NCBI GenBank assembly: GCA_020724905.1
Contig: DYGB01000002.1
Span: 29,425-93,424 of the forward strand
Origin: Candidatus Paceibacter sp.
Lineage (GTDB): Bacteria; Patescibacteriota; Minisyncoccia; UBA6257; JAGOQP01
Direction: 5' to 3'
Length of the DNA: 64,000 nucleotides
In this document: positions 1-64,000 of the stretch, piece after piece
Layout: each line of letters opens with the position of its first letter
Position numbering within the stretch: the stretch's first letter is position 1
Notes under the pieces: model-generated
What the model was told of the DNA's origin: nothing
The model's input: only the letters and a program-made list of their open reading frames with translations
The model's database searches: none
Position numbers and translations under genes: made by a program

Positions 1-299
1 GAGATACGGGAGCTATGGCGCTGGGAATTACCATGGGGGTTATTGCGCTCCTTACCAATACCGTACTTTTTCTTCCTCTCTTTGCTCCTATTCTTGTTAT
101 TGAATCACTCTCAGTTATTATTCAAATGTTTTCAAAGAAAGTTTTTAAGAGAAAGATATTTCTTTCCACTCCTATTCATCATCACTTTGAAGCGTTGGGA
201 TGGCATGAGACACGGGTAACGATGCGTTTTTGGATTATTACCGTTGTGGCTAATGGAATTGGTCTTGTGATCTTCTTTCTTTCACGTATGAGTTCATAA
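1..299 (+). CDS. mraY: phospho-N-acetylmuramoyl-pentapeptide transferase MraY, C-terminal fragment (5' end outside window)
   Basis: C-terminal signature PIHHHFE..GW.E..V..RFWII typical of MraY; reading frame open to window start. Confidence 0.8.
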   Translation, partial: DTGAMALGITMGVIALLTNTVLFLPLFAPILVIESLSVIIQMFSKKVFKRKIFLSTPIHHHFEALGWHETRVTMRFWIITVVANGIGLVIFFLSRMSS

Positions 300-301
300 C
301 T

Positions 302-1801
302 ATGATACGACTTTTTAAAAATGTACGCGTTGTTGATGGAACAGGAGGAGCTATCATCCAAGGGGATGTACTTGTGCGAGATGATACTATTATGGCGGTA
401 GGGAGTTTTCCTTCGTACCGTGCCGATGAAGTTATTTATGGACATGAGGGATATCTTACCCCTGGATTTATCGATCCTCATGTTAATTCTGACAAATACC
501 TTACAATATTTTCTTCACCTGAAGCGAGTGATTTTCTTAAACAAGGAGTGACCAGTGGTATTATGGGACACTGTGGATTTTCTCTTGCCCCACTTCTCTA
601 TGATGATCTGCTTTCTCATGCAAGATGGAGTAAAGATGCATTAAATATCAGCTGGAAGAGTATTGGGGAGTTTCTTTCTATGCTTGATAGTATGCATGTA
701 GGGATTAATATTGGTACCTTGGTGGGACATCACATGTTACGAGATAGTATCGTTCATAATCCTGAGATGTTTTCAAAATTGAGTGCCAATGAGTTGCGTA
801 TTGCACGTTCTCTGCTTACCTCATCTCTTGATGAAGGAGCACTTGGATTTTCTTTGGGACTTGGATACAAACCATATACTGATACTTCATACTATGAAGC
901 TCGAGCACTGTGTGATGTTGCTTCGGGGAAGAAACGTGTGTGTGGAGTGCATCTTCGTAATGAAAAGGAAGATGTTGAAACATCAATACAGGAAGTTATT
1001 CGTTTGTCTCGTGATACTTCAGCACAGATGGTAGTGAGTCATTTTCGTCCCTTTAAGGGATTTGAAAGTTCTTTTGAGCGAGCACGAGATCTTCTTGTGG
1101 GTGCATTTGAAAAAGAACATATTTTTGCAAGTATTAATCCATTTCCACATAGCTCAGTGGGGATTGATGAGATTCTTCCTCCAGATCTTCATGATGATGA
1201 TCGAGGAGCATTTGTTCATCGACTTAAAGATGAAACATTTGCAAAGAAAGTTGAACGGTATTTCCCTCCTATTGATGCCGATACGACATATATTGTTTCA
1301 GTTCCTCATATGGATTTTCTTAATGGTGTTCCTCTTTACAACTTTGCAAAAGAACGAGAGTTGAGTACTGCAGGAGCGTTGGTTGAGTTGATGCGCATTA
1401 GTCGTCTTAAAGCAGTAATGCTCTATGAGAACCTTTCTCAGGATCATATTGATGATATGCTTTTTTCTCCTTATACCTTGATTGCATCAAATAGTCCTCA
1501 TATTGATTCTATTCGTATGCATAAGCCACCACGAGCGTATGCAACGTTTTCAGGGTATCTTGCAAAGGCTCAGGAACGGGGAGAGGCTCTTGAAGAGGTA
1601 ATCTACAAGGTTACAGGACTTCCTGCACGTCTGTATCGTCTTTCACGACGTGGTGTTATCAAGAGTGGTGCTCGAGCTGATCTTGTTCTGTTTTCACGAG
1701 ATATGAAGGTTCAGAAAGTATATGTAAATGGAGAGTGTGTGGTAGAGGAGGGGAATTATATTGGAAAGGAAGGAATGGGAAGAGTACTTGAATCATCATG
1801 A
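302..1801 (+). CDS. amidohydrolase-family protein (D-aminoacylase / N-acyl-D-amino-acid deacylase-like)
   Basis: N-terminal pattern ...VVDGTGG...GDVLVRDDTIMAVG...GYLTPGFIDPH... characteristic of the amidohydrolase superfamily; 2-nt gap after mraY, ATGA overlap with ftsW. Confidence 0.65.
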   Translation: MIRLFKNVRVVDGTGGAIIQGDVLVRDDTIMAVGSFPSYRADEVIYGHEGYLTPGFIDPHVNSDKYLTIFSSPEASDFLKQGVTSGIMGHCGFSLAPLLYDDLLSHARWSKDALNISWKSIGEFLSMLDSMHVGINIGTLVGHHMLRDSIVHNPEMFSKLSANELRIARSLLTSSLDEGALGFSLGLGYKPYTDTSYYEARALCDVASGKKRVCGVHLRNEKEDVETSIQEVIRLSRDTSAQMVVSHFRPFKGFESSFERARDLLVGAFEKEHIFASINPFPHSSVGIDEILPPDLHDDDRGAFVHRLKDETFAKKVERYFPPIDADTTYIVSVPHMDFLNGVPLYNFAKERELSTAGALVELMRISRLKAVMLYENLSQDHIDDMLFSPYTLIASNSPHIDSIRMHKPPRAYATFSGYLAKAQERGEALEEVIYKVTGLPARLYRLSRRGVIKSGARADLVLFSRDMKVQKVYVNGECVVEEGNYIGKEGMGRVLESS

Positions 1802-2964
1802 GATTATTTTCTCAAAAACTTCGGATACTTGGACATGCTCCTGATGGTGCATTTCTTTTTGCTATTCTTTTTTTAGTGGTAGGAGGACTCTTTGCGCTTG
1901 CTTCTGCATCATCTGATATTGCTGCAATTCGATATGGTACTCCTTCCTATTTTCTTCTAGGACAGATTCTTAAAGGATTGCTTCCTGGAATTGTTGGATT
2001 TTTTATTGGGTATGTTGTGTATTATCGACGATGGAAACGAGTTTCCTTTTTCCTCTTTGCACTTAATATTGTACTACTTCTTTTGGTATTTACTCCCTTT
2101 GGCTATGCAGCCAAAGGGTCACATCGATGGATTGAATTGGGGCCTCTTTCATTTCAACCCTCTGAGCTTTTAAAGATTACTTTTGTACTTTATCTTGCAT
2201 CACTTTTTTCAAGTACTCATGTTCGTTCTATGAAAGGTTCTTGGAAAATGGCACTTGTCTTTATGGGGTTAAGTGCATTAGTGGGGGGACTTATCTTTCT
2301 TCAGCCTGCAACAACAATGGCGGTAGTGATTTTGTCTTCAGGGTTTATTATGTTTGTCTTTAGTGGTGCACGAGCAAAACATATTATTTCAGTACTTGTG
2401 CTTGCTGGGGTTGTTGTTGGATCTCTTGTTGCTTTGACTCCGTATCGATTTGATCGGTTCGTGCCGTTTTGGAATCAGATTATTGCCATACCGTTTCCTT
2501 CACTTGCTATTGATGATATTGAAGTTGATTCATTTCATGTGAATCAGTCTCGTATCTCTATTGGTGCAGGAGGAATTAGTGGTGTGGGGTTTGGAGAATC
2601 AACGAGTAAATATAGCGTGCTTCCAGAACCAATGGGGGACAGTATTTTTTCTGTTATCGCTGAAGAGTTTGGATTTATCGGATCGATGGTGGTAATGGTG
2701 CTCTATGGCATTGTGTTTTGGCGAGGAACTGACATTGTTAAAAAGAGTCGTGATGATTTTGCTCGGTTGGTAACACTTGGATTTGTGAGTATTATTACCA
2801 TACAAACACTGATTCATATTGGAGCAAATAGTGGAATTGTTCCCTTTACTGGGATTCCACTTCCGTTTGTAAGTTATGGAGGAACAGCGCTTGCTATCTC
2901 TTTGACTATGATTGGTGTGATTGCTAACATATCCAGACACACAGGGAAACATTCATCGTTATAA
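1798..2964 (+). CDS. ftsW: SEDS-family peptidoglycan glycosyltransferase FtsW/RodA
   Basis: Polytopic membrane protein with FtsW/RodA motifs (ELLKITFVLYLAS; GIPLPFVSYGGTALAI); dcw position before murG. Confidence 0.85.
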   Translation: MRLFSQKLRILGHAPDGAFLFAILFLVVGGLFALASASSDIAAIRYGTPSYFLLGQILKGLLPGIVGFFIGYVVYYRRWKRVSFFLFALNIVLLLLVFTPFGYAAKGSHRWIELGPLSFQPSELLKITFVLYLASLFSSTHVRSMKGSWKMALVFMGLSALVGGLIFLQPATTMAVVILSSGFIMFVFSGARAKHIISVLVLAGVVVGSLVALTPYRFDRFVPFWNQIIAIPFPSLAIDDIEVDSFHVNQSRISIGAGGISGVGFGESTSKYSVLPEPMGDSIFSVIAEEFGFIGSMVVMVLYGIVFWRGTDIVKKSRDDFARLVTLGFVSIITIQTLIHIGANSGIVPFTGIPLPFVSYGGTALAISLTMIGVIANISRHTGKHSSL

Positions 2965-2965
2965 T

Positions 2966-4090
2966 ATGAAACAACAAGATACTCGTATTGTCGTATGTGG
3001 TGGGGGAACAGGGGGGCACATCTACCCACTTCTTTCTGTTATCGATGAGATAAAGCGAATTGCCTCAGATGCGTCACTTTTCTACGTTGGAGCAAAGAGT
3101 ACTTATGGAGCTGAGTTTGTTTCTCGGGGAGTGGCGGTAAAGACAATTGGTGCGGTGAAACTTCGTCGTTATTTTTCTTTACTTAACATTATTGATATCA
3201 TTCGGTTTCCATTCGTATTTCTTCATGCACTCTGGCATCTCTTTTGGATTATGCCCGATGCTGTGTTTTCAAAAGGAGGGACAAGTTCACTTCCGGTAGT
3301 TTGTGCAGCGTGGCTCTTTCGTATTCCTTTGGTGGTACACGAGTCCGACTCTCTTCCAGGGTTAAGTAATAGCATTGCATTTCGTGTGGCTGCTCGTATC
3401 GGTCTTGCATTTCAAAAGACACGTGATCTTGTTTCAGGGTCCCATGTTGCTGTTGTGGGAAATCCAATTCGTTCATTTCTTTTACGGAGTGATGAGGATA
3501 TTAAAAAACCACAGGCACAGAAATTATTTGGATTTTCAGCTGACCTTCCTCTCATTCTTATCCTAGGAGGATCACAAGGATCAGTTCGTATCAATCAATT
3601 TCTCTTAGATATTGCTCCAGAACTTGTTGAGAACTATCAGATACTCCATCAGACAGGAGCAGATCATTTTGAACGATTTAAAAGAGAGCTTTTAGTGACA
3701 CTGAAAGATCTTTCTCCTCAGAAACGTGATCGGTATCATGTTATTAATTTCTTTTCAAAAGATTTAAAGGAAGCACTTATTGCAAGTGATTGTGCAGTGA
3801 CACGTGCAGGGAGTGGAACGTTACATGAGCTTGCCTACTATCATATCCCTTCTCTTATCATTCCTCTTGAAGAGTCTGCTCGATCACATCAAACATACAA
3901 TGCCTATGAATTTGCAGAACGGTTCAAAGACACCTTTCGTGTCATTGAGGAGGGGAATTTATCCGATTCTATCTTTTTTTCTCAGTTAGAGAAGCTTTTG
4001 AAGCAAAAGGGGACTGAGAGAGCTCCACTGGTAGAGGATACTACAGCACGTATACTTGCCTCAGAGATCGTTTCAATCGCACGAGGATAG
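2966..4090 (+). CDS. murG: undecaprenyldiphospho-muramoylpentapeptide beta-N-acetylglucosaminyltransferase MurG
   Basis: N-terminal G-loop IVVCGGGTGGHIYP and GT28 C-terminal domain; start taken at ATG 2966 immediately after the ftsW stop (the longer ORF from 2921 overlaps ftsW). Confidence 0.85.
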   Translation: MKQQDTRIVVCGGGTGGHIYPLLSVIDEIKRIASDASLFYVGAKSTYGAEFVSRGVAVKTIGAVKLRRYFSLLNIIDIIRFPFVFLHALWHLFWIMPDAVFSKGGTSSLPVVCAAWLFRIPLVVHESDSLPGLSNSIAFRVAARIGLAFQKTRDLVSGSHVAVVGNPIRSFLLRSDEDIKKPQAQKLFGFSADLPLILILGGSQGSVRINQFLLDIAPELVENYQILHQTGADHFERFKRELLVTLKDLSPQKRDRYHVINFFSKDLKEALIASDCAVTRAGSGTLHELAYYHIPSLIIPLEESARSHQTYNAYEFAERFKDTFRVIEEGNLSDSIFFSQLEKLLKQKGTERAPLVEDTTARILASEIVSIARG

Positions 4091-4140
4091 AGGGCTATTT
4101 CATTTGTTTTTAGCTATTTTTGGGGGTATACTTATGATGT

Positions 4141-5595
4141 ATGAATAGGCCTGTTCGTGTACGAATTGCCCCTTCTCCTACTGGATATCTCCATTTAGGG
4201 ACCGTTCGTACCGCATTATTTAACTACTTATTTGCCAAACAACATGATGGCCAATTTGTTGTGCGTATTGAAGATACTGATCGGGGACGTTCCCTTCCTA
4301 TCTATGAACAGGATATTCTAGAAGGGTTAAAGGACATCAATCTTGCCTGGGATGAGGGGCCTGATATTGGAGGTCCTCATGGTCCATATCGTCAGAGCGA
4401 GAGAGGAGAAATCTATGAGCGGTATACAAAAAAACTTCTTGATGAGAAAAAAGCATACTGGTGTTTTTGTTCAAAAGAAGATCTTGATGCTGAGAGAAAA
4501 GCTATGTTAGCTCAGGGACTTTTTCCTAAGTATAGTGGAAGGTGTCGTTCTCTTCCTCGAGAAGATGCAGAAAAGAAACGAGCAGCAGGAGAAAAAGCAG
4601 TCTTACGTTTATATGTATCTGATGGACGAACGGTATCTTTTTCTGATCTTATCCGTGGAGAGGTAAGTGTGAAGAGTGGCTCTATTGGAGATTTTGTTAT
4701 CGCAAAAAGTGAGAAAGAACTTCTCTACAACCTTGCTGTTGTTATTGATGATTATGAAATGGAGATATCACATGTGATTCGTGGAGAAGATCATATTTCA
4801 AATACACCACGACAAATCCTTATTCATGAGGCATTGGGGATTGAGCCTCCTGTCTATGCACATCTTCCTCTTATTCTCTCACCTGACAAGAGTAAATTAT
4901 CTAAGCGAGCCTTAGAGACATCGTTTCGAGAATACCTGTCTCAGGGGTATTTACCCCAAGCCCTTGTTAACTTCCTTGTGTTGTTAGGGTGGCATCCTGA
5001 TGATGAACAGGAAATCTTTTCATTGGATGAAATGATACAGGAGTTTAGTCTTAAACGGGTAAGTAAGAGTGGTGCAGTGTTTTCACTTGATAAGTTGGAA
5101 TGGTTTAATGCTCACTATATTAAACATCTTCCCTTTAAAGAACTTCTTGAAGTACTCTGGGATTTTATTCCTCCTGTGTGGAAGGAACAAAAAGAGCGTG
5201 TTGAAAAGATTCTTGCTATAGAAAGGACACGCCTTAAAACCTTGTCTGAATTTGAAAAACTCGCATCATTTTTCTTTGTTCCAGAAGAGTATGATACAGA
5301 ACTTCTTGTATGGCAGAAAATGAACCTAGAAGAAGTGAAAGAAAAGCTCACTGCGGTACTAGGTCTCCTTGCGAATGTATCAGTATTTGATATTGAGACA
5401 CTTGAGGCTGCGCTTATGCCCTATGCTCAGGAGCAGGGGAGGGGTGAGGTGCTCTGGCCACTTCGTGTTGCACTTTCTGGACGAAAGAAATCTCCAAGTC
5501 CTTTTGAGATTATGAGTGTGCTTGGGAAAGAAGAAACGATAAAGCGCATTACCCGTGCCTGTGAAAAAATAGATGCTTATGAAACAGCAACATAA
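4141..5595 (+). CDS. gltX: glutamyl-tRNA synthetase
   Basis: Class I aaRS motifs: HLGT (HIGH) in VRVRIAPSPTGYLHLGTVRTALFNY, and KLSKR (KMSKS). Confidence 0.9.
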   Translation: MNRPVRVRIAPSPTGYLHLGTVRTALFNYLFAKQHDGQFVVRIEDTDRGRSLPIYEQDILEGLKDINLAWDEGPDIGGPHGPYRQSERGEIYERYTKKLLDEKKAYWCFCSKEDLDAERKAMLAQGLFPKYSGRCRSLPREDAEKKRAAGEKAVLRLYVSDGRTVSFSDLIRGEVSVKSGSIGDFVIAKSEKELLYNLAVVIDDYEMEISHVIRGEDHISNTPRQILIHEALGIEPPVYAHLPLILSPDKSKLSKRALETSFREYLSQGYLPQALVNFLVLLGWHPDDEQEIFSLDEMIQEFSLKRVSKSGAVFSLDKLEWFNAHYIKHLPFKELLEVLWDFIPPVWKEQKERVEKILAIERTRLKTLSEFEKLASFFFVPEEYDTELLVWQKMNLEEVKEKLTAVLGLLANVSVFDIETLEAALMPYAQEQGRGEVLWPLRVALSGRKKSPSPFEIMSVLGKEETIKRITRACEKIDAYETAT

Positions 5596-6841
5596 TATAC
5601 AAAGATTTTTTATTATACTACAGATATGTGCACTCCTCGCTGGGGGTGTTTCATTTGTGTCTGCTGATGAAGCTCTTGATGCACAGATTCGAGAAAAGAA
5701 CCAAGAGTTACAGGAAATTCAACAACAAATTCTTCAACAGCAACAACTTTTAGAGCAGACGCAACGAGAGAAACGAACTGTTGAAACTGAATTGAGTCGT
5801 GTAAACGCACAGATTCGACAGATTGATTTGGGAATTCGTTCAAGTCGTTTAACAGTTGATAAGCTTGATCTTGAAATCTCTTCTCTTCAAGAAGAACTGG
5901 TAAAAGCTCAAGAATCTATTAACCAAAAAGCAGAAACGGTGACTGATGTGTTACGACAGGTACAAGAACGTGATACTGATAGTATGTTGGTAGTACTTTT
6001 AAAACACAACAGTCTTTCCGAGAGTTTATTTGAAATGCAGGCACTCAGTGATCTTAATGTGAATCTTTTAGGGCGCATTGCTGAGCTTGAGGAGGCTCAG
6101 CGGAATCTTTCACGTGTTCTTGAAGATGCAACAGAGGCACGACGCAAGAAATCTATTGAACAGGCAACACTTGAAAACAAACGTGTTATATCAGAAGAAC
6201 TTCAAGGAGAAAAAAAACAGATCCTTTCTCTTACTGAAAGCCAAGAACAAGCCTTTGAGAAGAATCTCAGTGAACTTGAGGAACGTCAACTTGAAATTGC
6301 TCAAGAGATTGTAGAGATTGAATCTCGTCTTCAAAATCAAATTGACTTTACGACACTTCCAGATAAACTTCCTGGCCTCTTGGCAAATCCTGTTCCTGAG
6401 CGTTATACCATTACACAGCTCTATGGAAGAACACCTGATGCTGTTCGTTTTTATAAGAGTGGTTTTCATAACGGTATTGACCTTGCCGCTCCTGTAGGGA
6501 CAAAGATTGTTGCTGCTGAGGATGGTGTTGTGCTTGCTGCTGCGAATCAAGATCTCTATTGTCGACGAGGTGCGTATGGAAAGTTTGTTTTAATACAGCA
6601 CCCAACACTTGGTCTTGCTACTCTGTATGCTCATCTTTCATATATTTCAGTTAAAAAAGGGGATATAGTCAAGAGAGGGGATTTGATAGGGAATATGGGG
6701 AACACAGGACTTTCAACAGGATCGCATCTTCATTTTACCTTGTATGATGCAGCAACGGTTGAAGTGAGAGCATCTCAGTACTGTGGTCCTGAAATGCCAT
6801 ACGGAGGTTCTATTGATCCACGTAATTATGTGTTATTCTAA
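5573..6841 (+). CDS. M23-family metallopeptidase with N-terminal signal peptide and long coiled-coil (EnvC-like murein hydrolase activator)
   Basis: Q/E-rich heptad region followed by M23 motifs HNGIDLAAPVGTKIVAAEDGVV and GNTGLSTGSHLHF; overlaps the gltX 3' end by 23 nt. Confidence 0.8.
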   Translation: MLMKQQHNIQRFFIILQICALLAGGVSFVSADEALDAQIREKNQELQEIQQQILQQQQLLEQTQREKRTVETELSRVNAQIRQIDLGIRSSRLTVDKLDLEISSLQEELVKAQESINQKAETVTDVLRQVQERDTDSMLVVLLKHNSLSESLFEMQALSDLNVNLLGRIAELEEAQRNLSRVLEDATEARRKKSIEQATLENKRVISEELQGEKKQILSLTESQEQAFEKNLSELEERQLEIAQEIVEIESRLQNQIDFTTLPDKLPGLLANPVPERYTITQLYGRTPDAVRFYKSGFHNGIDLAAPVGTKIVAAEDGVVLAAANQDLYCRRGAYGKFVLIQHPTLGLATLYAHLSYISVKKGDIVKRGDLIGNMGNTGLSTGSHLHFTLYDAATVEVRASQYCGPEMPYGGSIDPRNYVLF

Positions 6842-6859
6842 ATAAGTAATATATTTCAT

Positions 6860-7120
6860 ATGGAAACCCTTATACAAATACTGTTGAGTCCGATAAAAAC
6901 CTTTCTTGAGGAGAATGGTCTATGGGATGATATGGTAAACCTTTACCATAAGGCAGAAGGCGTTGTAGAGGCTATTAGTGGATGGTTTGGAGTTGAGACA
7001 TCTGGAGACTCTGATCTATGGGGGTTTATTGTAGGATTTTTTAAACTTCTCTTCCAGATTGTTGTGACCGTCTTTAACGTTATTATTGACCTGATTAATT
7101 GGGTATTGGGGCTCTTTTAA
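6860..7120 (+). CDS. hypothetical small protein (hydrophobic C-terminus)
   Basis: 86-aa ORF followed by a rho-independent terminator; no recognisable family. Confidence 0.4.
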   Translation: METLIQILLSPIKTFLEENGLWDDMVNLYHKAEGVVEAISGWFGVETSGDSDLWGFIVGFFKLLFQIVVTVFNVIIDLINWVLGLF

Positions 7121-7198
7121 AGCACTCCTCTTGAAACAGTATATATAGATGTCGCAAAACATATATTGTGCGACACATAGTTATTCTTTTACTCTCTA

Positions 7199-7226
7199 CT
7201 CCCCTTTGTTTTTAGGGGAGTTTTTT
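7199..7226 (+). terminator. rho-independent terminator
   Basis: CTCCCCT-ttgttttt-AGGGGAG hairpin followed by TTTTTT. Confidence 0.6.
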
Positions 7227-7674
7227 ATAGTGTGATCTTTGTAATATCTTCTACACATATCCATGCGGCACCAATTCCAAATCCTTTCTTGGTAATATGA
7301 AATGGTTTTGAAATCTTTTTAGGATGGGTGAGGGTAAGAAGAACACAGTAGCGGGGTAGTCTCCCCCACTCTTTGGGGGTAGTCTTGGTGAGACAGGCAT
7401 CTTTTGCGTATCTATCAAGAATATCTTGTAATTCTTGAGGGGTATGTATTTCATATTGTGTGACGTTGGATATTGTTGCCTGTGCTGTTATCTTTTCTCC
7501 TGCATTTTTGAAATAAATAGTCTCCCCTTTTTAATACTCTATTCCAGGGGGCTCTTTTTGTTTAATACCATCGTGACTCCACCTTCTTTTCTTTTGAAAG
7601 TATTTTTGGAATGAGTCCCCATGATTTTTTCATGATGGCAATATGATCCATGTCTTTATGTTATAATTGTACAT

Positions 7675-8448
7675 ATGGCAAAACAAGATCCACGAGTATT
7701 CATGGAAGAGTCAGGATATGATATCAATGGTATTTGGTATCCTCGTGTTACTTCTATTGTAGGGATAAAAGCAAAACCAGCGTTGTATCGTTTTTATGGT
7801 GAGTTAAAAAGTTTTGATGAGGGTGAAAAGATAAAAGAGAAGTCAGCCACCGAAGGTACTCTTATTCATGATACCGTTGAAGATTTATTAATTGGAAAAG
7901 ATGTTGCTGTCAATCCTTCAGTTGCTCCTGCTATTGAAGCATTTCAGAAATTTACTGAAACAACACATATCTTTGCTGATAAGGACTATATTGAGAAACG
8001 TATTGCACATACTACTGAACGCTATGCAGGGACTGTTGATGCCCTCGCCCTTATTGATGGCAAGTTTGGTGTCCTTGATATAAAAACATCTCAAGCTATT
8101 TATCGAGACTACAATCTTCAAACAGCAGCCTATATTGCTGCCCTTATCGATGAGCTCCCTACATTACAGACACGCTGGATACTTCGTATTGATCAGCATC
8201 AGGTGTGCTTAGAGTGTGGAGCAAAGAAACGTATGAAAGGTGGACGAGAGAAGATACGACTCCCCTGGCAGTACAGAGAAAAGGCTCGTGCTCAGAATTG
8301 TGAACATCGCTGGGATGATCTTATTGGGGAAATTGAATTACAAGAATTTCCTTTTTGGCGCAGTGATTATCAAGCATTCTTGGGTGCAAAGAAGCTCTGG
8401 GAGTGGGAGTATGAAGAGGTTCTTAAAACAATTGGGTATCTTCTATAG
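7675..8448 (+). CDS. PD-(D/E)xK nuclease superfamily protein (RecB/Cas4-like fold) with C-terminal Cys cluster
   Basis: Motifs GTLIHD, DALALIDGKFGVLDIKTS (D...D/ExK), QTAAYIAAL (RecB-family QxxxY); C-terminal CLEC...C(EH). Confidence 0.6.
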   Translation: MAKQDPRVFMEESGYDINGIWYPRVTSIVGIKAKPALYRFYGELKSFDEGEKIKEKSATEGTLIHDTVEDLLIGKDVAVNPSVAPAIEAFQKFTETTHIFADKDYIEKRIAHTTERYAGTVDALALIDGKFGVLDIKTSQAIYRDYNLQTAAYIAALIDELPTLQTRWILRIDQHQVCLECGAKKRMKGGREKIRLPWQYREKARAQNCEHRWDDLIGEIELQEFPFWRSDYQAFLGAKKLWEWEYEEVLKTIGYLL

Positions 8449-8575
8449 GGAGATACTGTTGAATAATGAGTGGTCCTGGATTTTCTTTTCCAAGAAGGTA
8501 TCCAAGAATAAATGTTATAAAAAAGAGAAGAAACAGAATAAGTACAAGAATAACAATCTTTTTGTTCATAAGTCT

Positions 8576-9271
8576 TTAAAAACGTATGTACTTGTCCCAG
8601 TACTGATAGAGCTCTCCTGTTGAGATAATGTCTCGTGCATTGTATTCAGCAATATCAGCACTCTTTCCTTCTTTAAACAGATTCCATACATCGTTTCCAT
8701 CAACGCCAGCTTCTTTAGGGCTTTCTATTCCAAATGCTTTAGTCCACATATGGAGTGGAAATTTTCTTCGTACTGATCCATAGAAGGTAAGTTGATCAAG
8801 GAGATCGATATGAATAGCATTCCCAGGTTGGTATGAGGTGTATCGATTAGACATAAGATTTTTTGATGGTCGCATACCATGGATGGCTGATCGTACCATC
8901 ATATAGGGAACATCAAATCCCCTTCCATTAAACGAAATAAATTCATCGTACTGTTTTGCAATATCCCAAAACATTTTTAAAATATCTTTCTCACTCCCCT
9001 CTTGTATATCAAGCCCTTGAGATGTTTGTTTGGGAAGGGTTACTCCTTCCTTTGTTTGTATAAAAATAGCTCCTTTTTGTGTTTCTGGGTTTAAAACTCC
9101 AATTGCAACAATTTCTCCAGTGAGAGGATAAAAGCCTGTTTGCTCTTTAATAAGCTCTTTTTCTTCCTCGCTTTCAGCAAATTTGACAAGGTATTCTTGT
9201 GAGATTTCATCGAGCTCATTGAACTCTGTTCCTATGGTTTCAATATCGAATACAAGTGATGCTGTTGACAT
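8576..9271 (-). CDS. DnaQ-like 3'-5' exonuclease (RNase H-like fold)
   Basis: Exo motifs I FDIETIG, II FNGRGFDVPYM, III YNARDI. Confidence 0.65.
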   Translation of the reverse strand: MSTASLVFDIETIGTEFNELDEISQEYLVKFAESEEEKELIKEQTGFYPLTGEIVAIGVLNPETQKGAIFIQTKEGVTLPKQTSQGLDIQEGSEKDILKMFWDIAKQYDEFISFNGRGFDVPYMMVRSAIHGMRPSKNLMSNRYTSYQPGNAIHIDLLDQLTFYGSVRRKFPLHMWTKAFGIESPKEAGVDGNDVWNLFKEGKSADIAEYNARDIISTGELYQYWDKYIRF

Positions 9272-9328
9272 ATAAAATCAGTATATACTATAATGAGGCG
9301 TATTGAAAATATAGTATATTTCTAAGTT

Positions 9329-9613
9329 ATGGCACATACGAAACAGCTCGGTTCGACGAGGAATGGACGAGATTCACGTTCAAAACGACTTGGAGTGAAA
9401 CGTCAACACGGGCAAAAAGTGAATACAGGAGAGATTCTTATTAGGCAACGAGGCACTCGGTATCTTTTTGGTACTAACGTACGACGTGGAGCTGATGATA
9501 CTCTGTATGCATCTACAGCTGGAGTTGTTGCTTTTAAGACGGTAAAGAAAGAAACGTTTAATGGAAAGATTCGATACGCAACAATGGTAGATGTTGTTCC
9601 TCAGACTTCATAA
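9329..9613 (+). CDS. rpmA: 50S ribosomal protein L27
   Basis: [16 protein letters not shown]... canonical L27 N-terminus. Confidence 0.95.
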
Positions 9614-9635
9614 GTGAGTGTTTGAAAAGAAATAA

Positions 9636-9668
9636 GAAGAGATGGAATAATCCATCTCTTTTTTTATT
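9636..9668. terminator. bidirectional rho-independent terminator between convergent rpmA and rplI
   Basis: GAAGAGATGGA-ataa-TCCATCTCTT hairpin followed by a T-run. Confidence 0.6.
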
Positions 9669-10131
9669 CTTTTTCTATGGTGATAGAAAGAGAAAGAGGA
9701 GTGATATAGTCCTCTCTTCCTATGCGGAGTGGGATCTCATGCTCTCCTAATTCCTTTATCGGTTTTATATCGATGTGTACATCTTTTTCTCCAAACGATG
9801 TGTCTTGTGAAGAAAGAAACGTTGCAACTTTCTTTTTTATATCTTCTCCATGAAGTGAGGTGAAGAGTTCTCCCCCCTCCCCTCCTTTGAGAGTAAATAC
9901 AAATGATTCATTCTTTAATTTTTTTGCGAGTGTTTGGATATGAGCAGCTTTTGTATCATGCTCTTGTTTCTTTTCTTGCTGTATTTTTTCAAAGCGAGCG
10001 ATAAGGTCAGGAGTCGCTATTTTTGCTTTTCCTTTAAGGATGAGAGCATTTTTTGCATATCCTGGTGATACATCAACAATATCTCCTTTATTTCCTAATT
10101 TTTCTATATGGGTGAGAAGTTGTATTTTCAT
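9664..10131 (-). CDS. rplI: 50S ribosomal protein L9
   Basis: MKIQLLTHIEKLGNKGDIVDVSPGYAKN... L9 N-domain signature. Confidence 0.9.
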   Translation of the reverse strand: MKIQLLTHIEKLGNKGDIVDVSPGYAKNALILKGKAKIATPDLIARFEKIQQEKKQEHDTKAAHIQTLAKKLKNESFVFTLKGGEGGELFTSLHGEDIKKKVATFLSSQDTSFGEKDVHIDIKPIKELGEHEIPLRIGREDYITPLSLSITIEKE

Positions 10132-10135
10132 GGTG

Positions 10136-11416
10136 TTACTGAGTTATTTTTTGGTTAAGTGTATCGACAGCTTTTTTGATCCATGAATCAGTTCCAGCGG
10201 TATAGGTGGGGGTTGTTGGATCTTGGGTTGCGTCTTTTTCAAGGGTAATGTCTGGGGTGATACCATTCCCATCAATCTGATGTCCTTGAGGAGTGAGCCA
10301 ATGAGCTATGGTTACTTTTACCATTGCTTTTCCACTGAGTGGAACAAGTTCTTGGACTGTTCCTTTCCCAAATGATGTTTCTCCTATGATAGTCGCATTA
10401 TTTTGTTCTTTGAGGGCTCCTGCAACAATTTCTGATGCTGATGCTGATCCTTTGTTGATAAGGATGGTGATGGGTTTTGAGGAAAGGAGTGAGGGTCCTT
10501 GGGAAGTAAATGTTTGTGTTGCAAGGGGTTCTCTGAATTCTTCTTGTACGATAACCTCTCCTTTTTCAACAAACCATCCTCCAATAAAGGTTGCGGCATG
10601 AAGGTATCCTCCTGGATTATTTCTTAAATCAAGCACAATTCCTTTTGAGCCGTAGAGAAGTGCTTTGAGGGCTGCTTGTTGAAATTCAAATGGTGATTGT
10701 TCGTAGAAATTATAGATACGGATATAGGCGATATCTCCGTTTTCATCTTCATCTCCTTCTCTATTGAGACGTTTAAAATCAAGTGTAGGAAGATCGATAC
10801 GTGCTCGTGTAATGGTAATATCTTTTTCTCCTTCTCCCTCTCTAAAGATACTTAGGACAACATCTGTTCCTATTTCTCCTCGAATCTTCTGTACTGCTTG
10901 AGCTGTGTTAAGTCCTCGTGTTGTTTCCCCGTCAATTTCAAGGATATAGTCCCCTGCTTGTATACCTGCTTTTTCTGCAGGGGTATTTGCAAGAGGAGCA
11001 ACGATGATAAGTTGTCTGTTTTCATCAAGTCCAATCTCTGCTCCAATGCCACTAAAGTGTCCTTCTATTTCATTGGTGAATTCTTGTGCATCTTCTGGAG
11101 GGAAGAATACAGAATTTTGGTCTCCGAGGGATGCAACGAGTCCTTGGATTGCTCCATAGACAAGCGCTTGATTGTCATCTACTTTTTCAGATGATACATA
11201 TTTCGATTTAAGAACATTCCATGTTTCCCAGAAAAGGTTAAAATCTGCAACATCCTCTTCGTGTTCGAGGTTTGCTACTCCTGAAATTTCTATGTTCTTT
11301 GTTTGTTCAAATCCACTTTTAAATCCAAGTGTGTAGACAAGAAAAAGGACTCCGATGGCAATGACTATGGAGACACCAATAATTCCTATTCTTTTTATAC
11401 TCTGCATCTGTTTCAT
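10136..11416 (-). CDS. ctpA: carboxyl-terminal processing protease (S41) with PDZ domain
   Basis: PDZ (GIQAGDYILEIDGE) plus S41 catalytic region (GSASASEIVAGAL...GETSFGKGTVQ); N-terminal TM anchor. Confidence 0.85.
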   Translation of the reverse strand: MKQMQSIKRIGIIGVSIVIAIGVLFLVYTLGFKSGFEQTKNIEISGVANLEHEEDVADFNLFWETWNVLKSKYVSSEKVDDNQALVYGAIQGLVASLGDQNSVFFPPEDAQEFTNEIEGHFSGIGAEIGLDENRQLIIVAPLANTPAEKAGIQAGDYILEIDGETTRGLNTAQAVQKIRGEIGTDVVLSIFREGEGEKDITITRARIDLPTLDFKRLNREGDEDENGDIAYIRIYNFYEQSPFEFQQAALKALLYGSKGIVLDLRNNPGGYLHAATFIGGWFVEKGEVIVQEEFREPLATQTFTSQGPSLLSSKPITILINKGSASASEIVAGALKEQNNATIIGETSFGKGTVQELVPLSGKAMVKVTIAHWLTPQGHQIDGNGITPDITLEKDATQDPTTPTYTAGTDSWIKKAVDTLNQKITQ

Positions 11417-11490
11417 AGGGTTCTGTTGAAAAAGTGTATCATAGCGGTGGTAAAAAATATAGGCCTTTTTGCTTCTTTTTTGTATAATAG

Positions 11491-14091
11491 ATGCATATGC
11501 ATACTAATCCGTGGACGCTTGATCAGGGACATATTTTTTCTCACTACAAGACAGGAGAAAAAGGGCTTCTAGAATCTCAGGTTGATGAGCGACGAAGCAC
11601 GTATGGAAAGAATGTTATCAAGACAAAACGTCAACGAGGACCACTACAGATATTTCTCTCTCAGTTTAAAAGTCCTCTTATCTTTATTCTTATTATTGCT
11701 GGGATTGTAACACTTTTTTTAAGGGAGTGGATCGATGCGTGTGTTATCTTTCTTGCCATCTTTGTGAATGCAGCACTTGGATTTTATCAAGAGTCACGTG
11801 CAGAAAAATCACTTGAACTTCTTAAATCATATGTGAATGACAGGGCTCGTGTTATTCGAGATGGTGTTGAGATAGAGATTGATGCACGAGAATTAGTTGT
11901 TGGGGATCTTTTACATCTTTCTTACGGGTCTCGTGTTCCTGCTGATGCTCGCATTCTTTCATGTAAAGATTTTTCTGTTGATGAGTCTATCCTTACAGGA
12001 GAATCTCTTACAATTACCAAACAAAGTACTTCACTTCCTGCTGCCACTCCCCTTCCTGAACGAACGAATATGGTGTTCAGTGGCACATTAATTACTGAAG
12101 GATATGCAACAGCTATTGTTACTGCGGTAGGAGAACATACAGAATTTGGATCACTTGCTTCATTGGTATCAGAGACAGAGCGAGCCCAAACACCCCTGCA
12201 AAAGTCTGTTGGTCGTCTTGCCCGTTTTATCGCTATCTTTTTTATACTTTTTGTTATTGTTATTTTTGCTCTTGGAGTATGGAGGGGTGAGTCTATTGTT
12301 GATATGTTTGTTCTTTCTGCTGCTGTTGCGGTTGGTGCTATCCCTGAAGCACTTCCTATTGCACTTACTGTTGTGTTAACTATCGGTGTTGAGCGCATTG
12401 CTCGTCGGAAAGGTATTATGAGAAATCTTTCTGCTGCTGAAACGTTAGGGTCTACCACACTTATTATGACTGACAAGACAGGAACCCTTACCGAAGGAAA
12501 TCTTCAGTTCTTGGCGTCTCGTTCCTATGCTAACGCGTATTCTGATGTCCAGATGCTTCGGTTAGCTTCATATAATACTGATGTATTTGTTGAACACAGG
12601 AATCGTCCTCTTTTAGAATGGAATGTAACGGGGAAACCTTTAGAAGTAGGAGTTATTCGTGCCCTTATCAAACAGAATGATCATACGTTTCTTGGGGAGT
12701 ATGTTTCTTCTGATGCATTTCGTGTCATTCTCCCATTTAACTCAACAAACAAGTTTTCTGTTTCAGTGTATGAGGCAACTTCTCAGAAGTGGATTGAGGG
12801 GATCGATTCTTCTCTTGTGTTTGTGGGAGCTCCTGATATTCTTTTGGGAAAATCATCACTACAAGGTAAAGAAAAAGCATTAATTGAGAAAGAAATCGAA
12901 GCGTTGAGTAGTGAAGGGAAACGTATCTTAGGGGTCGGAATACATACGCTCCCCTCCTCTCTTGATCCTACAAAAGTACGTGATATAGAGGGTATTACAT
13001 TTGTGGGGTTATTGTTGTTTCATGATCCGGTTAGAGAAAGTGTTCCCGCTTCTATTGCTGATATGGAGAAACACTATGGGATTCGTGTTGTTATGGCAAC
13101 AGGAGATCTTCCAGGGACAGCGCTTGCTGTTGCGCATCAGTTAGGATGGGATGTTGATGCTTCTTCTGTGATGACAGGAAAAGAAGTTACCCTTCTTTCT
13201 GATGAGGAATTATTAATGAGACTTCCCTCTATACGTGTGTTTGCTCGCGTTACTCCTCAGGATAAGTTGCGCATTGGGCTTTTATACAAACAACAAGGAG
13301 AAATTGTTGGTATGACGGGAGATGGGGTGAATGATGCTCCATCTCTTAAGGCTGTTGATATTGGTATTGCGGTAGGGTCAGGAAGTGATGTAAGTAAAGA
13401 TGTTGCTGATTTAGTGTTACTTGATGATAATTTTACTACCATTGTGTCTGCTATTGAGGAAGGAAAACGTGTTCTTGCCAACATGAAAAAATCTTTTGTC
13501 TATCTCATGTCTAATTCTCTTGATGAGGTAGCCCTTATTGGACTAAGCTTATTTGCAGGACTTCCTCTCCCCCTTAGTGCGCTTCAGATTATTTGGGTTA
13601 ATTTCTTTACTGGAAGTATTCCCTCTCTTTCATTTGCCTTTGATTCAATCATTGATACACAAAAGAACCCTAAAAAAACACAAGGAAATATTCTTGATGG
13701 TGAGGTGAGGTTTTTAGTGTTAGGGATTGGTGTACTTACCTCACTTCTTCTTTTTGCTATCTATTGGGTACTTCTTGATCATGGATATGATGAAACCATT
13801 GTTCGATCATTTATTTTTACTTGTTTCTCTTCGTATATTTTGTTTGGAGCTTTTTCATTTAGGAGTCTCAAAAAACCTCTTTTCTCGTACAATATCTTTT
13901 CGAATACATTACTTAACATAGGAGTGGGAATTGGTATTCTTCTTATTATTGGCTCACTCTACGTTCCTTTTCTCGCATCTCTTTTTGGTGTGGTTCCCCT
14001 TTCTCTTCCATGGATTGGTGGAGTGATACTGTGGGGTATTGTTTCAGTCTTTCTTATCGAAAGTGCCAAGTGGATGTATCGAAATCGATAG
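11491..14091 (+). CDS. cation-translocating P-type ATPase (P2-type, Ca2+/Mg2+-like)
   Basis: DKTGTLT phosphorylation motif, TGES actuator motif, GDGVNDAPSLK hinge; 10 TM topology. Confidence 0.85.
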   Translation: MHMHTNPWTLDQGHIFSHYKTGEKGLLESQVDERRSTYGKNVIKTKRQRGPLQIFLSQFKSPLIFILIIAGIVTLFLREWIDACVIFLAIFVNAALGFYQESRAEKSLELLKSYVNDRARVIRDGVEIEIDARELVVGDLLHLSYGSRVPADARILSCKDFSVDESILTGESLTITKQSTSLPAATPLPERTNMVFSGTLITEGYATAIVTAVGEHTEFGSLASLVSETERAQTPLQKSVGRLARFIAIFFILFVIVIFALGVWRGESIVDMFVLSAAVAVGAIPEALPIALTVVLTIGVERIARRKGIMRNLSAAETLGSTTLIMTDKTGTLTEGNLQFLASRSYANAYSDVQMLRLASYNTDVFVEHRNRPLLEWNVTGKPLEVGVIRALIKQNDHTFLGEYVSSDAFRVILPFNSTNKFSVSVYEATSQKWIEGIDSSLVFVGAPDILLGKSSLQGKEKALIEKEIEALSSEGKRILGVGIHTLPSSLDPTKVRDIEGITFVGLLLFHDPVRESVPASIADMEKHYGIRVVMATGDLPGTALAVAHQLGWDVDASSVMTGKEVTLLSDEELLMRLPSIRVFARVTPQDKLRIGLLYKQQGEIVGMTGDGVNDAPSLKAVDIGIAVGSGSDVSKDVADLVLLDDNFTTIVSAIEEGKRVLANMKKSFVYLMSNSLDEVALIGLSLFAGLPLPLSALQIIWVNFFTGSIPSLSFAFDSIIDTQKNPKKTQGNILDGEVRFLVLGIGVLTSLLLFAIYWVLLDHGYDETIVRSFIFTCFSSYILFGAFSFRSLKKPLFSYNIFSNTLLNIGVGIGILLIIGSLYVPFLASLFGVVPLSLPWIGGVILWGIVSVFLIESAKWMYRNR

Positions 14092-14394
14092 TTGTCAGAC
14101 CTTTTGTTCTGTTGTATTCTTTTTTATATGATAGACAAGAAAGAATATAGCGATCTTTTGCATGCACGAAAAAAAGAAAGTAGAGTGTATCAATCATTTC
14201 AGGCAACAGCACTTGCTCTTGCTGAGATTCTTGAAGACAAAGAACACGTGTCGTTGTACATGAGGCTTGCCAAGAAATATAACAATCAGGATTTGATACG
14301 TATTGCCAAAACAGTTGCAGAGAAAAAAGAGATTGAAAACAAAGGAGGGTACTTTATGACTGTCCTTAAAAAAAGTGATTTTTTTAACACGTAG
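14092..14394 (+). CDS. hypothetical protein
   Basis: 100-aa ORF immediately downstream of the ATPase; no recognised motif. Confidence 0.35.
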   Translation: MSDLLFCCILFYMIDKKEYSDLLHARKKESRVYQSFQATALALAEILEDKEHVSLYMRLAKKYNNQDLIRIAKTVAEKKEIENKGGYFMTVLKKSDFFNT

Positions 14395-14395
14395 T

Positions 14396-14917
14396 ATGTC
14401 ATATATCGAAAAAGAAAATCTTCATATGTGGGTAAAAGGAAATCCTCTCCAGGAGGCATTTTTGCGTACCCCTACTCCCCTGTTTGATTTTTCTTCTTCA
14501 AGAAAGGAGGATCGAGAAGAACTTATTGCTCATATGGAAAAGATGATGAGAACACATTATGGTGTTGGACTCTCTGCAAATCAGATTGGACTTCCTTTAC
14601 GTGTTTTTATTGCACGTCTTCCTGGAAGTGGAAGGTCACGATATCAAGGACCACTCTATGTTGTATTTAATCCTTCATTTTCTCACACATCATTCTTAAA
14701 AGAATGGGGTGAGGAAGGATGTTTGAGCATTCCCGGTGTCTATGGAGAAGTGAAACGATACAAGAAGGTAACACTTGTAGGGCAAGATGTATCAGGAAAG
14801 GATATAGAGATTGCTGCTGATGGATTTTTAGCACGCATTTTTCAACATGAACTTGATCATCTAAATGGTATTCTTTTTACCGATAAAGCACGAAATATTG
14901 TAACAAGACATGACTAA
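14396..14917 (+). CDS. def: peptide deformylase
   Basis: Motifs GVGLSANQIG, EGCLSIPG, QHELDHLNG; start placed at ATG 14396 directly after the upstream stop. Confidence 0.9.
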   Translation: MSYIEKENLHMWVKGNPLQEAFLRTPTPLFDFSSSRKEDREELIAHMEKMMRTHYGVGLSANQIGLPLRVFIARLPGSGRSRYQGPLYVVFNPSFSHTSFLKEWGEEGCLSIPGVYGEVKRYKKVTLVGQDVSGKDIEIAADGFLARIFQHELDHLNGILFTDKARNIVTRHD

Positions 14918-15740
14918 CATTCCTTATATTTTTTTTGGTACTCCTCGATTTGCTCAGATTGTTCTCTCTGAGCTATGTGAGAAGGGTATGGCTCCTACAC
15001 ATGTTGTGTGTAATCCTGATAGGCCACAGGGACGAAGTGGTATACTTACCCCTCCTCCCGTAAAGGTCTATGCTCAGCAGCAGAATATTCCTGTATTACA
15101 ACCAGAAAATTCAGAGCAACTTACTGTGATGCTTTCTGAGCTTTCTGTCTCCTATGGCGTTGTTGCTGCTTATAGTATGATCATTCCTTCTTCTGTGCTT
15201 TCACTTTTTAAAGCTGTGTTAGGGGTGCATCCTTCCCTCCTTCCTCTCTATAGAGGTTCCTCCCCTATCCAATACGCCCTTCTTGATGGGGTAGAGACAA
15301 CAGGAGTGAGTATCTATCTTTTAGATAAGAAGATGGATCATGGGCCCCTGATTGCATCAGAGGAGATTGTAGTAACTGATACTGATACTTACAGCTCTCT
15401 TGAAGAAAAACTTGCCTCCCTTGGGGGATCTCTTCTTGTATCTTCTTTTCCCTCATTTGTGAAAGGATCTTTGATACCCCAGGAACAGAACCATGAGGAT
15501 GCAACATATACGAAAAAAATACATACCGATGATGGGTATGTTGACCTTACAAAAGACAATCCAGAAGATGTGTACAGGAAGATACGAGCCTTCTATCCTG
15601 AACCTGGGGTCTATACCCTTATTGAAGGAAAACGCACTAAACTTCTCTCAGCCCATAGAGAAGAAAACGGTATTGTTATTGATGCTATTCTTCCTGAAGG
15701 GAAGAAAAAAAAAGAGGCACGTATTGAGTTGTGGAAATAA
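14910..15740 (+). CDS. fmt: methionyl-tRNA formyltransferase (short form)
   Basis: N-terminal formyltransferase domain IFFGTPRFA..; classic def-fmt operon with 8-nt overlap. Confidence 0.85.
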   Translation: MTNIPYIFFGTPRFAQIVLSELCEKGMAPTHVVCNPDRPQGRSGILTPPPVKVYAQQQNIPVLQPENSEQLTVMLSELSVSYGVVAAYSMIIPSSVLSLFKAVLGVHPSLLPLYRGSSPIQYALLDGVETTGVSIYLLDKKMDHGPLIASEEIVVTDTDTYSSLEEKLASLGGSLLVSSFPSFVKGSLIPQEQNHEDATYTKKIHTDDGYVDLTKDNPEDVYRKIRAFYPEPGVYTLIEGKRTKLLSAHREENGIVIDAILPEGKKKKEARIELWK

Positions 15741-15839
15741 TGAGAGTAAGGGTTATAACTTGACCTGTATATAAATATATGTAATAATATATCTATATAG
15801 GTCTTTTACATATTTTATATAAAACAAAAGAGGTGGAAA

Positions 15840-16319
15840 ATGAAAAAGTACCAACATTTCACAGTTACTAGTCAAAATATTCAAATTCCTCAGCAAACCT
15901 TCAGTAAAAATGAATTTTTCAAAAAAAAATTCATTTGGATGTCAGATAATTTTGGAAAAGACATCCTTCCTGAAATTGAAGAAATTATTACTCCGGCATC
16001 TTATGTCCTTACTTCTCTTAAACTAAACAGATCCCTCTCCGACTCTTCTATTAGAAAAATTCTTGGTAAGGATGAGGTTGTATCACTTCATCAGTGGGCG
16101 CAAGAAACATGTGCACTGATGGAAGAACAAAGTGAGGGGCAAGCCGGTCCATTGCTCACCGACGGATATGCAAATGTCCGATACGTACAATCTAGCAGTG
16201 GGACCATTCTTGCTATAGGTGTGCTCTGGATCGATGGGGTTCGTCAGTGGTATTGTTGCGCATGGGAGTTGGATATAAGCCTTTGGAGTGATGATTGTGG
16301 GTTTTTTATTAGAAGTTAG
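15840..16319 (+). CDS. hypothetical protein
   Basis: 159-aa ORF with upstream AT-rich promoter region; no family recognised. Confidence 0.4.
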   Translation: MKKYQHFTVTSQNIQIPQQTFSKNEFFKKKFIWMSDNFGKDILPEIEEIITPASYVLTSLKLNRSLSDSSIRKILGKDEVVSLHQWAQETCALMEEQSEGQAGPLLTDGYANVRYVQSSSGTILAIGVLWIDGVRQWYCCAWELDISLWSDDCGFFIRS

Positions 16320-16366
16320 TTTTTCTTCTCTCCTTATATATTCTTCTCTTTTTCCCCTTTATTCTT

Positions 16367-16390
16367 ATACCCCCTTTAGGGGGTATTTTT
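16367..16390. terminator. bidirectional terminator hairpin (ATACCCCC-ttta-GGGGGTAT) between convergent genes
   Basis: Perfect GC-clamped inverted repeat followed by TTTTT; abuts the nrdB stop. Confidence 0.55.
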
Positions 16391-17393
16391 ATTCATCCCA
16401 ATCAAGTGATCCTGATTTGTATTCTGTGACACGTGTTTCAAAGAAGTTCTTTTCTTTTTTGAGATCTATAATTTCACTCATCCAGGGAAATGGATTTTTT
16501 GTGTTATATACCTTTGGAAGTCTAATTCTTTCAAGCCTTCTATCAGCAATATATTTAATGTAGTCATGAATAATATCAGCATTAAGTCCTGCAATTCCTT
16601 TTGGAAGAGAATCTTTTGCATAGGCATATTCTAGTGCAACTGCCTTTTTAATATTTTCTACAATGGTATCTTTGAGTTCTTGGTCCCAGGCTTTGGGGTT
16701 TTCATCAGCAATGGTATTTATCAGATCACTTCCAAATGCAAGGTGGACTGATTCATCTCGAAGAATAAATTGAAACTGCTCCCCTACCCCTACCATTTTG
16801 TTTTGTCGTAAGAGTGAGAGCATCATGGCAAATCCTGCATAAAAGAAAATTCCTTCCATGATAACGTAGTATCCAACAAGATCATGGATAAAGCGTCTAA
16901 TATCTTCTGGCGTTTTTGTTTCAAATGAAGGATCAAGAATTGATTTTGTCATATTAACAACAAACTCATCCTTCTCTTTGATGCTTGGTATGGTCAGATA
17001 CATGTTATATACCTCATCAGGATCAAGTCCCAGTGTGTCACAGGTGTAGATAAATGTATCAGTATGGATAGCTTCTTCATAGGCTTGCCTTAAAAGATAC
17101 TGTCTGCACTCTGGATTGGTTATGTGTTTGTAGATAGCAAGGACGATGTTATTTGCAGTAAGGCTCTCTGCTGTTGAGAAGAATCCTAAGTTCCAGAGAA
17201 TCATACGCCTCTCATCTTCACTGAGTGCAGTAGGACTTTTCCACATCTCAACATCTTTTTGCATGTTTACCTCTTCGGGGACCCAGTTATTAGCGACACC
17301 ATCTTTGTAGTGTTTTCGTGCCCAGGTATATTTAATGGGAAGTATTTTATTAGGGTCAGTATTATTACAGTTAAGAATTGTTTTTTTCTCCAT
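16389..17393 (-). CDS. nrdB: class I ribonucleotide reductase small (beta) subunit
   Basis: Ferritin-like R2 fold motifs (EAIHTDTF..., EGIFFYAGFAMM), C-terminal ...DWDE. Confidence 0.9.
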   Translation of the reverse strand: MEKKTILNCNNTDPNKILPIKYTWARKHYKDGVANNWVPEEVNMQKDVEMWKSPTALSEDERRMILWNLGFFSTAESLTANNIVLAIYKHITNPECRQYLLRQAYEEAIHTDTFIYTCDTLGLDPDEVYNMYLTIPSIKEKDEFVVNMTKSILDPSFETKTPEDIRRFIHDLVGYYVIMEGIFFYAGFAMMLSLLRQNKMVGVGEQFQFILRDESVHLAFGSDLINTIADENPKAWDQELKDTIVENIKKAVALEYAYAKDSLPKGIAGLNADIIHDYIKYIADRRLERIRLPKVYNTKNPFPWMSEIIDLKKEKNFFETRVTEYKSGSLDWDE

Positions 17394-17407
17394 AGATGTT
17401 TTTTACA

Positions 17408-20098
17408 TTACTCACATGCTTCACATATATTTTCGCTCACAATGACGTTTTGTGGACGAGAGGTATGGTGCTTATTAATATCAATAGTACTTTTTTCTAT
17501 CGATGATGCTCCAAGCGTTCGTAAATAGTATGTTGTTTTGATTCCTTTCTTCCATGCGGTTTGATAGATGCGTCCAATTTCTGGTCCTGACTGACTTGTG
17601 GTAAAGATATTTAACGATTGACTCTGATCGATCCATTTTGATCTTCGGGCAGCATGTTCGATAATCCAGGATGCATCAATCTCAAATACTTCTTTGTAGG
17701 TATCTCTGATGTGTTGAGGTATTTCTTCTATCTGTTGAATACTTCCTTCATAGTACTTTATCTTCTCAAGCATGTCTTGGTTCCAGAGATTTTCTTTTTT
17801 CAATGCTTCTACAAGGTGTGTGTTAATAACGGTAAACTCTCCACTGAAATTAGACTTAGTATAGAGGTTTTTATATATCGGTTCTATTGAAGGAAGACTT
17901 CCTGAGATATTTGCAATAGTTGCTGTTGGAGCTATTGCTAAACAGTTTGAATTACGCATTCCTTGTGTTGCTACCTTCTGTTTGAGCTCATCCCATGGAA
18001 GAGAGCTTTCCATGTTCACTTTTAAGGGCTCTGAGCGCTCTTTTTCAAGAAGTTTTAGCGTATCAAGGGGAAATATACCCCTTTCCCATTTAGAGCCTTT
18101 ATATGTCTCATATGAGCCCTTTTCTTTGGCAAGATTACTTGATCCTTCTATAGCATGATATGAGATATATTCCATGAGGGTATCGGACAGTGTCACCGCT
18201 TCATTGCTGTCAAATTTCATATTAAGGAGGTAGAGTGCATCCTGCCACCCCATCATCCCCAGCCCTATGGGTCGATGTTGTATATTTGATTTCTGTGCTT
18301 CTGGGGTTGGATAAAAGTTGAGGTTGATAACATTATCAAGCATACGGATAGCGATATGAATTGTTTCTTTAAGATCTTCCCAGTTAAGACTAGAGTCTGT
18401 AACGAAGTGAGGAATGTTAAGAGAACCAAGATTACACACTGCCGTTTCTTCTTTTGAAGTGTTGAGCGTTATTTCTGTACAGAGGTTTGAGCTATGGACC
18501 ACTCCAACATGATCTTGAGGGGATCTAATGTTGCAAGGGTCTTTAAAGGTAATCCAGGGGTGTCCTGTTTCAAAAAGTTGGGTAATCATTTTCCTCCATA
18601 ACTTTTGAGCAGGAATTTTTTTGTACAATGCGATATTCCCCTTTTCTACTTTCTGTTCGTAGTATTCATAGCGTTCTTTAAATGCAGCTCCATAGAGATG
18701 GTGGAGATCTGGGGTTTCGTTAGGAGAAAAGAGTGTCCAGTCTGTATTCTCTGCAACACGTTGCATAAAGAGATCAGGGATCCAATGAGCAGTATTGGTA
18801 TCATGTGTTCGTCTCCTATCATCCCCTGTGTTTTTTCTCAGCTCAATAAAATCTTCAATATCATAGTGCCAGGTTTCAAGATAGACACAGGTTGCTCCCC
18901 TTCTTTTCCCACTTCTGTTAATCGCAGCTGTTGTTGAGTCAACAATTTTTAAAAAAGGAATAACTCCTTGGCTTCCTACATTGGTGCTTTTAATATGAGC
19001 ACCCGTTGCTCTAATGTTGGTCCAATCATTCCCTATTCCTCCTGACCATTTTGCGAGTTGTGCGTTATCTCCAATTGCTTTAAATATGTGGGTTAGATCA
19101 TCTTCTACAGTAGTAAGGTAACAAGAACTCATTTGTGGATGAGTTGTTCCTGCATGAAAGAGTGTTGGGGTTGAGGGAAGATAGCTGAGTGATGACATGG
19201 TGGCATAGAAGGTTTGGGCCCACCTGTCTTTATCGTTTTCTTCAAGTGCTAGTCCCATAGCAATACGCATCCAGAAGTATTGTGGGAGTTCGTATATCTG
19301 TTGTGCATCGTCTTTCATAAAGTATCGGTCATAGAGAGTTTGTGCTCCAAGATACTGAAAGAGTGTGTCACGCTCTGGTGCCAAAGAAGAAGCAAGGGCT
19401 TCTAAATCAAATGAGAGAAGTCTTTTGTCATATCGTCCTAGTGTTACTCCTTTTTTGATACTGTCTTTAAATTTTATTCTGTACTGTTGCTCAAAAGTAG
19501 CATCATGTGATGCTACGCCTAGGATGCTTTCATAGAGATCATCAAAAAGTACACGGGTGGCGGCGTATGAAAGACCTGGTTCTTGTTCGATTCGTGCTCG
19601 AAGAGAGAATATAATGAGCGTTCGTATCTCTGATGCAGGAATATGATGATATACTCCCCTTTTAACTTCATCGATGATATCTGGAATGAGGGAATGGTAT
19701 GAAGGATCTATTGTTACGGACAGGTATGTATGAAGAATTTCTTTACTAAAAGGTTCTTCTTTTCCTTTTCTTTGTATAAAAAGTTGTTTCTGTTGTATTT
19801 GTTTTTCTTTTTCTGCTTCTCGTTTTTGAGTACGTTGCTGTCTATACAGGGTATAGGCATGAGAGACAGTACTATATCCTTTTTCTTCAAGGGTACGCTC
19901 TACTTTGTCTTGTACATATTCAACGGTGGGGGTGTCGGTGGTAATAGTTGCTACTACAGCATCAGTAAGGGTAACAAGAAGATCATGAGTGTGGGGAGTG
20001 TTTGTTGCCTCAAATGCTTTTCCTATCGCACGAGTTATTTTTTCTTTCTCAAAAGGGACCTTTGCTCCTGTTCTTTTTTGTATGTGTGTGATAGGCAT
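17408..20098 (-). CDS. nrdA: class I ribonucleotide reductase large (alpha) subunit with N-terminal ATP-cone
   Basis: ATP-cone start (KRTGAKVPFEKEKITRAI), catalytic NLCTEI motif, 896 aa. Confidence 0.9.
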   Translation of the reverse strand: MPITHIQKRTGAKVPFEKEKITRAIGKAFEATNTPHTHDLLVTLTDAVVATITTDTPTVEYVQDKVERTLEEKGYSTVSHAYTLYRQQRTQKREAEKEKQIQQKQLFIQRKGKEEPFSKEILHTYLSVTIDPSYHSLIPDIIDEVKRGVYHHIPASEIRTLIIFSLRARIEQEPGLSYAATRVLFDDLYESILGVASHDATFEQQYRIKFKDSIKKGVTLGRYDKRLLSFDLEALASSLAPERDTLFQYLGAQTLYDRYFMKDDAQQIYELPQYFWMRIAMGLALEENDKDRWAQTFYATMSSLSYLPSTPTLFHAGTTHPQMSSCYLTTVEDDLTHIFKAIGDNAQLAKWSGGIGNDWTNIRATGAHIKSTNVGSQGVIPFLKIVDSTTAAINRSGKRRGATCVYLETWHYDIEDFIELRKNTGDDRRRTHDTNTAHWIPDLFMQRVAENTDWTLFSPNETPDLHHLYGAAFKERYEYYEQKVEKGNIALYKKIPAQKLWRKMITQLFETGHPWITFKDPCNIRSPQDHVGVVHSSNLCTEITLNTSKEETAVCNLGSLNIPHFVTDSSLNWEDLKETIHIAIRMLDNVINLNFYPTPEAQKSNIQHRPIGLGMMGWQDALYLLNMKFDSNEAVTLSDTLMEYISYHAIEGSSNLAKEKGSYETYKGSKWERGIFPLDTLKLLEKERSEPLKVNMESSLPWDELKQKVATQGMRNSNCLAIAPTATIANISGSLPSIEPIYKNLYTKSNFSGEFTVINTHLVEALKKENLWNQDMLEKIKYYEGSIQQIEEIPQHIRDTYKEVFEIDASWIIEHAARRSKWIDQSQSLNIFTTSQSGPEIGRIYQTAWKKGIKTTYYLRTLGASSIEKSTIDINKHHTSRPQNVIVSENICEACE

Positions 20099-20317
20099 AT
20101 GTTTTTTATGGGGTTAAAAAACTGCCTCCAGAAAGGTATTTCGTAAAAGCAGTTTTTATGTGTACTGTGTGTCGCGACAAACCCGTTTGTTCTTTATAAG
20201 GAGGATCGGACTCTTACCGTTGCGCGTCAGTGATGGAATTACACCACACTTCACTCCTCTAAAGTTCAATTGTTGGTTTAGTATTATGACATACTTTCCA
20301 CTCTTTTCTGTGGATAA

Positions 20318-21037
20318 CTAGCGGTCGATAATAGTCCATCCATCTGGAACATGACATGGGGTTGGAAATTGTCGTACTTCTCCTGTCCCCTCCTGTTGTG
20401 CTGTAACAACAACTTGGATACAGGTTTCATCACTCCCCCACTTTTCTCCTGGTTGTGGGCTATAAAAAGGTATTGGAGTCTGGGATGCCTGAGGTGCTGG
20501 TTCTTTTTCACAGATAAGGGAAAGTTCTCCATTCTCAAGAGTGTAGTATTCTGTTGTTATTTCACTATACAGAGATGCTTCTTGAGGAATATTTTCTTGT
20601 GGGTTAACAATCAAGAGTGTACTTGCTGGATTGTATTGAATGTCAAAGTAACTTACCAAAGGAATTTGAAGAATGGTTCCATCAACTACATCTACAAATG
20701 CATGTCCCTGACAGTTTGTTCCACATCCCCAGCTTGCGATAGCATAAGTTCCTGCAATATCTACTCCCTCTGCTGCTCCTTCACTGATAGCAGTTCGGTA
20801 GGTACGAGCTTCAGGATAGGTTTCAAAGTTTACCTCTGCGATAGCTCCACTATAGACTTCTCCTTGAATAGGATAGTCTGAGAACTGTGGGCTACAGGAT
20901 GCTTGTTGAGACGGTGTTGGGGTCGACTGTTGATCAGTTGGTAATGGAGTTGTTTGATTATCTTGTAGTGATTGGATTACCACATATCCAACTGCGACAA
21001 GGATAATAACTCCTAATATAATAATAATGTTTCTCAT
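20318..21037 (-). CDS. hypothetical secreted/membrane-anchored protein (N-terminal TM, P/T/Q-rich linker, Cys-containing beta-rich domain)
   Basis: N-terminal hydrophobic helix then low-complexity linker; no family recognised. Confidence 0.45.
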   Translation of the reverse strand: MRNIIIILGVIILVAVGYVVIQSLQDNQTTPLPTDQQSTPTPSQQASCSPQFSDYPIQGEVYSGAIAEVNFETYPEARTYRTAISEGAAEGVDIAGTYAIASWGCGTNCQGHAFVDVVDGTILQIPLVSYFDIQYNPASTLLIVNPQENIPQEASLYSEITTEYYTLENGELSLICEKEPAPQASQTPIPFYSPQPGEKWGSDETCIQVVVTAQQEGTGEVRQFPTPCHVPDGWTIIDR

Positions 21038-21108
21038 AGTACTACATAGTATATCATATGTTTTTTATATACAAAAAAGGAGTCTACAATATCGTAGACT
21101 CCCTATAT

Positions 21109-21561
21109 TTATGAGGTGATATGCTTTGAAATTTTATGATTCGTTATAATTGCTATCGCCCCTCGGTGATGAGAGCGTAGAATTGGAGCATGAGGATAGG
21201 TAATTTCTTCTTCATCGAGCGTCATTACCTTCTTTATTTCCCAAGGGACCTTAGAAGAGAATGTTTCAGGCGCTTCTCCTGTCACATGTATTTTATACAT
21301 GTAGTAGGTGTAGTCCTGTTTCATTGCTTCGCTTGTTTTTTCAAGCAGCTGTCTTTGTTTGAAAAAATTAAGTCCGGTTTCTTCGTACAGCTCTCTGAGA
21401 GCTGTATCTTCCGGATTCTTGTCCAGAACCTTTTCTCGTTTTCCTCCGGGGACAGAAAGAAGATCTCTTTCTGCATTGTTTTTTTGTACAAATACTATAC
21501 GCATACGGTCTGACGTATGGTATATGAGATATACTCCTGCATACCAATTTTCTTGTGGCAT
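21109..21561 (-). CDS. NUDIX hydrolase
   Basis: Nudix box GGKREKVLDKNPEDTALRELYEETGL. Confidence 0.8.
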   Translation of the reverse strand: MPQENWYAGVYLIYHTSDRMRIVFVQKNNAERDLLSVPGGKREKVLDKNPEDTALRELYEETGLNFFKQRQLLEKTSEAMKQDYTYYMYKIHVTGEAPETFSSKVPWEIKKVMTLDEEEITYPHAPILRSHHRGAIAIITNHKISKHITS

Positions 21562-21632
21562 TAGTACCTCCTTTATGTAAATGAACTATTATTTTGTAAA
21601 TAGATGGTACAATATATGTACATATTTGTCAA

Positions 21633-22295
21633 CTATGAAGAACGAGGAAATCTTTTTGCTGCAGGAGGGTAGATTATTGTTAATGGATGATGTGTACAGT
21701 CATGTTTTCGAGCAGGACAGATCTCTCGCCCATAGGTTATGAACTGATAGGTAATATAATTCCATTTGTTAGATGGAACAAGTTCCATAAGATCGCGCTC
21801 TATACGAGGAGGATCAGTATAATCGGTAAGATTAAACTTGATAGCGAATCGTCGTACATGAGTATCAACTGCAATCCCCTCGTGTATACCAAATGCATTT
21901 GAAAGTACTACGTTAGCTGTTTTGCGTGCAACTCCAGGAAGTGTAAGTAGTTCTTTCATACTACGAGGAACTCTGTTGTTGTATACCGTGTGAATTCGCT
22001 TCGCACTCGCAAGAATGTGTTTTGCTTTGTTTTTATAAAATCCTGTTGGTCGTATATCCTTTTCAAATTGTTTTTGAGAAACAGAAAGATAGTTCTTAAA
22101 GGTAGGGTATTTTTTAAATAATACACGTGTTACTTCATTTACTTTTTTGTCTGTACACTGTGCTGAGAGCATAACCGCAACAAGAAGTTGCCAGTGCGTT
22201 TTATATGCAAGACTTATCTGTACATGCGGGAATAACGCATCAAGCGTTTTTGATATTTTTTTCATTCGTACCAATCGTTCTTTTTCTTTTGTCAT
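21633..22295 (-). CDS. nth: endonuclease III-like HhH-GPD DNA glycosylase
   Basis: HhH-GPD motif LLTLPGVARKTANVVL; C-terminal Cys residues of an Fe-S loop (divergent). Confidence 0.75.
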   Translation of the reverse strand: MTKEKERLVRMKKISKTLDALFPHVQISLAYKTHWQLLVAVMLSAQCTDKKVNEVTRVLFKKYPTFKNYLSVSQKQFEKDIRPTGFYKNKAKHILASAKRIHTVYNNRVPRSMKELLTLPGVARKTANVVLSNAFGIHEGIAVDTHVRRFAIKFNLTDYTDPPRIERDLMELVPSNKWNYITYQFITYGREICPARKHDCTHHPLTIIYPPAAKRFPRSS

Positions 22296-22402
22296 GATGT
22301 GTATATACTATACCTGCTTGCATAGAGTATAGTATAGTTGACTTGATACTATTTACACAGTATTATATATACTATTGTTTTGTACATTAATAGGAGAATA
22401 TC

Positions 22403-22753
22403 ATGAGCATGCAAAAGACTGAATCATTTCGAAATTTTTTACTCGAACATCTTGACGTTACTGCATCACAAAATATTGTTTCGAGAAATTCTCTTATCGA
22501 ACATTCATTTCACTTTGTATTTGATGAAGTGGGAGAATCATTCTCATGGGAACTGTTTCATGCAGCCCTTGTGGTGTATGCAGATACGTTAGAAGGAAAA
22601 GTTACGCCAAAAGAAATCGCTTCGTGTCATATGGCATATAGTGCATTTTTAAAAAATCACTCTATGAAGATGATGGTTATGGCTGATCTGTTTCCTCTCC
22701 CCTCTGGGAAGAAGCAAGGTCTTCATGTAGTTTTAATTTTCTATCACACATAA
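22403..22753 (+). CDS. hypothetical protein
   Basis: 116-aa ORF with RBS-like AGGAGA upstream. Confidence 0.4.
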   Translation: MSMQKTESFRNFLLEHLDVTASQNIVSRNSLIEHSFHFVFDEVGESFSWELFHAALVVYADTLEGKVTPKEIASCHMAYSAFLKNHSMKMMVMADLFPLPSGKKQGLHVVLIFYHT

Positions 22754-22763
22754 GGAGGTAGGT

Positions 22764-23132
22764 ATGAATAATGATCCAATTTTTGACTTCTTTAAAAAAC
22801 TCCCCCAGGTTATTCCTGGGGTTACTCTTAAGGAAGAAGCTAAAACGATCCTAAGCTCTGATCTTTCTACTGACAATATCATTTTTTCTGTTGATGAATT
22901 TAATGATGAGACATGGGAAGAGATAGAGCGAGGGGTAAGAAATATCTTTGAACCAGCTGTTGTTCAAAGAACATTTCCTGCTACTCCTTCATCAACCGAT
23001 GGAGGAAGAGGGTATATTGTTCGTGCAGATCCCCTTTGGTTTATTACTTTTTCCCGAGCCCTTTCATATAAAAGGGGGAAAACAGAATTGCGTTGCTCAG
23101 TGCAGGGTAATAGGATAAGACCGTCTCAATGA
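22764..23132 (+). CDS. hypothetical protein
   Basis: 122-aa ORF with AAGGAGG RBS 7 nt upstream; its stop lies in a terminator hairpin. Confidence 0.45.
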   Translation: MNNDPIFDFFKKLPQVIPGVTLKEEAKTILSSDLSTDNIIFSVDEFNDETWEEIERGVRNIFEPAVVQRTFPATPSSTDGGRGYIVRADPLWFITFSRALSYKRGKTELRCSVQGNRIRPSQ

Positions 23133-23146
23133 CGGTCTTATTTTCT
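23115..23146. terminator. bidirectional rho-independent terminator
   Basis: ATAAGACCGTC-tcaa-TGACGGTCTTAT hairpin followed by TTTCT; lies between convergent genes. Confidence 0.6.
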
Positions 23147-23698
23147 GAAACATGTTGTTGTGTGGTCATTAACCATTCCTATCGCTTGCATATGTGCATA
23201 GGTGATGGTAGGACCAAAAAATGAAAACCCCCTCTTTTTTAGATTATCTGAGAGTTTTACTGCTTCGTCTATGTATTGAGGATACTGTGTGTGATCTGAG
23301 AATGAATGTTTGAGAGGAGTATTGTTTACAAATGACCACATATAAGAAGAAAACGTGCCAAACTCTTTCTGTATTTGTATAAATGCATGAGCATTTTGTA
23401 TCGTTGCTTCTATCTTCCTTCTATTGCGTATAATGTCTGAATTATTCATAAGTCGCTTTATATCAGCTTCTTTAAACTGAGCAACTTTATAGGGGTCAAA
23501 GTGTTTAAATGCCTTTCTGTATCCTTCTCGTTTGTGAAGGATTGTTTTCCAACTCAACCCTGCTTGAGCACTCTCAAGTACGATAAATTCAAACAGTGTT
23601 TGATCATCATATACGGGAGTCCCCCATTCTGTGTCGTGATAGGCCACATAGAGTGGATCATCGAGGGGAACCCATGAACATCGTAGTATTTCCTTCAT
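23138..23698 (-). CDS. tag: DNA-3-methyladenine glycosylase I
   Basis: YHDTEWG...LFEFIVLESAQAGLSWKTIL signature of Tag. Confidence 0.85.
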   Translation of the reverse strand: MKEILRCSWVPLDDPLYVAYHDTEWGTPVYDDQTLFEFIVLESAQAGLSWKTILHKREGYRKAFKHFDPYKVAQFKEADIKRLMNNSDIIRNRRKIEATIQNAHAFIQIQKEFGTFSSYMWSFVNNTPLKHSFSDHTQYPQYIDEAVKLSDNLKKRGFSFFGPTITYAHMQAIGMVNDHTTTCFRK

Positions 23699-23716
23699 AC
23701 CAAGAGGTTCTTTGTG

Positions 23717-24283
23717 TTACTCATTAGTGGTGAGAGTAACACGTTCTATGACTACATCTTCGAGGGGTTTATCCTGTGGGTCAACAGGAGTAGTGGCGAT
23801 TGCATCTACAACATCCATACCTTCTGTGACATATCCAAATATCGTGTAGTCATACGAAAGTGGGGAATCTTGATGAACGATAAAGAATTGACTCCCATTG
23901 GTATTAGGACCTGCATTTGCCATTGCTAGTGTCCCGCGAACATATCCTTTTTGAGCTATTGGAGAAGATGGGACAAATTCATCATCAAAGCTGTATCCTG
24001 GGCCTCCCATTCCTGTTCCTGTTGGATCTCCTCCCTGAATCATAAATCCTTCAATAACACGATGAAATATAACACCATCGTAAAATCCTTCTTTTGAAAG
24101 TGTTATAAAGTTCTCTACTGTCTTAGGTGCGAGTTCAGGATAGAACTCAAGTGTTATATCTCCTTTGTTTGTGTGTAGTGTTGCTTGCATAGGTGTGGTG
24201 GGGGTATCTGTTGATTGTGAAAAGAGAAGGTAGGCTCCTCCTAGTAGCACAATCGCAATACCAATACTAGTGATAATTTTCAT
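23717..24283 (-). CDS. ppiB: cyclophilin-type peptidyl-prolyl cis-trans isomerase with signal peptide
   Basis: FHRVIEGFMIQGGDPTGTGMGGPGY cyclophilin core. Confidence 0.9.
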   Translation of the reverse strand: MKIITSIGIAIVLLGGAYLLFSQSTDTPTTPMQATLHTNKGDITLEFYPELAPKTVENFITLSKEGFYDGVIFHRVIEGFMIQGGDPTGTGMGGPGYSFDDEFVPSSPIAQKGYVRGTLAMANAGPNTNGSQFFIVHQDSPLSYDYTIFGYVTEGMDVVDAIATTPVDPQDKPLEDVVIERVTLTTNE

Positions 24284-24322
24284 AGAACTAGTGTAACGTT
24301 TTTTTTCTTTTCTGGAAAGTAA

Positions 24323-25564
24323 TTAAGAAACGAAGGTGTATGCTTGTCCTGGTTTTCCTGCTCGTCCAGTACGTCCTATTCTATGAACATATTCTTCTCG
24401 AGTTTTTGGTTGATCAAAGTTAATAACATGACTGACGTTAGGGATATCAAGACCACGTGCTGCAACATCTGTTGCGACAAGAATCTTTACCTTTCCTTTT
24501 TTAAAGGCATCGAGTGCTCGTTGTCGTTGTGGTTGTGTTTTGTTTCCATGAATAGCAATTGCAGAAAATCCATTTTTTGTAAGGGTGTTGGCAAGGTTTT
24601 GTACCCCTCGCTTCATAGCTCCAAAGATAAGTACTTTTTCAAAATGTTGTTGGGACAACATGCGGATAAGTTCTTTTAACTTATCAGCTTCTGAACGTGC
24701 TCGGATAATATCTTGAGCAATGTGTTCCCCTCGTTCACTAGTGCGTACTGATATGGTTTGTGGTTCAGTGAGTAAAGCATCGAGGAATCGTGTTATCTCT
24801 GGTTGCATCGTTGCAGAAAAACAGAGTGATTGTTTCTTTTCTGGAAGTGTTTTTATGATAAAGGTGGTATCTGGTAAGAATCCAATATCAAGCATGTGAT
24901 CAACCTCATCAAGTACGAGTGTTGTGATGCGTTCAGCATTTAATGTATAGCCTCGTGTAATAAGATCTTTGAGACGTCCTGGTGTTCCAATAACAACATG
25001 AGGATTTCTTTTAAGTTCTTTCATCTGTCGTCTAATATTAAGACCTCCTACACAGAGTGTGGTATAGATCTTCATTGAGTGAGAAAATTCTCTAAATTCA
25101 TCTTGTATCTGCTGAGCAAGTTCACGGGTAGGGGTAATAATAAGAGCATGTTCTTTATGCTGACTTTTTATAAGTTTATTAATAATAGGAAGAACAAATG
25201 CTGCTGTTTTTCCACTTCCAGTATTTGCAATCCCTACTACATCTTTTCCTGCAAGAATATGAGGAATTGCTGTGTCTTGGATGCGTGTTGGATGTATGTA
25301 TCCTTTCTTTGCCAGGTTTGTTGTAATCTGAGGATGCAACTTAAAATCAGCAAACGTATGTGTTGGCGTATATGATTCCTCTTCTTGTGTACGAGGATTC
25401 TTGTTGATAAAGGTAGCATCAGTGAGTTTTGATGATGATGCGTATCGTCCTCGTCCTCCTCCTCTTCTAGTGCGATTGTATGGTGAGGAATGGTGTCTTT
25501 TTGTTTGAGTTCGTTTCGCAAAACGACTCCCCCTGTATGAGGGTTTTCTTGTTGATGTATTCAT
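24323..25564 (-). CDS. DEAD-box ATP-dependent RNA helicase with N-terminal basic RGG-like extension
   Basis: Q-motif (FADFKL..PTRIQ), AxxGxGKT, DEVDHML (DEAD), SAT, HRIGRTGRAG. Confidence 0.9.
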   Translation of the reverse strand: MNTSTRKPSYRGSRFAKRTQTKRHHSSPYNRTRRGGGRGRYASSSKLTDATFINKNPRTQEEESYTPTHTFADFKLHPQITTNLAKKGYIHPTRIQDTAIPHILAGKDVVGIANTGSGKTAAFVLPIINKLIKSQHKEHALIITPTRELAQQIQDEFREFSHSMKIYTTLCVGGLNIRRQMKELKRNPHVVIGTPGRLKDLITRGYTLNAERITTLVLDEVDHMLDIGFLPDTTFIIKTLPEKKQSLCFSATMQPEITRFLDALLTEPQTISVRTSERGEHIAQDIIRARSEADKLKELIRMLSQQHFEKVLIFGAMKRGVQNLANTLTKNGFSAIAIHGNKTQPQRQRALDAFKKGKVKILVATDVAARGLDIPNVSHVINFDQPKTREEYVHRIGRTGRAGKPGQAYTFVS

Positions 25565-25668
25565 AGTTGTATATCGCTTTTGAACAGCGATATACTAAGG
25601 AAGTTTATCGAATATCGATATTCAATACGGTATGTGAATAATAGTATAGATGAGACTGAATGTCAAAT

Positions 25669-27486
25669 CTAGTCTTCTTTCTTTTGTTGTCGTACGTGCT
25701 TCTTTCTTTCGTGTTCGGTGAGATATTTCTTTCGAAGTCTCACATCAGTTGGGGTGATTTCAAGGTATTCATCATCGCGCATCATCCCCAATGCTTTTTC
25801 AAGGGTAAGGTCAAATGGTGGGGTAAGTTTTATTGCTTCATCTGATGATGATGCACGCATGTTGGTAAGTTGTTTTCCTTTTGTTGGATTAACTGTCATA
25901 TCCTCTCCTTTAGAGGTATATCCTACCACCATACCTTCATAGACTTCAGTTCCAGGGGTAATGTAGAGTACACCTCGTTCTTGAAGGCCCCCCAGAGCAA
26001 ATGCAAGAGCCTTTCCGTTTGTCATTGATACCATAGAACCATATTCTGTTTTTGTTATCGTACCTGCATAGGGAGCAAATGCATGAAAAATATTGGTAAG
26101 GATTCCCTCTCCTTTGGTGTCGATAACAAACGCATTCCTGTATCCAATCAGACCACGGGTAGGGACATGAAATACACATCGGGTATGACCCTGTTCTGTT
26201 TTCATATCTTTCATGATTCCTTTTCTGTTTCCGATCTTTTCCATAACAGCGCCAAGGTATTGATCGGGAACTAAGATGGTAACTTCTTCAAATGGTTCTG
26301 ATTTCACTCCATCAATCTCTTTGATGATGGTTTGTGGCTGTGAGACAGCCATTTCAAATCCCTCTCGTCTCATATGTTCAAGAAGTACGGCCAAGTGTAA
26401 CTCTCCTCGTCCAAGAATCTTAAATCCTTCTTCGCTTTCAAAATCAATCTGGAGTCCCACATTAATTTCAAGTTCTTTTTCAAGACGTTCTCGTAGTTGT
26501 CGTGAGGTAAGGAATTTTCCTGATTGCCCTGTAAAGGGAGAATCATTTACTACCATGTGGAGAGAAAGTGTTGGTTCATCAACATGAATTGCAGGAAGTG
26601 GTTCTGTGTCTGGGGTATGCATGAGTGTTTGTCCGATAAAGATATCAGGGAGTCCTGCGACCATGACAATATCTCCATTTCCAGCCTGCGCTACTTTTTT
26701 CTTCTCAAATCCTTCAAAGGTAAAGAGCTCTGCCACCTTTCCTTTAAGAAGAGTTCCCTTTGTATCTCTTGCAATAATGTTATCTCCTTTTTTAATCGTT
26801 CCTGCATAAATACGACAAATACCCATACGACCAAGAAAATTATCGTATGCAAGGTTAAATACCTGTGCTTGAAGTGGTTTTTCTGAAAGTGAAGGATCTG
26901 ATGCTGGAGGCACAATTTCAAGAATCATATCAAGAAGTGGGGTGAGATCTTTTCCTTCTTCTTCCATGGTTTTCTTTGCAATCCCCTTTCGTCCATCTGC
27001 ATAGATGGTATGGAAGTCTAGCTGTTCATTAGTTGCTCCTAATTCAAAGAACAGTTCATAGACTTCATCATGAGCTTTTTTCACATCAGCATTTGGTTTA
27101 TCTATTTTGTTTAACACCAAGATAGGATGAAGATTGAGTTCAAGAGATTTTTTGAGAACAAATTTTGTCTGTGGCATAGGGCCTTCTGCTGCATCAACGA
27201 CAAGAAGCACGTTATCAACAGAACGAAGTACTCGTTCTACCTCAGATCCAAAATCAGCATGTCCTGGAGTATCAAGAATGTTTATCTTTGTGTTGTTGTA
27301 GTAGGTAGAGGTGTTTTTTGCATAAATCGTAATACCACGTTCTAGTTCGAGCGCGTTTGAATCCATTGAAACTGTTCCATCCGACATTCCTGTTTGTTTG
27401 AGAATGTTGTCAGTGAGCGTTGTTTTCCCATGGTCAACATGGGCGATAATAGCGATATTTCTAATTTCCATATACAGAAACGTCAA
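25669..27486 (-). CDS. typA: translational GTPase TypA/BipA
   Basis: G-domain [25 protein letters not shown]; 605 aa matching TypA architecture. Confidence 0.9.
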
Positions 27487-27532
27487 TTAAAGCACAGATG
27501 GTGCTTAAAGGGAAGGAGTACTTGTGTATTTG

Positions 27533-27799
27533 TTATTCTTCCGTGTCTTCTTCTATGAGGTATGCAGGAAGCTTTCCACTGGTCATGAGCCACATCATCA
27601 GCCCTACTCCAAGGAAAACAACGCTCATAATGATATATCCTACCGTTCCCATCTCCCCTGCTTGAGAGCTAAAAAACTCCATGTAGGTGATAAATGCCCA
27701 GATAAGGATAAAGAGCGGGGTGATAACGTATCGTTGCCACCTAGGAAGAAATATCTTCTTTGTTTTTTTCATGTAATTGTTTTTGCTTCTTACGAGCAA
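27533..27799 (-). CDS. hypothetical small membrane protein
   Basis: 88 aa with two predicted TM helices. Confidence 0.4.
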   Translation of the reverse strand: MLVRSKNNYMKKTKKIFLPRWQRYVITPLFILIWAFITYMEFFSSQAGEMGTVGYIIMSVVFLGVGLMMWLMTSGKLPAYLIEEDTEE

Positions 27800-27992
27800 T
27801 AAATGTTTGACTTAAAAGAAAAGCGATAAAAAATGCCGCTCCTCCAGCAACAAGTTCCCATGTTGTGAGTGTTTCTTCTCGACTTGATTGAAGCAGCGCA
27901 TAGATTCCTGTATACACACACGCTGCAATAAGAGATGTGATTATTCTTCGTCTCATAGATAGTACTATAACTATTTTTATTGCGTTATACAA
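27741..27992 (-). CDS. hypothetical small membrane protein
   Basis: 83 aa with two predicted TM helices; overlaps its neighbours, operon-like. Confidence 0.4.
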   Translation of the reverse strand: MYNAIKIVIVLSMRRRIITSLIAACVYTGIYALLQSSREETLTTWELVAGGAAFFIAFLLSQTFIARKKQKQLHEKNKEDISS

Positions 27993-28846
27993 TTGGTATA
28001 AGTGAGATCCATTTGGTTGTCTTTCATAACAAGAGCTTCATCCCCTTTACTCCAAAACACAAGTGATTCATCTGTATTTGCATATCGAATACCACTTGCA
28101 GAAATAGTTTGGGATAGTGTTTGTAGGGTTCCATCTAGTAATACCTCAACCTTCCCTGTTGGTGTTGGTGGCTCCCCTGCTTGTGGTGTTGGTGCATCAG
28201 GGCCTTTGTAATATGTGGCATAAATTGTTTTTTGAGCATCACAAACATACGTTGCTGTTGTGATAGGGGTGTAGGCAGGCATAACCTCTTTTCCTTCTTG
28301 TACGGTAAGCGTTTGTAATATTCTATGTACAACTCCGTCTATATCAAATGCTTCTCGTTCATTACTACACACTGTTTGTTGTGGATCATCATAATTTTCA
28401 CACCGTGGATACTGGAGGGTAAACTGAAGGGCGGCAATCATATCATTCCACATAGTTGTATAGGTATAGTCAGTGTATACAGATCCAGCTGCTCCCTCAC
28501 TAATAGCATGTATGCAGTATGTTTTTTGATCAACGAGCCTTTTAGCTATTCGTATTGGAAAACTACTTTCTTGAGGTGTTTCATTACATATAAGTGTATC
28601 TGATGATGTTATGGTAAGTGTCGGTGGCCAGATGGCTGTGCTAATATAGGTAGCTGTTAGCATCTCAGGGTATTGAAACGTTACCTGTTGTTCTGTGTCA
28701 ATCATTGTTTCCCAGGAATCAATAGGTTCTGGTTGGGAAGGGACATCTGTTTCTTCTGGTGTCATTCCTACAAGTATTATAACTATAAGAGATATTCCAA
28801 TAAGAAGCAGTCCTCGTATGAGTTTTGTTTTATGCTGTTGTTTCAT
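27977..28846 (-). CDS. hypothetical secreted protein (N-terminal TM anchor)
   Basis: 289 aa with N-terminal hydrophobic helix; no family recognised. Confidence 0.45.
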   Translation of the reverse strand: MKQQHKTKLIRGLLLIGISLIVIILVGMTPEETDVPSQPEPIDSWETMIDTEQQVTFQYPEMLTATYISTAIWPPTLTITSSDTLICNETPQESSFPIRIAKRLVDQKTYCIHAISEGAAGSVYTDYTYTTMWNDMIAALQFTLQYPRCENYDDPQQTVCSNEREAFDIDGVVHRILQTLTVQEGKEVMPAYTPITTATYVCDAQKTIYATYYKGPDAPTPQAGEPPTPTGKVEVLLDGTLQTLSQTISASGIRYANTDESLVFWSKGDEALVMKDNQMDLTYTNCITQ

Positions 28847-28898
28847 GCATTTAAAGTATACACTTTTTTCTTTTGTTTTATAGGGTCTGTAGCATTAT

Positions 28899-30884
28899 TT
28901 ATAATGTAATACGTTTTAGCGTCATCGCATTTATAACTACGATGACTGTGGAGAGACTCATAAAAAGGGCTCCTATCTCTGGTCGTAGAAAGAATCCCCA
29001 TAGAGCAAACACTCCTGCAGCAGCAGGAATGGCTATGATGTTATATCCAAGGGCCCAGACAAGATTTTGAATCATCTTTACATATACTTTTTTTGATAGC
29101 GATATTAAGCGTGCAACATCTGCGGGATTATTATTCATCAGCACAACATCTCCTGCTTCAACAGCTACATCAGTACCTGCTCCAATTGCAACACCAATAT
29201 CTGCTTGTGTTAGTGCGGGAGCATCATTTACTCCATCTCCTACCATAAGAACTATATTCCCCTGATCTTGGAGTTTTTTAATATGGGTGTATTTATCTTC
29301 TGGAAGTACATTTGCAAAATAAAGATCAATGTCAAGTTGAGTTGATACTTTCTTTGCGACGTGTTCATTATCCCCCGTGAGCATAGCAACATGAATACCC
29401 ATACTGTGAAGATTTTCTATTGCTTGGGAGGATGATTCTTTTATAGCATCAGCAAGTGTAATATATCCCAATAGTTCTTCTTTATCTGCAACAAATACAA
29501 CTGTCTCTGTTATGGTATCTGGAGTACTATGATTGAGTTCGTTCATGAGTTTTTCATTACCGATAGCATAGACTACTCCATCTATTGTTGCCTCTACTCC
29601 CCTTCCTGATTTATTTTTGAAGTGTTCTATCTGAGCGAGTGATATATTCTTTGAACGTGCATGGGAGAGAATAGATTGTCCGATAATGTGAGATGATCCT
29701 TGTTCAAGAGATGCAGCAATACGAAGGATTTCATCTTCATCTTTTGTGCTCATACTTGTAACACCAGTAACTCCAAATACTCCTTCAGTTAAGGTTCCTG
29801 TCTTATCAAATATGACGTAATCAACCTTTTTAATGTGTTCTATTTTAGAAAGATCTTTTATAAAAAATCCATGTTTTACAGCAAGTGATGTTGCAATAGT
29901 GGTAACCGTTGGTATTGCAAGACCAAGTGCATGAGGGCATGCGATAACAAGGACGGTAATTGCTAATGTAATTGCAAATACAAATGTTTCCCCGACAACA
30001 AGTGTCCATATGAGCAATGTTGTAAGGGCGGTAATCCCCGCAATAAAGGTAAGTATAGCCGATGCCTTGTCAGCTATTTTTTGGGAGTGTGGTTTTGTTT
30101 TTCCTGCTTTTTCTATAAGTGTATAGATTTGTCCAACTGTTGAATGTTCTCCAACTCGTGTAAGGGTAATAAGGAGAGAGCCATCTATACAGAGGGAACC
30201 AGCCACAACAGAATCACCCTCTTCCTTTCGTATCGGTTTTGATTCACCACTAATGAGTGATTCATCTATATGTGCAGATCCTTTTGTGATGACTCCATCA
30301 GCAGGTATTTTCTGTCCTGGTTTAACAATAACAGTATCGTGTTCTTTGAGGTCTGATACCTCTACTTCCACCTCTTTTCCCTCTACTTGAGTAAGGGCTT
30401 TTTGAGGGAGGAGTTTTGTAACTTCTTGAAGTGCATTTCCAGCTGCACTACTTGATTTTGCTTCAAGGTAGTGTCCAAACAAAAGTATCCAGATCAAGGT
30501 GGATATCTCAAGATAGAATTCTGCATGGAGTGAAGAGATAAAGGTAGAAGCAACAGAAAATGTATATCCAGCTCCAGTCGCAAGAGAAACGAGTGTCATC
30601 ATTCCGTATTGACGACTTTGTATCTCATGCCATGCATGTTTGAAAAATACTAAAGAGAATCCAAAGATGAGTGTTGCGATACCGAATTGAATCCATGTAT
30701 TTATAGCAATATCAGGAAGAGCAAGTACTTGGGTGACTGTAGGGTGAAGAAGTGTAAGTGGTACCAAGAGAACAGTAACGATCCAGAATCGTTTTAAATA
30801 TGAGGATGCATCCCCATGACCCATTCCGTGTCCATGGGTATTATGTGTATGAGTATGTGTTTGTTTTGTGTGACAACAGTTCAT
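28899..30884 (-). CDS. copB: heavy-metal (copper) translocating P1B-type ATPase, CopB-like with His-rich N-terminus
   Basis: N-terminal HTHTHNTHGHGMGHG, CPH transmembrane metal motif, DKTGTLT, GDGVNDAPAL. Confidence 0.85.
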   Translation of the reverse strand: MNCCHTKQTHTHTHNTHGHGMGHGDASSYLKRFWIVTVLLVPLTLLHPTVTQVLALPDIAINTWIQFGIATLIFGFSLVFFKHAWHEIQSRQYGMMTLVSLATGAGYTFSVASTFISSLHAEFYLEISTLIWILLFGHYLEAKSSSAAGNALQEVTKLLPQKALTQVEGKEVEVEVSDLKEHDTVIVKPGQKIPADGVITKGSAHIDESLISGESKPIRKEEGDSVVAGSLCIDGSLLITLTRVGEHSTVGQIYTLIEKAGKTKPHSQKIADKASAILTFIAGITALTTLLIWTLVVGETFVFAITLAITVLVIACPHALGLAIPTVTTIATSLAVKHGFFIKDLSKIEHIKKVDYVIFDKTGTLTEGVFGVTGVTSMSTKDEDEILRIAASLEQGSSHIIGQSILSHARSKNISLAQIEHFKNKSGRGVEATIDGVVYAIGNEKLMNELNHSTPDTITETVVFVADKEELLGYITLADAIKESSSQAIENLHSMGIHVAMLTGDNEHVAKKVSTQLDIDLYFANVLPEDKYTHIKKLQDQGNIVLMVGDGVNDAPALTQADIGVAIGAGTDVAVEAGDVVLMNNNPADVARLISLSKKVYVKMIQNLVWALGYNIIAIPAAAGVFALWGFFLRPEIGALFMSLSTVIVVINAMTLKRITL

Positions 30885-30895
30885 ATATAGTTATG

Positions 30896-31333
30896 TTACC
30901 AGTTTTTACAGCATGCAACTATTTTTCTTCCCAGAGCATTGATATATGTGTTGTTTCTAAACACATGAATACCAATCATTAAGATCCATAGAAAAGAAAG
31001 AATAATAACTACGCTAGTTGTAATGGTCTTTTCAAGAAGTGCGTATGTAAGTGAGATGAGCGTCAAGAATAAAGGAAGTGTAAAGATTGTATAGCTGGGA
31101 TGTACTTTCTCTCGGAGAAAATAGACAAGACCAACAATACTTCCTCCCATAAGTATTCCTGTGAGTGTGGGGTCTATAGCATGTCCTGTATAGAGCAATA
31201 CGATAAGAATACCCCAGGTTATAGATACTGCTGCACAGAGGGCACAGAGGGGAAGGCTAGTTATTGAGCGAAGTATGAGTACTAGTGTGAAGAGTATAAT
31301 AATACCCAACAGTACAAGTGTAATAAAATCCAT
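30896..31333 (-). CDS. hypothetical polytopic membrane protein of the copper operon
   Basis: 145 aa with 4 predicted TM helices; 1-nt overlap with the upstream gene. Confidence 0.45.
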   Translation of the reverse strand: MDFITLVLLGIIILFTLVLILRSITSLPLCALCAAVSITWGILIVLLYTGHAIDPTLTGILMGGSIVGLVYFLREKVHPSYTIFTLPLFLTLISLTYALLEKTITTSVVIILSFLWILMIGIHVFRNNTYINALGRKIVACCKNW

Positions 31334-31839
31334 TATGATGTTAATTGAATAATAAGCGCTGCTACTATCAAAAGTAGACCAGTAATAAGTATTCCTTGAA
31401 ATGGGATCTGTTTACCTCGTATATTGGTAAGAGCTTTACTGAGTAGTGGAGAAATATACATAATACATGCCCCCATAATAACTCCTAGTAAATAAAGGTT
31501 AATCGTATAGGTTGTTCCATACTCTCCGATAAAAGGAATATAGAGTGGTCCATAGTCTTGTACGAGGGGTAATATTGGAACAACGGTTCCTAAAAACAGT
31601 ATGAGGGTAAGGATGTGCTTTTGAAATGGTATGTATTGCTTTTGTACTATCTTGGAGATCCATAAGCCAAGAGCCAAGGCAAATGCTCCGATACATAATC
31701 CAACAATAACGGAAGAAATCCCCAAAGACGCAGCGAGTACTGCTAAAGCACCGGCTCCAACTGTACAGAGTGGACAATGAGCTGATGCTACTTTTGGGAT
31801 AAGAGCGATAAGTGGAAGAGTTAGAATATATTTTTTCAT
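31333..31839 (-). CDS. hypothetical membrane protein with N-terminal HCPLC motif
   Basis: 168 aa, signal/TM then AHCPLCTVG, multiple TM helices. Confidence 0.45.
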   Translation of the reverse strand: MKKYILTLPLIALIPKVASAHCPLCTVGAGALAVLAASLGISSVIVGLCIGAFALALGLWISKIVQKQYIPFQKHILTLILFLGTVVPILPLVQDYGPLYIPFIGEYGTTYTINLYLLGVIMGACIMYISPLLSKALTNIRGKQIPFQGILITGLLLIVAALIIQLTS

Positions 31840-31841
31840 AC

Positions 31842-32336
31842 TTATATTGTCATAAAGATACTCCCCTTTTCTCCATCATGAGTAATTTCATAGATAACAA
31901 AATCTCCCGTTTTTGGTCCAGGCATACCTGGGGATCCAGCGGGCATTCCTGCCATTCCGATTCCTGCTATGTCTGGTTTTTCAGTGAGTAATTGTATAAT
32001 TGCCTCATTAGGAATATGACCTTCTACTACATAACCACCTATTTCTGCTGTGTGACAACTTTCAACATCATAGGGTACCCTCAATGAACGTTTTACCTCT
32101 CCAAGGTCATGTGTTTCATGTACGGCAACACTGTATCCTTCTTTTTCCATGTACTTACCCCAGACACCACAACATCCACAAGTAGGTGATTTATGAAGAA
32201 CCACCTGTGGTTGATTTGAAGATGCTGTTTTTAGAACATCATTTTTAACAGGGACATCTTTTTCTGACAGGAGTATTCCTCCTAGTCCAATAACTGCAAT
32301 ACCTATACTAGCTATAATAAATATATTTTTATTCAT
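31842..32336 (-). CDS. DUF411-family metal-binding protein (CopG-like, CxCC motif)
   Basis: SPTCGCCGVWGKYMEKEGY... matches the DUF411 family recurrent in copper-resistance loci. Confidence 0.7.
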   Translation of the reverse strand: MNKNIFIIASIGIAVIGLGGILLSEKDVPVKNDVLKTASSNQPQVVLHKSPTCGCCGVWGKYMEKEGYSVAVHETHDLGEVKRSLRVPYDVESCHTAEIGGYVVEGHIPNEAIIQLLTEKPDIAGIGMAGMPAGSPGMPGPKTGDFVIYEITHDGEKGSIFMTI

Positions 32337-32697
32337 GTTTTTGTGAAAGTATTTTTTTTGTGAGAGTGATAATAAGGAGTATCCCTACAAGGAGCCAGAC
32401 AATCATTAGTATTGGCATACCCCAGTACATAAATGATCCAGTTATACCTGTGTGATGTGGATAGTACGTTCCAGTGGACATCATTTGATTGTAGGGCATA
32501 GTATTGTACTCTCCAGAACGCTCCATAAATGACGCCATTTCTTGAAGTTCTGTTTCAGTGAGCTCTTCTCCTTGCATCATGGCATTCATGCTGTTTTGTA
32601 ATTGATCTACGTTTTCTTGATATATCATGTGTGCCTCTGATGTGAATGGAATAATGAGTATCCCAAGGAGTATTATTGAGAATAATATGTTTTTCAT
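32329..32697 (-). CDS. Met-rich membrane-anchored protein (putative periplasmic Cu-binding)
   Basis: Met/His-rich segment (NSMNAMMQGEE...MPYNQMMSTGTYYPHH) between N- and C-terminal hydrophobic helices; start placed at the internal Met to avoid a long overlap with csoR. Confidence 0.45.
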   Translation of the reverse strand: MKNILFSIILLGILIIPFTSEAHMIYQENVDQLQNSMNAMMQGEELTETELQEMASFMERSGEYNTMPYNQMMSTGTYYPHHTGITGSFMYWGMPILMIVWLLVGILLIITLTKKILSQKHE

Positions 32698-32704
32698 AGA
32701 ATAA

Positions 32705-32980
32705 TTATTTTTTATTTGTTTTTTTAAATACAGTAATGATTTCATCTATTGCCATTTGTTCTTTTCCTCCCTTTATTTGTGCAATAACATGCTCTGAGAG
32801 ATGGTTTTCAAGCATGAGATTTTCTACAACCAATAGAGCACTTCGTATAGCTGATGATTGTGTAATGATATCTATACAATATTTTTCTTCAGCGACCATT
32901 TTTTGAAGTCCTCGCACTTGTCCCTCAATTCTTTTGAGACGATTATGTATGCGTTTTTGTATCTCTGTATTCATATACAA
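32705..32980 (-). CDS. csoR: CsoR/RcnR-family metal-sensing transcriptional repressor
   Basis: RLKRIEGQVRGLQKMV...YCIDIITQ...HLSEH signature of the DUF156 CsoR family. Confidence 0.85.
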   Translation of the reverse strand: MYMNTEIQKRIHNRLKRIEGQVRGLQKMVAEEKYCIDIITQSSAIRSALLVVENLMLENHLSEHVIAQIKGGKEQMAIDEIITVFKKTNKK

Positions 32981-32985
32981 TAAAT

Positions 32986-33002
32986 ATACCCCATGGGGGT
33001 AT
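32986..33002. promoter_or_regulatory. candidate CsoR operator (ATACCCC-atg-GGGGTAT inverted repeat)
   Basis: GC-tract palindrome 6 bp upstream of the csoR start; resembles the B. subtilis copZA CsoR box TACCC-N-GGGTA. Confidence 0.6.
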
Positions 33003-33036
33003 ATATTGCAAGAGTGTTTTATAAAATGAAAACGTC

Positions 33037-33366
33037 TTATTGAAGCTTAAAGCGTATAATCTTTACTATTGTATCTGGTCCTACTCTATCTCCATAATAC
33101 TTCTTGTATGTTTGATACATTTCTTCATCGTTTGAAAACTTTTCATGTCCATCAAAATCAGATTCTTCTAAGTCCCCCATTTTCTTTTTCCATACATCAA
33201 GAAGTTTTGCTGTACCAAAAATTTCTCTAGTGTTCCAGTTCATAAGATCTACTACATCTCCTTTTTTAAGATCTTTATCATCAAAAAGACGCCATGTGAG
33301 ATCTTTTTCTCCAGTTAAGACAAGTTGTGCTAAATGATCTCTAAATTTAATTACTTTATGTTCCAT
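33037..33366 (-). CDS. ASCH-domain protein (PUA-like fold)
   Basis: VIKFRDHLAQLVLTGEKDLTWRLFDD...KKGDVVDL pattern typical of ASCH. Confidence 0.6.
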   Translation of the reverse strand: MEHKVIKFRDHLAQLVLTGEKDLTWRLFDDKDLKKGDVVDLMNWNTREIFGTAKLLDVWKKKMGDLEESDFDGHEKFSNDEEMYQTYKKYYGDRVGPDTIVKIIRFKLQ

Positions 33367-33411
33367 ATATATAATTGTATCACAGAATTCTCTCTAAAAC
33401 TTATCACGAAG

Positions 33412-33436
33412 TGGCTGGCGTTCTCGTGTTAGAACC
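33412..33436 (+). repeat. degenerate copy of the tRNA-Gln 3' end (att-like direct repeat A)
   Basis: TGGCTGGCGTTCTCGTGTTAGAACC matches the reverse-complemented tRNA-Gln 3' end (49568-49592) at 18/25 and repeat B at 19/24. Confidence 0.5.
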
Positions 33437-33623
33437 AATCTATCTGCAAGTCAGGTAATGTTTATTTACCACTCCCTTATTGCATCATGTTGACCCTCTT
33501 TGGGCGTATTGAAAAAGTGACAAAAGTGACAGATTTTTAGAGAAAAGTACAGTTAACTATTATTCATTTTTTGGTATTTATAATAATAAAAGGAGTACAT
33601 TTTTGTACTCCTTTTCTATCTTA

Positions 33624-33995
33624 CTACAATACTCCTTTTACTATATATGTTGGATATGAGATATCCCATCCAACAAATCCATTCCCAAAAAGTTTTTTTA
33701 GTGTATCAGTCATTTCTTCAAAATAATCATTATATCGCCTCCTTCCCAGTTTCTCCTTTTCTTGTGGTGAGTTATCGAGGGGGTCGTCAACTGTGAAGGG
33801 AGCAAGTACAAACCCTATTCCATGTTGATCTTTAGAAACTTTTCGGACATAAATTTCTAAATATTCACCATGTTTTCTTAAGATGTCTGAATCTTTCTCC
33901 CATTCTTCAGCAAGATCCAAAAGTTTTTTGAGAGAGACTTTTTTGTCAGAAAATTTCCATATTCCTGTTACCCAAAACTCTTTTACTGCTGGCAT
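33624..33995 (-). CDS. hypothetical protein
   Basis: Start at ATG 33995 preceded by an AAGGAGG RBS; no family recognised. Confidence 0.5.
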   Translation of the reverse strand: MPAVKEFWVTGIWKFSDKKVSLKKLLDLAEEWEKDSDILRKHGEYLEIYVRKVSKDQHGIGFVLAPFTVDDPLDNSPQEKEKLGRRRYNDYFEEMTDTLKKLFGNGFVGWDISYPTYIVKGVL

Positions 33996-34111
33996 AAAAA
34001 ACCTCCTTTTGAAAATGAAATAAAAAATAAATGAAATGAATGTAAAAGAACGAAACACTACATAGTGTGTAGTGTTTATATAGTAAACTCTATATTGCCA
34101 TTAGTCAATAT

Positions 34112-34723
34112 CTACTTTTGAACAAAGAAATAGAGCCAGTGTGTTTTTCTTTCGTCATTCTCTACATGTGTCCCCTGTTCTAAAATAGTAAAGTTATTAA
34201 CTTCTAATATTTTTTTGAATTCTTCTTGGGTGTAGAAAGAGAAATATCGTTCAATACCACCCATTTTTTCTTCTTTAATAATGCCTTCTTCAAGTATCGT
34301 TTTTTCTTTTATAGAGATAAAACCAACCCCCTTTTCTTTTGTTATCCTATATATTTCTTGCAGTACAATATTTATTTCTTTTTTTGGAACATGCAAAAGA
34401 CTCGCTGCTGCCCAAAACCCATCAAAGGTATTATTTGGAAATTCAAGAGTATAAAAATCTATTTGTTTAAAAGTACCTTTTGGAACCCTTTTTTGTGCGA
34501 TAGTAAGCATTCCTTCGGAAGCATCAATTCCTATATATTTATATCTTTCTGCAAGTTGTTCCCCATCTCTTCCTGTTCCACATCCAATGTCGATGATTTT
34601 TCCATGTGATATCAGATTTTTAAATGTTTGTATCTGATCAACCCAAAATAACTCCGCGTTTCTTTGATTAAACTCTTCTGCAATTTTGTTATAAGTGTTT
34701 TTTGTTTTTTCTTTGTGGTTCAT
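34112..34723 (-). CDS. class I SAM-dependent methyltransferase
   Basis: Motif I IIDIGCGTGRDG; small-molecule MTase fold. Confidence 0.75.
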   Translation of the reverse strand: MNHKEKTKNTYNKIAEEFNQRNAELFWVDQIQTFKNLISHGKIIDIGCGTGRDGEQLAERYKYIGIDASEGMLTIAQKRVPKGTFKQIDFYTLEFPNNTFDGFWAAASLLHVPKKEINIVLQEIYRITKEKGVGFISIKEKTILEEGIIKEEKMGGIERYFSFYTQEEFKKILEVNNFTILEQGTHVENDERKTHWLYFFVQK

Positions 34724-34732
34724 ATTATATAT

Positions 34733-35125
34733 TTAATCCTTTTTAATCTTAGGAATATACTCTCTTGATATTTTACGAACCTGTATTTTCTCTATTCCTA
34801 GAATAGTCGCTTTCATAAGACGATGGAGTCCATCAAGGATGAGCCACTTTCCTTTGTTCTCCATAATATCTATTGGGTATGTAAGATCAGCTTCCATTGT
34901 TCTTCTATATTCTTTTTCATATTCTTCTGGATTATCAATAACCTCTTTGGGTTTTAGATTGTATATGTTGTTACCCTCCCAAAGGAAAGGTATATCAAAA
35001 TGCCAAGAAAGTTCTTGAATATCCATATCTTCGATAGGAACATCAAGTTCCCAGACTTTTCTCTCATCCCATCTAAAATCAAAACCGACATCTTTTATAA
35101 TTTGTGGAATTTCTTTTTGGTTCAT
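34733..35125 (-). CDS. hypothetical protein with ParB/Srx-like motif (LILDGLHRL)
   Basis: DGxHR-type motif near the C-terminus; 9-nt gap to the downstream MTase. Confidence 0.35.
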   Translation of the reverse strand: MNQKEIPQIIKDVGFDFRWDERKVWELDVPIEDMDIQELSWHFDIPFLWEGNNIYNLKPKEVIDNPEEYEKEYRRTMEADLTYPIDIMENKGKWLILDGLHRLMKATILGIEKIQVRKISREYIPKIKKD

Positions 35126-35185
35126 GTTGAATAAATCTCTAAAATATGAATCTTATCCTTTCTATTGTCTTCTTTGTTGCTTACA

Positions 35186-35554
35186 CTAATTTCTTACTGC
35201 TACAACATCTATCTCTAAGCTTGCTCCTAAGGGTAATGCGTTAACTTCAATTGCTGTACGAACTGGGAGTGGATGTTTAAAATAATGTAAGTATATTTTA
35301 TTAAGATTAGAAAGATCTTTTAGATCAGTTAGATATAGCTGGACTCTGATTATATCATCGAGGGTAAGCCCAGCTTTTTCTAATAAATTCTTTATATTTG
35401 AAATAATAATATCAAATCTTTCTTCTATAGTGTCTCCCGCCAAATGATCTGAAACCATATGGATTTGCCCAGAAAGAAACACTAAACCGTTTACTTCACA
35501 AGCTCCCGAAAGTGGCGCCCCTGTATCCTGTGAAGATTTATATACTTTTTTCAT
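35186..35554 (-). CDS. ridA: RidA/YjgF-family reactive-intermediate deaminase
   Basis: 122 aa; ...GQIHMV...RVQLYLTD...RTAIEV... typical of YjgF/RidA. Confidence 0.75.
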   Translation of the reverse strand: MKKVYKSSQDTGAPLSGACEVNGLVFLSGQIHMVSDHLAGDTIEERFDIIISNIKNLLEKAGLTLDDIIRVQLYLTDLKDLSNLNKIYLHYFKHPLPVRTAIEVNALPLGASLEIDVVAVRN

Positions 35555-35573
35555 GTACAGATTATACCATAAA

Positions 35574-36269
35574 TTACCTCGGATGTTTTTTCCGAAAATC
35601 TAGAATAAGCAATATAATGCACCATATAGCTACTATCGAAAGCTGAATCATTAATTCCGTCATTCCTCCAGACGTAACTATTGTAAGAGCATCGCTACCG
35701 ATAGAATATACAATAATTCCAACAAGAAAATTCCAGAATAACACGGCAGTAAACGAAGTAATGAAAAATTTTCTAAATGGCATATTTAAGATCCCCGCGG
35801 CTGTGTCTGTAAGGGCGCTCATGCTTGGGAGCCAGTAACTTCCGAAAATAGCCGATGATCCATGTTTGAGAAGTTTTTCTTTAGACTCTTTAATAGATGC
35901 TTTGAGTCCGAATTTTATAAGTAGTTTATGCCATCCATATTTTCCTAGTATATAATTTGCAAGATGTGCGCACATAAGACCGAGTGTACCAATGCATATC
36001 CGTATAAGTGCATCTGAAAGAGAGTTAGCGCTTGCTACGCTCACAAAAATAATGAACACCCCTGGGAAGTATCCGCCAAATAAAAGCATACCCTCAATAC
36101 ATGCGCTTATGAATATAATAATGAGCCCATAAGAATCAAACCATGTGTTGATATGTTCTGTGAGTATTTCTGTGGAAGGAAGATCAAAAAGCCTCCAAGC
36201 AATAAAAAGAGAGAGAAATGTAGCAAGTAGACTAAGGGGTAAGGATAAAAGCTTGAGATAGTATTTCAT
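35574..36269 (-). CDS. DedA/TVP38-family membrane protein
   Basis: Polytopic; GGYFPGVFIIF and SYWLPSMSALTDTAAG motifs resemble DedA. Confidence 0.65.
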   Translation of the reverse strand: MKYYLKLLSLPLSLLATFLSLFIAWRLFDLPSTEILTEHINTWFDSYGLIIIFISACIEGMLLFGGYFPGVFIIFVSVASANSLSDALIRICIGTLGLMCAHLANYILGKYGWHKLLIKFGLKASIKESKEKLLKHGSSAIFGSYWLPSMSALTDTAAGILNMPFRKFFITSFTAVLFWNFLVGIIVYSIGSDALTIVTSGGMTELMIQLSIVAIWCIILLILDFRKKHPR

Positions 36270-36934
36270 TTATTTATTTTTTTACCACTGTGTTGAGGTG
36301 TATATAGTAGAAAAGAATCCTTGTTTTCCTTTGTTTCAGCCAAAAGAAATTGTTCATCAGTTATTGTTCTTGTTTTATACCCGTCGTAAGAAAGACTCTC
36401 TTCTATCTTTGTTAATATAGATTGGTATTTTTCTGATTCCCAGTGGGGAATGATAGAGGTATCTATCATATTTAGTCCCTCATATATTTGTATCGGTGCA
36501 ACAGAAGGGTCGTCTGCAGAGTCAAAGTATTTTAATGTTGGACCAAGAACTATAGCTCCGGCACTATCTCCTCCAACAACAATACCTTCCTCTAGTAATG
36601 CTTTAATCATACCATCAAGTCCACTCTCCTTTAGTGAATATCGAAGCATAAAGGTGTTTCCTCCGTTAAACCACAGAACATCAAATCTTTTTAGGGTTGA
36701 TTCTAGTTCGTTATTATTTTTATAGAAGTTTCTCAAATCTATTTCTTCTACATAAGAGACAATATCTTTAAAGTATAATATCAGCTCTTTTGATTTTTCT
36801 AATCGTTCCTTATCTGGTTTATCATCTTTTGCATTAAGAATAAGGCCTAATTTTATTTTATCTTTGGGTTTATTTATAAAACGTAGGAATGTCTCTACAT
36901 CAGGTATTCTGTATGAAGAAAGGTATAATTTCAT
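36266..36934 (-). CDS. peptidase S51 (dipeptidase E / cyanophycinase-like)
   Basis: FNGGNTF and GGDSAGAIVLG motifs. Confidence 0.7.
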   Translation of the reverse strand: MKLYLSSYRIPDVETFLRFINKPKDKIKLGLILNAKDDKPDKERLEKSKELILYFKDIVSYVEEIDLRNFYKNNNELESTLKRFDVLWFNGGNTFMLRYSLKESGLDGMIKALLEEGIVVGGDSAGAIVLGPTLKYFDSADDPSVAPIQIYEGLNMIDTSIIPHWESEKYQSILTKIEESLSYDGYKTRTITDEQFLLAETKENKDSFLLYTPQHSGKKINK

Positions 36935-36938
36935 AGGT

Positions 36939-37688
36939 TTACTTTAGTTTAAATAAAAATCCATTCCTACTCCAAAACCATAGAGGGGAATGCATGTCTA
37001 TTGGATCTATTCCACTTTTATTTAAAGCCGTTCTCCATTTTTCTGATATATCTTCTCTTTTTAGTTCACTCCCCTCTTTTTCTGTTATTATGCCGAGTTT
37101 TATAGAACATTTTATTATATGTGTATCAGGTGCTATTTCGATCTTATCTCTATTTTTTAGATGTAGGCCGCAATAAGTATCAAGGATAAATGCCCAATAA
37201 TTAAATATTTTAGGACCGGAGAGATACGGGAATTCTTTCTTATGTTTGATTTGAATTTGGTTTTTCAGTGTTAGGAAATCACCTTGTGTTTCTTTTATTA
37301 AATAAGAAAAAGAACCCCAATTTTTTTCTACTGCCTTGGTAATGGATATCCAGGTATCTGTATGCTTATTTGGTTGAAGTGCTAGTTTGTGTTTCAAAAG
37401 AGCTTTCTGGATTTCTCTTCTTTTCTTTTTCTTTATATTTTTTATCTCGAATATAAATTTTGTTGACTTATCATTGTATGTTTTTAACGCAGCCTCCCAA
37501 AGATCATAACTGTTTCTTTGATAATTAAGTGCCATCGGTAACGTGAAATAGGCAATTTTATCTTCCAATTCATTTTTTAAAAATCTTGGATGAGAATCTT
37601 CTGGCATTATTGTTTTTCCCAAATCACCCCTTTTGAATGCCTCTATAAGGATGTGGCATCTATTTTGTAACAATGAGTTATTCTTCAT
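36939..37688 (-). CDS. hypothetical protein (possible HhH-type DNA glycosylase-like)
   Basis: 249 aa; weak resemblance (FPYLSGPKIFNYWAFIL) to HhH glycosylases; not confidently assigned. Confidence 0.35.
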   Translation of the reverse strand: MKNNSLLQNRCHILIEAFKRGDLGKTIMPEDSHPRFLKNELEDKIAYFTLPMALNYQRNSYDLWEAALKTYNDKSTKFIFEIKNIKKKKRREIQKALLKHKLALQPNKHTDTWISITKAVEKNWGSFSYLIKETQGDFLTLKNQIQIKHKKEFPYLSGPKIFNYWAFILDTYCGLHLKNRDKIEIAPDTHIIKCSIKLGIITEKEGSELKREDISEKWRTALNKSGIDPIDMHSPLWFWSRNGFLFKLK

Positions 37689-37692
37689 TTGG

Positions 37693-38238
37693 TTATAATA
37701 GATTCAAGATTTCTGGGAATTCTTTTCCACAAAAATGTCCTTTATCTGAGTATTCGTGGTACGTGGCTTTTGGGAGAGATTTTTTTATTATCTCGAATGA
37801 TGTTAATAGATCCGGAGAGTCGTCTGATGATATAAATACGTGAATCGTGTTAATATCCTGAATGTTAGAGTTTATCGAAAAGTTAAAAAAGTCAGTCGTT
37901 AGTTCGTTTTCAGGATCTAGCCATGGGGCAACAAGGATTATTTTTTCCACCTTAATGTTTGGGTTTTCTGAGAAGAATCGTAGTAAAAACCCGCCTCCAC
38001 AACTGTGTCCGATAACTATACTATTTTTTTCTAATGATTGTTGCTTAAATACCTCAAGCCAATTCTCATATAAAGGATCAAATGGTTTTGGGTACTCAAG
38101 TGCTTGGCATAAACCGTTCTTGAGAGCTATTTGTTTTTGTAACCATGGAAACCAATTTGTATTTGATGGGGATGGTTTTTCTGTTTTATAAAACTCATCT
38201 TTATATGGGGATCCGTGTATAAGTATGGTTTGATTCAT
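37693..38238 (-). CDS. alpha/beta hydrolase, YdeN/RBBP9-like serine hydrolase
   Basis: GHSCGG nucleophile elbow; ~180 aa single-domain hydrolase. Confidence 0.65.
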   Translation of the reverse strand: MNQTILIHGSPYKDEFYKTEKPSPSNTNWFPWLQKQIALKNGLCQALEYPKPFDPLYENWLEVFKQQSLEKNSIVIGHSCGGGFLLRFFSENPNIKVEKIILVAPWLDPENELTTDFFNFSINSNIQDINTIHVFISSDDSPDLLTSFEIIKKSLPKATYHEYSDKGHFCGKEFPEILNLL

Positions 38239-38252
38239 GTTGTCTTGTTACA

Positions 38253-38591
38253 TTAATATAATTTTTCACCGTTGGGAACTTTTTTATCAGGTCTTGCTAT
38301 GACAATATCTCCGTCTTTATCTTTAAAGCCCGTAACTAAACATTCAGAAACATATTTTCCCACTTTTTTTGGTGGAAAGTTAACAACGCCGATGACTTGT
38401 TGTCCCAACAACTCTTCTTTTGTGTAATGATGAGTTATTTGACTACTTGACGTTTTTATTCCAAGTTCTTCTCCAAAATCTATTTTCATTTTATATGCAG
38501 GATCCTTAGCCTCAGGAAAATCTTCTATTTCTACAATAGTTCCAACGCGTAACTCTATGTTCTCAAATTCCTCCCAAGTGATTGTTTTCAT
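38253..38591 (-). CDS. csaA: tRNA-binding protein (CsaA/EMAP-like OB fold)
   Basis: 112 aa; LLGQQVIGVVNFPPKKVGKYVSECLV characteristic of the tRNA_bind domain. Confidence 0.7.
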   Translation of the reverse strand: MKTITWEEFENIELRVGTIVEIEDFPEAKDPAYKMKIDFGEELGIKTSSSQITHHYTKEELLGQQVIGVVNFPPKKVGKYVSECLVTGFKDKDGDIVIARPDKKVPNGEKLY

Positions 38592-38606
38592 GGTATTATT
38601 ATATCA

Positions 38607-39266
38607 TTGATGAAGAATAAATTTCCAACCATTATATTCTGGAGCATCATCACGCTACTTCCCATTCTTGGAATAATTTTTGGCATTCTCGATCCAGAAT
38701 CGTTCGAGCATGGGAAGCAATTAGCACAAGAATATATCATTCCTTTTGGTGTTTTTGCTCCTTTTGTGTTTATCTTTATCCAAGCACTTCAAGTTATTAT
38801 CACTCCCATTAGTCACTATAGCGTTGGTATTATTGGTGGGTTTATTTGGGGACCATACATAGGAGGAGTGTTGAATTGGACTGGTCGTATGATAGGACAT
38901 GCAATTGCATTTATTATTGCTCGGAAAATAGGAAAAAAGCTTGCTTTGAAATTTGTAAGTTCTCAACAGATAGAGAAATATGACAAATATGTTTCTAATA
39001 AATCTCTATTTCTATTTTTGTTTTATTTTCTCCCTCTTTTTCCTGATGATGAATTAAGTTATCTTGCAGGACTTTCAAAAATGAAGGCAAAATCATTTAT
39101 TGTTGCAAATATATTTGGGCATATTGGCGGAAGCTTTAGTCTTGCATATATTGGGGCTGGAATAGATGAGTACAATCCATTTTTCTGGATATTAATTACT
39201 CTCACTTTAATTGGATTTGTTATGTTTTGGTTTGTGGTAATTAGGAATAATAGGTCATTTGAATAA
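38607..39266 (+). CDS. TVP38/TMEM64 (DedA-related) membrane protein
   Basis: Polytopic; conserved ...DDELSYLAGLSKM...FIVANIFGHIGG region. Confidence 0.65.
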   Translation: MMKNKFPTIIFWSIITLLPILGIIFGILDPESFEHGKQLAQEYIIPFGVFAPFVFIFIQALQVIITPISHYSVGIIGGFIWGPYIGGVLNWTGRMIGHAIAFIIARKIGKKLALKFVSSQQIEKYDKYVSNKSLFLFLFYFLPLFPDDELSYLAGLSKMKAKSFIVANIFGHIGGSFSLAYIGAGIDEYNPFFWILITLTLIGFVMFWFVVIRNNRSFE

Positions 39267-39303
39267 AATAAAAGCGCAGATATATTATCCACGCTTTTTT
39301 GCG

Positions 39304-39708
39304 TTATTTCTTCAAGGAATCAGGTAATAGACAAGTATGTGAATCCCAAATCCATATTCTTTTCTTGTTCAAATTAAATACTTTACTAAAGAAACCGCAT
39401 ACGAGTTGACTTTCCGGCTCCTGATCTAATTCAAATTGAATTGAGTTTAGTTTGGTAATGGGGATTGGATTTTCTTTCATATCTAGATATTCAACATTTC
39501 TCAAAATGAAATGTGTGGTGGCTACTATGTCAACTATATCCCCAACCTTAATTTCCTCTATTGTGTTGGTGAGCGTTGCACAAATACGCTTGTAAGGTCT
39601 TGGTACTTCCTCTCTGGGTAATTGTGCTTCTGATATTATGACGATGCTCTCATCATATTCTAGTCTTTCGTTTCCGAAATAATCATAGAAAAACAATTTG
39701 TCTTTCAT
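39304..39708 (-). CDS. hypothetical protein
   Basis: 134-aa ORF; no family recognised. Confidence 0.4.
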   Translation of the reverse strand: MKDKLFFYDYFGNERLEYDESIVIISEAQLPREEVPRPYKRICATLTNTIEEIKVGDIVDIVATTHFILRNVEYLDMKENPIPITKLNSIQFELDQEPESQLVCGFFSKVFNLNKKRIWIWDSHTCLLPDSLKK

Positions 39709-39773
39709 AAATCCTCCTTGATTTTTATTGTGCTATATATTCTATATCATATATGAACATCCTTGTAAATCTA

Positions 39774-40232
39774 TTACAAAAGTTGTTTATCAAGCGGTGG
39801 GTCTGAGAAATATGTTCTTACTATAAAACCTTTTTCCATTAATTCAATCATTTCCATGTAAGGTCTTTTTATAAGCAGAAATTGTGGTTGGGGAAGATAT
39901 TTCTTTTTAAAGTCTTGATAATTAGAAACAGTAAAGTCCGCGTCCCCTCTTTCTGGTTTGGTTACATCAGGAACCCTTATCTTGAGAATTTTTAATATTC
40001 CAGCATTAGTTTCTATATCTCTAATATGATATATATATCCCGATTTTGTTTCTTTTATTCTTTTCCCAATTTTTTTCGTAGCACTTTCCAGTTCTGTATA
40101 TTCAGATTCTGATTGTGAAAATATACACGCATAATTCAAAGATGCATTAACTTCATCTGTGTATTTATCTTTAAGATATGATGCTTGTAAAACTATATTT
40201 TTAACAATGTCTAGTAATTCTTTTTCGTTCAT
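39774..40232 (-). CDS. hypothetical protein
   Basis: 152-aa ORF; no family recognised. Confidence 0.4.
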   Translation of the reverse strand: MNEKELLDIVKNIVLQASYLKDKYTDEVNASLNYACIFSQSESEYTELESATKKIGKRIKETKSGYIYHIRDIETNAGILKILKIRVPDVTKPERGDADFTVSNYQDFKKKYLPQPQFLLIKRPYMEMIELMEKGFIVRTYFSDPPLDKQLL

Positions 40233-40240
40233 ACTATTTT

Positions 40241-40669
40241 TTATTCATCTATTCCCCATTGTACCATTTCTGTGAATCGAATATAGAACCCATGGGGATC
40301 AACAACTCTAAAGTCTTTACTTCCCCATTTCTTTAATGTTAGTTCTTGTGCTATGGGGATTTTTTCTACACTTTTTATAGCTTTCCATAATAGCTCTATA
40401 TTGGATACTGGTATAGTTATTTCAACACCATATCCTCGAGGAGTGTCTTTTGAAATACTTTTGAAATAAGAGTGGCTATATATTTTCTCTGTATTTCCAT
40501 AGAAATTTAGATATGTTGATCCAAGATCATCATTTCTTTCTAGAATGAGGTAATCATTTTTTTCTTCTTTTTCGTTTCTTGCCACAGAGAAACCAAAATG
40601 TGTATAAAATTCAATTGTTTTTTTAAAATCAGGGACGTGGAGTTCTATAACAAGATTATTTTCCAGCAT
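40241..40669 (-). CDS. VOC-family (glyoxalase/bleomycin-resistance fold) protein
   Basis: LVIELHVPDFKKTIEFYTHFGFSV N-terminal beta-alpha-beta-beta-beta module. Confidence 0.5.
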   Translation of the reverse strand: MLENNLVIELHVPDFKKTIEFYTHFGFSVARNEKEEKNDYLILERNDDLGSTYLNFYGNTEKIYSHSYFKSISKDTPRGYGVEITIPVSNIELLWKAIKSVEKIPIAQELTLKKWGSKDFRVVDPHGFYIRFTEMVQWGIDE

Positions 40670-40795
40670 ATCAGTATTAAGTTTATTATATAAATAGTAT
40701 CACACATTATTTCTTTCAATAACTGTATATGTTGACATATATCCATATATGATGTATCATCTCTTTAGACACATTAATAATACAAGGAGCGTATA

Positions 40796-41341
40796 ATGAA
40801 CATTAAAGAGCTTGCTTCAACTGTTACTCAAACTACTTCGATGTTCCACAGTGTTTCATCGTTTGCAACTCGTGTTTTTGGTCTTCTTCTCGTTTTTCAT
40901 CGAGACGTTCTTAAGATGGAGGAGTGGAGTAAGAAAACTGGTGGATATTTTACTCTTGCTCAGGATGATGGAACTCCTCTTCTAACGTTTCGCATTGGAG
41001 CAGTTATTCCAGAAAAGACAGATAAGTATTTTCATCTTTCTTTGGAAAAAGCCAGACGTCTTGGACAAAACAAAAGTCATGGTTCTAGTTTTAAAAGTCG
41101 TGACGGAAGAAAGAGATGGGGAGGAGCTGTTCGTGGAAGAGGTCTTAATAATATTCTTTCGTTTTCTGGATTAACTGAAGTAGGTGATATGATTCTTACG
41201 TATTTTGTAGCAGAAAAACTCGGTTTTAGATCACCAGAAGAAATCAAAGCTCTTGCCGAAGGTGAAAACTTCTATGGAGAATATTCAAGGTTTAAAGATT
41301 TTATCAGTGGTTTTGAAACAACTTTAGATTTTCTACAATAA
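40796..41341 (+). CDS. hypothetical protein
   Basis: 181 aa with AAGGAG RBS and a TTGACA/-10-like promoter upstream; terminator downstream. Confidence 0.5.
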   Translation: MNIKELASTVTQTTSMFHSVSSFATRVFGLLLVFHRDVLKMEEWSKKTGGYFTLAQDDGTPLLTFRIGAVIPEKTDKYFHLSLEKARRLGQNKSHGSSFKSRDGRKRWGGAVRGRGLNNILSFSGLTEVGDMILTYFVAEKLGFRSPEEIKALAEGENFYGEYSRFKDFISGFETTLDFLQ

Positions 41342-41345
41342 GTAT

Positions 41346-41375
41346 AAGCCCCTAATATTACAGGGGCTTTTTTTA
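41346..41375 (+). terminator. rho-independent terminator
   Basis: AAGCCCCT-aatattac-AGGGGCTT followed by TTTTTTT. Confidence 0.65.
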
Positions 41376-41735
41376 AATAAAAACCACCGCATACTACTTT
41401 AGACTATTTTGCGGTGGATGAATTATTTATTCTATTCTTAATCTTTGTTTTTGTTAGAATAAATAACTTTTGGAATAAATGTAGAATAAGAAAATAATTG
41501 AATTTCCAGATTCTTACAAATGTTTTATGAGGATGTGATACTTCTTTCCAAAAACCATTGAGTGAATCAAAGGCTTTCTTTTTAAAATCTTTTTTTAACA
41601 CAAATCCTCCTATGCATTATACTACTTCTATCATACTATACCATACGTTTTCTGTCAATATTTTAAGTACTTTCTAATTATATAGATGGTGTGTTAAAAT
41701 TAATAAATGTTCTTTAATATAATGCGAGGAAATAT

Positions 41736-41915
41736 ATGAAACAGCAAATTCTATACATTGATCCTGAAATGAATCGTTTAATTGGTTTGTTGGCACAGAA
41801 CGCCACTCTTATTAGTGCGTCGGGGGTAGCTTTTCCAATCCCCTACATAAGAATAGAGAAGCGTCTTTTTCGTAAGTCTTTTAATATTATTTTAAAATTT
41901 TTAGAGACATCTTAA
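41736..41915 (+). CDS. hypothetical small protein (59 aa)
   Basis: ORF with GAGGA RBS 6 nt upstream; it falls below the ORF-track length cutoff. Confidence 0.3.
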   Translation: MKQQILYIDPEMNRLIGLLAQNATLISASGVAFPIPYIRIEKRLFRKSFNIILKFLETS

Positions 41916-41925
41916 TGAAAGGAGG

Positions 41926-42114
41926 TTGATTATGTCTGTTACAGTACCCATTCCTGATTGGATTATACAGACTTTGTTCATTGCATTAATCGTTTGTATT
42001 ATTTGTCTCCTTTTAGTTGAGAGATCAAATGATATTTTTGCTATTATTTTCTATATTTCTCACTTTGTTTGTATAGTTATCGTTGGTTGGCTTTCAAAAA
42101 AAGCTGGAGAATAA
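41926..42114 (+). CDS. hypothetical small membrane protein (62 aa, 2 TM)
   Basis: Strong RBS AAAGGAGG, two hydrophobic helices, terminator immediately downstream. Confidence 0.5.
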   Translation: MIMSVTVPIPDWIIQTLFIALIVCIICLLLVERSNDIFAIIFYISHFVCIVIVGWLSKKAGE

Positions 42115-42129
42115 AATAAAAGCCCCTAA

Positions 42130-42164
42130 ATTAATTATAGAAGGGGCTTTTTATATATTTCCTA
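42130..42164. terminator. bidirectional rho-independent terminator
   Basis: AAGCCCCT...AGGGGCTT hairpin followed by a T-run; lies between convergent genes. Confidence 0.6.
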
Positions 42165-42167
42165 TTT

Positions 42168-42689
42168 TTATGTTGATAGATTTATCAGTACTGAGTTAAT
42201 GAATTCAATCTTTCTTGCATAGTATTTTCTAACACTAATTCCATTTCCAGCTTCTTTTAATTCTTTGTATTCTTTTAATGCCCGTGGATTGGATTTGAGA
42301 TAATTTTCAAAGACCAAACTACGTTGCCAGTCAGGGCTACTTTCATTAATAAGAAATACATCAATGTGTTTTTTGTCTACTTCTGTTGCAAAACGAGCTC
42401 TTTTTAAAGGATATAAACTTTTTGGATTACCGAACAATTCCGTTAAAAGTAGCAAGTGGAAGTCGAAAGCCTTTTTAGAAACTGGGATAAATATGTCAAC
42501 TTCGTCTTGACCCGATATTCCTAAACTAGAGGCACCACAATGTTTTATTTCAACATCTTTAAGTTTCGCTTCTATTACAGATTTAATTTTTTCAAATTTA
42601 TTTATACAGGTCGGGTCAAAAGGAATGATTTTAACTACCTTAGTGTTTGATAAATGGTTAATCCATTGTTTTTGATCTTTGGTAAGCAT
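42168..42689 (-). CDS. GrpB-family protein (nucleotidyltransferase fold, UPF0157)
   Basis: IKHCGASSLGISGQDEVDIFI matches the GrpB IEHIGSTSVPGL..DIDI core. Confidence 0.6.
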   Translation of the reverse strand: MLTKDQKQWINHLSNTKVVKIIPFDPTCINKFEKIKSVIEAKLKDVEIKHCGASSLGISGQDEVDIFIPVSKKAFDFHLLLLTELFGNPKSLYPLKRARFATEVDKKHIDVFLINESSPDWQRSLVFENYLKSNPRALKEYKELKEAGNGISVRKYYARKIEFINSVLINLST

Positions 42690-42767
42690 AGTTAATGTAA
42701 TTGTTCTATTTTTATGCTTTCTCTTTAGTTTTTTTGAACATACTTTTCTTTGTGTAGCTTTTATCGT

Positions 42768-43175
42768 TTATGATTTTAATATTTGTTTTAATTCTTCCAA
42801 AGCTTCATCAAATGTGGACACAACTAGTCCTACTTTCTTAACGAAATTAATAGACCATTTAGGATTCCTATTTTCTTGCCAAATAATAATCATTTTGTCA
42901 CAAAAATCACCCGGTTTTTCTGTGTTATTGGCATAGAAATATCCAATTTCAATCCACGTTGCTTCTGACGGTGCGATTCCTGGATTGGCAATGAGAATGT
43001 CCGCGTTCTTAATTCCATTCAGGTCATCGGGGAAATATGTGTTTGGTGAAGTCTGGTCAGAATCAACCTCCCAATCATAAAAGTCACACTCTTGTACTGC
43101 TTTAAAGGGTTTCTTCCAATTACTATCGTGTTCATTGGATTGACCGGCTAGATAAACTTTTAATTTCTTCTTCAT
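42768..43175 (-). CDS. nucleoside 2-deoxyribosyltransferase-family protein
   Basis: VYLAGQ start, catalytic-type ...ILIANPGIAPSEATWIEIGY region. Confidence 0.6.
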   Translation of the reverse strand: MKKKLKVYLAGQSNEHDSNWKKPFKAVQECDFYDWEVDSDQTSPNTYFPDDLNGIKNADILIANPGIAPSEATWIEIGYFYANNTEKPGDFCDKMIIIWQENRNPKWSINFVKKVGLVVSTFDEALEELKQILKS

Positions 43176-43192
43176 TCTAACTTTTAAAGTCG

Positions 43193-43750
43193 TTATTTAA
43201 TTATTTCAAGAATAGCTGATAATGCTTCCGGAAGCTTATCAAAACCTGCTGAACCGTTAAGATGCTTTCCATTTGGAATGAGTATGAGTTTGCCACCAAG
43301 TTTTTCAGCTGTTTCTTTTGCATCAGATACCGGAACGAAAGGATCATTGTCTCCGTGTATTACGATCACTTTTGGTGACTTGTTTTTTATCTTCATCCAA
43401 TCAAAATCGTCTAAAAGAAATTCTCGTATCTTTTCATTTTCATTTTGATGACATGGTGCGCTTGCTATAATAACACCTTTTATATTAGGTGAGTCATATT
43501 TTTCAAGATATCGTAAGATTGCTGTTCCACCCAAAGAATGCCCCACTAGATAAATATCATCTTCTTTGTTTTTTGTAATATGTCTTTCTATTTCTTCTAG
43601 CCATTCACTGAGCTTAGGGGCTTGTGGTGATGGCATTGGGAGCGAACAGGCATAAATGTCCTGTTTTTCGAGTTCGCTCATTAAATATGGTCTCCAGCCT
43701 CCATTTGGAGATCCTTCAAATCCATGGATAAGGAATACTTTTTTATTCAT
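43193..43750 (-). CDS. alpha/beta hydrolase, YdeN/RBBP9-like serine hydrolase (paralog of 37693-38238)
   Basis: GHSLGG nucleophile elbow; same 185-aa architecture. Confidence 0.65.
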   Translation of the reverse strand: MNKKVFLIHGFEGSPNGGWRPYLMSELEKQDIYACSLPMPSPQAPKLSEWLEEIERHITKNKEDDIYLVGHSLGGTAILRYLEKYDSPNIKGVIIASAPCHQNENEKIREFLLDDFDWMKIKNKSPKVIVIHGDNDPFVPVSDAKETAEKLGGKLILIPNGKHLNGSAGFDKLPEALSAILEIIK

Positions 43751-43796
43751 ACGTTTAAATTATACCATAAAATTTTACCTAAATAATATGCATACA

Positions 43797-43828
43797 AATA
43801 AAAAGCCGCTCAGATAATCTTGAGCGGC
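43797..43828 (-). terminator. rho-independent terminator (minus strand)
   Basis: GCCGCTCA-gataatct-TGAGCGGC hairpin followed on the minus strand by a T-run. Confidence 0.6.
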
Positions 43829-43838
43829 GACAAGCTTT

Positions 43839-44366
43839 TTATTGTAAACATAAGAAAAAATGAACTTCTACAGAAGATGCATTAACAGTGGCGTAATGAA
43901 ATCTAAATTCTGCAATACCTTTAAAGAATTTGTTGATTTCTTTCAGCATTTTAAAAATTTCTTTTCCACTTTTCTTTCCTTTCGGATTAAAGTGAAAGTG
44001 AAAAATTGGAATGTCAATGTAAGTTCCTTGGGAGTCATTCCAGAACTCATTATAGTCTGAGGCAGTACCATTAAATGGATCTACATAACTACGAATGAAT
44101 AGTTCCAATAGTCGTTTTGTTTTTCCATCTTGACGAGATTTAAATCTCTTATTCAGGAATGCTCGATGTTTTTTGTATCTCTTCGTTTTGGGAATAAGTG
44201 AAAAGAGATGTCTTATTAGCTTTTTAAGCATTCTCTCTTGAGTGTCTGCGATTTTCACCAAGAACGGTTTTGCACGTTCTTGGTTTTCCTTTATTTTACC
44301 CATTTCTTCTGAAAGTATATCTTTGAAAAATGGATTTTTTTCAGGAATATAGATAAGACGGTTCAT
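43839..44366 (-). CDS. hypothetical basic protein
   Basis: 175 aa, Lys/Arg-rich; no family recognised. Confidence 0.4.
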   Translation of the reverse strand: MNRLIYIPEKNPFFKDILSEEMGKIKENQERAKPFLVKIADTQERMLKKLIRHLFSLIPKTKRYKKHRAFLNKRFKSRQDGKTKRLLELFIRSYVDPFNGTASDYNEFWNDSQGTYIDIPIFHFHFNPKGKKSGKEIFKMLKEINKFFKGIAEFRFHYATVNASSVEVHFFLCLQ

Positions 44367-44736
44367 TCTTATTTCTCCTATGAAGTTGTCAAATACTAGC
44401 TAAAAATAGGATAACATACACAGCAGTATCTGTAAAGGACAAGGAATTTATTTTTCTAAGAACTTTCTTTGGGTTGGCTCTATTTGGCTGGGTTTTTCGT
44501 ATTAGAACTTTATATCTTATCCGCATGTTGAGGATATTTTTCTCTCAGTTTTTCTTTTTCTTCTTGAGAGAGTGACCTAAGTTTAAGACGTCCTCCAATA
44601 TGCTCTGGAAGAGTGAGGTTCTCCGCTGAGGTGAGGGAGTGAAAAGTAAGTATGCCCCCAACCTCCCTTGGGAGCCGTTGGAGAATTTGAAGAGTAGGTT
44701 GATGTTGTTGGATAAGAAGATAATGCTAACTGATTG

Positions 44737-45786
44737 TTAGTTTATCCATATATCAATATTAAGTTTCTGATTAGTAACTTTTTCAAAATAAGTTGCAGCA
44801 ATCGCTATCCCAACAGCACTCAACTGTAACTTATTCATTAAAGTTTTACTAAAGGAGTCAAAAATTTTACTACCTGATTTTGTTTTATTTTTTAAATCTT
44901 CCTCAACTTGCGCTGTAGACGGAATCATTTTTCCGTAAATATCTTTTAATTCTTTCTTGTCTTCTTCACTAAAATTATTCTTATCTAAATAATCTTCTAG
45001 AACTTTTTGGTTTTGTGTTTTTATTACTAAATAATCATCTTCGTTTGTGGTAATAAGCGCTTTTGCTTCATTGGATAGTTTTAATTGATCAATCTTATCT
45101 TTCTCTAATCCTCTCATAAAAGGTAGCGTATAGTTCTTTTGAAAAATCTGAATAAGATTCCTGCTTAAAGCAGAAGATGATGCACATCTTGTATATTCTA
45201 AATATTGAAACTGAGAATTAGTTAAAGATGTTCCAAGAAAAGGAGTCACCATAGTTTCAAGAAAATTATCAAAATCAGCAATAGTATTTACTGGACTATT
45301 TAACGCATATAAACATATAAAAACCATAGCAAGTATATTCAGATGATCTTTAGTCAATTTGTCTGCGGTTTCGATGGACTCGTTAAAAACAATTCTTTTG
45401 ATATCTTCCTTGTCATTAGAAATTCTTTTACCCAAAAGAATGGCGAGGTTCTCATGCAATTCAACTGAGTCACTTCTGCTAGCTGCTAGTGCCGCTTTTT
45501 TAGTGATAAATTGAAAATCTGGACTGTTAATTACACTTTTTACTTCTTCCACATCAGACATGTAAGATTTTAGTTTGTCTTTTAATGCCTCGAGGAAAGA
45601 AGATTGATTTTCTGCGATTTTATCTTTTACAGGTTGGGGCAACTCTCCAAAAACTGAGCTCAGTAATTCTTTGGATAAATCTTCCACAGAACCCACTGTT
45701 AAATTAACTGTCTGATTCACAGCTATGGAATCCGCTTGAATATTAGTGGAATTATCTCTCGTCTTTTGTTTCTTTATCTCTGACAT
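44737..45786 (-). CDS. hypothetical protein (349 aa, helical; N-terminal segment repeats the tail of the upstream small TM protein)
   Basis: Long ORF overlapping the upstream 66-aa TM gene by 35 nt; no catalytic motif recognised. Confidence 0.5.
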   Translation of the reverse strand: MSEIKKQKTRDNSTNIQADSIAVNQTVNLTVGSVEDLSKELLSSVFGELPQPVKDKIAENQSSFLEALKDKLKSYMSDVEEVKSVINSPDFQFITKKAALAASRSDSVELHENLAILLGKRISNDKEDIKRIVFNESIETADKLTKDHLNILAMVFICLYALNSPVNTIADFDNFLETMVTPFLGTSLTNSQFQYLEYTRCASSSALSRNLIQIFQKNYTLPFMRGLEKDKIDQLKLSNEAKALITTNEDDYLVIKTQNQKVLEDYLDKNNFSEEDKKELKDIYGKMIPSTAQVEEDLKNKTKSGSKIFDSFSKTLMNKLQLSAVGIAIAATYFEKVTNQKLNIDIWIN

Positions 45787-45952
45787 TTATATTTAAATTA
45801 TCACTTTGTATGTTTATACTGTTATTTCTACTCCTTTGCTTTTTTATTATTTTATTACCACCCCAAAATAACGTGGCAAATCCAATTAATATACCAACTA
45901 GCGTAAGAAATCCTCCTGCAGTTTTTATATATAAAATTAAATCATCAAACAT
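45752..45952 (-). CDS. hypothetical single-pass membrane protein (66 aa)
   Basis: One TM helix then a basic/Asn-rich tail KKQRSRNNSINIQSDNLNIN. Confidence 0.45.
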   Translation of the reverse strand: MFDDLILYIKTAGGFLTLVGILIGFATLFWGGNKIIKKQRSRNNSINIQSDNLNINVRDKETKDER

Positions 45953-46083
45953 CGTAGTTTTTATATTTTATCAAAAAACTGCCCAGTTGGACAGTTTTTT
46001 GTCTGGCTACAGCTCTCAGCTTATATGCAGTGTCAGAATAGGTTCTTGGGCACACGACCCTCTCAGGTCACTGTGTTTGAAGA

Positions 46084-46107
46084 TACTGGCGTTTCCGTGT
46101 TAGAACT
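46084..46107 (+). repeat. degenerate copy of the tRNA-Gln 3' end (att-like direct repeat B)
   Basis: TACTGGCGTTTCCGTGTTAGAACT matches repeat A at 19/24 and the tRNA-Gln 3' end in the same orientation. Confidence 0.5.
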
Positions 46108-46190
46108 TCTAAGCCATCTGTGGATAAGTGCCTACACTTTCGGTTTCTATTCGTTTATAATATAATTATAGTTAAATAATATTTATAACA

Positions 46191-47762
46191 ATGTCTACTC
46201 TTACAAAAAAACAAAAACAAGTCTTTGATTTTATAAAGAGTTATACATCGGAAAATGGTATCTCCCCTACTATAGAAGAAATCCGTAAAGGATTAAAACT
46301 GAAGGCTGTTTCTACAGTACATGAACATATAAAAACTCTTGAGGTAAAAGGGTTTATTTCAAGAGATGATGATTTTTCTAGGAACTTAAGCATAAAAAAG
46401 AACATTATATCTGTGGTACATATTCCTATCCTTGGTCATATAGCTGCGGGCCAACCAATTGAGGCTATAGAAGATTTTCAGGACACCGTATCTATTGTTG
46501 ATTCAAGAATAAAGAGTTCTGAAGGATATTATGCCCTAAGGGTTGTTGGTAATAGTATGATCGATGAAGGAATTTTTGATGGAGATATTGTTGTTATTAA
46601 AAGACAGTCCGTTGCTGACAATGGACAAACTGTTGTTGCGATAATTGATGAAAATGAGGCAACTCTTAAGAAATTATATAAGGAAAGAAGACGTTTTAGA
46701 TTAGAGCCAAGAAATCCTAATATGGAACCTTTATTTAGAACCCATGTGGAGGTTCGAGGAGTTGTAGTAAAAGTTATTAGTAATATTCAAGATGAAGTTG
46801 AGACAATTGCGAAAACAAAACACGGATTTAGAACATTGGATTTGTTTGCAGGTGTTGGGGGTATACGAATAGGTTTTGAAAATGCGGGGTTTAAAACTGT
46901 ATTTGCAAATGATTTTGAAGAAAAATGTGAATATACGTATAACCTAAATTTTAAAAAAACAAAGCTGGTGGTTGAGGACATAAGGAAAATAGGAATTGAT
47001 GATTTGCCAGAATTTGATTTTTTGTTGGGTGGATTCCCCTGCCAAGCCTTTTCCATCGCAGGTTATAGAGAAGGTTTTAATGATAAAAAAGATCGAGGCA
47101 ATTTATTTTTTGATATAGCAAGGATTATTAAAGCCAAAAGACCCGAAGGATTCTTACTTGAGAATGTTAAGAATTTAAAAAGCCATGATCAAGGAAGAAC
47201 TTTTGAGGTTATAGAAAAAACTTTAAAGGATCTCGGATATCATATTCATACAAAGGTTTTAAACACTATGGAGTATGGGAATATTCCTCAAAATAGAGAA
47301 AGAATTTATATAGTTGGATTTAAAAATAAGAACTATTTCGATAGATTTGAATTCCCCAAACCAATCAAATTAACAAAGAAGGTTGTTGACTTATTAGAGA
47401 AGGATGTTCCTGAAAAATATTACTATAATAACAAACCTCTTTACGAAAGAATAAAAAACGATGTGAAAGATAAAAACAAAGTATATCAATGGAGAAGAAA
47501 GTATGTCAGAGAAAATAAAAGTGGCGTATGTCCCACATTAACAGCAAATATGGGAATGGGTGGACACAATGTTCCAATAATTAGGGATAATAAAGGAATA
47601 CGGAAACTTACTCCATTAGAATGCTTTAGGCTCCAAGGCTTTCCTGAGGATTATAAACTTCCTAATGTTGCTGATTCTGTTTTATATAAGCAAGCTGGTA
47701 ATTCCGTTAGTGTTCCGGTTGTAGAAGCTATAGCGAAACAAATAAAAAAAATTATGAAGTAA
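46191..47762 (+). CDS. LexA repressor (wHTH + S24 autopeptidase) fused in-frame to a DNA cytosine-5 methyltransferase
   Basis: Residues 1-200 align along the whole E. coli LexA (LTKKQKQVFDFI; cleavage site IAAGQP; LRVVGNSM Ser; TVVAIIDENEATLKKLYK Lys). Residues ~205-523 carry C5-MTase motifs I DLFAGVGG, IV GFPCQAFS, VI ENV, VIII QNRERIYIVGF, X GNSV. The ORF is continuous. Confidence 0.8.
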   Translation: MSTLTKKQKQVFDFIKSYTSENGISPTIEEIRKGLKLKAVSTVHEHIKTLEVKGFISRDDDFSRNLSIKKNIISVVHIPILGHIAAGQPIEAIEDFQDTVSIVDSRIKSSEGYYALRVVGNSMIDEGIFDGDIVVIKRQSVADNGQTVVAIIDENEATLKKLYKERRRFRLEPRNPNMEPLFRTHVEVRGVVVKVISNIQDEVETIAKTKHGFRTLDLFAGVGGIRIGFENAGFKTVFANDFEEKCEYTYNLNFKKTKLVVEDIRKIGIDDLPEFDFLLGGFPCQAFSIAGYREGFNDKKDRGNLFFDIARIIKAKRPEGFLLENVKNLKSHDQGRTFEVIEKTLKDLGYHIHTKVLNTMEYGNIPQNRERIYIVGFKNKNYFDRFEFPKPIKLTKKVVDLLEKDVPEKYYYNNKPLYERIKNDVKDKNKVYQWRRKYVRENKSGVCPTLTANMGMGGHNVPIIRDNKGIRKLTPLECFRLQGFPEDYKLPNVADSVLYKQAGNSVSVPVVEAIAKQIKKIMK

Positions 47763-47768
47763 GTTTTT

Positions 47769-48818
47769 CTATTTTTCTGTTTTATAGAATTTATCAAACT
47801 CTTTGATCATTTTATTCGTAGAATCTTTAGCAAATATCTCAAAAGAGTTCTTTATCGCTAGATTCTCATTCCAACTTGAGCTTCTTTTAAATTCTGAAAG
47901 CTCTACTCTTACATAACCTGGGGACACCTTCTTTCCGTTAATAGAAATAGACCTTGGGGTTTTTAAATAAAAAGACCCTTTGTTTTGTTTAATGATTGTA
48001 ACTTCTTTTAAATTACCTTCAATAGCAATTGGTAAAAATTTAGAGTCACGAAAATTATAAGTGAATTTCTTGTTCTCCACTCTTATAGGTTTGCTTTTCC
48101 CTGCCCTTACTACTTTATTTACATTTGAGACACTTTTTACATACCATGGGCTAACCTTTGGCTTACAGGATATAGTATGTTCCAAAATTTGGTTTTTAGT
48201 GTATGTACCTATTAATCTGAAACTTCCTATGGTTTTTGCTGGATGGGGTTCTTCTGGATTTATAATGTTTGAATTCTTATCTGATTTTATAAAGATGGGG
48301 TTAATCTTTAGTAAGTCTAAATTTTTTGGATTAAAAACTTCTTTATCAAAAATAGTAGTTAAATAATCTGGGGATAGATCAGATTCAACGAAAACATAGA
48401 AATCATCAATCATTTGTGGTTGCCTGACTCCCATTAAGTATTGTCCTTTTCTAAATACTTTAACTTCTACTCGAGGACGTTTTTTTATAGTTTCCCATTT
48501 CCCATCGTTGTATTGAACAAAAGGGATTATTCTTCTCTTATCCTTTATCCCAATAACATCTGGCGCATTTTTTTCTGATGAATTGTTGTACAAGAAATAA
48601 TCAGGAATAACACTATATGGTTTATCTTTAAAAAGAACGTCAAAAACGACAGTTTCAGCAAGCTTATTAAGCCACCGTTCGATAAATCCTCCGATTAAAT
48701 CTCTTTTAGAGGAAGTCCCTTGGAGATGAAGTGAATCGGAGTTATATTTCATTAATATGAAATATATTGTTCTAATCAGTTCTTCTTTTGTTACTTCTAT
48801 TTTGGGATATTTACTCAT
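47769..48818 (-). CDS. putative Type II restriction endonuclease (PD-(D/E)xK-like), cognate to the adjacent C5-MTase
   Basis: 349-aa ORF convergent and 6 nt from the MTase stop; PDVIGIKDKR...VEVKVFRK resembles a D...ExK core; no other family. Confidence 0.5.
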   Translation of the reverse strand: MSKYPKIEVTKEELIRTIYFILMKYNSDSLHLQGTSSKRDLIGGFIERWLNKLAETVVFDVLFKDKPYSVIPDYFLYNNSSEKNAPDVIGIKDKRRIIPFVQYNDGKWETIKKRPRVEVKVFRKGQYLMGVRQPQMIDDFYVFVESDLSPDYLTTIFDKEVFNPKNLDLLKINPIFIKSDKNSNIINPEEPHPAKTIGSFRLIGTYTKNQILEHTISCKPKVSPWYVKSVSNVNKVVRAGKSKPIRVENKKFTYNFRDSKFLPIAIEGNLKEVTIIKQNKGSFYLKTPRSISINGKKVSPGYVRVELSEFKRSSSWNENLAIKNSFEIFAKDSTNKMIKEFDKFYKTEK

Positions 48819-49064
48819 TAAGATAGAGCATATACCCTTATTGACATAAAATCAATTTAGCAGTAAAGAATCACCTTCTTTAAAGTATGCATGGGCAGTA
48901 TAAATGACTTGCTTCCGTTTTGTTTTACGTACTCATATTAAACCTATTCTATCTTTAACAAGCTCTAGGGGTTGTAAATTAGTTTGTCCGTTCGGAATTA
49001 TTTGAGTGGTAAACAAATTATCCCTTCCCTAATTCATATTACCATTAATAAAACCAGCAACAGT

Positions 49065-49529
49065 TTATGTTTCTTCTATGATTTTTTTAACAACTTTTTT
49101 GGATATGTTTAATAAGGGGCTGAGATTCAACCAGTATTTTCCATCTTCGCGTTGAGAAAGTATCTCTAATTCACCAAAACCAATTCTTAGTCCAATCCCA
49201 ATTTCCATGTAACTATTATGAGTAAGTTTGTTCCTATATCCATTTCTTAGTGTTTCGACTTGGTCATTTGAAAGACTCAGATTGTAGTAACTAGGATCAT
49301 TCAAAATTTGGAAATGTGTCTTTGTATCATTCCCACCTCCTTTTATAATACTACCAATATTGTCTACTATTGAAAGAAGAATTAACGCCGATGGATATCC
49401 ATAACATCCAGTATATCCATTCCAGCGAGGATCGGAAGATTTATCAAAATTTATACAATATTCCGCAACTTCAATCAGCTCTTTTAGAGCTTCCTTCTGC
49501 ATCTCTGACTTTGATAAATGAAGTGCCAT
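49065..49529 (-). CDS. hypothetical protein
   Basis: Start placed at Met 49529. The longer track ORF (to 49649) is read-through across the tRNA-Gln gene. Confidence 0.45.
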   Translation of the reverse strand: MALHLSKSEMQKEALKELIEVAEYCINFDKSSDPRWNGYTGCYGYPSALILLSIVDNIGSIIKGGGNDTKTHFQILNDPSYYNLSLSNDQVETLRNGYRNKLTHNSYMEIGIGLRIGFGELEILSQREDGKYWLNLSPLLNISKKVVKKIIEET

Positions 49530-49567
49530 ATTAACGTATCTCGTGTAGGATTGTTCCTTGCACGACT

Positions 49568-49641
49568 TGGCTGCCGGACTAGGATTCGAACCTAGATACC
49601 ATGCTCCAGAGGCATGTGTCCTGCCATTAGACGATCCGGCA
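49568..49641 (-). tRNA. tRNA-Gln (anticodon CUG), CCA encoded
   Basis: Cloverleaf: acceptor UGCCGGA/UCCGGCA with U1:A72 and G73 (GlnRS identity elements), D-stem GUCU/GGAC, anticodon stem CAUGC/GCAUG with loop CUCUGGA, T-arm CUAGG-UUCGAAU-CCUAG. Confidence 0.85.
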
Positions 49642-49694
49642 AAATACAAAGCTTATTGTAATGAAAATACTTCTATTATGCAATTATCTTATAT

Positions 49695-50627
49695 TTAGAG
49701 AATTGAAAATGTGGTGTAGGGAGAAACTATCTTTCCTATACTACATTCACATTTCTTAACCATTGATGAATGAGGGCCTTTTTCTACATTTGGAAGAAAA
49801 TATTGTATCGCTTCTTTTTCTCCCTGTGCACAAATAGAGACACTTCCATCATTGTTATTTCTAACAAATCCTTTGAGGTTATATTGTTGAGCTCTTTTTT
49901 CTATGAAACGTCTCATTCCAACACCTTGTACAATTCCTTCTAGATGAGCTGATAGTTCCAAAGGATCATTAAGAAATTCTTCTAGGGAAAGTGACCTTTC
50001 TATAGTGTAGTCTCCTATAGCTGTTCTTGTAAGAGCAGAGAGATATCCTTTAGATGAAAGTCTTTCTCCTAGATCTCTTGCCAAACTCCTCACATAGAAT
50101 CCTGAAGATACAAAGATATCAAGTATAAGTGTATAGGTCTCGTCTTCATTCTTTTGAAGAGATTGTATGGTATATGAATAAAAAGATACTATACGAGGCT
50201 GAGGTGATACTTCTTTCCCTTCTCGAGCTTTTTTATATGCAGCCACACCTCCCCTCTTTATTGCTGAGTATATAGGAGGTATCTGTTGTGTCTGATCTTT
50301 AAGACGTTCAAGCTCTCTTTGTATATCTTTTTTATCTATAGGAGGCACCTTTGTATCTTTGATAACTGTTCCTGTTATATCGTCAGTATCTGATGAGGCT
50401 CCAATACATATATGAGCTCTGTATGACTTATCTTTTCCTCGTAGGATAGTATCTAGTTGTTTTGTGTATTCTCTCCCTATCCCCACCATCAATACTCCTT
50501 CTGCGAATGGATCAAGTGTTCCTCCATGTCCTATCCTTTCCTTTGTTTTGAGTTCTCTTTGAATACTACGTAAAAACCCAGCAGAGCTAGGGCCTTTGGG
50601 TTTGTTCATGATAAAAAGACCACGCAT
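49695..50627 (-). CDS. truB: tRNA pseudouridine(55) synthase TruB fused to a C-terminal acylphosphatase-like domain
   Basis: TruB catalytic motif GHGGTLDP; the C-terminal 85 aa carry both acylphosphatase signatures (IVQGVGMRRF; GFVRNNNDGSV) in place of the usual PUA domain. Confidence 0.8.
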   Translation of the reverse strand: MRGLFIMNKPKGPSSAGFLRSIQRELKTKERIGHGGTLDPFAEGVLMVGIGREYTKQLDTILRGKDKSYRAHICIGASSDTDDITGTVIKDTKVPPIDKKDIQRELERLKDQTQQIPPIYSAIKRGGVAAYKKAREGKEVSPQPRIVSFYSYTIQSLQKNEDETYTLILDIFVSSGFYVRSLARDLGERLSSKGYLSALTRTAIGDYTIERSLSLEEFLNDPLELSAHLEGIVQGVGMRRFIEKRAQQYNLKGFVRNNNDGSVSICAQGEKEAIQYFLPNVEKGPHSSMVKKCECSIGKIVSPYTTFSIL

Positions 50628-50694
50628 AGTATATATAGTGTATCAGATTTATATCAAAGAATATAAAAACCCCCTCGTCTGAGGGGGTTTTAAA

Positions 50695-51606
50695 CTAGTT
50701 TGCCTTAAGATACTTCCCTATCGCGATAAAACTTGATATGAGCCCCAAGATACTTCCAAAGAGTAACTGATAGATAAGGAGTGTTGGGAGATGATCAGTG
50801 AAATAGACCCAGAGATCTAGTTCTGGAACAAGAACATTGCTGTATGGAGAAATAAGGTAAATAAGAGGAGCAATAATGAGTAAACTGATAACAGCAGCAA
50901 GGATACCATAGATAATTCCTTCAATAAGGAATGGACCCCTAATAAAGAAGTTAGATCCCCCTACAAGTCGCATAATCATGATACTATCCTTACTTGAATA
51001 GATAGCAAGACGAATGGTATTAAAGGTAATTAAAACAGCAATAAGAGCCATAAAGATAGTAAGAGCAAATCCTCCCTGTTCTGCAATATTAAGGATAGTA
51101 TTGAGCCTTTCTATCACGGTAGCATTCTGACCATAGGTAACTCGCTCTGTATACTGTTTAATGGACTCATTCTCAAGATAAGCTGCAATTTGTGCATACT
51201 GCTCTGAGTCTTGTGCCTTAATATTAAGAGATGCAAGAAGAGGGTTTTCGCTTAACTGTTGGAGAGCCTGAGAAATTGTTTCATCATCTCCATGTCGTTC
51301 TTTAAAGATCTCAAGTGCTTGATCTTTTGATATATACTGCGTTGCTTTTACTTCTTCAAGTTCTTGTACTGAAGTTTGAATACGAAGAATTTCATCTTCT
51401 GGGGTATCTGCGGTAAAGAAGATACTAATATCAATTTTATCTTGAATATTTTCAATAATAGTTGTAGTGGTCACATTGAAAATATTAAGTCCCGCAAAGA
51501 CTGAAAGTGCGAGCACCATGACTAAGATAGTTGCCGTTGAAAGCCATACATTTCGTTTGAAATGTTGAAAGGCATATTTGATAAGACGTATACCGGTAGT
51601 AATCAT
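50695..51606 (-). CDS. ftsX: cell-division ABC transporter permease FtsX
   Basis: N-terminal TM, periplasmic domain, C-terminal 3-TM FtsX-like permease region. Confidence 0.8.
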   Translation of the reverse strand: MITTGIRLIKYAFQHFKRNVWLSTATILVMVLALSVFAGLNIFNVTTTTIIENIQDKIDISIFFTADTPEDEILRIQTSVQELEEVKATQYISKDQALEIFKERHGDDETISQALQQLSENPLLASLNIKAQDSEQYAQIAAYLENESIKQYTERVTYGQNATVIERLNTILNIAEQGGFALTIFMALIAVLITFNTIRLAIYSSKDSIMIMRLVGGSNFFIRGPFLIEGIIYGILAAVISLLIIAPLIYLISPYSNVLVPELDLWVYFTDHLPTLLIYQLLFGSILGLISSFIAIGKYLKAN

Positions 51607-51609
51607 AAA

Positions 51610-52302
51610 TTAAGCAAGTATATATTTTCCCTTTTCCTCATCGCGTATAATCTTTCCATCTTCAAGACTAATAACACGACGAGCAATACTATTAATGACA
51701 TCTCTATTATGTGTCGCAAGAATAATTGTTGTCCCCAGTTCGTTAATCTTTAATAACAGGTTTAAAATTTCATCAGTATTAACTGGATCAAGGTTTCCTG
51801 TTGGCTCATCAGCGATAATAACATCAGGATTATTAATCATTGCTCGTGCAATAGCGATACGTTGTTTTTCTCCTCCTGATATTTCTCGAGGGAAGTTATC
51901 TGTCTTACTTCCAAGTCCTACAATTTCAAGTGCTTTTGGAACGAGCTCATCAATTTCATTCTGTGGACGTCCTGCTACTTCAAGAGCAAAGGCAACGTTT
52001 TCATATGCTGTCTTTTCAGGAAGTAATTTAAAGTCTTGGAATACCGTTCCAATATGACGCCTCATCTTGTAGAGCTCATTTTCTTTTAAACGATTTACTT
52101 CATAGGAACCAAATACAACACGACCCTTACTTGGTCGTTCTTCTCCAATGAGGAGTTTTATAATCGTTGATTTCCCTGCTCCTGATTTACCCACCAGCGA
52201 GACAAACTCTTTCGGGTTGATCTTGAAACTGACATCCTCAAGAGCAACTGACTTTCGTTTATTTCCTTTATATATCTTGCTGACGTTCTGAAAAATAATC
52301 AT
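51610..52302 (-). CDS. ftsE: cell-division ABC transporter ATPase FtsE
   Basis: Walker A GKSGAGKST, signature LSGGEKQRIAIARA, Walker B IIADEPTGNLD. Confidence 0.9.
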   Translation of the reverse strand: MIIFQNVSKIYKGNKRKSVALEDVSFKINPKEFVSLVGKSGAGKSTIIKLLIGEERPSKGRVVFGSYEVNRLKENELYKMRRHIGTVFQDFKLLPEKTAYENVAFALEVAGRPQNEIDELVPKALEIVGLGSKTDNFPREISGGEKQRIAIARAMINNPDVIIADEPTGNLDPVNTDEILNLLLKINELGTTIILATHNRDVINSIARRVISLEDGKIIRDEEKGKYILA

Positions 52303-52362
52303 ATACAGGTATAAGTATAGTACATTTAGCGTATAAAAAGAAGAGAGGTGTGGATAATTTTT

Positions 52363-53445
52363 TTATTTCGTTTCTTGGCGAAAATGAGTAAGCTCGGCTT
52401 CTATAAATCCATCTAAATCCCCTCCTTCAAGTACCGGTTCTACCGTTCGTGTTTCATGATCTGTACGATGATCTTTTATTAATTTATAGGGGTTAAGTAC
52501 GTATGAACGAATCTGGCTCCCCCATTCTGGCTTTGCATTACTCTTCAGGTCATCAAGTTTTTCAACACGTTGTTGTTCCATAAAGTTAACGAGTTTTGCT
52601 TCAAGAACACGGAGTGCTCGTTCCCTATTAGCGCTCTGTGATCGTTCTGCTTGTGAGGCTGCACTGATACCGGTAGGGATATGTACAATACGAACAGCTG
52701 TTTCTACCTTGTTAACGTTTTGTCCTCCAGGACCAGATGATCGAGAAAACTCTACTTTAATATCATCATCTTTAATATCAAGTGTTGGTTCATCAAACTG
52801 AGGTAATACATCAACAAGAGCAAATGATGTATGACGCAATTGTTGTGATGAGAAAGGTGAGACACGAACTAATCGATGCACTCCTGACTCATACTTGAGA
52901 TACCCAAATGCATATGCTCCTGCAACTTCAAAGGTAATATGTTTAAGAGGTTTTCGTCCTGTTTTTGATTGAAACGATTCTTCAGTGATATCAATAACAA
53001 CAACGTTCCATTTTTTTCTTTGTGCCTAGGCACTATACATCTCATAGAGCATATGTACCCAATCAGCTGCATCATCTCCTCCTGCACCTGCAGAGATAGA
53101 AATAATTGCATTCTTTTTATCATAGGGCCCTAAGAACAGTTGTTCCCGTTCTAGTTCTTTTACATCTTTTTTTATCACCGCCAAAAGATCTTCATCATGT
53201 GTTTCTTTTAATTTCTTGAGACCTTCAAGAACTTCAGTATAGGTTGTGATACATCCTTGAAGTTCTCCCAGTTCTTTGAGGGTTGGTTCAACTCCTTCAC
53301 GATCTTTCCAGATATCAGGGTCTTGAAGAAGGAACTCTATCTCTTGTATTCGTTGTTTTTTCTTCTCAATAGCAAGATACTCTTCTAAATATGAGAGTTT
53401 ATCTTCTATATCACCTACGAATTGTTCGTATTCTTTTTCTATCAT
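52363..53445 (-). CDS. prfB: peptide chain release factor 2, single reading frame interrupted by one in-frame TAG at 53026-53028; no canonical +1 frameshift site
   Basis: N-part and C-part (GGQ motif SGPGGQNVNKVETAVR) are in the same frame; translation across the TAG gives ...EMYSA*AQRKKWNVVVIDITE... colinear with E. coli ...ERMYLRWAESRGFKTEIIE... Confidence 0.8.
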
Positions 53446-53450
53446 ATATG

Positions 53451-53523
53451 AGCCAGCGAGAGGATTTGAACCCCCAACCTCTCCCTTACGAAGGGATTGC
53501 TCTACCATTAAAGCTACGCTGGC
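53451..53523 (-). tRNA. tRNA-Thr (anticodon CGU)
   Basis: Acceptor GCCAGCG/CGCUGGC, D-arm GCUU/GAGC, anticodon stem-loop AUCCC-UUCGUAA-GGGAG, T-arm GGGGG-UUCAAAU-CCUCU, discriminator U. Confidence 0.85.
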
Positions 53524-53636
53524 AGAAACATCAATAGGATAGCATATATCGTATGTTTCGTTCTATTGACCAAATATATATTATATTGTATTCTCTTGGC
53601 AAGAGTATATTAACAATTTAAAAAGGAGGAATTCTC

Positions 53637-54185
53637 ATGGCACCGTTTATCTATGATAAAAAGACAAACAAAAGTATTATGAAATTGACGCTTGTCTTTG
53701 TAGTAATACTTATCGTATTTTTCTTTGTATTTAGGTACGTCCTTTTTCCAAATGATGATTCTTACAATCCGATAGATACAACATATCTAACTTCATTTGA
53801 AAATTTTGCGTTTGACATTAATGCATATTTCTATGGGGATATGTGTATTGTCCGATCAATAGAGGCGTATCACCCTTCACACTATACCTTTGTTTCTGCG
53901 CAGTACCATTTCTATCCGTTAGTTTCATCAGATGGAAGTATTGTCTACAGGCTCTATGACAGCAATGCCCGTGGTTCAGATAATACCTCCTACATGATCA
54001 TCACATTTTATGATGAGAAGCAACATGTAGAGAGGAGTATTATCATGAGCATGGAAGACGTGCTTGATTTCTCTCCTCAAGAAATGGGTCTTCCTATACA
54101 AGTGGAAGATAAATCATTTTCTATCCATAGGGCATACCTTGAGCCTGGTGGGGAGATAGTTTTTAGAATGAACTCCTTAGAATAA
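53637..54185 (+). CDS. hypothetical membrane-anchored protein
   Basis: 182 aa, N-terminal TM helix, GGAGG RBS, terminator downstream. Confidence 0.5.
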   Translation: MAPFIYDKKTNKSIMKLTLVFVVILIVFFFVFRYVLFPNDDSYNPIDTTYLTSFENFAFDINAYFYGDMCIVRSIEAYHPSHYTFVSAQYHFYPLVSSDGSIVYRLYDSNARGSDNTSYMIITFYDEKQHVERSIIMSMEDVLDFSPQEMGLPIQVEDKSFSIHRAYLEPGGEIVFRMNSLE

Positions 54186-54195
54186 TAAAAGTGAA

Positions 54196-54221
54196 AGGAC
54201 ATCGTGTGATGTCCTTTTTTT
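54196..54221. terminator. bidirectional rho-independent terminator
   Basis: AGGACAT-cgtgtg-ATGTCCT followed by TTTTTTT. Confidence 0.65.
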
Positions 54222-56475
54222 ATGCTCTTAATCGTCTCATAATCCCCTCCTCTATCTCTTTGTATGTCTTGGTATGTTTTTGTAGGGCATAGTCATAGAG
54301 ACGCTGAGCAGCATCTTTATCAGATGGTCTGTAGGGAAGGGTCTCAATACTAAAGGGTTCGGTTACCTTTCCATGATTTAACATCTTTACATAGGCGTGG
54401 AATGCGTTGAGGTTTCCAATATCATGAGCACTAAAGATAGGGTCAAATTCTTTTTCAAGTACTTGAGCATCTTCATTTCCTGTACGAAATACAATCATAG
54501 ATCCAACGTTTCCAAAAACTGCTTTTTTGATATCTTCATCAAGTTGTCCAATAAATTGATGTGCAATGGTAAGGTTTAGTTTGTACTTTCGTGCTTCAGA
54601 GAGAATGGTAGCGATACCATCAGTTGCAACATTATGAAATTCATCGATAAAGAGATTAAAATCAGTTCTTTTTTCAAATGGTATATCTCCTCGTGAAAAT
54701 GCTCCCAAAACCAACTTTCCAATCACTAACATTCCAAGGAGTGCTGCATTCATTTCTCCCAACTTTCCTTTACTGAGATTAACCAGGATAATCTTGTTTT
54801 CATCCATGGCCTTTCTAAATTGAATAGATGAAACTTCTTGTCCGATAATAGGGCGGATAAAGTCATTAGCGATAAATCCATTAAACTTAGAGGTAATATA
54901 GGGGGTAATATTTGCAAGTGACCCTTCTCCTCCAGCTTTTGCAACTTCTTTTGTCCAAAAATCAATAACAACAGGGTTTGTGATTCGTGCTAGTTTTCTC
55001 TGTCTAAATTCAGCATCGGTAAAGACACGAGGAACCTCTATTAATGTTGCTGGTTCATTAACACTATCTTCCAAGAGCAATAGAAGTGCATTGCGCATAT
55101 ACTGTTCAAACATAGGACCCATAGTTTCCTGTGAGAACAGCCTGTTAAAAATGCTTTGAATTTCATTAACGATAAAGGTCTTTTGTTCAGGATGAGCTGG
55201 ATCATATTCAAGCATGTTAATCCCCACAGGATGCTCGAGGTATGAGGGGTCAATGATAATAAGGTCATCTTTTCGTTTTTCTGGAATACATCCTGCAATA
55301 TGTTCAACAAGATCTCCATGAGGATCAATAACACAGACTCCTTTCCCGCGCTCTATATCTTGTGAGGCCAATTGTGTTAAAAGACCTGACTTTCCTGTAC
55401 CTGTTTGCCCGATAATGTAGAGATGACGAGAACGATCCTCATCACTGATATAGATGGGTTTACTTTCTCCACGAGCAGAGCTTTCTCCAATACAGAGTCC
55501 TGAGGTAGGAAGGTTAAGAGGAATGTTACTTTTCTTTGAGGTGACCCATTGTACTGTTGGGCTCAGGGTATCTGCGGTAGGGAAATGAAAGAGGCTTGCA
55601 AGTTCTTCAGTATTAAGAATCATTCCTTTTTTCTCATTGAATTGTCTAAATACAGTGTCATATGCCAATGTTTTAAGAGATCGTTCCTTTTGAATTGAAA
55701 GAAGAGGTCCTTCTGAGGTGGTAAACTGAGAAAATGATTCTGAAATATCATTAAAGATACTTTCTGTTTGAAAATCATTATCAGTTGAAACAATAATACG
55801 AGCATTAACCCAAAGAAGTGGTTTTTTAGCTTTCTTTTGAATATCTTCTTTTGGAGCGATGGTGGTATTTTCCGTTTCTTCTTCATCTGCTTTTTTCTTT
55901 TTCTTTAAGTATGAACGGAGCTGTTTTTTGTATGAGTCAGGAGCTTTTTTAATTAAAAATTGTATGACAACTCCTTCTCCAATGTGTTGAATCTTTGAGA
56001 GTGTGGTAATAATAGGGGCAAAGGTGTCTCGATCCATATCTTTGTAGGTATCGAGAGGAAATGAAAAATGTTTTGTTTGTTGAATATACCCTCCTTTGTG
56101 TACTCCTTCATGTTGGAAAATATTATATTCAGGAACATCTTGAATCTGAATTCCTGGGAAGAGTCCTTCTAGTTCACGTTGGATAAAGGCATGTTTCTCT
56201 TCTGGAAGAGAAAGATAGAAGTTAAGTTCTTCTCCAATATGATGTACTGCAATCTCACATGAAAGGGGTTGGGAGAATTGAGTAAGTGTTGAGAAAAAGT
56301 GTTCTGTTTTTTCAATTGCACTTCTGTCTTCCTGCCTGGGAAGACGAACAAGAAGCAACGTTCGTTTTAATGATTTTTGTATTCTTTGAAGTCGTACTCT
56401 TCGTGCAACAAAAAATATTCCTATACCGATGACGATAAGGAGAATAATTCCTGAACTAATAATAAGTGCGTCCAT
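54220..56475 (-). CDS. TraD/VirD4-like type IV coupling-protein-family ATPase (membrane-anchored)
   Basis: N-terminal TM; Walker A YIIGQTGTGKSG, Walker B LFIDEFHNV; C-terminal ARKYKLNLTIAHQFIGQL...FRTGNEDAQ typical of TrwB/TraD-type DNA-binding ATPases. Confidence 0.55.
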   Translation of the reverse strand: MDALIISSGIILLIVIGIGIFFVARRVRLQRIQKSLKRTLLLVRLPRQEDRSAIEKTEHFFSTLTQFSQPLSCEIAVHHIGEELNFYLSLPEEKHAFIQRELEGLFPGIQIQDVPEYNIFQHEGVHKGGYIQQTKHFSFPLDTYKDMDRDTFAPIITTLSKIQHIGEGVVIQFLIKKAPDSYKKQLRSYLKKKKKADEEETENTTIAPKEDIQKKAKKPLLWVNARIIVSTDNDFQTESIFNDISESFSQFTTSEGPLLSIQKERSLKTLAYDTVFRQFNEKKGMILNTEELASLFHFPTADTLSPTVQWVTSKKSNIPLNLPTSGLCIGESSARGESKPIYISDEDRSRHLYIIGQTGTGKSGLLTQLASQDIERGKGVCVIDPHGDLVEHIAGCIPEKRKDDLIIIDPSYLEHPVGINMLEYDPAHPEQKTFIVNEIQSIFNRLFSQETMGPMFEQYMRNALLLLLEDSVNEPATLIEVPRVFTDAEFRQRKLARITNPVVIDFWTKEVAKAGGEGSLANITPYITSKFNGFIANDFIRPIIGQEVSSIQFRKAMDENKIILVNLSKGKLGEMNAALLGMLVIGKLVLGAFSRGDIPFEKRTDFNLFIDEFHNVATDGIATILSEARKYKLNLTIAHQFIGQLDEDIKKAVFGNVGSMIVFRTGNEDAQVLEKEFDPIFSAHDIGNLNAFHAYVKMLNHGKVTEPFSIETLPYRPSDKDAAQRLYDYALQKHTKTYKEIEEGIMRRLRA

Positions 56476-56478
56476 GAA

Positions 56479-56844
56479 CTAAAGAAGTCCTTTACGTTTC
56501 ATTTCTTCGTGAAGTTTCTCGACAAGTGCATCATGGTACATATCAAGAATAAAAGGATCTTTTTTCTTTGCTTCCCTGATTCCTTCAAGAAGTCCTTTTT
56601 CAAATGTGTGATTGATAAGGGTGGTCACTTCTTTCTTTACTTCTTCTGAGGCATCAGCTGCATAGGAAGGAAGTGAGTCGTTTGTTTTTCTCTGTTGGTC
56701 TTCTTCTGTTTGGGAGGTATAGTGAGTATGGATGACCTGTTTGAGGGCAGGAATATGGTTGTTTTCTACCTGTTCATGCTGTTCAAATGTTTGTTGAACT
56801 TCTTTTGTTTCTTGAGCAAGTTTTTCGTAGTTGATACTATCCAT
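56479..56844 (-). CDS. hypothetical protein (co-operonic with the TraD-like ATPase)
   Basis: 121-aa acidic helical ORF, 3-nt gap to the downstream gene. Confidence 0.4.
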   Translation of the reverse strand: MDSINYEKLAQETKEVQQTFEQHEQVENNHIPALKQVIHTHYTSQTEEDQQRKTNDSLPSYAADASEEVKKEVTTLINHTFEKGLLEGIREAKKKDPFILDMYHDALVEKLHEEMKRKGLL

Positions 56845-56846
56845 AT

Positions 56847-58280
56847 ATGAAAGATAAAAAGAATATGAAATTGTATATTCTTGGTATTGTTCTGATTATA
56901 TCAGCGTTCTTTTTCTTTTACAATTTAGATACGCTTCCTCCTGGACTCTATATTGATGAGGCTATGAATGGACTCGATGCACAATCAGGAGAGTTAAAAG
57001 TAGTGTATCCAGAAAATGGAGGGCGTGAGGGGCTCTTTATTATTCTTCAATCACTTGTTCTTAGTATCGTTGGGATAGTAGAGCCATGGGTACTTCGCAT
57101 GGTGAGTGGCATTATTGGACTAGTGGGTATTGGAGGAATGTTTTTCTTCCTCTCAAGACTCTTCTATCGTATTGAGAAGAAATATCATTACTGGTGGGCT
57201 GGGATAGGGTCTGCGCTACTTGGTATGAGTCTGTGGTATAGCATTCTTTCTCGTGTAGGGTTTCGAGCCCTTCTGTCTTCAACTATTCTTATTTGGACAC
57301 TTGTACTTCTTGAAAAAGCAGTTGATAAAAAACATCCATGGTTATATATCATTGCTGGTGTCATAGGGGGAATAGGGATGTATTCGTATAGTGCATATTA
57401 TATCACTCCTTTTATTTTTCTATTGTATCTGTGGGTAGAAAAACAGATAGCACAAGAATCGTTTAGGTTCTTTATAAAACAGGTGTGGTACTTTGTTTCT
57501 TCTTTTGTTGTGGTGAGTATTCCTCTCTTTATTTCTCTTTCTTCTGTTTCTCGTTTTAATGAAGTATCTGTTTTTTCTCAAGAGAGTCCTTTTCTTCGTA
57601 TTATAGAAAACATTATTAAAACAGGAGGTATGTTGTTTTTTAAGGGAGATATGAATGCACGGCATAATATTCCTGGTCTTGCACAACTCTCTCCCCTTCT
57701 TGGTATCTTTTTTATTGGTATGCTTGTCTACTACATTCTTGCTCGTACAGGAAAAAAGCGATCATTTCTCATTTCATATACTCCGTTTCTTTTCGGATGG
57801 ATTATTCTTGCTTCCCTTCCCGCTCTATTTTCATCAGAGGGACTTCCTCATGCTTTGCGTAGTGTATTGATGCTTATCCCAAGTGTGATACTGAGTGTTT
57901 TTGGAATCTATGTCGTATACACCTTTCTGAAGAAACGATTTTCTTTTCGTACAGTAGTACTTGGAGGAGGGATACTCTTTTTTGTGTTTAGTATCTCTCA
58001 GGGATTTCTCTTGTTTGGTGTGTGGGGAACATCTTCTGATACGTGGAATGCATTTAGTTCTGATGTGTTAGAAACAGCATATGCGATAGAAACGATTGAT
58101 GCCTCTATTCCTGTGTATGTTGTTGTGTATCGAAACCCTGACCAGCTGTACAAAGAAATACCACGTTCTGTAACCCCTCTTGCATTTATGAACCCCAAGA
58201 GAGATATCATATACGTGTATGATGATACTGATATTCCTTCTGGGGCCGCAGTCTTTTATGTTGGAGAGAAGGAATTATAA
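56847..58280 (+). CDS. GT-C fold glycosyltransferase (GT39/ArnT-PMT-like)
   Basis: N-terminal TM then the YIDEAMNG loop motif (DE) and multi-TM topology. Confidence 0.55.
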   Translation: MKDKKNMKLYILGIVLIISAFFFFYNLDTLPPGLYIDEAMNGLDAQSGELKVVYPENGGREGLFIILQSLVLSIVGIVEPWVLRMVSGIIGLVGIGGMFFFLSRLFYRIEKKYHYWWAGIGSALLGMSLWYSILSRVGFRALLSSTILIWTLVLLEKAVDKKHPWLYIIAGVIGGIGMYSYSAYYITPFIFLLYLWVEKQIAQESFRFFIKQVWYFVSSFVVVSIPLFISLSSVSRFNEVSVFSQESPFLRIIENIIKTGGMLFFKGDMNARHNIPGLAQLSPLLGIFFIGMLVYYILARTGKKRSFLISYTPFLFGWIILASLPALFSSEGLPHALRSVLMLIPSVILSVFGIYVVYTFLKKRFSFRTVVLGGGILFFVFSISQGFLLFGVWGTSSDTWNAFSSDVLETAYAIETIDASIPVYVVVYRNPDQLYKEIPRSVTPLAFMNPKRDIIYVYDDTDIPSGAAVFYVGEKEL

Positions 58281-58356
58281 AGGAGCTTTTTGAATTTTTA
58301 GAGAAAATGTTTTAGGCTTAGAGTATCGGTTCATTAATAATATAAGGGGGTTAGCT

Positions 58357-58749
58357 ATGACACTCTCATCAATCAGTGAAAAGATACGAGACTGGTCTTT
58401 TTATAGTCTTATTGGTTTTCTGTTGTGGAGCCTTGTTCTTATTAGCGCACTTCATTCAACAATGATTTCCTTGGTACTGGTCATTGCCAGTTTGTGTGTT
58501 ATAAATCGGTATTTTTCTCATTCATTGCATGGAATGATTATCCGAACAGGCATGGGAACAATTCTCTTCTTTGTTGCATTTATGTATGGTGGTCTTAAGC
58601 AGTTTCCCAAAGACTTTTCTTTACTTCTTATGATGTATGCATTTAGCATACTTATTGCTATCGTGTTTTCCTATATCATCGTAAAACATTCACTTGAAAA
58701 GGATGATGCTACTGATTCAGATCATTCTTCTCCCCCTCTCTTGTATTAA
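58357..58749 (+). CDS. hypothetical membrane protein
   Basis: 130 aa, 4 predicted TM helices, GGGG RBS-like upstream. Confidence 0.45.
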   Translation: MTLSSISEKIRDWSFYSLIGFLLWSLVLISALHSTMISLVLVIASLCVINRYFSHSLHGMIIRTGMGTILFFVAFMYGGLKQFPKDFSLLLMMYAFSILIAIVFSYIIVKHSLEKDDATDSDHSSPPLLY

Positions 58750-58778
58750 AAAGGGAGCTTTTTAAAAGCTCCCTTTTC
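58748..58778. terminator. bidirectional terminator (perfect palindrome AAAAGGGAGCTTTTTAAAAGCTCCCTTTT)
   Basis: GC-clamped stem flanked by A-run and T-run, between convergent genes. Confidence 0.65.
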
Positions 58779-59789
58779 TTATCCATGACGAATGACCATA
58801 ACATCTCCATCCTGTACCACATATTCTTTTCCTTCAATACGGAGCTTTCCTTTTTGTTTTGCGCTTCCCCATCCTCCTGCTGCGACAAAATCATCATAGG
58901 CGACGACTTCAGCACGGATAAATTTGTCTTCAAAATCAGTATGAATGGTACCTGCTGCTTGTGGAGCTTTACTCCCCTTCTCAATTGTCCAGGCACGGGT
59001 TTCATCTTCTCCGGTGGTGAAAAAGCTAATGAGGTTAAGAATAGCATAGGCCTTGGTAATAACATCAGAAATATCAGTGGTGAGAGAAAGATCAAGGATA
59101 ATGTATGTTGCATTGAGTGATGCTATCTTTTCTTTTGTTTCATCAGATACATCTTGCTCTGATCCATTTAAAATAAAGATCTGAGGTTTTGCCGTTAAAA
59201 GATTGAGTTCTTTAAGGGGTTCGGTTTCAAGTTCTTCATGGGTATAGACCATGTATGGCATCGTTTCTTTTTCCAAGACGTCTTTTACATGACGAAGTGC
59301 ATCAAGTTCTTTTTTCTTTGCCTTATCTCCAGTACGTGCTTCTCCTTCTACCTTGTTGAGGCGTTTCTCAACGAGTTCAAGGTCTTTGAGGATAAGTTCA
59401 TGGTTAATGGTATCAATATCACGAGCAGGATGAGGACTTTGTTCAACGTGCGTAATATCACTATTTTCAAAACAGCGTACGACATGTGCTATCGCATGTA
59501 CTTCTTTTATATGAGAAAGAAATTGATTCCCCAGCCCCTGTCCTGTACTTGCTCCTCGTACCAGTCCCGCAATATCATAGAATTCAACAATGGCAGGGAT
59601 AGTTTTTTTAGATTCACTGAGTTGGGTAAGGGTTTGGAGGCGTGAATCAGGGACTTCAACGATCCCTACATTAGGGTCTATTGTTGCAAAGGGATAGTTT
59701 GCGATATGGATATCTTGACGTGTGAGCGACTTAAAGAGTGTTGACTTTCCTACGTTAGGAAGTCCCACAATACCAACAGAGAGTTTCAT
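58779..59789 (-). CDS. ychF: ribosome-binding ATPase YchF (Obg-like)
   Basis: G1 GIVGLPNVGKST, YPFATIDPN, C-terminal TGS domain. Confidence 0.9.
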   Translation of the reverse strand: MKLSVGIVGLPNVGKSTLFKSLTRQDIHIANYPFATIDPNVGIVEVPDSRLQTLTQLSESKKTIPAIVEFYDIAGLVRGASTGQGLGNQFLSHIKEVHAIAHVVRCFENSDITHVEQSPHPARDIDTINHELILKDLELVEKRLNKVEGEARTGDKAKKKELDALRHVKDVLEKETMPYMVYTHEELETEPLKELNLLTAKPQIFILNGSEQDVSDETKEKIASLNATYIILDLSLTTDISDVITKAYAILNLISFFTTGEDETRAWTIEKGSKAPQAAGTIHTDFEDKFIRAEVVAYDDFVAAGGWGSAKQKGKLRIEGKEYVVQDGDVMVIRHG

Positions 59790-59791
59790 AG

Positions 59792-61024
59792 TTATTTATA
59801 TTGAATAGTGAAGAAATGCTTTTTCCCTAGACGCATTGTCCCTTGAGGAAGTTCATCAAATGGTTCCAGGGATTGTTCGTCTGGTTCTATCATACGTATT
59901 CCTCCTTCAAGTGCAAGGCGTTTTATTTCACTCTTGCTGAAGGCAAGATCTTTGCGAGATGCGATAAATTCAATAACGGTTGTTCCTTTTTCTACCTGAT
60001 AGACTGTAACATCAGAAAAATCTTGTTGTGAGAATGTTTTTTCAAATGATTCACGTTCTTTGTGTGCTGTTTGCTCTGATCCTGTTGTGATATAGACAAG
60101 AAACATTCCAAGAATCTTTTTCATTTCAAGAGGATCTTGTTGTATGAGTTCTTGTATCTCTTCTATCTCTGAGGTACGAATATCAGCAAATGAGATGAGG
60201 TATGAGAGAATAAGGGTATCGGGGATAGAAAGAATCTTTCCAAAGATATCTTGTGGTGAGGCATGTAGAGAGATATAGTTTTCTAGACTTTTACTCATTT
60301 TAGCTCCATCTCCATGAATTCCTTCAAGGACAGGGGTAGTCAGAGCAACTTCAGGTGTGAGTCCGTGAAGTTTCATAAGGTCTCGTGCTTGGGCAAAGTT
60401 AAGGAGTTGATCTCGTCCTCCTATTTCAATATCTGGTTTAATCTCAAGAGAGTCTACTCCTTGAGCGTATGCGTAGAGGAGTTCGGCGATACTTAACGGA
60501 TGTCCTGTTTCAATACGTTTTCTAAAGTCATCTCGTTGCAATACTTCTGAGATGGAGATGTGTTGCAGATCAGAGAGAATACTTTCAAAAGAATGTTTTT
60601 TTAACCATTTCTTGTTGTGATGAATTTTTGTCTTTCTCACATTAATAAATGGTCGTATCTGTGAAAGATACGTTTTTTTGTTTTTCTCTATTTCTTTTTC
60701 AGAAAGAAGTGTTCTTTCTGATGTTCTCCCACTTGGGTCTCCAATGCGAGCGGTAAAATCTCCAATAACAAAATGAATGGCATGTCCTGCCCTTTGAAAG
60801 AGCCGTAAGATCATAATAGGAAGAAGATGACCAAGGTGAATATCAGGACCAGTTGGGTCAATACCAAATTTCACTACAAGCTTGTCTTTTTTCAGTGCTT
60901 TTTGAAGTTCTTCTTGAGTGATAACTTGATCTATCTTTGGTGCAAGTACATCGTACAATTCACCAGGTGCAAGTGGTGCTGTGTAACGCTCTTTTAATTC
61001 TGTGAATAGTGTCTCTTTGTTCAT
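59792..61024 (-). CDS. tyrS: tyrosyl-tRNA synthetase
   Basis: HIGH-type HLGHLL, IGDPSGRTSER, KMSKS (GAKMSKS), C-terminal S4-like domain. Confidence 0.85.
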   Translation of the reverse strand: MNKETLFTELKERYTAPLAPGELYDVLAPKIDQVITQEELQKALKKDKLVVKFGIDPTGPDIHLGHLLPIMILRLFQRAGHAIHFVIGDFTARIGDPSGRTSERTLLSEKEIEKNKKTYLSQIRPFINVRKTKIHHNKKWLKKHSFESILSDLQHISISEVLQRDDFRKRIETGHPLSIAELLYAYAQGVDSLEIKPDIEIGGRDQLLNFAQARDLMKLHGLTPEVALTTPVLEGIHGDGAKMSKSLENYISLHASPQDIFGKILSIPDTLILSYLISFADIRTSEIEEIQELIQQDPLEMKKILGMFLVYITTGSEQTAHKERESFEKTFSQQDFSDVTVYQVEKGTTVIEFIASRKDLAFSKSEIKRLALEGGIRMIEPDEQSLEPFDELPQGTMRLGKKHFFTIQYK

Positions 61025-61419
61025 ATAGATGAGAGTGCTTCTTCTATTTCTTGTACCATCATATCAGGAAGTGGTTGTGATGGTTTTGTTTTTCCAGGAT
61101 ATCTCCATGCAGAGATAATGACAATAGTGCTATCTTTTTTTGTTTGGTACATAACCCATATCTCTTGATTCCATGTACGTTTTCCATTCTTTTGTTTATA
61201 TGATGAGGGTTGCATTGCAGCCTGGGTTCCTTCTGCTATTCCCTCCTCTCTTCTGAGGGGTGTTTTTATAACTCGTCGTATTCTACTCTCTGAAAGTTTA
61301 TAGTAATGGATCTTTCCTTGTGCGTGTCGTGTCCATTGATATTTCCTTTGTGAGAGTATGTCAGTTTGAGCCTTCCCCATAACATGTATTATAATATAGC
61401 AGACACTATATGTATACAC
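61021..61419 (-). CDS. hypothetical protein
   Basis: 132-aa ORF overlapping the tyrS start by 4 nt; start uncertain. Confidence 0.35.
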   Translation of the reverse strand: MYTYSVCYIIIHVMGKAQTDILSQRKYQWTRHAQGKIHYYKLSESRIRRVIKTPLRREEGIAEGTQAAMQPSSYKQKNGKRTWNQEIWVMYQTKKDSTIVIISAWRYPGKTKPSQPLPDMMVQEIEEALSSI

Positions 61420-63275
61420 AGAAACGTTTGTTTATCTGGATTTCCTTGGGAATTATCTGTTGTGCTTCCTTTCTTCTTATGTGGAATGCAGCATCTCAGG
61501 AATCTGCCATTGTTGATGAACTCGCTCATATTCCAGCGGGGTACTCATATGTGCATGAACTTGATTATCGTTTAAATCCAGAACACCCCCCTCTTCTCAA
61601 AGCCCTTTCAGGGCTCTTTTTACTTCCTCTCTCTCCTCATTTCCCCACAACGGATACTTCTTGGATTGTGGGGAGTAACGATCAATGGCGGATGGGAATA
61701 CTATTTTTTTCAGAAAATATTTCTGAGATAGATAGTATTCTTCTTACTGCTCGTCTTGTTCCCATGCTCTTTATGTTAGGGCTTATTCTTATGACCTTCT
61801 TTCTTGCTCGAAAGGTTATGGATGAGTTCTGGGCACTGTTCCCTGCTCTCTTTGTTGCTCTGTCCCCACATTTTCTTGCCCATGGACACTATGTGACAAC
61901 TGATGTTCCTTTGGCATTTGGCATTGTCTTTGCTATGTTTTTCTTTCTTATCTATCTTCAGGAACGAACTACAAAACATCTCATCTATGCAGGGATAAGT
62001 CTTGGTATTGCTCTTTTGTTAAAATTCTCTGCACTTATCTTACTTCCTATTTTCCTTATTGGAGGTGGTATCTATATCTTTGCGCATACCCAAAGAGAAT
62101 GGTGGAAGAGTATTGGTTCATGGATACTTTCATTTTTGAAACTAGGAGGTGTTGCATTTCTTGTGATTATGAGTATCTACACCCTCTTTACCATTAACCT
62201 TCCTTTAGAGAAACAATCTCTTGACACTTCCTTTCTTTTAACCCGTTATCTTCAAGATGCTCCGTATTCACGAGGGGTAGGGTGTTTTGGATCACTTCTT
62301 TCCTGTGTTGCAGATCTTACCCAAGAACTTTCTGACATTCCTGTTATTCGTTCTCTTGCGCACTATGTCACAGGCATTCTTATGGTTTCTGAGCGATCAG
62401 CATATGGAAATCCCGTCTATTTCCTTGGAGAGGTAGGGACAGGATGGTGGTATTACTTCCCTGTTGTCTTTCTCTTAAAAGAGCCTCTCCCCCTTATTGT
62501 CGTTATTATCTGGGGACTATGGGTAGGGATGAAAAGATTATTTCAGAATAGAAAGAGACCAGTATCTGAATATATTCTTCTCCATACCCCTGAATTTCTC
62601 ATGATACTGTTTGTGTTGGTCTATGGGTATATGAGTATGCGGAGCGCTCTTAACATTGGATTTCGACACATTCTTCCTGTCCTTCCCTTTGTGTATATTC
62701 TTTCAGTTTCTTCTCTGTATCGAGGATACAAGAAAAAAGAAATATCATATGGATTTGCCTTAACACGGCTCATACGAGAAACAATGGCACGTCTATGGCC
62801 ACAACCTAAAACGATACGTATTATTCTTTTAAGTGTATTGAGTGGAATACTAGTGTTAGAAACACTTCTTGTATCTCCCTATTTCCTTTCATACTTTAAT
62901 GAGTTAGGGGGTGGTGTTTGGAATGGGTGGAAGTATGTTGTTGATTCTAACTATGATTGGGGACAAGATCTTTTGCATCTTAAAACATTTGTTAAAGAGA
63001 ATAATATAAAACAAATTGCTATTGATTATTTTGGGGGTGGATATCCAAGTTTTTATATTGATGAAGCTTCTGTTCCCTGGACATATGAAGGTTCCTCCCC
63101 TGCTGATAGTGGTATTGAATGGTTTGCTGTTTCTGTGCACAACCTTCAGTTGTATCGTCACGGATCACAAAATGGATATGCGTGGCTTTCTTCTATTGAG
63201 TATCCCTATGCACGAGTTGGAACATCACTCTTTGTATTTAGGCTCCCACCTAGTGAAACAAATCTTGACAGATAA
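61410..63275 (+). CDS. GT-C fold glycosyltransferase (GT39/ArnT-PMT-like), 621 aa
   Basis: AIVDELAH...HPPLLKAL N-terminal loop motif typical of the ArnT/PMT family; >10 TM helices. Confidence 0.55.
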   Translation: MYTQKRLFIWISLGIICCASFLLMWNAASQESAIVDELAHIPAGYSYVHELDYRLNPEHPPLLKALSGLFLLPLSPHFPTTDTSWIVGSNDQWRMGILFFSENISEIDSILLTARLVPMLFMLGLILMTFFLARKVMDEFWALFPALFVALSPHFLAHGHYVTTDVPLAFGIVFAMFFFLIYLQERTTKHLIYAGISLGIALLLKFSALILLPIFLIGGGIYIFAHTQREWWKSIGSWILSFLKLGGVAFLVIMSIYTLFTINLPLEKQSLDTSFLLTRYLQDAPYSRGVGCFGSLLSCVADLTQELSDIPVIRSLAHYVTGILMVSERSAYGNPVYFLGEVGTGWWYYFPVVFLLKEPLPLIVVIIWGLWVGMKRLFQNRKRPVSEYILLHTPEFLMILFVLVYGYMSMRSALNIGFRHILPVLPFVYILSVSSLYRGYKKKEISYGFALTRLIRETMARLWPQPKTIRIILLSVLSGILVLETLLVSPYFLSYFNELGGGVWNGWKYVVDSNYDWGQDLLHLKTFVKENNIKQIAIDYFGGGYPSFYIDEASVPWTYEGSSPADSGIEWFAVSVHNLQLYRHGSQNGYAWLSSIEYPYARVGTSLFVFRLPPSETNLDR

Positions 63276-63484
63276 CGTTATATTATACATACCCTAATTA
63301 TATGAAACAGTATTGTCACAACACAATGAATCGAAATACCATCCTTTTCTCAAAAGGCTATTTTTCTGTTGAGACAATCTTTGTAATGAACCTCCTCCCC
63401 TAACTAGTTATAGTATTTCATTGTAAAAACTGTCTCATCAACGAGACAGTTTTTAGTTCATTAACAATTATATGGAGGTGAGTC

Positions 63485-64000
63485 ATGCATGCACCACACA
63501 ACACACCAACTATCTTTCTTGAGGGAAAAAAGACGATCCTTCGTCCCCTTAACAAAGAAACTGATATTCCTTCTCTTGTTACCTGGATCAATGATCCTGA
63601 TATTCGAAGGTTTATCGCAAATTATCTTCCCTTTACTATCTCTATGGAAGAGCAGTGGTTTGAGTCTCGTAGCAAGGATACACATCATCATATTGTCCTA
63701 GGTATCGAAGCACGTGTTGATGATGAGTATGTCTTTATCGGTACCATGGGACTACACAATATTGATTGGAAGCATCGCTTCCTCACCACAGGTGCCATGA
63801 TTGGAGAAAAGAAGTATTGGGGACAAGGCTTTGGAACTGATGCAAAAATGACTATATTAGATTATGTGTTTAATACACTCAATATGCATAAAGTATGTTC
63901 TGATGTTATCTCCTACAATAAACGAAGTCTCAACTATTCACTACACTGTGGGTACAACGTTGAGGGAGTTCGAAAAAAACATTTTTTCCAACAGGGAAGA
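63485..64000 (+). CDS. GNAT-family N-acetyltransferase (RimJ/RimL-like), 3' end outside window
   Basis: GGAGG RBS 5 nt upstream of ATG 63485; ...KKYWGQGFGTDA...LHCGYNVEGVRK motifs; frame open to the window end, so absent from the ORF track. Confidence 0.65.
   Translation, partial: MHAPHNTPTIFLEGKKTILRPLNKETDIPSLVTWINDPDIRRFIANYLPFTISMEEQWFESRSKDTHHHIVLGIEARVDDEYVFIGTMGLHNIDWKHRFLTTGAMIGEKKYWGQGFGTDAKMTILDYVFNTLNMHKVCSDVISYNKRSLNYSLHCGYNVEGVRKKHFFQQGR

Follow-up and report, generated by a model that had tools for sequence, protein, structure and literature searches.

A Patescibacteria TruB protein carrying a C-terminal acylphosphatase domain: sequence, predicted structure and probable history of the fusion

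We found that a gene in a 64,000-nucleotide stretch of Patescibacteria DNA (hereafter the window) encodes a TruB protein whose C-terminal third is an acylphosphatase (AcyP) domain, an architecture apparently undescribed in the literature searched. The complete truB-acyP gene lies at positions 49695-50627 on the minus strand and, as seen in the open reading frame list and the sequence, consists of an unbroken frame of 310 codons from an ATG start to a TAA stop. The identical protein (P0001) is recorded in NCBI, JGI and Logan, and the host is a member of the Patescibacteria (candidate phyla), a very small bacterium. TruB occurs universally and acts both as a modifier of tRNA and as a tRNA chaperone. 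Acylphosphatase is small, ancient and almost as widespread as life itself, and its physiological substrate remains a matter of debate. On balance, and by a slight preference, we infer both activities and their uncoupling: the product would be a bifunctional fusion protein with a probably active AcyP, in which the two modules are mechanistically independent of each other.

The first 221 residues (positions 49965-50627, minus strand), delimited by Pfam, TIGR00431 and Foldseek, form a TruB catalytic domain of the minimal, PUA-less type. TruB_N (PF01509) matched residues 26-179 (E 3.8e-38, 131.6 bits against a cutoff of 27.3) and the NCBIfam TruB model TIGR00431 matched residues 2-217 (180.9 bits, cutoff 151.45); a partial match to TruB_C_2 over residues 180-220 (profile positions 1-41 of 66) scored 25.4 bits, below its cutoff of 29.3. 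Residues 2-227 aligned with TruB chains in a sequence search of solved structures. The GHGGTLDP motif (residues 33-40; 50508-50531, minus strand) contains Asp39, and across the 19 fusion proteins G33, H34, G35, G36, L38, D39 and P40 are invariant, position 37 being either T or S. The same holds for D39, Y69 and R180 of the TruB part in the alignment (19/19 fusion proteins), which we take to be the counterparts of E. coli TruB D48, Y76 and R181, with Asp39 as the catalytic residue. By both its sequence and its modelled fold, this part is a member of the tRNA pseudouridine-55 (Psi55) synthase family, with Psi55 formation as its predicted activity.

The AcyP domain follows without a linker (residues 222-310; 49698-49964, minus strand; PF00708 and Foldseek), as part of the 310-residue chain and not as a free-standing protein of about 90-100 residues. 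PF00708 matched residues 228-309 at 72.1 bits (gathering score 22.5; E 4.8e-20), spanning positions 4-85 of the 85 in the profile, and residues 225-304 aligned with acylphosphatases of solved structure (2bjd, E 1.8e-12). A profile built from a 25-sequence alignment of the domain recovered stand-alone acylphosphatases of 89-100 residues at E values of 1e-22 to 1e-30. Signature 1, the phosphate-binding loop LEGIVQGVGMR (residues 229-239; 49911-49943, minus strand), includes Arg239 (codon 49911-49913), and signature 2, GFVRNNNDGSVSICAQG (residues 253-269; 49821-49871, minus strand), includes Asn257 (codon 49857-49859). In a regular-expression test the two stretches satisfied what we take to be the PROSITE signatures of the family, namely [LIV]-x-G-x-V-Q-G-V-x-[FM]-R with the catalytic Arg and G-[FYW]-[AVC]-[KRQAM]-N-x3-G-x-V-x5-G with the catalytic Asn. 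In acylphosphatases this Asn, here Asn257, positions the attacking water. G231, V233, Q234, R239, G253 and N257 are invariant in the alignment of 19 fusion proteins, and the core catalytic columns are the same in the fusions and in 117 stand-alone enzymes.

These results, which exceed chance expectation by a wide margin, bear out what had been proposed from the letters alone: both domains are strongly matched, and the quoted GHGGTLDP motif and the two AcyP signatures with Arg239 and Asn257 are all present. The sequence-only reading had also named a PUA or TruB_C domain as an alternative for the C-terminal region; PUA (PF01472), TruB_C (PF09142) and TruB-C_2 (PF09157) gave no match at E<=1 when the 310-residue protein was searched with Pfam, which removes that alternative. 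The NCBIfam acylphosphatase equivalog models, which are narrow and have high cutoffs, all scored below cutoff (best PRK14435, 66.6 bits against 119); this argues against exact equivalog status, not against membership of the fold or family. By its profile matches and catalytic columns the AcyP domain is orthodox, with acyl-phosphate hydrolysis as its predicted activity. A domain that gripped the RNA backbone or a 5' phosphate would, however, require an invariant phosphate loop just as much.

The AlphaFold (AF2) model of the 310-residue protein had a mean pLDDT of 93.2 and a pTM of 0.87, with values of 90-97 in each 10-residue block from 221 to 310 and lower ones in the thumb-loop region of TruB. 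Its AcyP part has the topology beta-alpha-beta-beta-alpha-beta-beta (strands 223-232, 252-257, 263-269, 289-298 and 307-309; helices 236-248 and 271-283). In Foldseek this part matched 4ojh, 2bjd and 3br8 with TM scores of 0.93-0.94 (normalised to the target), an rmsd of 1.1-1.2 A over 88-89 columns and 31-34% identity, and the model matched the TruB structures 2ab4, 1r3e and 1ze2 at E values of about 1e-20 to 1e-21, with TM scores of 0.62-0.63 (normalised to the whole query) and an rmsd of 2.4-2.5 A over 218-223 columns. The two domains are modelled as confidently and rigidly packed, with no linker between them. The AcyP domain begins at about residue 222, where the alignments to solved TruBs stop and the chains of those structures run on into C-terminal domains of about 90 residues. 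The missing linker, the pTM and the junction exactly at the start of the PUA domain would also be compatible with a structural or RNA-contacting role.

In the window, ftsE (51610-52302, Pfam ABC_tran) and ftsX (50695-51606, Pfam FtsX_ECD/FtsX), both on the minus strand, lie upstream of truB-acyP, ftsX being its direct neighbour. Between ftsX and the start of truB-acyP lies a putative terminator-like GC hairpin with an 11-pair stem and a T-run (50666-50691, minus strand); the consensus scan saw five terminator-like sites against 0.7 expected in shuffles, and a promoter scan gave no excess (three sites against 4.9 expected in shuffled sequence). A tRNA-Gln(CTG) gene (49568-49641, minus strand; ARAGORN, and Rfam RF00005 at 59.6 bits) is found 53 nt 3' of the stop codon. 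A six-frame HMM search detected no second AcyP copy in the window. The gene order prfB-ftsE-ftsX-truB is common to fused and unfused relatives.

The fusion is not confined to this genome. A first homologue search yielded 19 fusion clusters, and of 12,003 TruB-like proteins (E<=1e-30) about 30 representatives at 50% identity matched the full-length profile. Among the 150 best-scoring representatives every full-length match was an AcyP fusion; since the search used the fusion's own profile, this count is not comparable with those of other TruB fusions. The survey of related lineages proposed in the sequence-only reading came out in favour of the fusion, the clusters belonging to Patescibacteria. 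At least five metagenome-assembled genomes bear it, from Wolfebacteria (L013), the Microgenomates group (L014), the Patescibacteria group (L052) and two entries labelled only "bacterium" (L015 and L016). A candidate from Oscillospiraceae (L053) was rejected as a full-length fusion, being a canonical TruB adjoining ribF. Independent assemblies from NCBI, JGI, ENA and Logan contain the two domains in one unbroken frame as well, at 36-86% identity, which excludes a separate acyP gene joined by a frameshift, the other alternative raised by the sequence-only reading.

Both parts of the protein have been maintained. In comparison with an 86%-identical relative, the TruB part has a dN/dS of 0.11 and the AcyP part one of 0.12, and family members that differ more in one part tend to differ more in the other (r=0.59). 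A relaxed loop pattern (G-x-V-[QH]-x-[VI]-x-[FYML]-R, then Asn) is kept in 46 of the 48 AcyP-bearing relatives. These comparisons of coding sequence indicate that both parts are under equal purifying selection.

In a neighbour-joining tree of 256 TruB domains rooted on canonical 301-residue TruBs, all 44 placed fusions fell into one clade of 57; this tree carries no bootstrap support, its sequences were drawn by likeness to the fusion profile, and midpoint rooting splits the fusions. Because the fusions share one clade in this tree as well as their synteny, a single origin in one Patescibacteria TruB lineage is supported as the likely history. Nested within the clade are 13 unfused short TruBs, among them P0017, which shares 76% identity with the fused P0006 but comes to a clean end, with 48 bp between it and the following gene. 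Some lineages have later shed AcyP cleanly and in others it has decayed, which means that TruB can do without it. The domain had been described as replacing PUA. It does occupy the chain position of PUA, but the nearest relatives and most retrieved Patescibacteria TruBs are minimal proteins of 206-240 residues without PUA, and we therefore regard AcyP as an addition, and not a swap, probably made to a TruB that was already PUA-less. No free acyP, as a possible precursor of the fusion, was seen beside the truB of four unfused or degenerate relatives (L001, L008, L010 and L012), whose genes downstream of truB gave no Acylphosphatase match.

A few relatives appear damaged. In two lineages, P0012 and P0139, a domain descended from AcyP persists although its phosphate loop is gone, which suggests a non-catalytic role or a decay under way. 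The tail of P0012 aligned collinearly with that of its sister P0132 in BLASTP and gave an hhalign P of 2.4e-4; its AF2 model has a beta-alpha-beta-beta-alpha-beta order, was built from an input alignment that contained AcyP rows, and found no AcyP among its top 50 Foldseek matches. The assignment of this tail as a degenerate AcyP therefore relies on BLASTP to P0132 and on hhalign, not on the model. In P0175 the AcyP is truncated and followed by unrelated sequence, and P0142 has a chimeric appearance. The loop loss in P0012 and P0139, together with the Lys-Pro and looser core positions of the fusions and the equivalog scores below cutoff, weighs against the bifunctional reading.

Taken together, the results tend to favour a phosphate-binding or hydrolase site that has been preserved, and they leave live both roles put forward from the sequence, a substitute RNA-binding module and a genuine hydrolase. 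In the bifunctional fusion that we favour, the N-terminal 221 residues would be a complete minimal tRNA pseudouridine-55 synthase, typical of Patescibacteria, making Psi55 alone, as its AcyP-less relatives in the clade must. The last 89 residues would retain the ancestral AcyP chemistry: they would bind carboxyl-phosphate anhydrides, for instance acetyl phosphate, carbamoyl phosphate or another acyl phosphate, and hydrolyse them. The gene would have arisen by one fusion event inside the prfB-ftsE-ftsX-truB cluster and then passed through vertical descent under purifying selection, with secondary loss or decay; it would have come from the joining of two genes in a reduced genome, and would not be a tRNA-recognition device that TruB needs. 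We prefer this reading because both modules retain their catalytic residues, because selection acts on both parts and because minimal TruBs are often fused to unrelated enzymes. It also agrees with the finding that E. coli TruB without PUA binds tRNA almost normally and with the lack of PUA in eukaryotic TruB orthologues (PMC13492117).

A doubtful though credible alternative is that AcyP stands in for PUA, its loop (Arg239, Asn257) clamping the acceptor-stem backbone or 5' phosphate of the tRNA so as to position the T-arm in a TruB that would otherwise make no contact with the acceptor stem, with hydrolysis irrelevant or vestigial. Such a role would fit the start of the domain at the PUA position of solved TruBs, the continuous junction modelled at pLDDT >=90, the conserved Lys-Pro specific to the fusions and the persistence of a loop-less domain in P0012 and P0139. 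The loss of PUA slows catalysis by E. coli TruB 25-fold (PMC13492117), so that an accessory domain could pay. The charge of the domain can be read either way: it is mildly basic (median net +3, pI 9.1), but its range across the family, from -6 to +12, is unremarkable. The 13 in-clade and most retrieved Patescibacteria TruBs that lack any C-terminal domain argue against a substitute for PUA, as does the retention of the full catalytic signature, including Asn257, beyond what binding a backbone needs. Moreover, sister minimal TruBs are joined to plainly non-RNA-binding enzymes, and we found no RNA-binding acylphosphatase domain in the literature searched.

Taken as one proposition, that either the AcyP fold is re-used for tRNA recognition in place of PUA or Psi55 formation is coupled to tRNA-linked hydrolysis of acyl phosphates or acyl adenylates, functional coupling of the domains seems to us improbable. 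Its second branch, in the manner of a Rosetta-stone fusion, is very unlikely when considered as an explanation of its own: AcyP would process a carboxyl-phosphate or acyl-adenylate tied to tRNA metabolism, either hydrolysing carbamoyl phosphate as the AcyP domain of HypF does and feeding a Sua5/YrdC-type (t6A) enzyme, or removing stray aminoacyl or acyl adenylates near the tRNA. Minimal TruBs joined to Sua5/YrdC do occur, with either partner first (P0064, P0158 and P0166), HypF pairs AcyP with a YrdC-like domain and its model TIGR00143 matches the window domain (E 1.8e-10), and TruB-NUDIX fusions hint at a recurring attachment of phosphoanhydride hydrolases to TruB. This support is, however, purely associative. 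The domain scores much better as a stand-alone AcyP than as HypF (66.6 against 39.6 bits), the protein has neither Zn fingers nor YrdC, and the GT4 and cytidylyltransferase fusions show that no tRNA-related logic is needed for a partner to be acquired. We know of no pathway of t6A synthesis that uses carbamoyl phosphate.

That the window gene is an artefact of assembly or frameshift, or a decaying passenger from neutral read-through into an adjacent acyP, has next to no credibility and is refuted by the conservation and selection data, since the damaged relatives (P0175, P0142, P0012 and P0139) and clean losses that might suggest it stand against an in-frame junction that is the same in about 30 clusters from independent assemblies and sources, an AcyP dN/dS of 0.12 with invariant catalytic residues, and downstream neighbours of truB devoid of acyP in L001, L008, L010 and L012.

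Here purifying selection has kept the two enzymes together and both active sites are intact, and such a fusion offers a handle on the roles of AcyP and TruB alike. If the domains are coupled, it would reveal a tRNA-linked role for AcyP chemistry or a new way of positioning tRNA after the loss of PUA; a re-used AcyP loop, if that is its function, would be a new tRNA positioning route on TruB in a Patescibacteria lineage. If they are uncoupled, it would be an example of ultra-small genomes attaching housekeeping enzymes to a minimal TruB, comparable with NUDIX and YrdC. Such proteins are now annotated merely as "TruB", so that their predicted second activity is overlooked, and the repeated clean losses and the two degenerate versions provide natural controls.

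The fusion shares its catalytic domain with canonical TruBs (E. coli 1K8W, T. maritima 1R3E/2AB4 and M. tuberculosis 1SGV), being 29-34% identical to them and superposing on the T. maritima chains with an rmsd of 2.4-2.5 A over about 220 aligned columns; the GHxGTLDP Asp and the conserved Tyr and Arg are the same. After this domain canonical TruBs carry a PUA-type domain of about 90 residues, whereas the fusion has an acylphosphatase fold there. The minimal Patescibacteria TruBs P0015 and P0017 are 46-49% identical to its TruB part and share its prfB-ftsE-ftsX-truB synteny, and the PUA-less eukaryotic orthologues Pus4 and TRUB1 (8JFX, aligned over residues 2-214) are of the same TruB type. Both groups stop soon after the catalytic domain, while the fusion has 89 more residues of AcyP.

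The AcyP part resembles stand-alone acylphosphatases (EC 3.6.1.7; Sulfolobus 2BJD/4OJH, B. subtilis YflL 3BR8/2FHM and Thermus 1ULR) in fold, both motifs, the Arg and Asn, and length. The fusions differ in having AQG where close stand-alone enzymes have AEG, in a family-specific conserved Lys-Pro (K299 in the window protein), and in looser conservation at several core positions, relative to a stand-alone set that was picked for closeness to the profile and is therefore biased. The best-known AcyP domain inside a larger enzyme is that of HypF, where it is N-terminal, with Zn fingers, a YrdC-like and a Kae1-like domain coming after it, and where it serves carbamoyl-phosphate hydrolysis in [NiFe]-hydrogenase maturation. 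The likeness to HypF is weak: the TIGR00143 match covers the AcyP part only and compares with a cutoff of 466.1 bits, the structures match at E values of about 4e-8 (3VTH, E 3.8e-8), and the zf-HYPF and Sua5/YrdC domains that would make up a HypF-type architecture are absent from the protein in Pfam. Further parallels in architecture are the other fusions of minimal TruBs, among them TruB-Sua5/YrdC, NUDIX-TruB, TruB-NUDIX, S4-FtsJ-TruB, TruB-cytidylyltransferase-like and TruB-GT4, the partners including a methyltransferase; they too have a PUA-less TruB core, to one end of which an unrelated enzyme is joined, and it is the partner that differs.

The truB-acyP gene (49695..50627, minus strand) is an uninterrupted reading frame of 310 codons that opens with ATG and is closed by TAA. 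In the Pfam search, its product matched TruB_N (PF01509) at residues 26-179 (E 3.8e-38) and PF00708 Acylphosphatase at residues 228-309 (profile positions 4-85 of 85, E 4.8e-20; 72.1 bits vs a gathering score of 22.5). PUA, TruB_C and TruB-C_2 were not found at E<=1, and TruB_C_2 gave only a partial, sub-threshold match at residues 180-220. The NCBIfam TruB equivalog TIGR00431 scored 180.9 bits (cutoff 151.45). Solved TruBs aligned with residues 2-227 in the PDB sequence search, the alignments stopping at residues 215-232 of chains of 309-327, which then run into their C-terminal domains; residues 225-304 aligned with acylphosphatases (2bjd, E 1.8e-12). The motifs quoted in the sequence-only reading are present, with GHGGTLDP in the TruB part (residues 33-40) and LEGIVQGVGMR (229-239) and GFVRNNNDGSVSICAQG (253-269) in the acylphosphatase (AcyP) part. 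The latter two fit the two PROSITE-style AcyP patterns.

The AlphaFold2 model, built with 19 fusion homologues as input (mean pLDDT 93.2, pTM 0.87), showed no low-confidence linker between the two parts, the first AcyP strand (223-232) directly following helix 215-220. Foldseek against the PDB matched the TruB catalytic domains 2ab4, 1r3e and 1ze2 over ~222 aligned columns (rmsd 2.4-2.5 A), and the last 89 residues matched the acylphosphatases 4ojh, 2bjd and 3br8 (rmsd 1.1-1.2 A, target-normalised TM 0.93-0.94). Sequence profile, signature motifs and predicted fold thus agree: judged from sequence and model, the C-terminal domain is an acylphosphatase and a PUA identity is ruled out. We regard the architecture itself, a TruB with a C-terminal AcyP domain as first proposed, as near-certain.

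An identical protein is recorded in NCBI, JGI and Logan assemblies, and the survey of related lineages found TruB_N with PF00708 in 19 more clusters (36-86% identity, 293-324 aa). These records exclude an assembly or other artefact for this gene, and the recurrence, together with the uninterrupted frame, rules out a separate acyP gene joined by a frameshift. A fusion-profile search of cluster representatives at 50% identity, 1.84 billion proteins in all, returned 12,003 TruB-like proteins at E<=1e-30, and about 30 of the 150 best-scoring representatives were matched full-length. PF00708 was present in nine of the ten full-length matches scanned with Pfam, the exception being P0139, whose domain is degenerate. 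Among the matches listed, named sources were Pacebacteria/Paceibacterota, the Patescibacteria group, Wolfebacteria and the Microgenomates group, the proteins being annotated merely as 'TruB' in all of them. On present evidence, the fusion is confined to Patescibacteria. We found no paper describing it in PMC or bioRxiv; the architecture is apparently undescribed, yet visible in databases.

The nearest unfused relatives, like most retrieved Patescibacteria TruBs, are PUA-less proteins of 206-240 aa. When 256 TruB domains were arranged by neighbour joining, in a tree rooted on canonical 301-aa TruBs, without bootstrap support and with query-biased sampling, all 44 placed fusions fell within a single clade of 57, in which 13 short unfused TruBs were nested. 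Unfused P0017 (L010:2910-3602) is 76% identical to the TruB part of fused P0006; it ends cleanly without AcyP, and a gap of 48 bp separates it from the start of the next gene, which is on the other strand. This is a recent, precise loss of the domain. P0012 (L008:5001-5882), sister of the intact fusion P0132, carries a 70-residue tail collinear with the P0132 AcyP domain (hhalign P = 2.4e-4), in which 'GAVQNVGFR' has become 'LNEAKNSHF' and the Arg a Leu. Its AlphaFold2 model, whose input alignment included AcyP rows, gives the tail a beta-alpha-beta-beta-alpha-beta order, and AcyP structures are absent from the Foldseek matches listed for this model. P0139 (L012:4001-4987) likewise has an AcyP-derived C-terminal domain without the phosphate-binding loop. 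Both proteins lie in the clade and have lost catalytic Arg and loop, making them candidates for pseudo-enzyme forms or for intermediates of decay. Most likely, PUA was lost first, AcyP was then gained once at the same chain position, and occasional loss or decay followed. The sequence-only reading had AcyP replacing PUA; this holds for the chain position, but the domain was probably added to an already PUA-less TruB, not swapped in.

Of the TruB active site, D39, Y69 and R180 were invariant in a 19-sequence alignment, as were G231, V233, Q234, R239 and N257 of AcyP, and phosphate loop, Arg and Asn were intact in 46 of 48 retrieved AcyP-domain proteins. In a comparison with an 86%-identical relative, the TruB and AcyP parts had dN/dS values of 0.11 and 0.12, respectively, and divergence of the two parts correlated across 36 fusions (r = 0.59). 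On balance, we lean towards a bifunctional protein, in which a self-sufficient minimal Psi55 synthase and a probably active acylphosphatase share one gene under purifying selection, with TruB independent of AcyP.

The main alternative, less likely in our view, is that the AcyP phosphate loop clamps tRNA in place of PUA. The modelled rigid, linker-free packing at the PUA position and the retention of degenerate domains would suit such a role, but the domain has repeatedly been lost cleanly, its catalytic signature is complete and its charge is unremarkable. Fusion as such is common among minimal Patescibacteria TruBs, which are joined to NUDIX (N- or C-terminal), Sua5/YrdC (either order), S4+FtsJ methyltransferase, cytidylyltransferase-like and GT4 glycosyltransferase partners (P0064 at L007:3088-4296, P0157, P0158, P0166, P0170, P0178, P0196, P0212 and P0254, all PUA-less and from related uncultured bacteria); several of these partners are implausible as RNA binders. 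Sua5/YrdC belongs to the t6A pathway; a coupling of AcyP to t6A or HypF-like carbamoyl chemistry, suggested solely by association through TruB-YrdC fusions and the AcyP-YrdC combination of HypF, seems very improbable.

The prfB-ftsE-ftsX-truB order is conserved in fused and unfused relatives alike. Upstream of tRNA-Thr and prfB lies a 751-aa HerA/DUF87 and TraG/VirD4-like coupling ATPase (54220-56475, minus), which also precedes prfB-ftsEX-truB in distant relatives (L001, L004, L012), so that conserved synteny extends over a long block. The 67-nt ftsX-truB spacer (50628-50694, minus) contains a strong terminator-like hairpin (50666-50691) and no Shine-Dalgarno obvious by eye. A promoter-like TTGATA-18-TATACT ends 1 base before the truB-acyP ATG, so the mRNA, if the promoter is real, would be leaderless or start within the ORF; such matches were no more numerous than by chance. 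Just downstream of tRNA-Gln, a 151-aa ORF (49065-49520, minus) had no Pfam match; the mechanical ORF call, 49065-49649, overruns the tRNA-Gln gene.

The upstream release-factor gene (52363-53430, minus; PCRF and RF-1 domains), RF2 by its SPF motif, is in a single frame with one in-frame TAG (53026-53028) and no evident +1 frameshift site. This codon, one base from TGG, aligns with a conserved Trp of E. coli RF2 (…HMLYEMYSA*AQRKKW). This sequence is also present on an independent JGI contig, which stops at ~53009, 17 nt from the TAG, and an assembly join or a strain variant may account for the codon. Window ORFs of at least 200 aa end in TAA (25), TAG (9) or TGA (2). A 523-aa protein (46191-47762, plus) fuses LexA DNA-binding, S24 peptidase and complete C-5 cytosine DNA methyltransferase domains; tail to tail with it, a 349-aa ORF (47769-48818, minus) without a Pfam match may encode a restriction enzyme. 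The 86%-identical relative (L093:3336-8989) has type I hsdM/S/R at the corresponding site downstream of truB-acyP, indicating a variable defence islet beside tRNA-Gln. Elsewhere, the window encodes two P-type (E1-E2) cation ATPases (11491-14091, plus; 28899-30884, minus); the aspartyl-phosphate intermediates of such pumps are classical in-vitro acylphosphatase substrates.

The fused-domain profile also finds stand-alone acylphosphatases of 89-100 aa (E 1e-22 to 1e-30). Compared with 117 stand-alone enzymes, a biased set as they were picked by closeness to the profile, the fusions have the same catalytic core columns, AQG instead of AEG, several less tightly conserved structural positions, and a family-specific Lys-Pro (K299), which would also fit the tRNA clamp. 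As for the TruB part, E. coli TruB without PUA is reported to bind tRNA near normally but to work at an about 25-fold lower rate, and PUA is missing from eukaryotic TruB orthologues (PMC13492117).

Follow-up and report, generated by a model that had tools for sequence, protein, structure and literature searches.

The gene for RF2 (peptide chain release factor 2), prfB, is interrupted by a lone TAG in the stretch of DNA analysed here, a 64-kb section (hereafter the window) of a 142,901-bp contig deposited at NCBI. This raises the question of whether the stop codon is a regulatory device, a sign of gene decay or of an altered genetic code, a genuine allele, or an error of the assembly. The first-pass annotation had pointed to a single in-frame TAG at 53026–53028 in an otherwise colinear RF2 and had remarked that the canonical +1 frameshift site is missing; it left the choice between a sequencing or strain-level error, a fresh pseudogene, and programmed UAG readthrough, by which the production of RF2 would hinge on RF1. 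Translation of 53445..52363 confirmed the stop codon, giving a colinear RF2 of 360 codons in which the only internal stop lies between DWVHMLYEMYSA and AQRKKWNVVVIDI. A tblastn search with the repaired RF2 protein returned one HSP of 360 residues that crosses the TAG, and the two halves of the gene, including the GGQ motif, thus lie in one frame, as had been claimed.

For the profile scan against NCBIfam, the stop at codon 140 was first replaced by a residue. The product scored 371.4 bits with the prfB model TIGR00020, above the cut-off of 370, whereas the RF1 models gave 230–233 bits and remained under their own cut-offs. Pfam identified the PCRF (PF03462) and RF-1 (PF00472) domains. The sequence also contains the GGQ motif and an SPF tripeptide, the marker of RF2-type stop recognition (Table 1). 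The TIGR00020 score, the two domains and the two motifs together point to a bona fide RF2. The same tblastn search found no prfA paralogue in the 64-kb window. Because of the TAG, the mechanical list of open reading frames splits prfB into 53026..53508 and 52363..52881, both in the same frame, and the NCBI record of the deposited contig likewise carries the halves as P0121 and P0123.

Table 1. Features of the prfB locus and stretches of other assemblies that match the window, in window coordinates.
Feature	Position	Strand	Details
prfB (peptide chain release factor 2)	52363..53445	minus	360 codons plus TAA; one internal TAG in the deposited assembly; assigned from translation, TIGR00020 and Pfam
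Stretch homologous to the +1 frameshift site of prfB	53350..53379	minus	TAT CTT GCT ATT GAG AAG AAA AAA CAA CGA = YLAIEKKKQR
In-frame TAG, codon 140	53028..53026	minus	Variable base 53026: here C (plus)/G (minus), elsewhere A (plus)/T (minus) = TAT, Tyr
12-nt perfect palindrome GTGCCTAGGCAC	53022..53033		Only with the window allele; contains CCTAGG
Break point in sibling assemblies	53009..53014		Ga0246236_1000152 and Logan SRR5011275_97775 end at 53009; Ga0246236_1000228 starts at 53014
SPF tripeptide (RF2-type stop-codon recognition motif)	52852..52860	minus	Residue 196
GGQ motif (peptidyl-tRNA hydrolysis)	52720..52728	minus	Residue 240; 3' of the TAG, frame unchanged
tRNA-Thr(CGT)	53450..53523	minus	ARAGORN, Rfam; 3' end separated by 4 nt from the start codon of prfB; no suppressor
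ftsE	51610-52302	minus	Pfam; directly downstream of prfB
ftsX	50695-51606	minus	Pfam; after ftsE
JGI scaffold Ga0246236_1000152	18899-40884, 41610-53009		100% identical
JGI scaffold Ga0246236_1000152	1503-24105		Identical apart from a gap of 10 Ns near 3424 and the lack of a 14-nt segment (14498-14511)
JGI scaffold Ga0246236_1000228 (L004)	53014-64000		Sole mismatch in 10,987 bp at 53026, TAT
Logan SRR5011275	4852-14508, 53478-59670		Identical
Logan SRR34333129	6735-11520		Identical
Logan SRR34333129 contig L001 (3,286 bp)	54484..51199		Sole mismatch at 53026, TAT

The gene order prfB-ftsE-ftsX is kept in the window and was also found in a relative (L026). On the upstream side, the spacing of 4 nt between tRNA-Thr(CGT) and prfB is too short for a separate promoter or Shine–Dalgarno (SD) sequence, and gene callers ran the prfB frame through the tRNA, which yielded the 381-residue P0001 and the 411-residue P0122. 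Upstream of prfB, another relative (L002) has different genes, including one for an HflX-like GTPase, so that synteny breaks at the boundary between tRNA-Thr and prfB.

The TAG had been placed at the position of a tryptophan in E. coli RF2 and explained as a TGG to TAG transition. The position is correct in part: codon 140 aligns with tryptophan in the first two RF2 chains from the PDB, which we take to include the E. coli/Bacillus-type enzyme, whereas the third chain, presumably that of Thermus, has phenylalanine. The transition itself is contradicted by the codon found elsewhere: two further assemblies of this population have TAT, as does a relative of ~90% identity (L002, NPIE01033551.1). 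Comparison with prfB in relatives, which the first-pass annotation had proposed as a check, revealed no TAG: among the 121 closest homologues, this column holds tyrosine in 84 and phenylalanine in 37, with neither tryptophan nor a stop in any. Because TAT is present in the sibling assemblies and in the relative, and the homologues have only tyrosine or phenylalanine, the ancestral codon 140 is TAT (Tyr), not TGG (Trp), and the change from TAT to TAG is a third-position T to G transversion (A to C on the plus strand at 53026). The reading frame that is interrupted in the window is open in Logan SRR34333129 and at the end of the JGI scaffold, where codon 140 is TAT. The corresponding Logan protein (P0001, 381 residues) is identical to the window RF2 except for tyrosine at codon 140; its additional 21 residues come from the gene caller, which ran the frame on into the tRNA upstream. 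The annotation of this locus should be corrected to an intact RF2 of 360 residues carrying Tyr140.

The sibling assemblies used in this comparison were JGI metagenome 3300029893 and Logan SRR5011275 and SRR34333129, which were fetched via neighbouring proteins and cover ~60 kb of the window. Across this length, we identified exactly one base substitution, at 53026. This base is covered by two of the sibling assemblies (JGI scaffold Ga0246236_1000228 and Logan SRR34333129), and both have TAT. The JGI call, 12 nt from the end of its scaffold, is itself weakly supported; the Logan call lies mid-contig. The only other differences between the window and the JGI assembly are a gap of 10 Ns and an indel of 14 nt, and these are lesions of the assembly type, not scattered strain SNPs. 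At the N-gap, around 3424 (TGNNNNNNNNNN), the window is continuous. The 14-nt segment missing from JGI is TCAAGAAAGGAGGA, contains the SD-like AAGGAGGA and is located just 5' of the gene for peptide deformylase; here, the Logan SRR5011275 contig matches the window and stops inside the segment at 14508.

The position of the odd base relative to the ends of the sibling contigs provides further information on its origin. JGI scaffold Ga0246236_1000152 ends 17 nt away from base 53026, and Ga0246236_1000228 ends 12 nt away from it. In Logan contig SRR5011275_97775 (22,843 bp), ftsE occupies positions 708–1400, which places the end of this contig at exactly 53009, and two independent assemblers therefore stopped at the same base. 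The two JGI scaffolds are separated by 4 nt and do not overlap. The deposited contig bridges the spot, where read support was evidently poor because two other assemblies terminate 12–17 nt away. Together with the N-gap and the 14-nt indel, this break, with the odd base 12 nt inside it, makes up the three assembly-type lesions at which the deposited contig departs from the JGI assembly. A strain SNP arising at random would have no reason to fall at such a break, unlike an error in the consensus of a bridged stretch with thin coverage.

These observations bear on the alternative that the TAG is a real strain-level nonsense allele, TAT to TAG, carried by a sub-population or by the sampled clone, which would be recent and probably deleterious. 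The neighbouring breaks could in principle stem from heterogeneity among the reads. However, a gap of 4 nt without overlap suggests that read support or coverage was lost locally and does not resemble a SNP bubble, as judged from the behaviour of assemblers: at k = 31, a contig broken off by a SNP at 53026 would have its end at 53025 instead of 53009. We rejected a SNP bubble as the cause of the breaks on the grounds that 53009 and 53014 do not adjoin 53026 and that the JGI scaffolds are non-overlapping. The TAG does stand in the public deposit, where it separates P0121 from P0123, but it is the sole substitution in ~60 kb, it is located at an assembly break, and both assemblies that cover the base have TAT. 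We consider a real nonsense allele possible but rather unlikely.

Taking the direct observations together (the identity of the gene, TAT in the other assemblies and the co-location of the odd base with the assembly breaks), we infer that the TAG at codon 140 is probably a consensus or joining error in the deposited assembly and not a rare real allele. The error option of the first-pass annotation is thus the one that we favour, with a single substitution in ~60 kb, TAT in both covering assemblies and a break 12–17 nt away. According to this model, the functional prfB allele would have TAT (Tyr) at codon 140 and would be an ordinary frameshift-less gene of an uncultured Paceibacterota (Patescibacteria/CPR). 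The change of A to C at plus-strand position 53026 would be specific to the deposited assembly, introduced when a poorly supported gap was bridged. RF2 would simply be translated from a reading frame without interruption, with no autoregulation by +1 frameshifting, and the TAG would regulate nothing.

Sequence-specific Illumina errors have been documented as a source of false SNPs and of gaps in assemblies (PMC3141275). The odd base, C at 53026, is the same as the preceding base on the plus strand, and A to C (T to G) is a frequent type of Illumina miscall, which is consistent with an error without proving one. The GGC-triggered error model of the same study fits poorly, with no GGC upstream of 53026 in either read direction. 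The fits to an Illumina error are limited to the error type (A to C, repeating the preceding base) and to the quasi-palindrome described below. If the deposited contig was polished with reads, the majority of the reads in the sample may carry C, and this would count against an error.

The window allele also completes a perfect palindrome of 12 nt at this site. With TAT, the same stretch reads GTGCATAGGCAC, a quasi-palindrome with one mismatch, and perfect palindromes through the site reach 4 nt at most. Single-base changes that create a palindrome of at least 12 nt through the changed site make up 0.38% of all those possible in the window, a proportion to be read with the fact that the palindrome was noticed post hoc. 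The palindrome hints at a templated event such as template switching, whether in vivo or while the library was being prepared. For a real nonsense allele, it provides some support, as perfecting a palindrome is what templated mutations do, and quasi-palindrome template switching may have produced such an allele. Correction of quasi-palindromes through template switching is known both in vivo and in vitro, and the palindrome for this reason leaves the choice between an error and a real allele unsettled.

The first-pass annotation had also considered a fresh pseudogene in a genome in which UGA termination is dispensable, and this reading is not supported by the window. Apart from the TAG, prfB contains no lesion, and codon 140 is its only difference from the intact allele. 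The dN/dS ratio between the window gene and its ~90%-identical relative is 0.066 (0.098 upstream of the TAG and 0.029 downstream). Based on the single lesion and this ratio, prfB has evolved under strong purifying selection and is not a decaying pseudogene. The stops of the 66 open reading frames in the window are TAA in 48, TAG in 14 (the internal one of prfB included, which leaves 13 others) and TGA in four, three of the latter in ATGA start/stop overlaps (1798–1801, 36266–36269 and 61021–61024). UGA is read by RF2 alone among release factors. As TGA still terminates four reading frames, RF2 should still be needed, and this also argues against a real nonsense allele, even if the scarcity of TGA stops (4/66) might make a partial loss of RF2 less costly than usual.

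A genome-wide change of the code would have either TAG read as sense or UGA reassigned, the latter allowing prfB to decay. RF2 has been lost in bacteria that reassigned UGA (codes 4 and 25), namely Mycoplasmatota and Gracilibacteria/Absconditabacteria. Gracilibacteria and Absconditabacteria belong to related CPR lineages and use UGA as glycine, and the window resembles these bacteria in its CPR kinship, its low GC content and the rarity of TGA, its least-used stop. It differs from them in that TGA terminates genes, and prfB, with a single lesion, is under strong purifying selection and is intact in other assemblies. The gene map of the window is dense under translation table 11, and reading TAG or TGA as sense merges no real genes. 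A search for in-frame TAGs in other genes, suggested in the first-pass annotation as a sign of recoding, was run on the window and found no other TAG-split gene; the other places where one TAG separates two long open stretches read as distinct adjacent genes or as non-coding extension. With this structure of reading frames, and with 13 TAG and four TGA terminators, we rejected a code with TAG or TGA as sense for the window, and we regard a change of the genetic code as the least credible of the explanations considered here.

The third option, programmed readthrough or suppression of UAG, would tie RF2 synthesis to RF1 in a new circuit that replaces the +1 frameshift, and it takes its appeal only from the coincidence of an absent frameshift site and an RF1-specific stop in the same gene. 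The absence of the site, as the first-pass annotation had described, is borne out: YLAIEKKKQR is read straight through. We identified no in-frame TGA, CTTTGAC or SD-like element at 53379..53350, and the codons around this position (GAA GAG TAT CTT GCT ATT GAG) do not form the +1 motif. The homologues P0002–P0018 (58–63% identity) are frameshift-less too, mostly of ~358 residues and in most cases with complete N-termini, as are those in L009 and L010. Two species representatives of Paceibacterota each gave a single tblastn segment that starts at residue 1. Many rather more distant homologues have gene calls truncated at the N-terminus, and the only one of these checked at the DNA level, P0019 (62% identity, with prfB, ftsE and ftsX in the order of the window), contains a canonical site (...CTAGGAGGCTGG CTT TGA CGT GGA AAA...). 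In relative L026, the aligned position reads AGGAGGCTGG CTT TGA C. With frameshift-less closest homologues and a canonical site in P0019, the phylum therefore has both states.

In a survey of more than 12,000 genomes, the prfB motif was present in 8,164 and was judged to have been lost in several lineages (PMC12421855). The absence of the frameshift in the window gene is real, but it is common to the closest relatives and such lineage losses are on record, which makes it ordinary for the clade and unremarkable. Frameshift-less genes of the survey, found in Actinomycetota, Thermotogota, Mycoplasmatota and scattered others, resemble that of the window in having no SD-like element, CTTT run or in-frame TGA (PMC12421855). 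Loss of the motif was associated with high TGA usage in that study. The lineage of the window has lost the frameshift with few TGA stops (4/66), unlike this trend, in a 64-kb sample that is too small for the departure to be judged or interpreted. With canonical E. coli-type +1 frameshifting, the window gene shares its family, and the prfB-ftsE-ftsX neighbourhood is shared with the motif-bearing Paceibacterota relative of 62% identity. In contrast to the canonical arrangement, the window gene has none of the motif elements, and its sole stop is the TAG at codon 140, with the same frame on both sides and no slippery sequence.

The evidence against programmed readthrough is found in the distribution of the stop, which is absent from the otherwise identical assemblies, from the ~90%-identical relative and from all 121 homologues, and the closest frameshift-less relatives have a plain open prfB. 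ARAGORN and Rfam identified only tRNA-Gln(CTG) and tRNA-Thr(CGT) in the 64-kb window, and no suppressor tRNA(CUA) among them. In the large prfB survey, TAG was not detected in the role of premature stop within the frameshift motif, and no comparable device was reported (PMC12421855). Programmed readthrough is effectively refuted because the stop is not conserved, and as an explanation of this locus, we hold it to be highly improbable. Taking programmed and code-related readings together, we allow them very little probability.

Among the close precedents in the literature are the 34 prfA "pseudogenes" with premature stops in single records, which the authors of the survey judged unlikely to be programmed (PMC12421855). 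In these cases, as in the window prfB, a factor essential for termination is cut short by a stop that is seen in one record only and at an unconserved position. They differ in that the prfA cases are described as requiring a frameshift for production of RF1, whereas the window gene is a prfB with an in-frame stop and can be compared with sibling assemblies. Before a lone nonsense codon in an essential gene of a metagenome-assembled genome is interpreted, sibling assemblies and the positions of contig joins should be consulted. A TAG that was real and maintained would represent either a new control of RF2 through RF1 or a population that is losing UGA termination, and would matter for the evolution of the genetic code. 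There is a slim chance that a real TAG allele is present at appreciable frequency in this UGA-poor Paceibacterota, with inactivation of RF2 as a first step towards UGA reassignment of the kind known from Gracilibacteria and Absconditabacteria. Such an allele might be tolerated via low-level near-cognate readthrough of UAG.

Several other regions of the window are of separate interest. Between 32000 and 52000, GC content falls from ~0.39 to 0.32–0.35, the GC skew changes, and there are many short reading frames without Pfam matches; this region may be a genomic island. It contains a 523-residue fusion of a LexA DNA-binding domain, a peptidase S24 and a DNA methylase (46191–47762), as well as a Vpar_1526-family protein (44737–45786). 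On the other side of prfB, the region 54220–56844 contains a 751-residue ATPase of the DUF8128/DUF87 type with weak similarity to TraG/TrwB. Ahead of the ATPase, and in frame with it, is a 121-residue open reading frame, the TAG of which lies two codons before the ATG of the ATPase. On the minus strand, a 194-residue reading frame with a TTG start (49065–49649) overlaps tRNA-Gln(CTG) at 49568–49641; the JGI annotation calls a gene of 154 residues here, and at least the 5' part of the longer frame is likely spurious.
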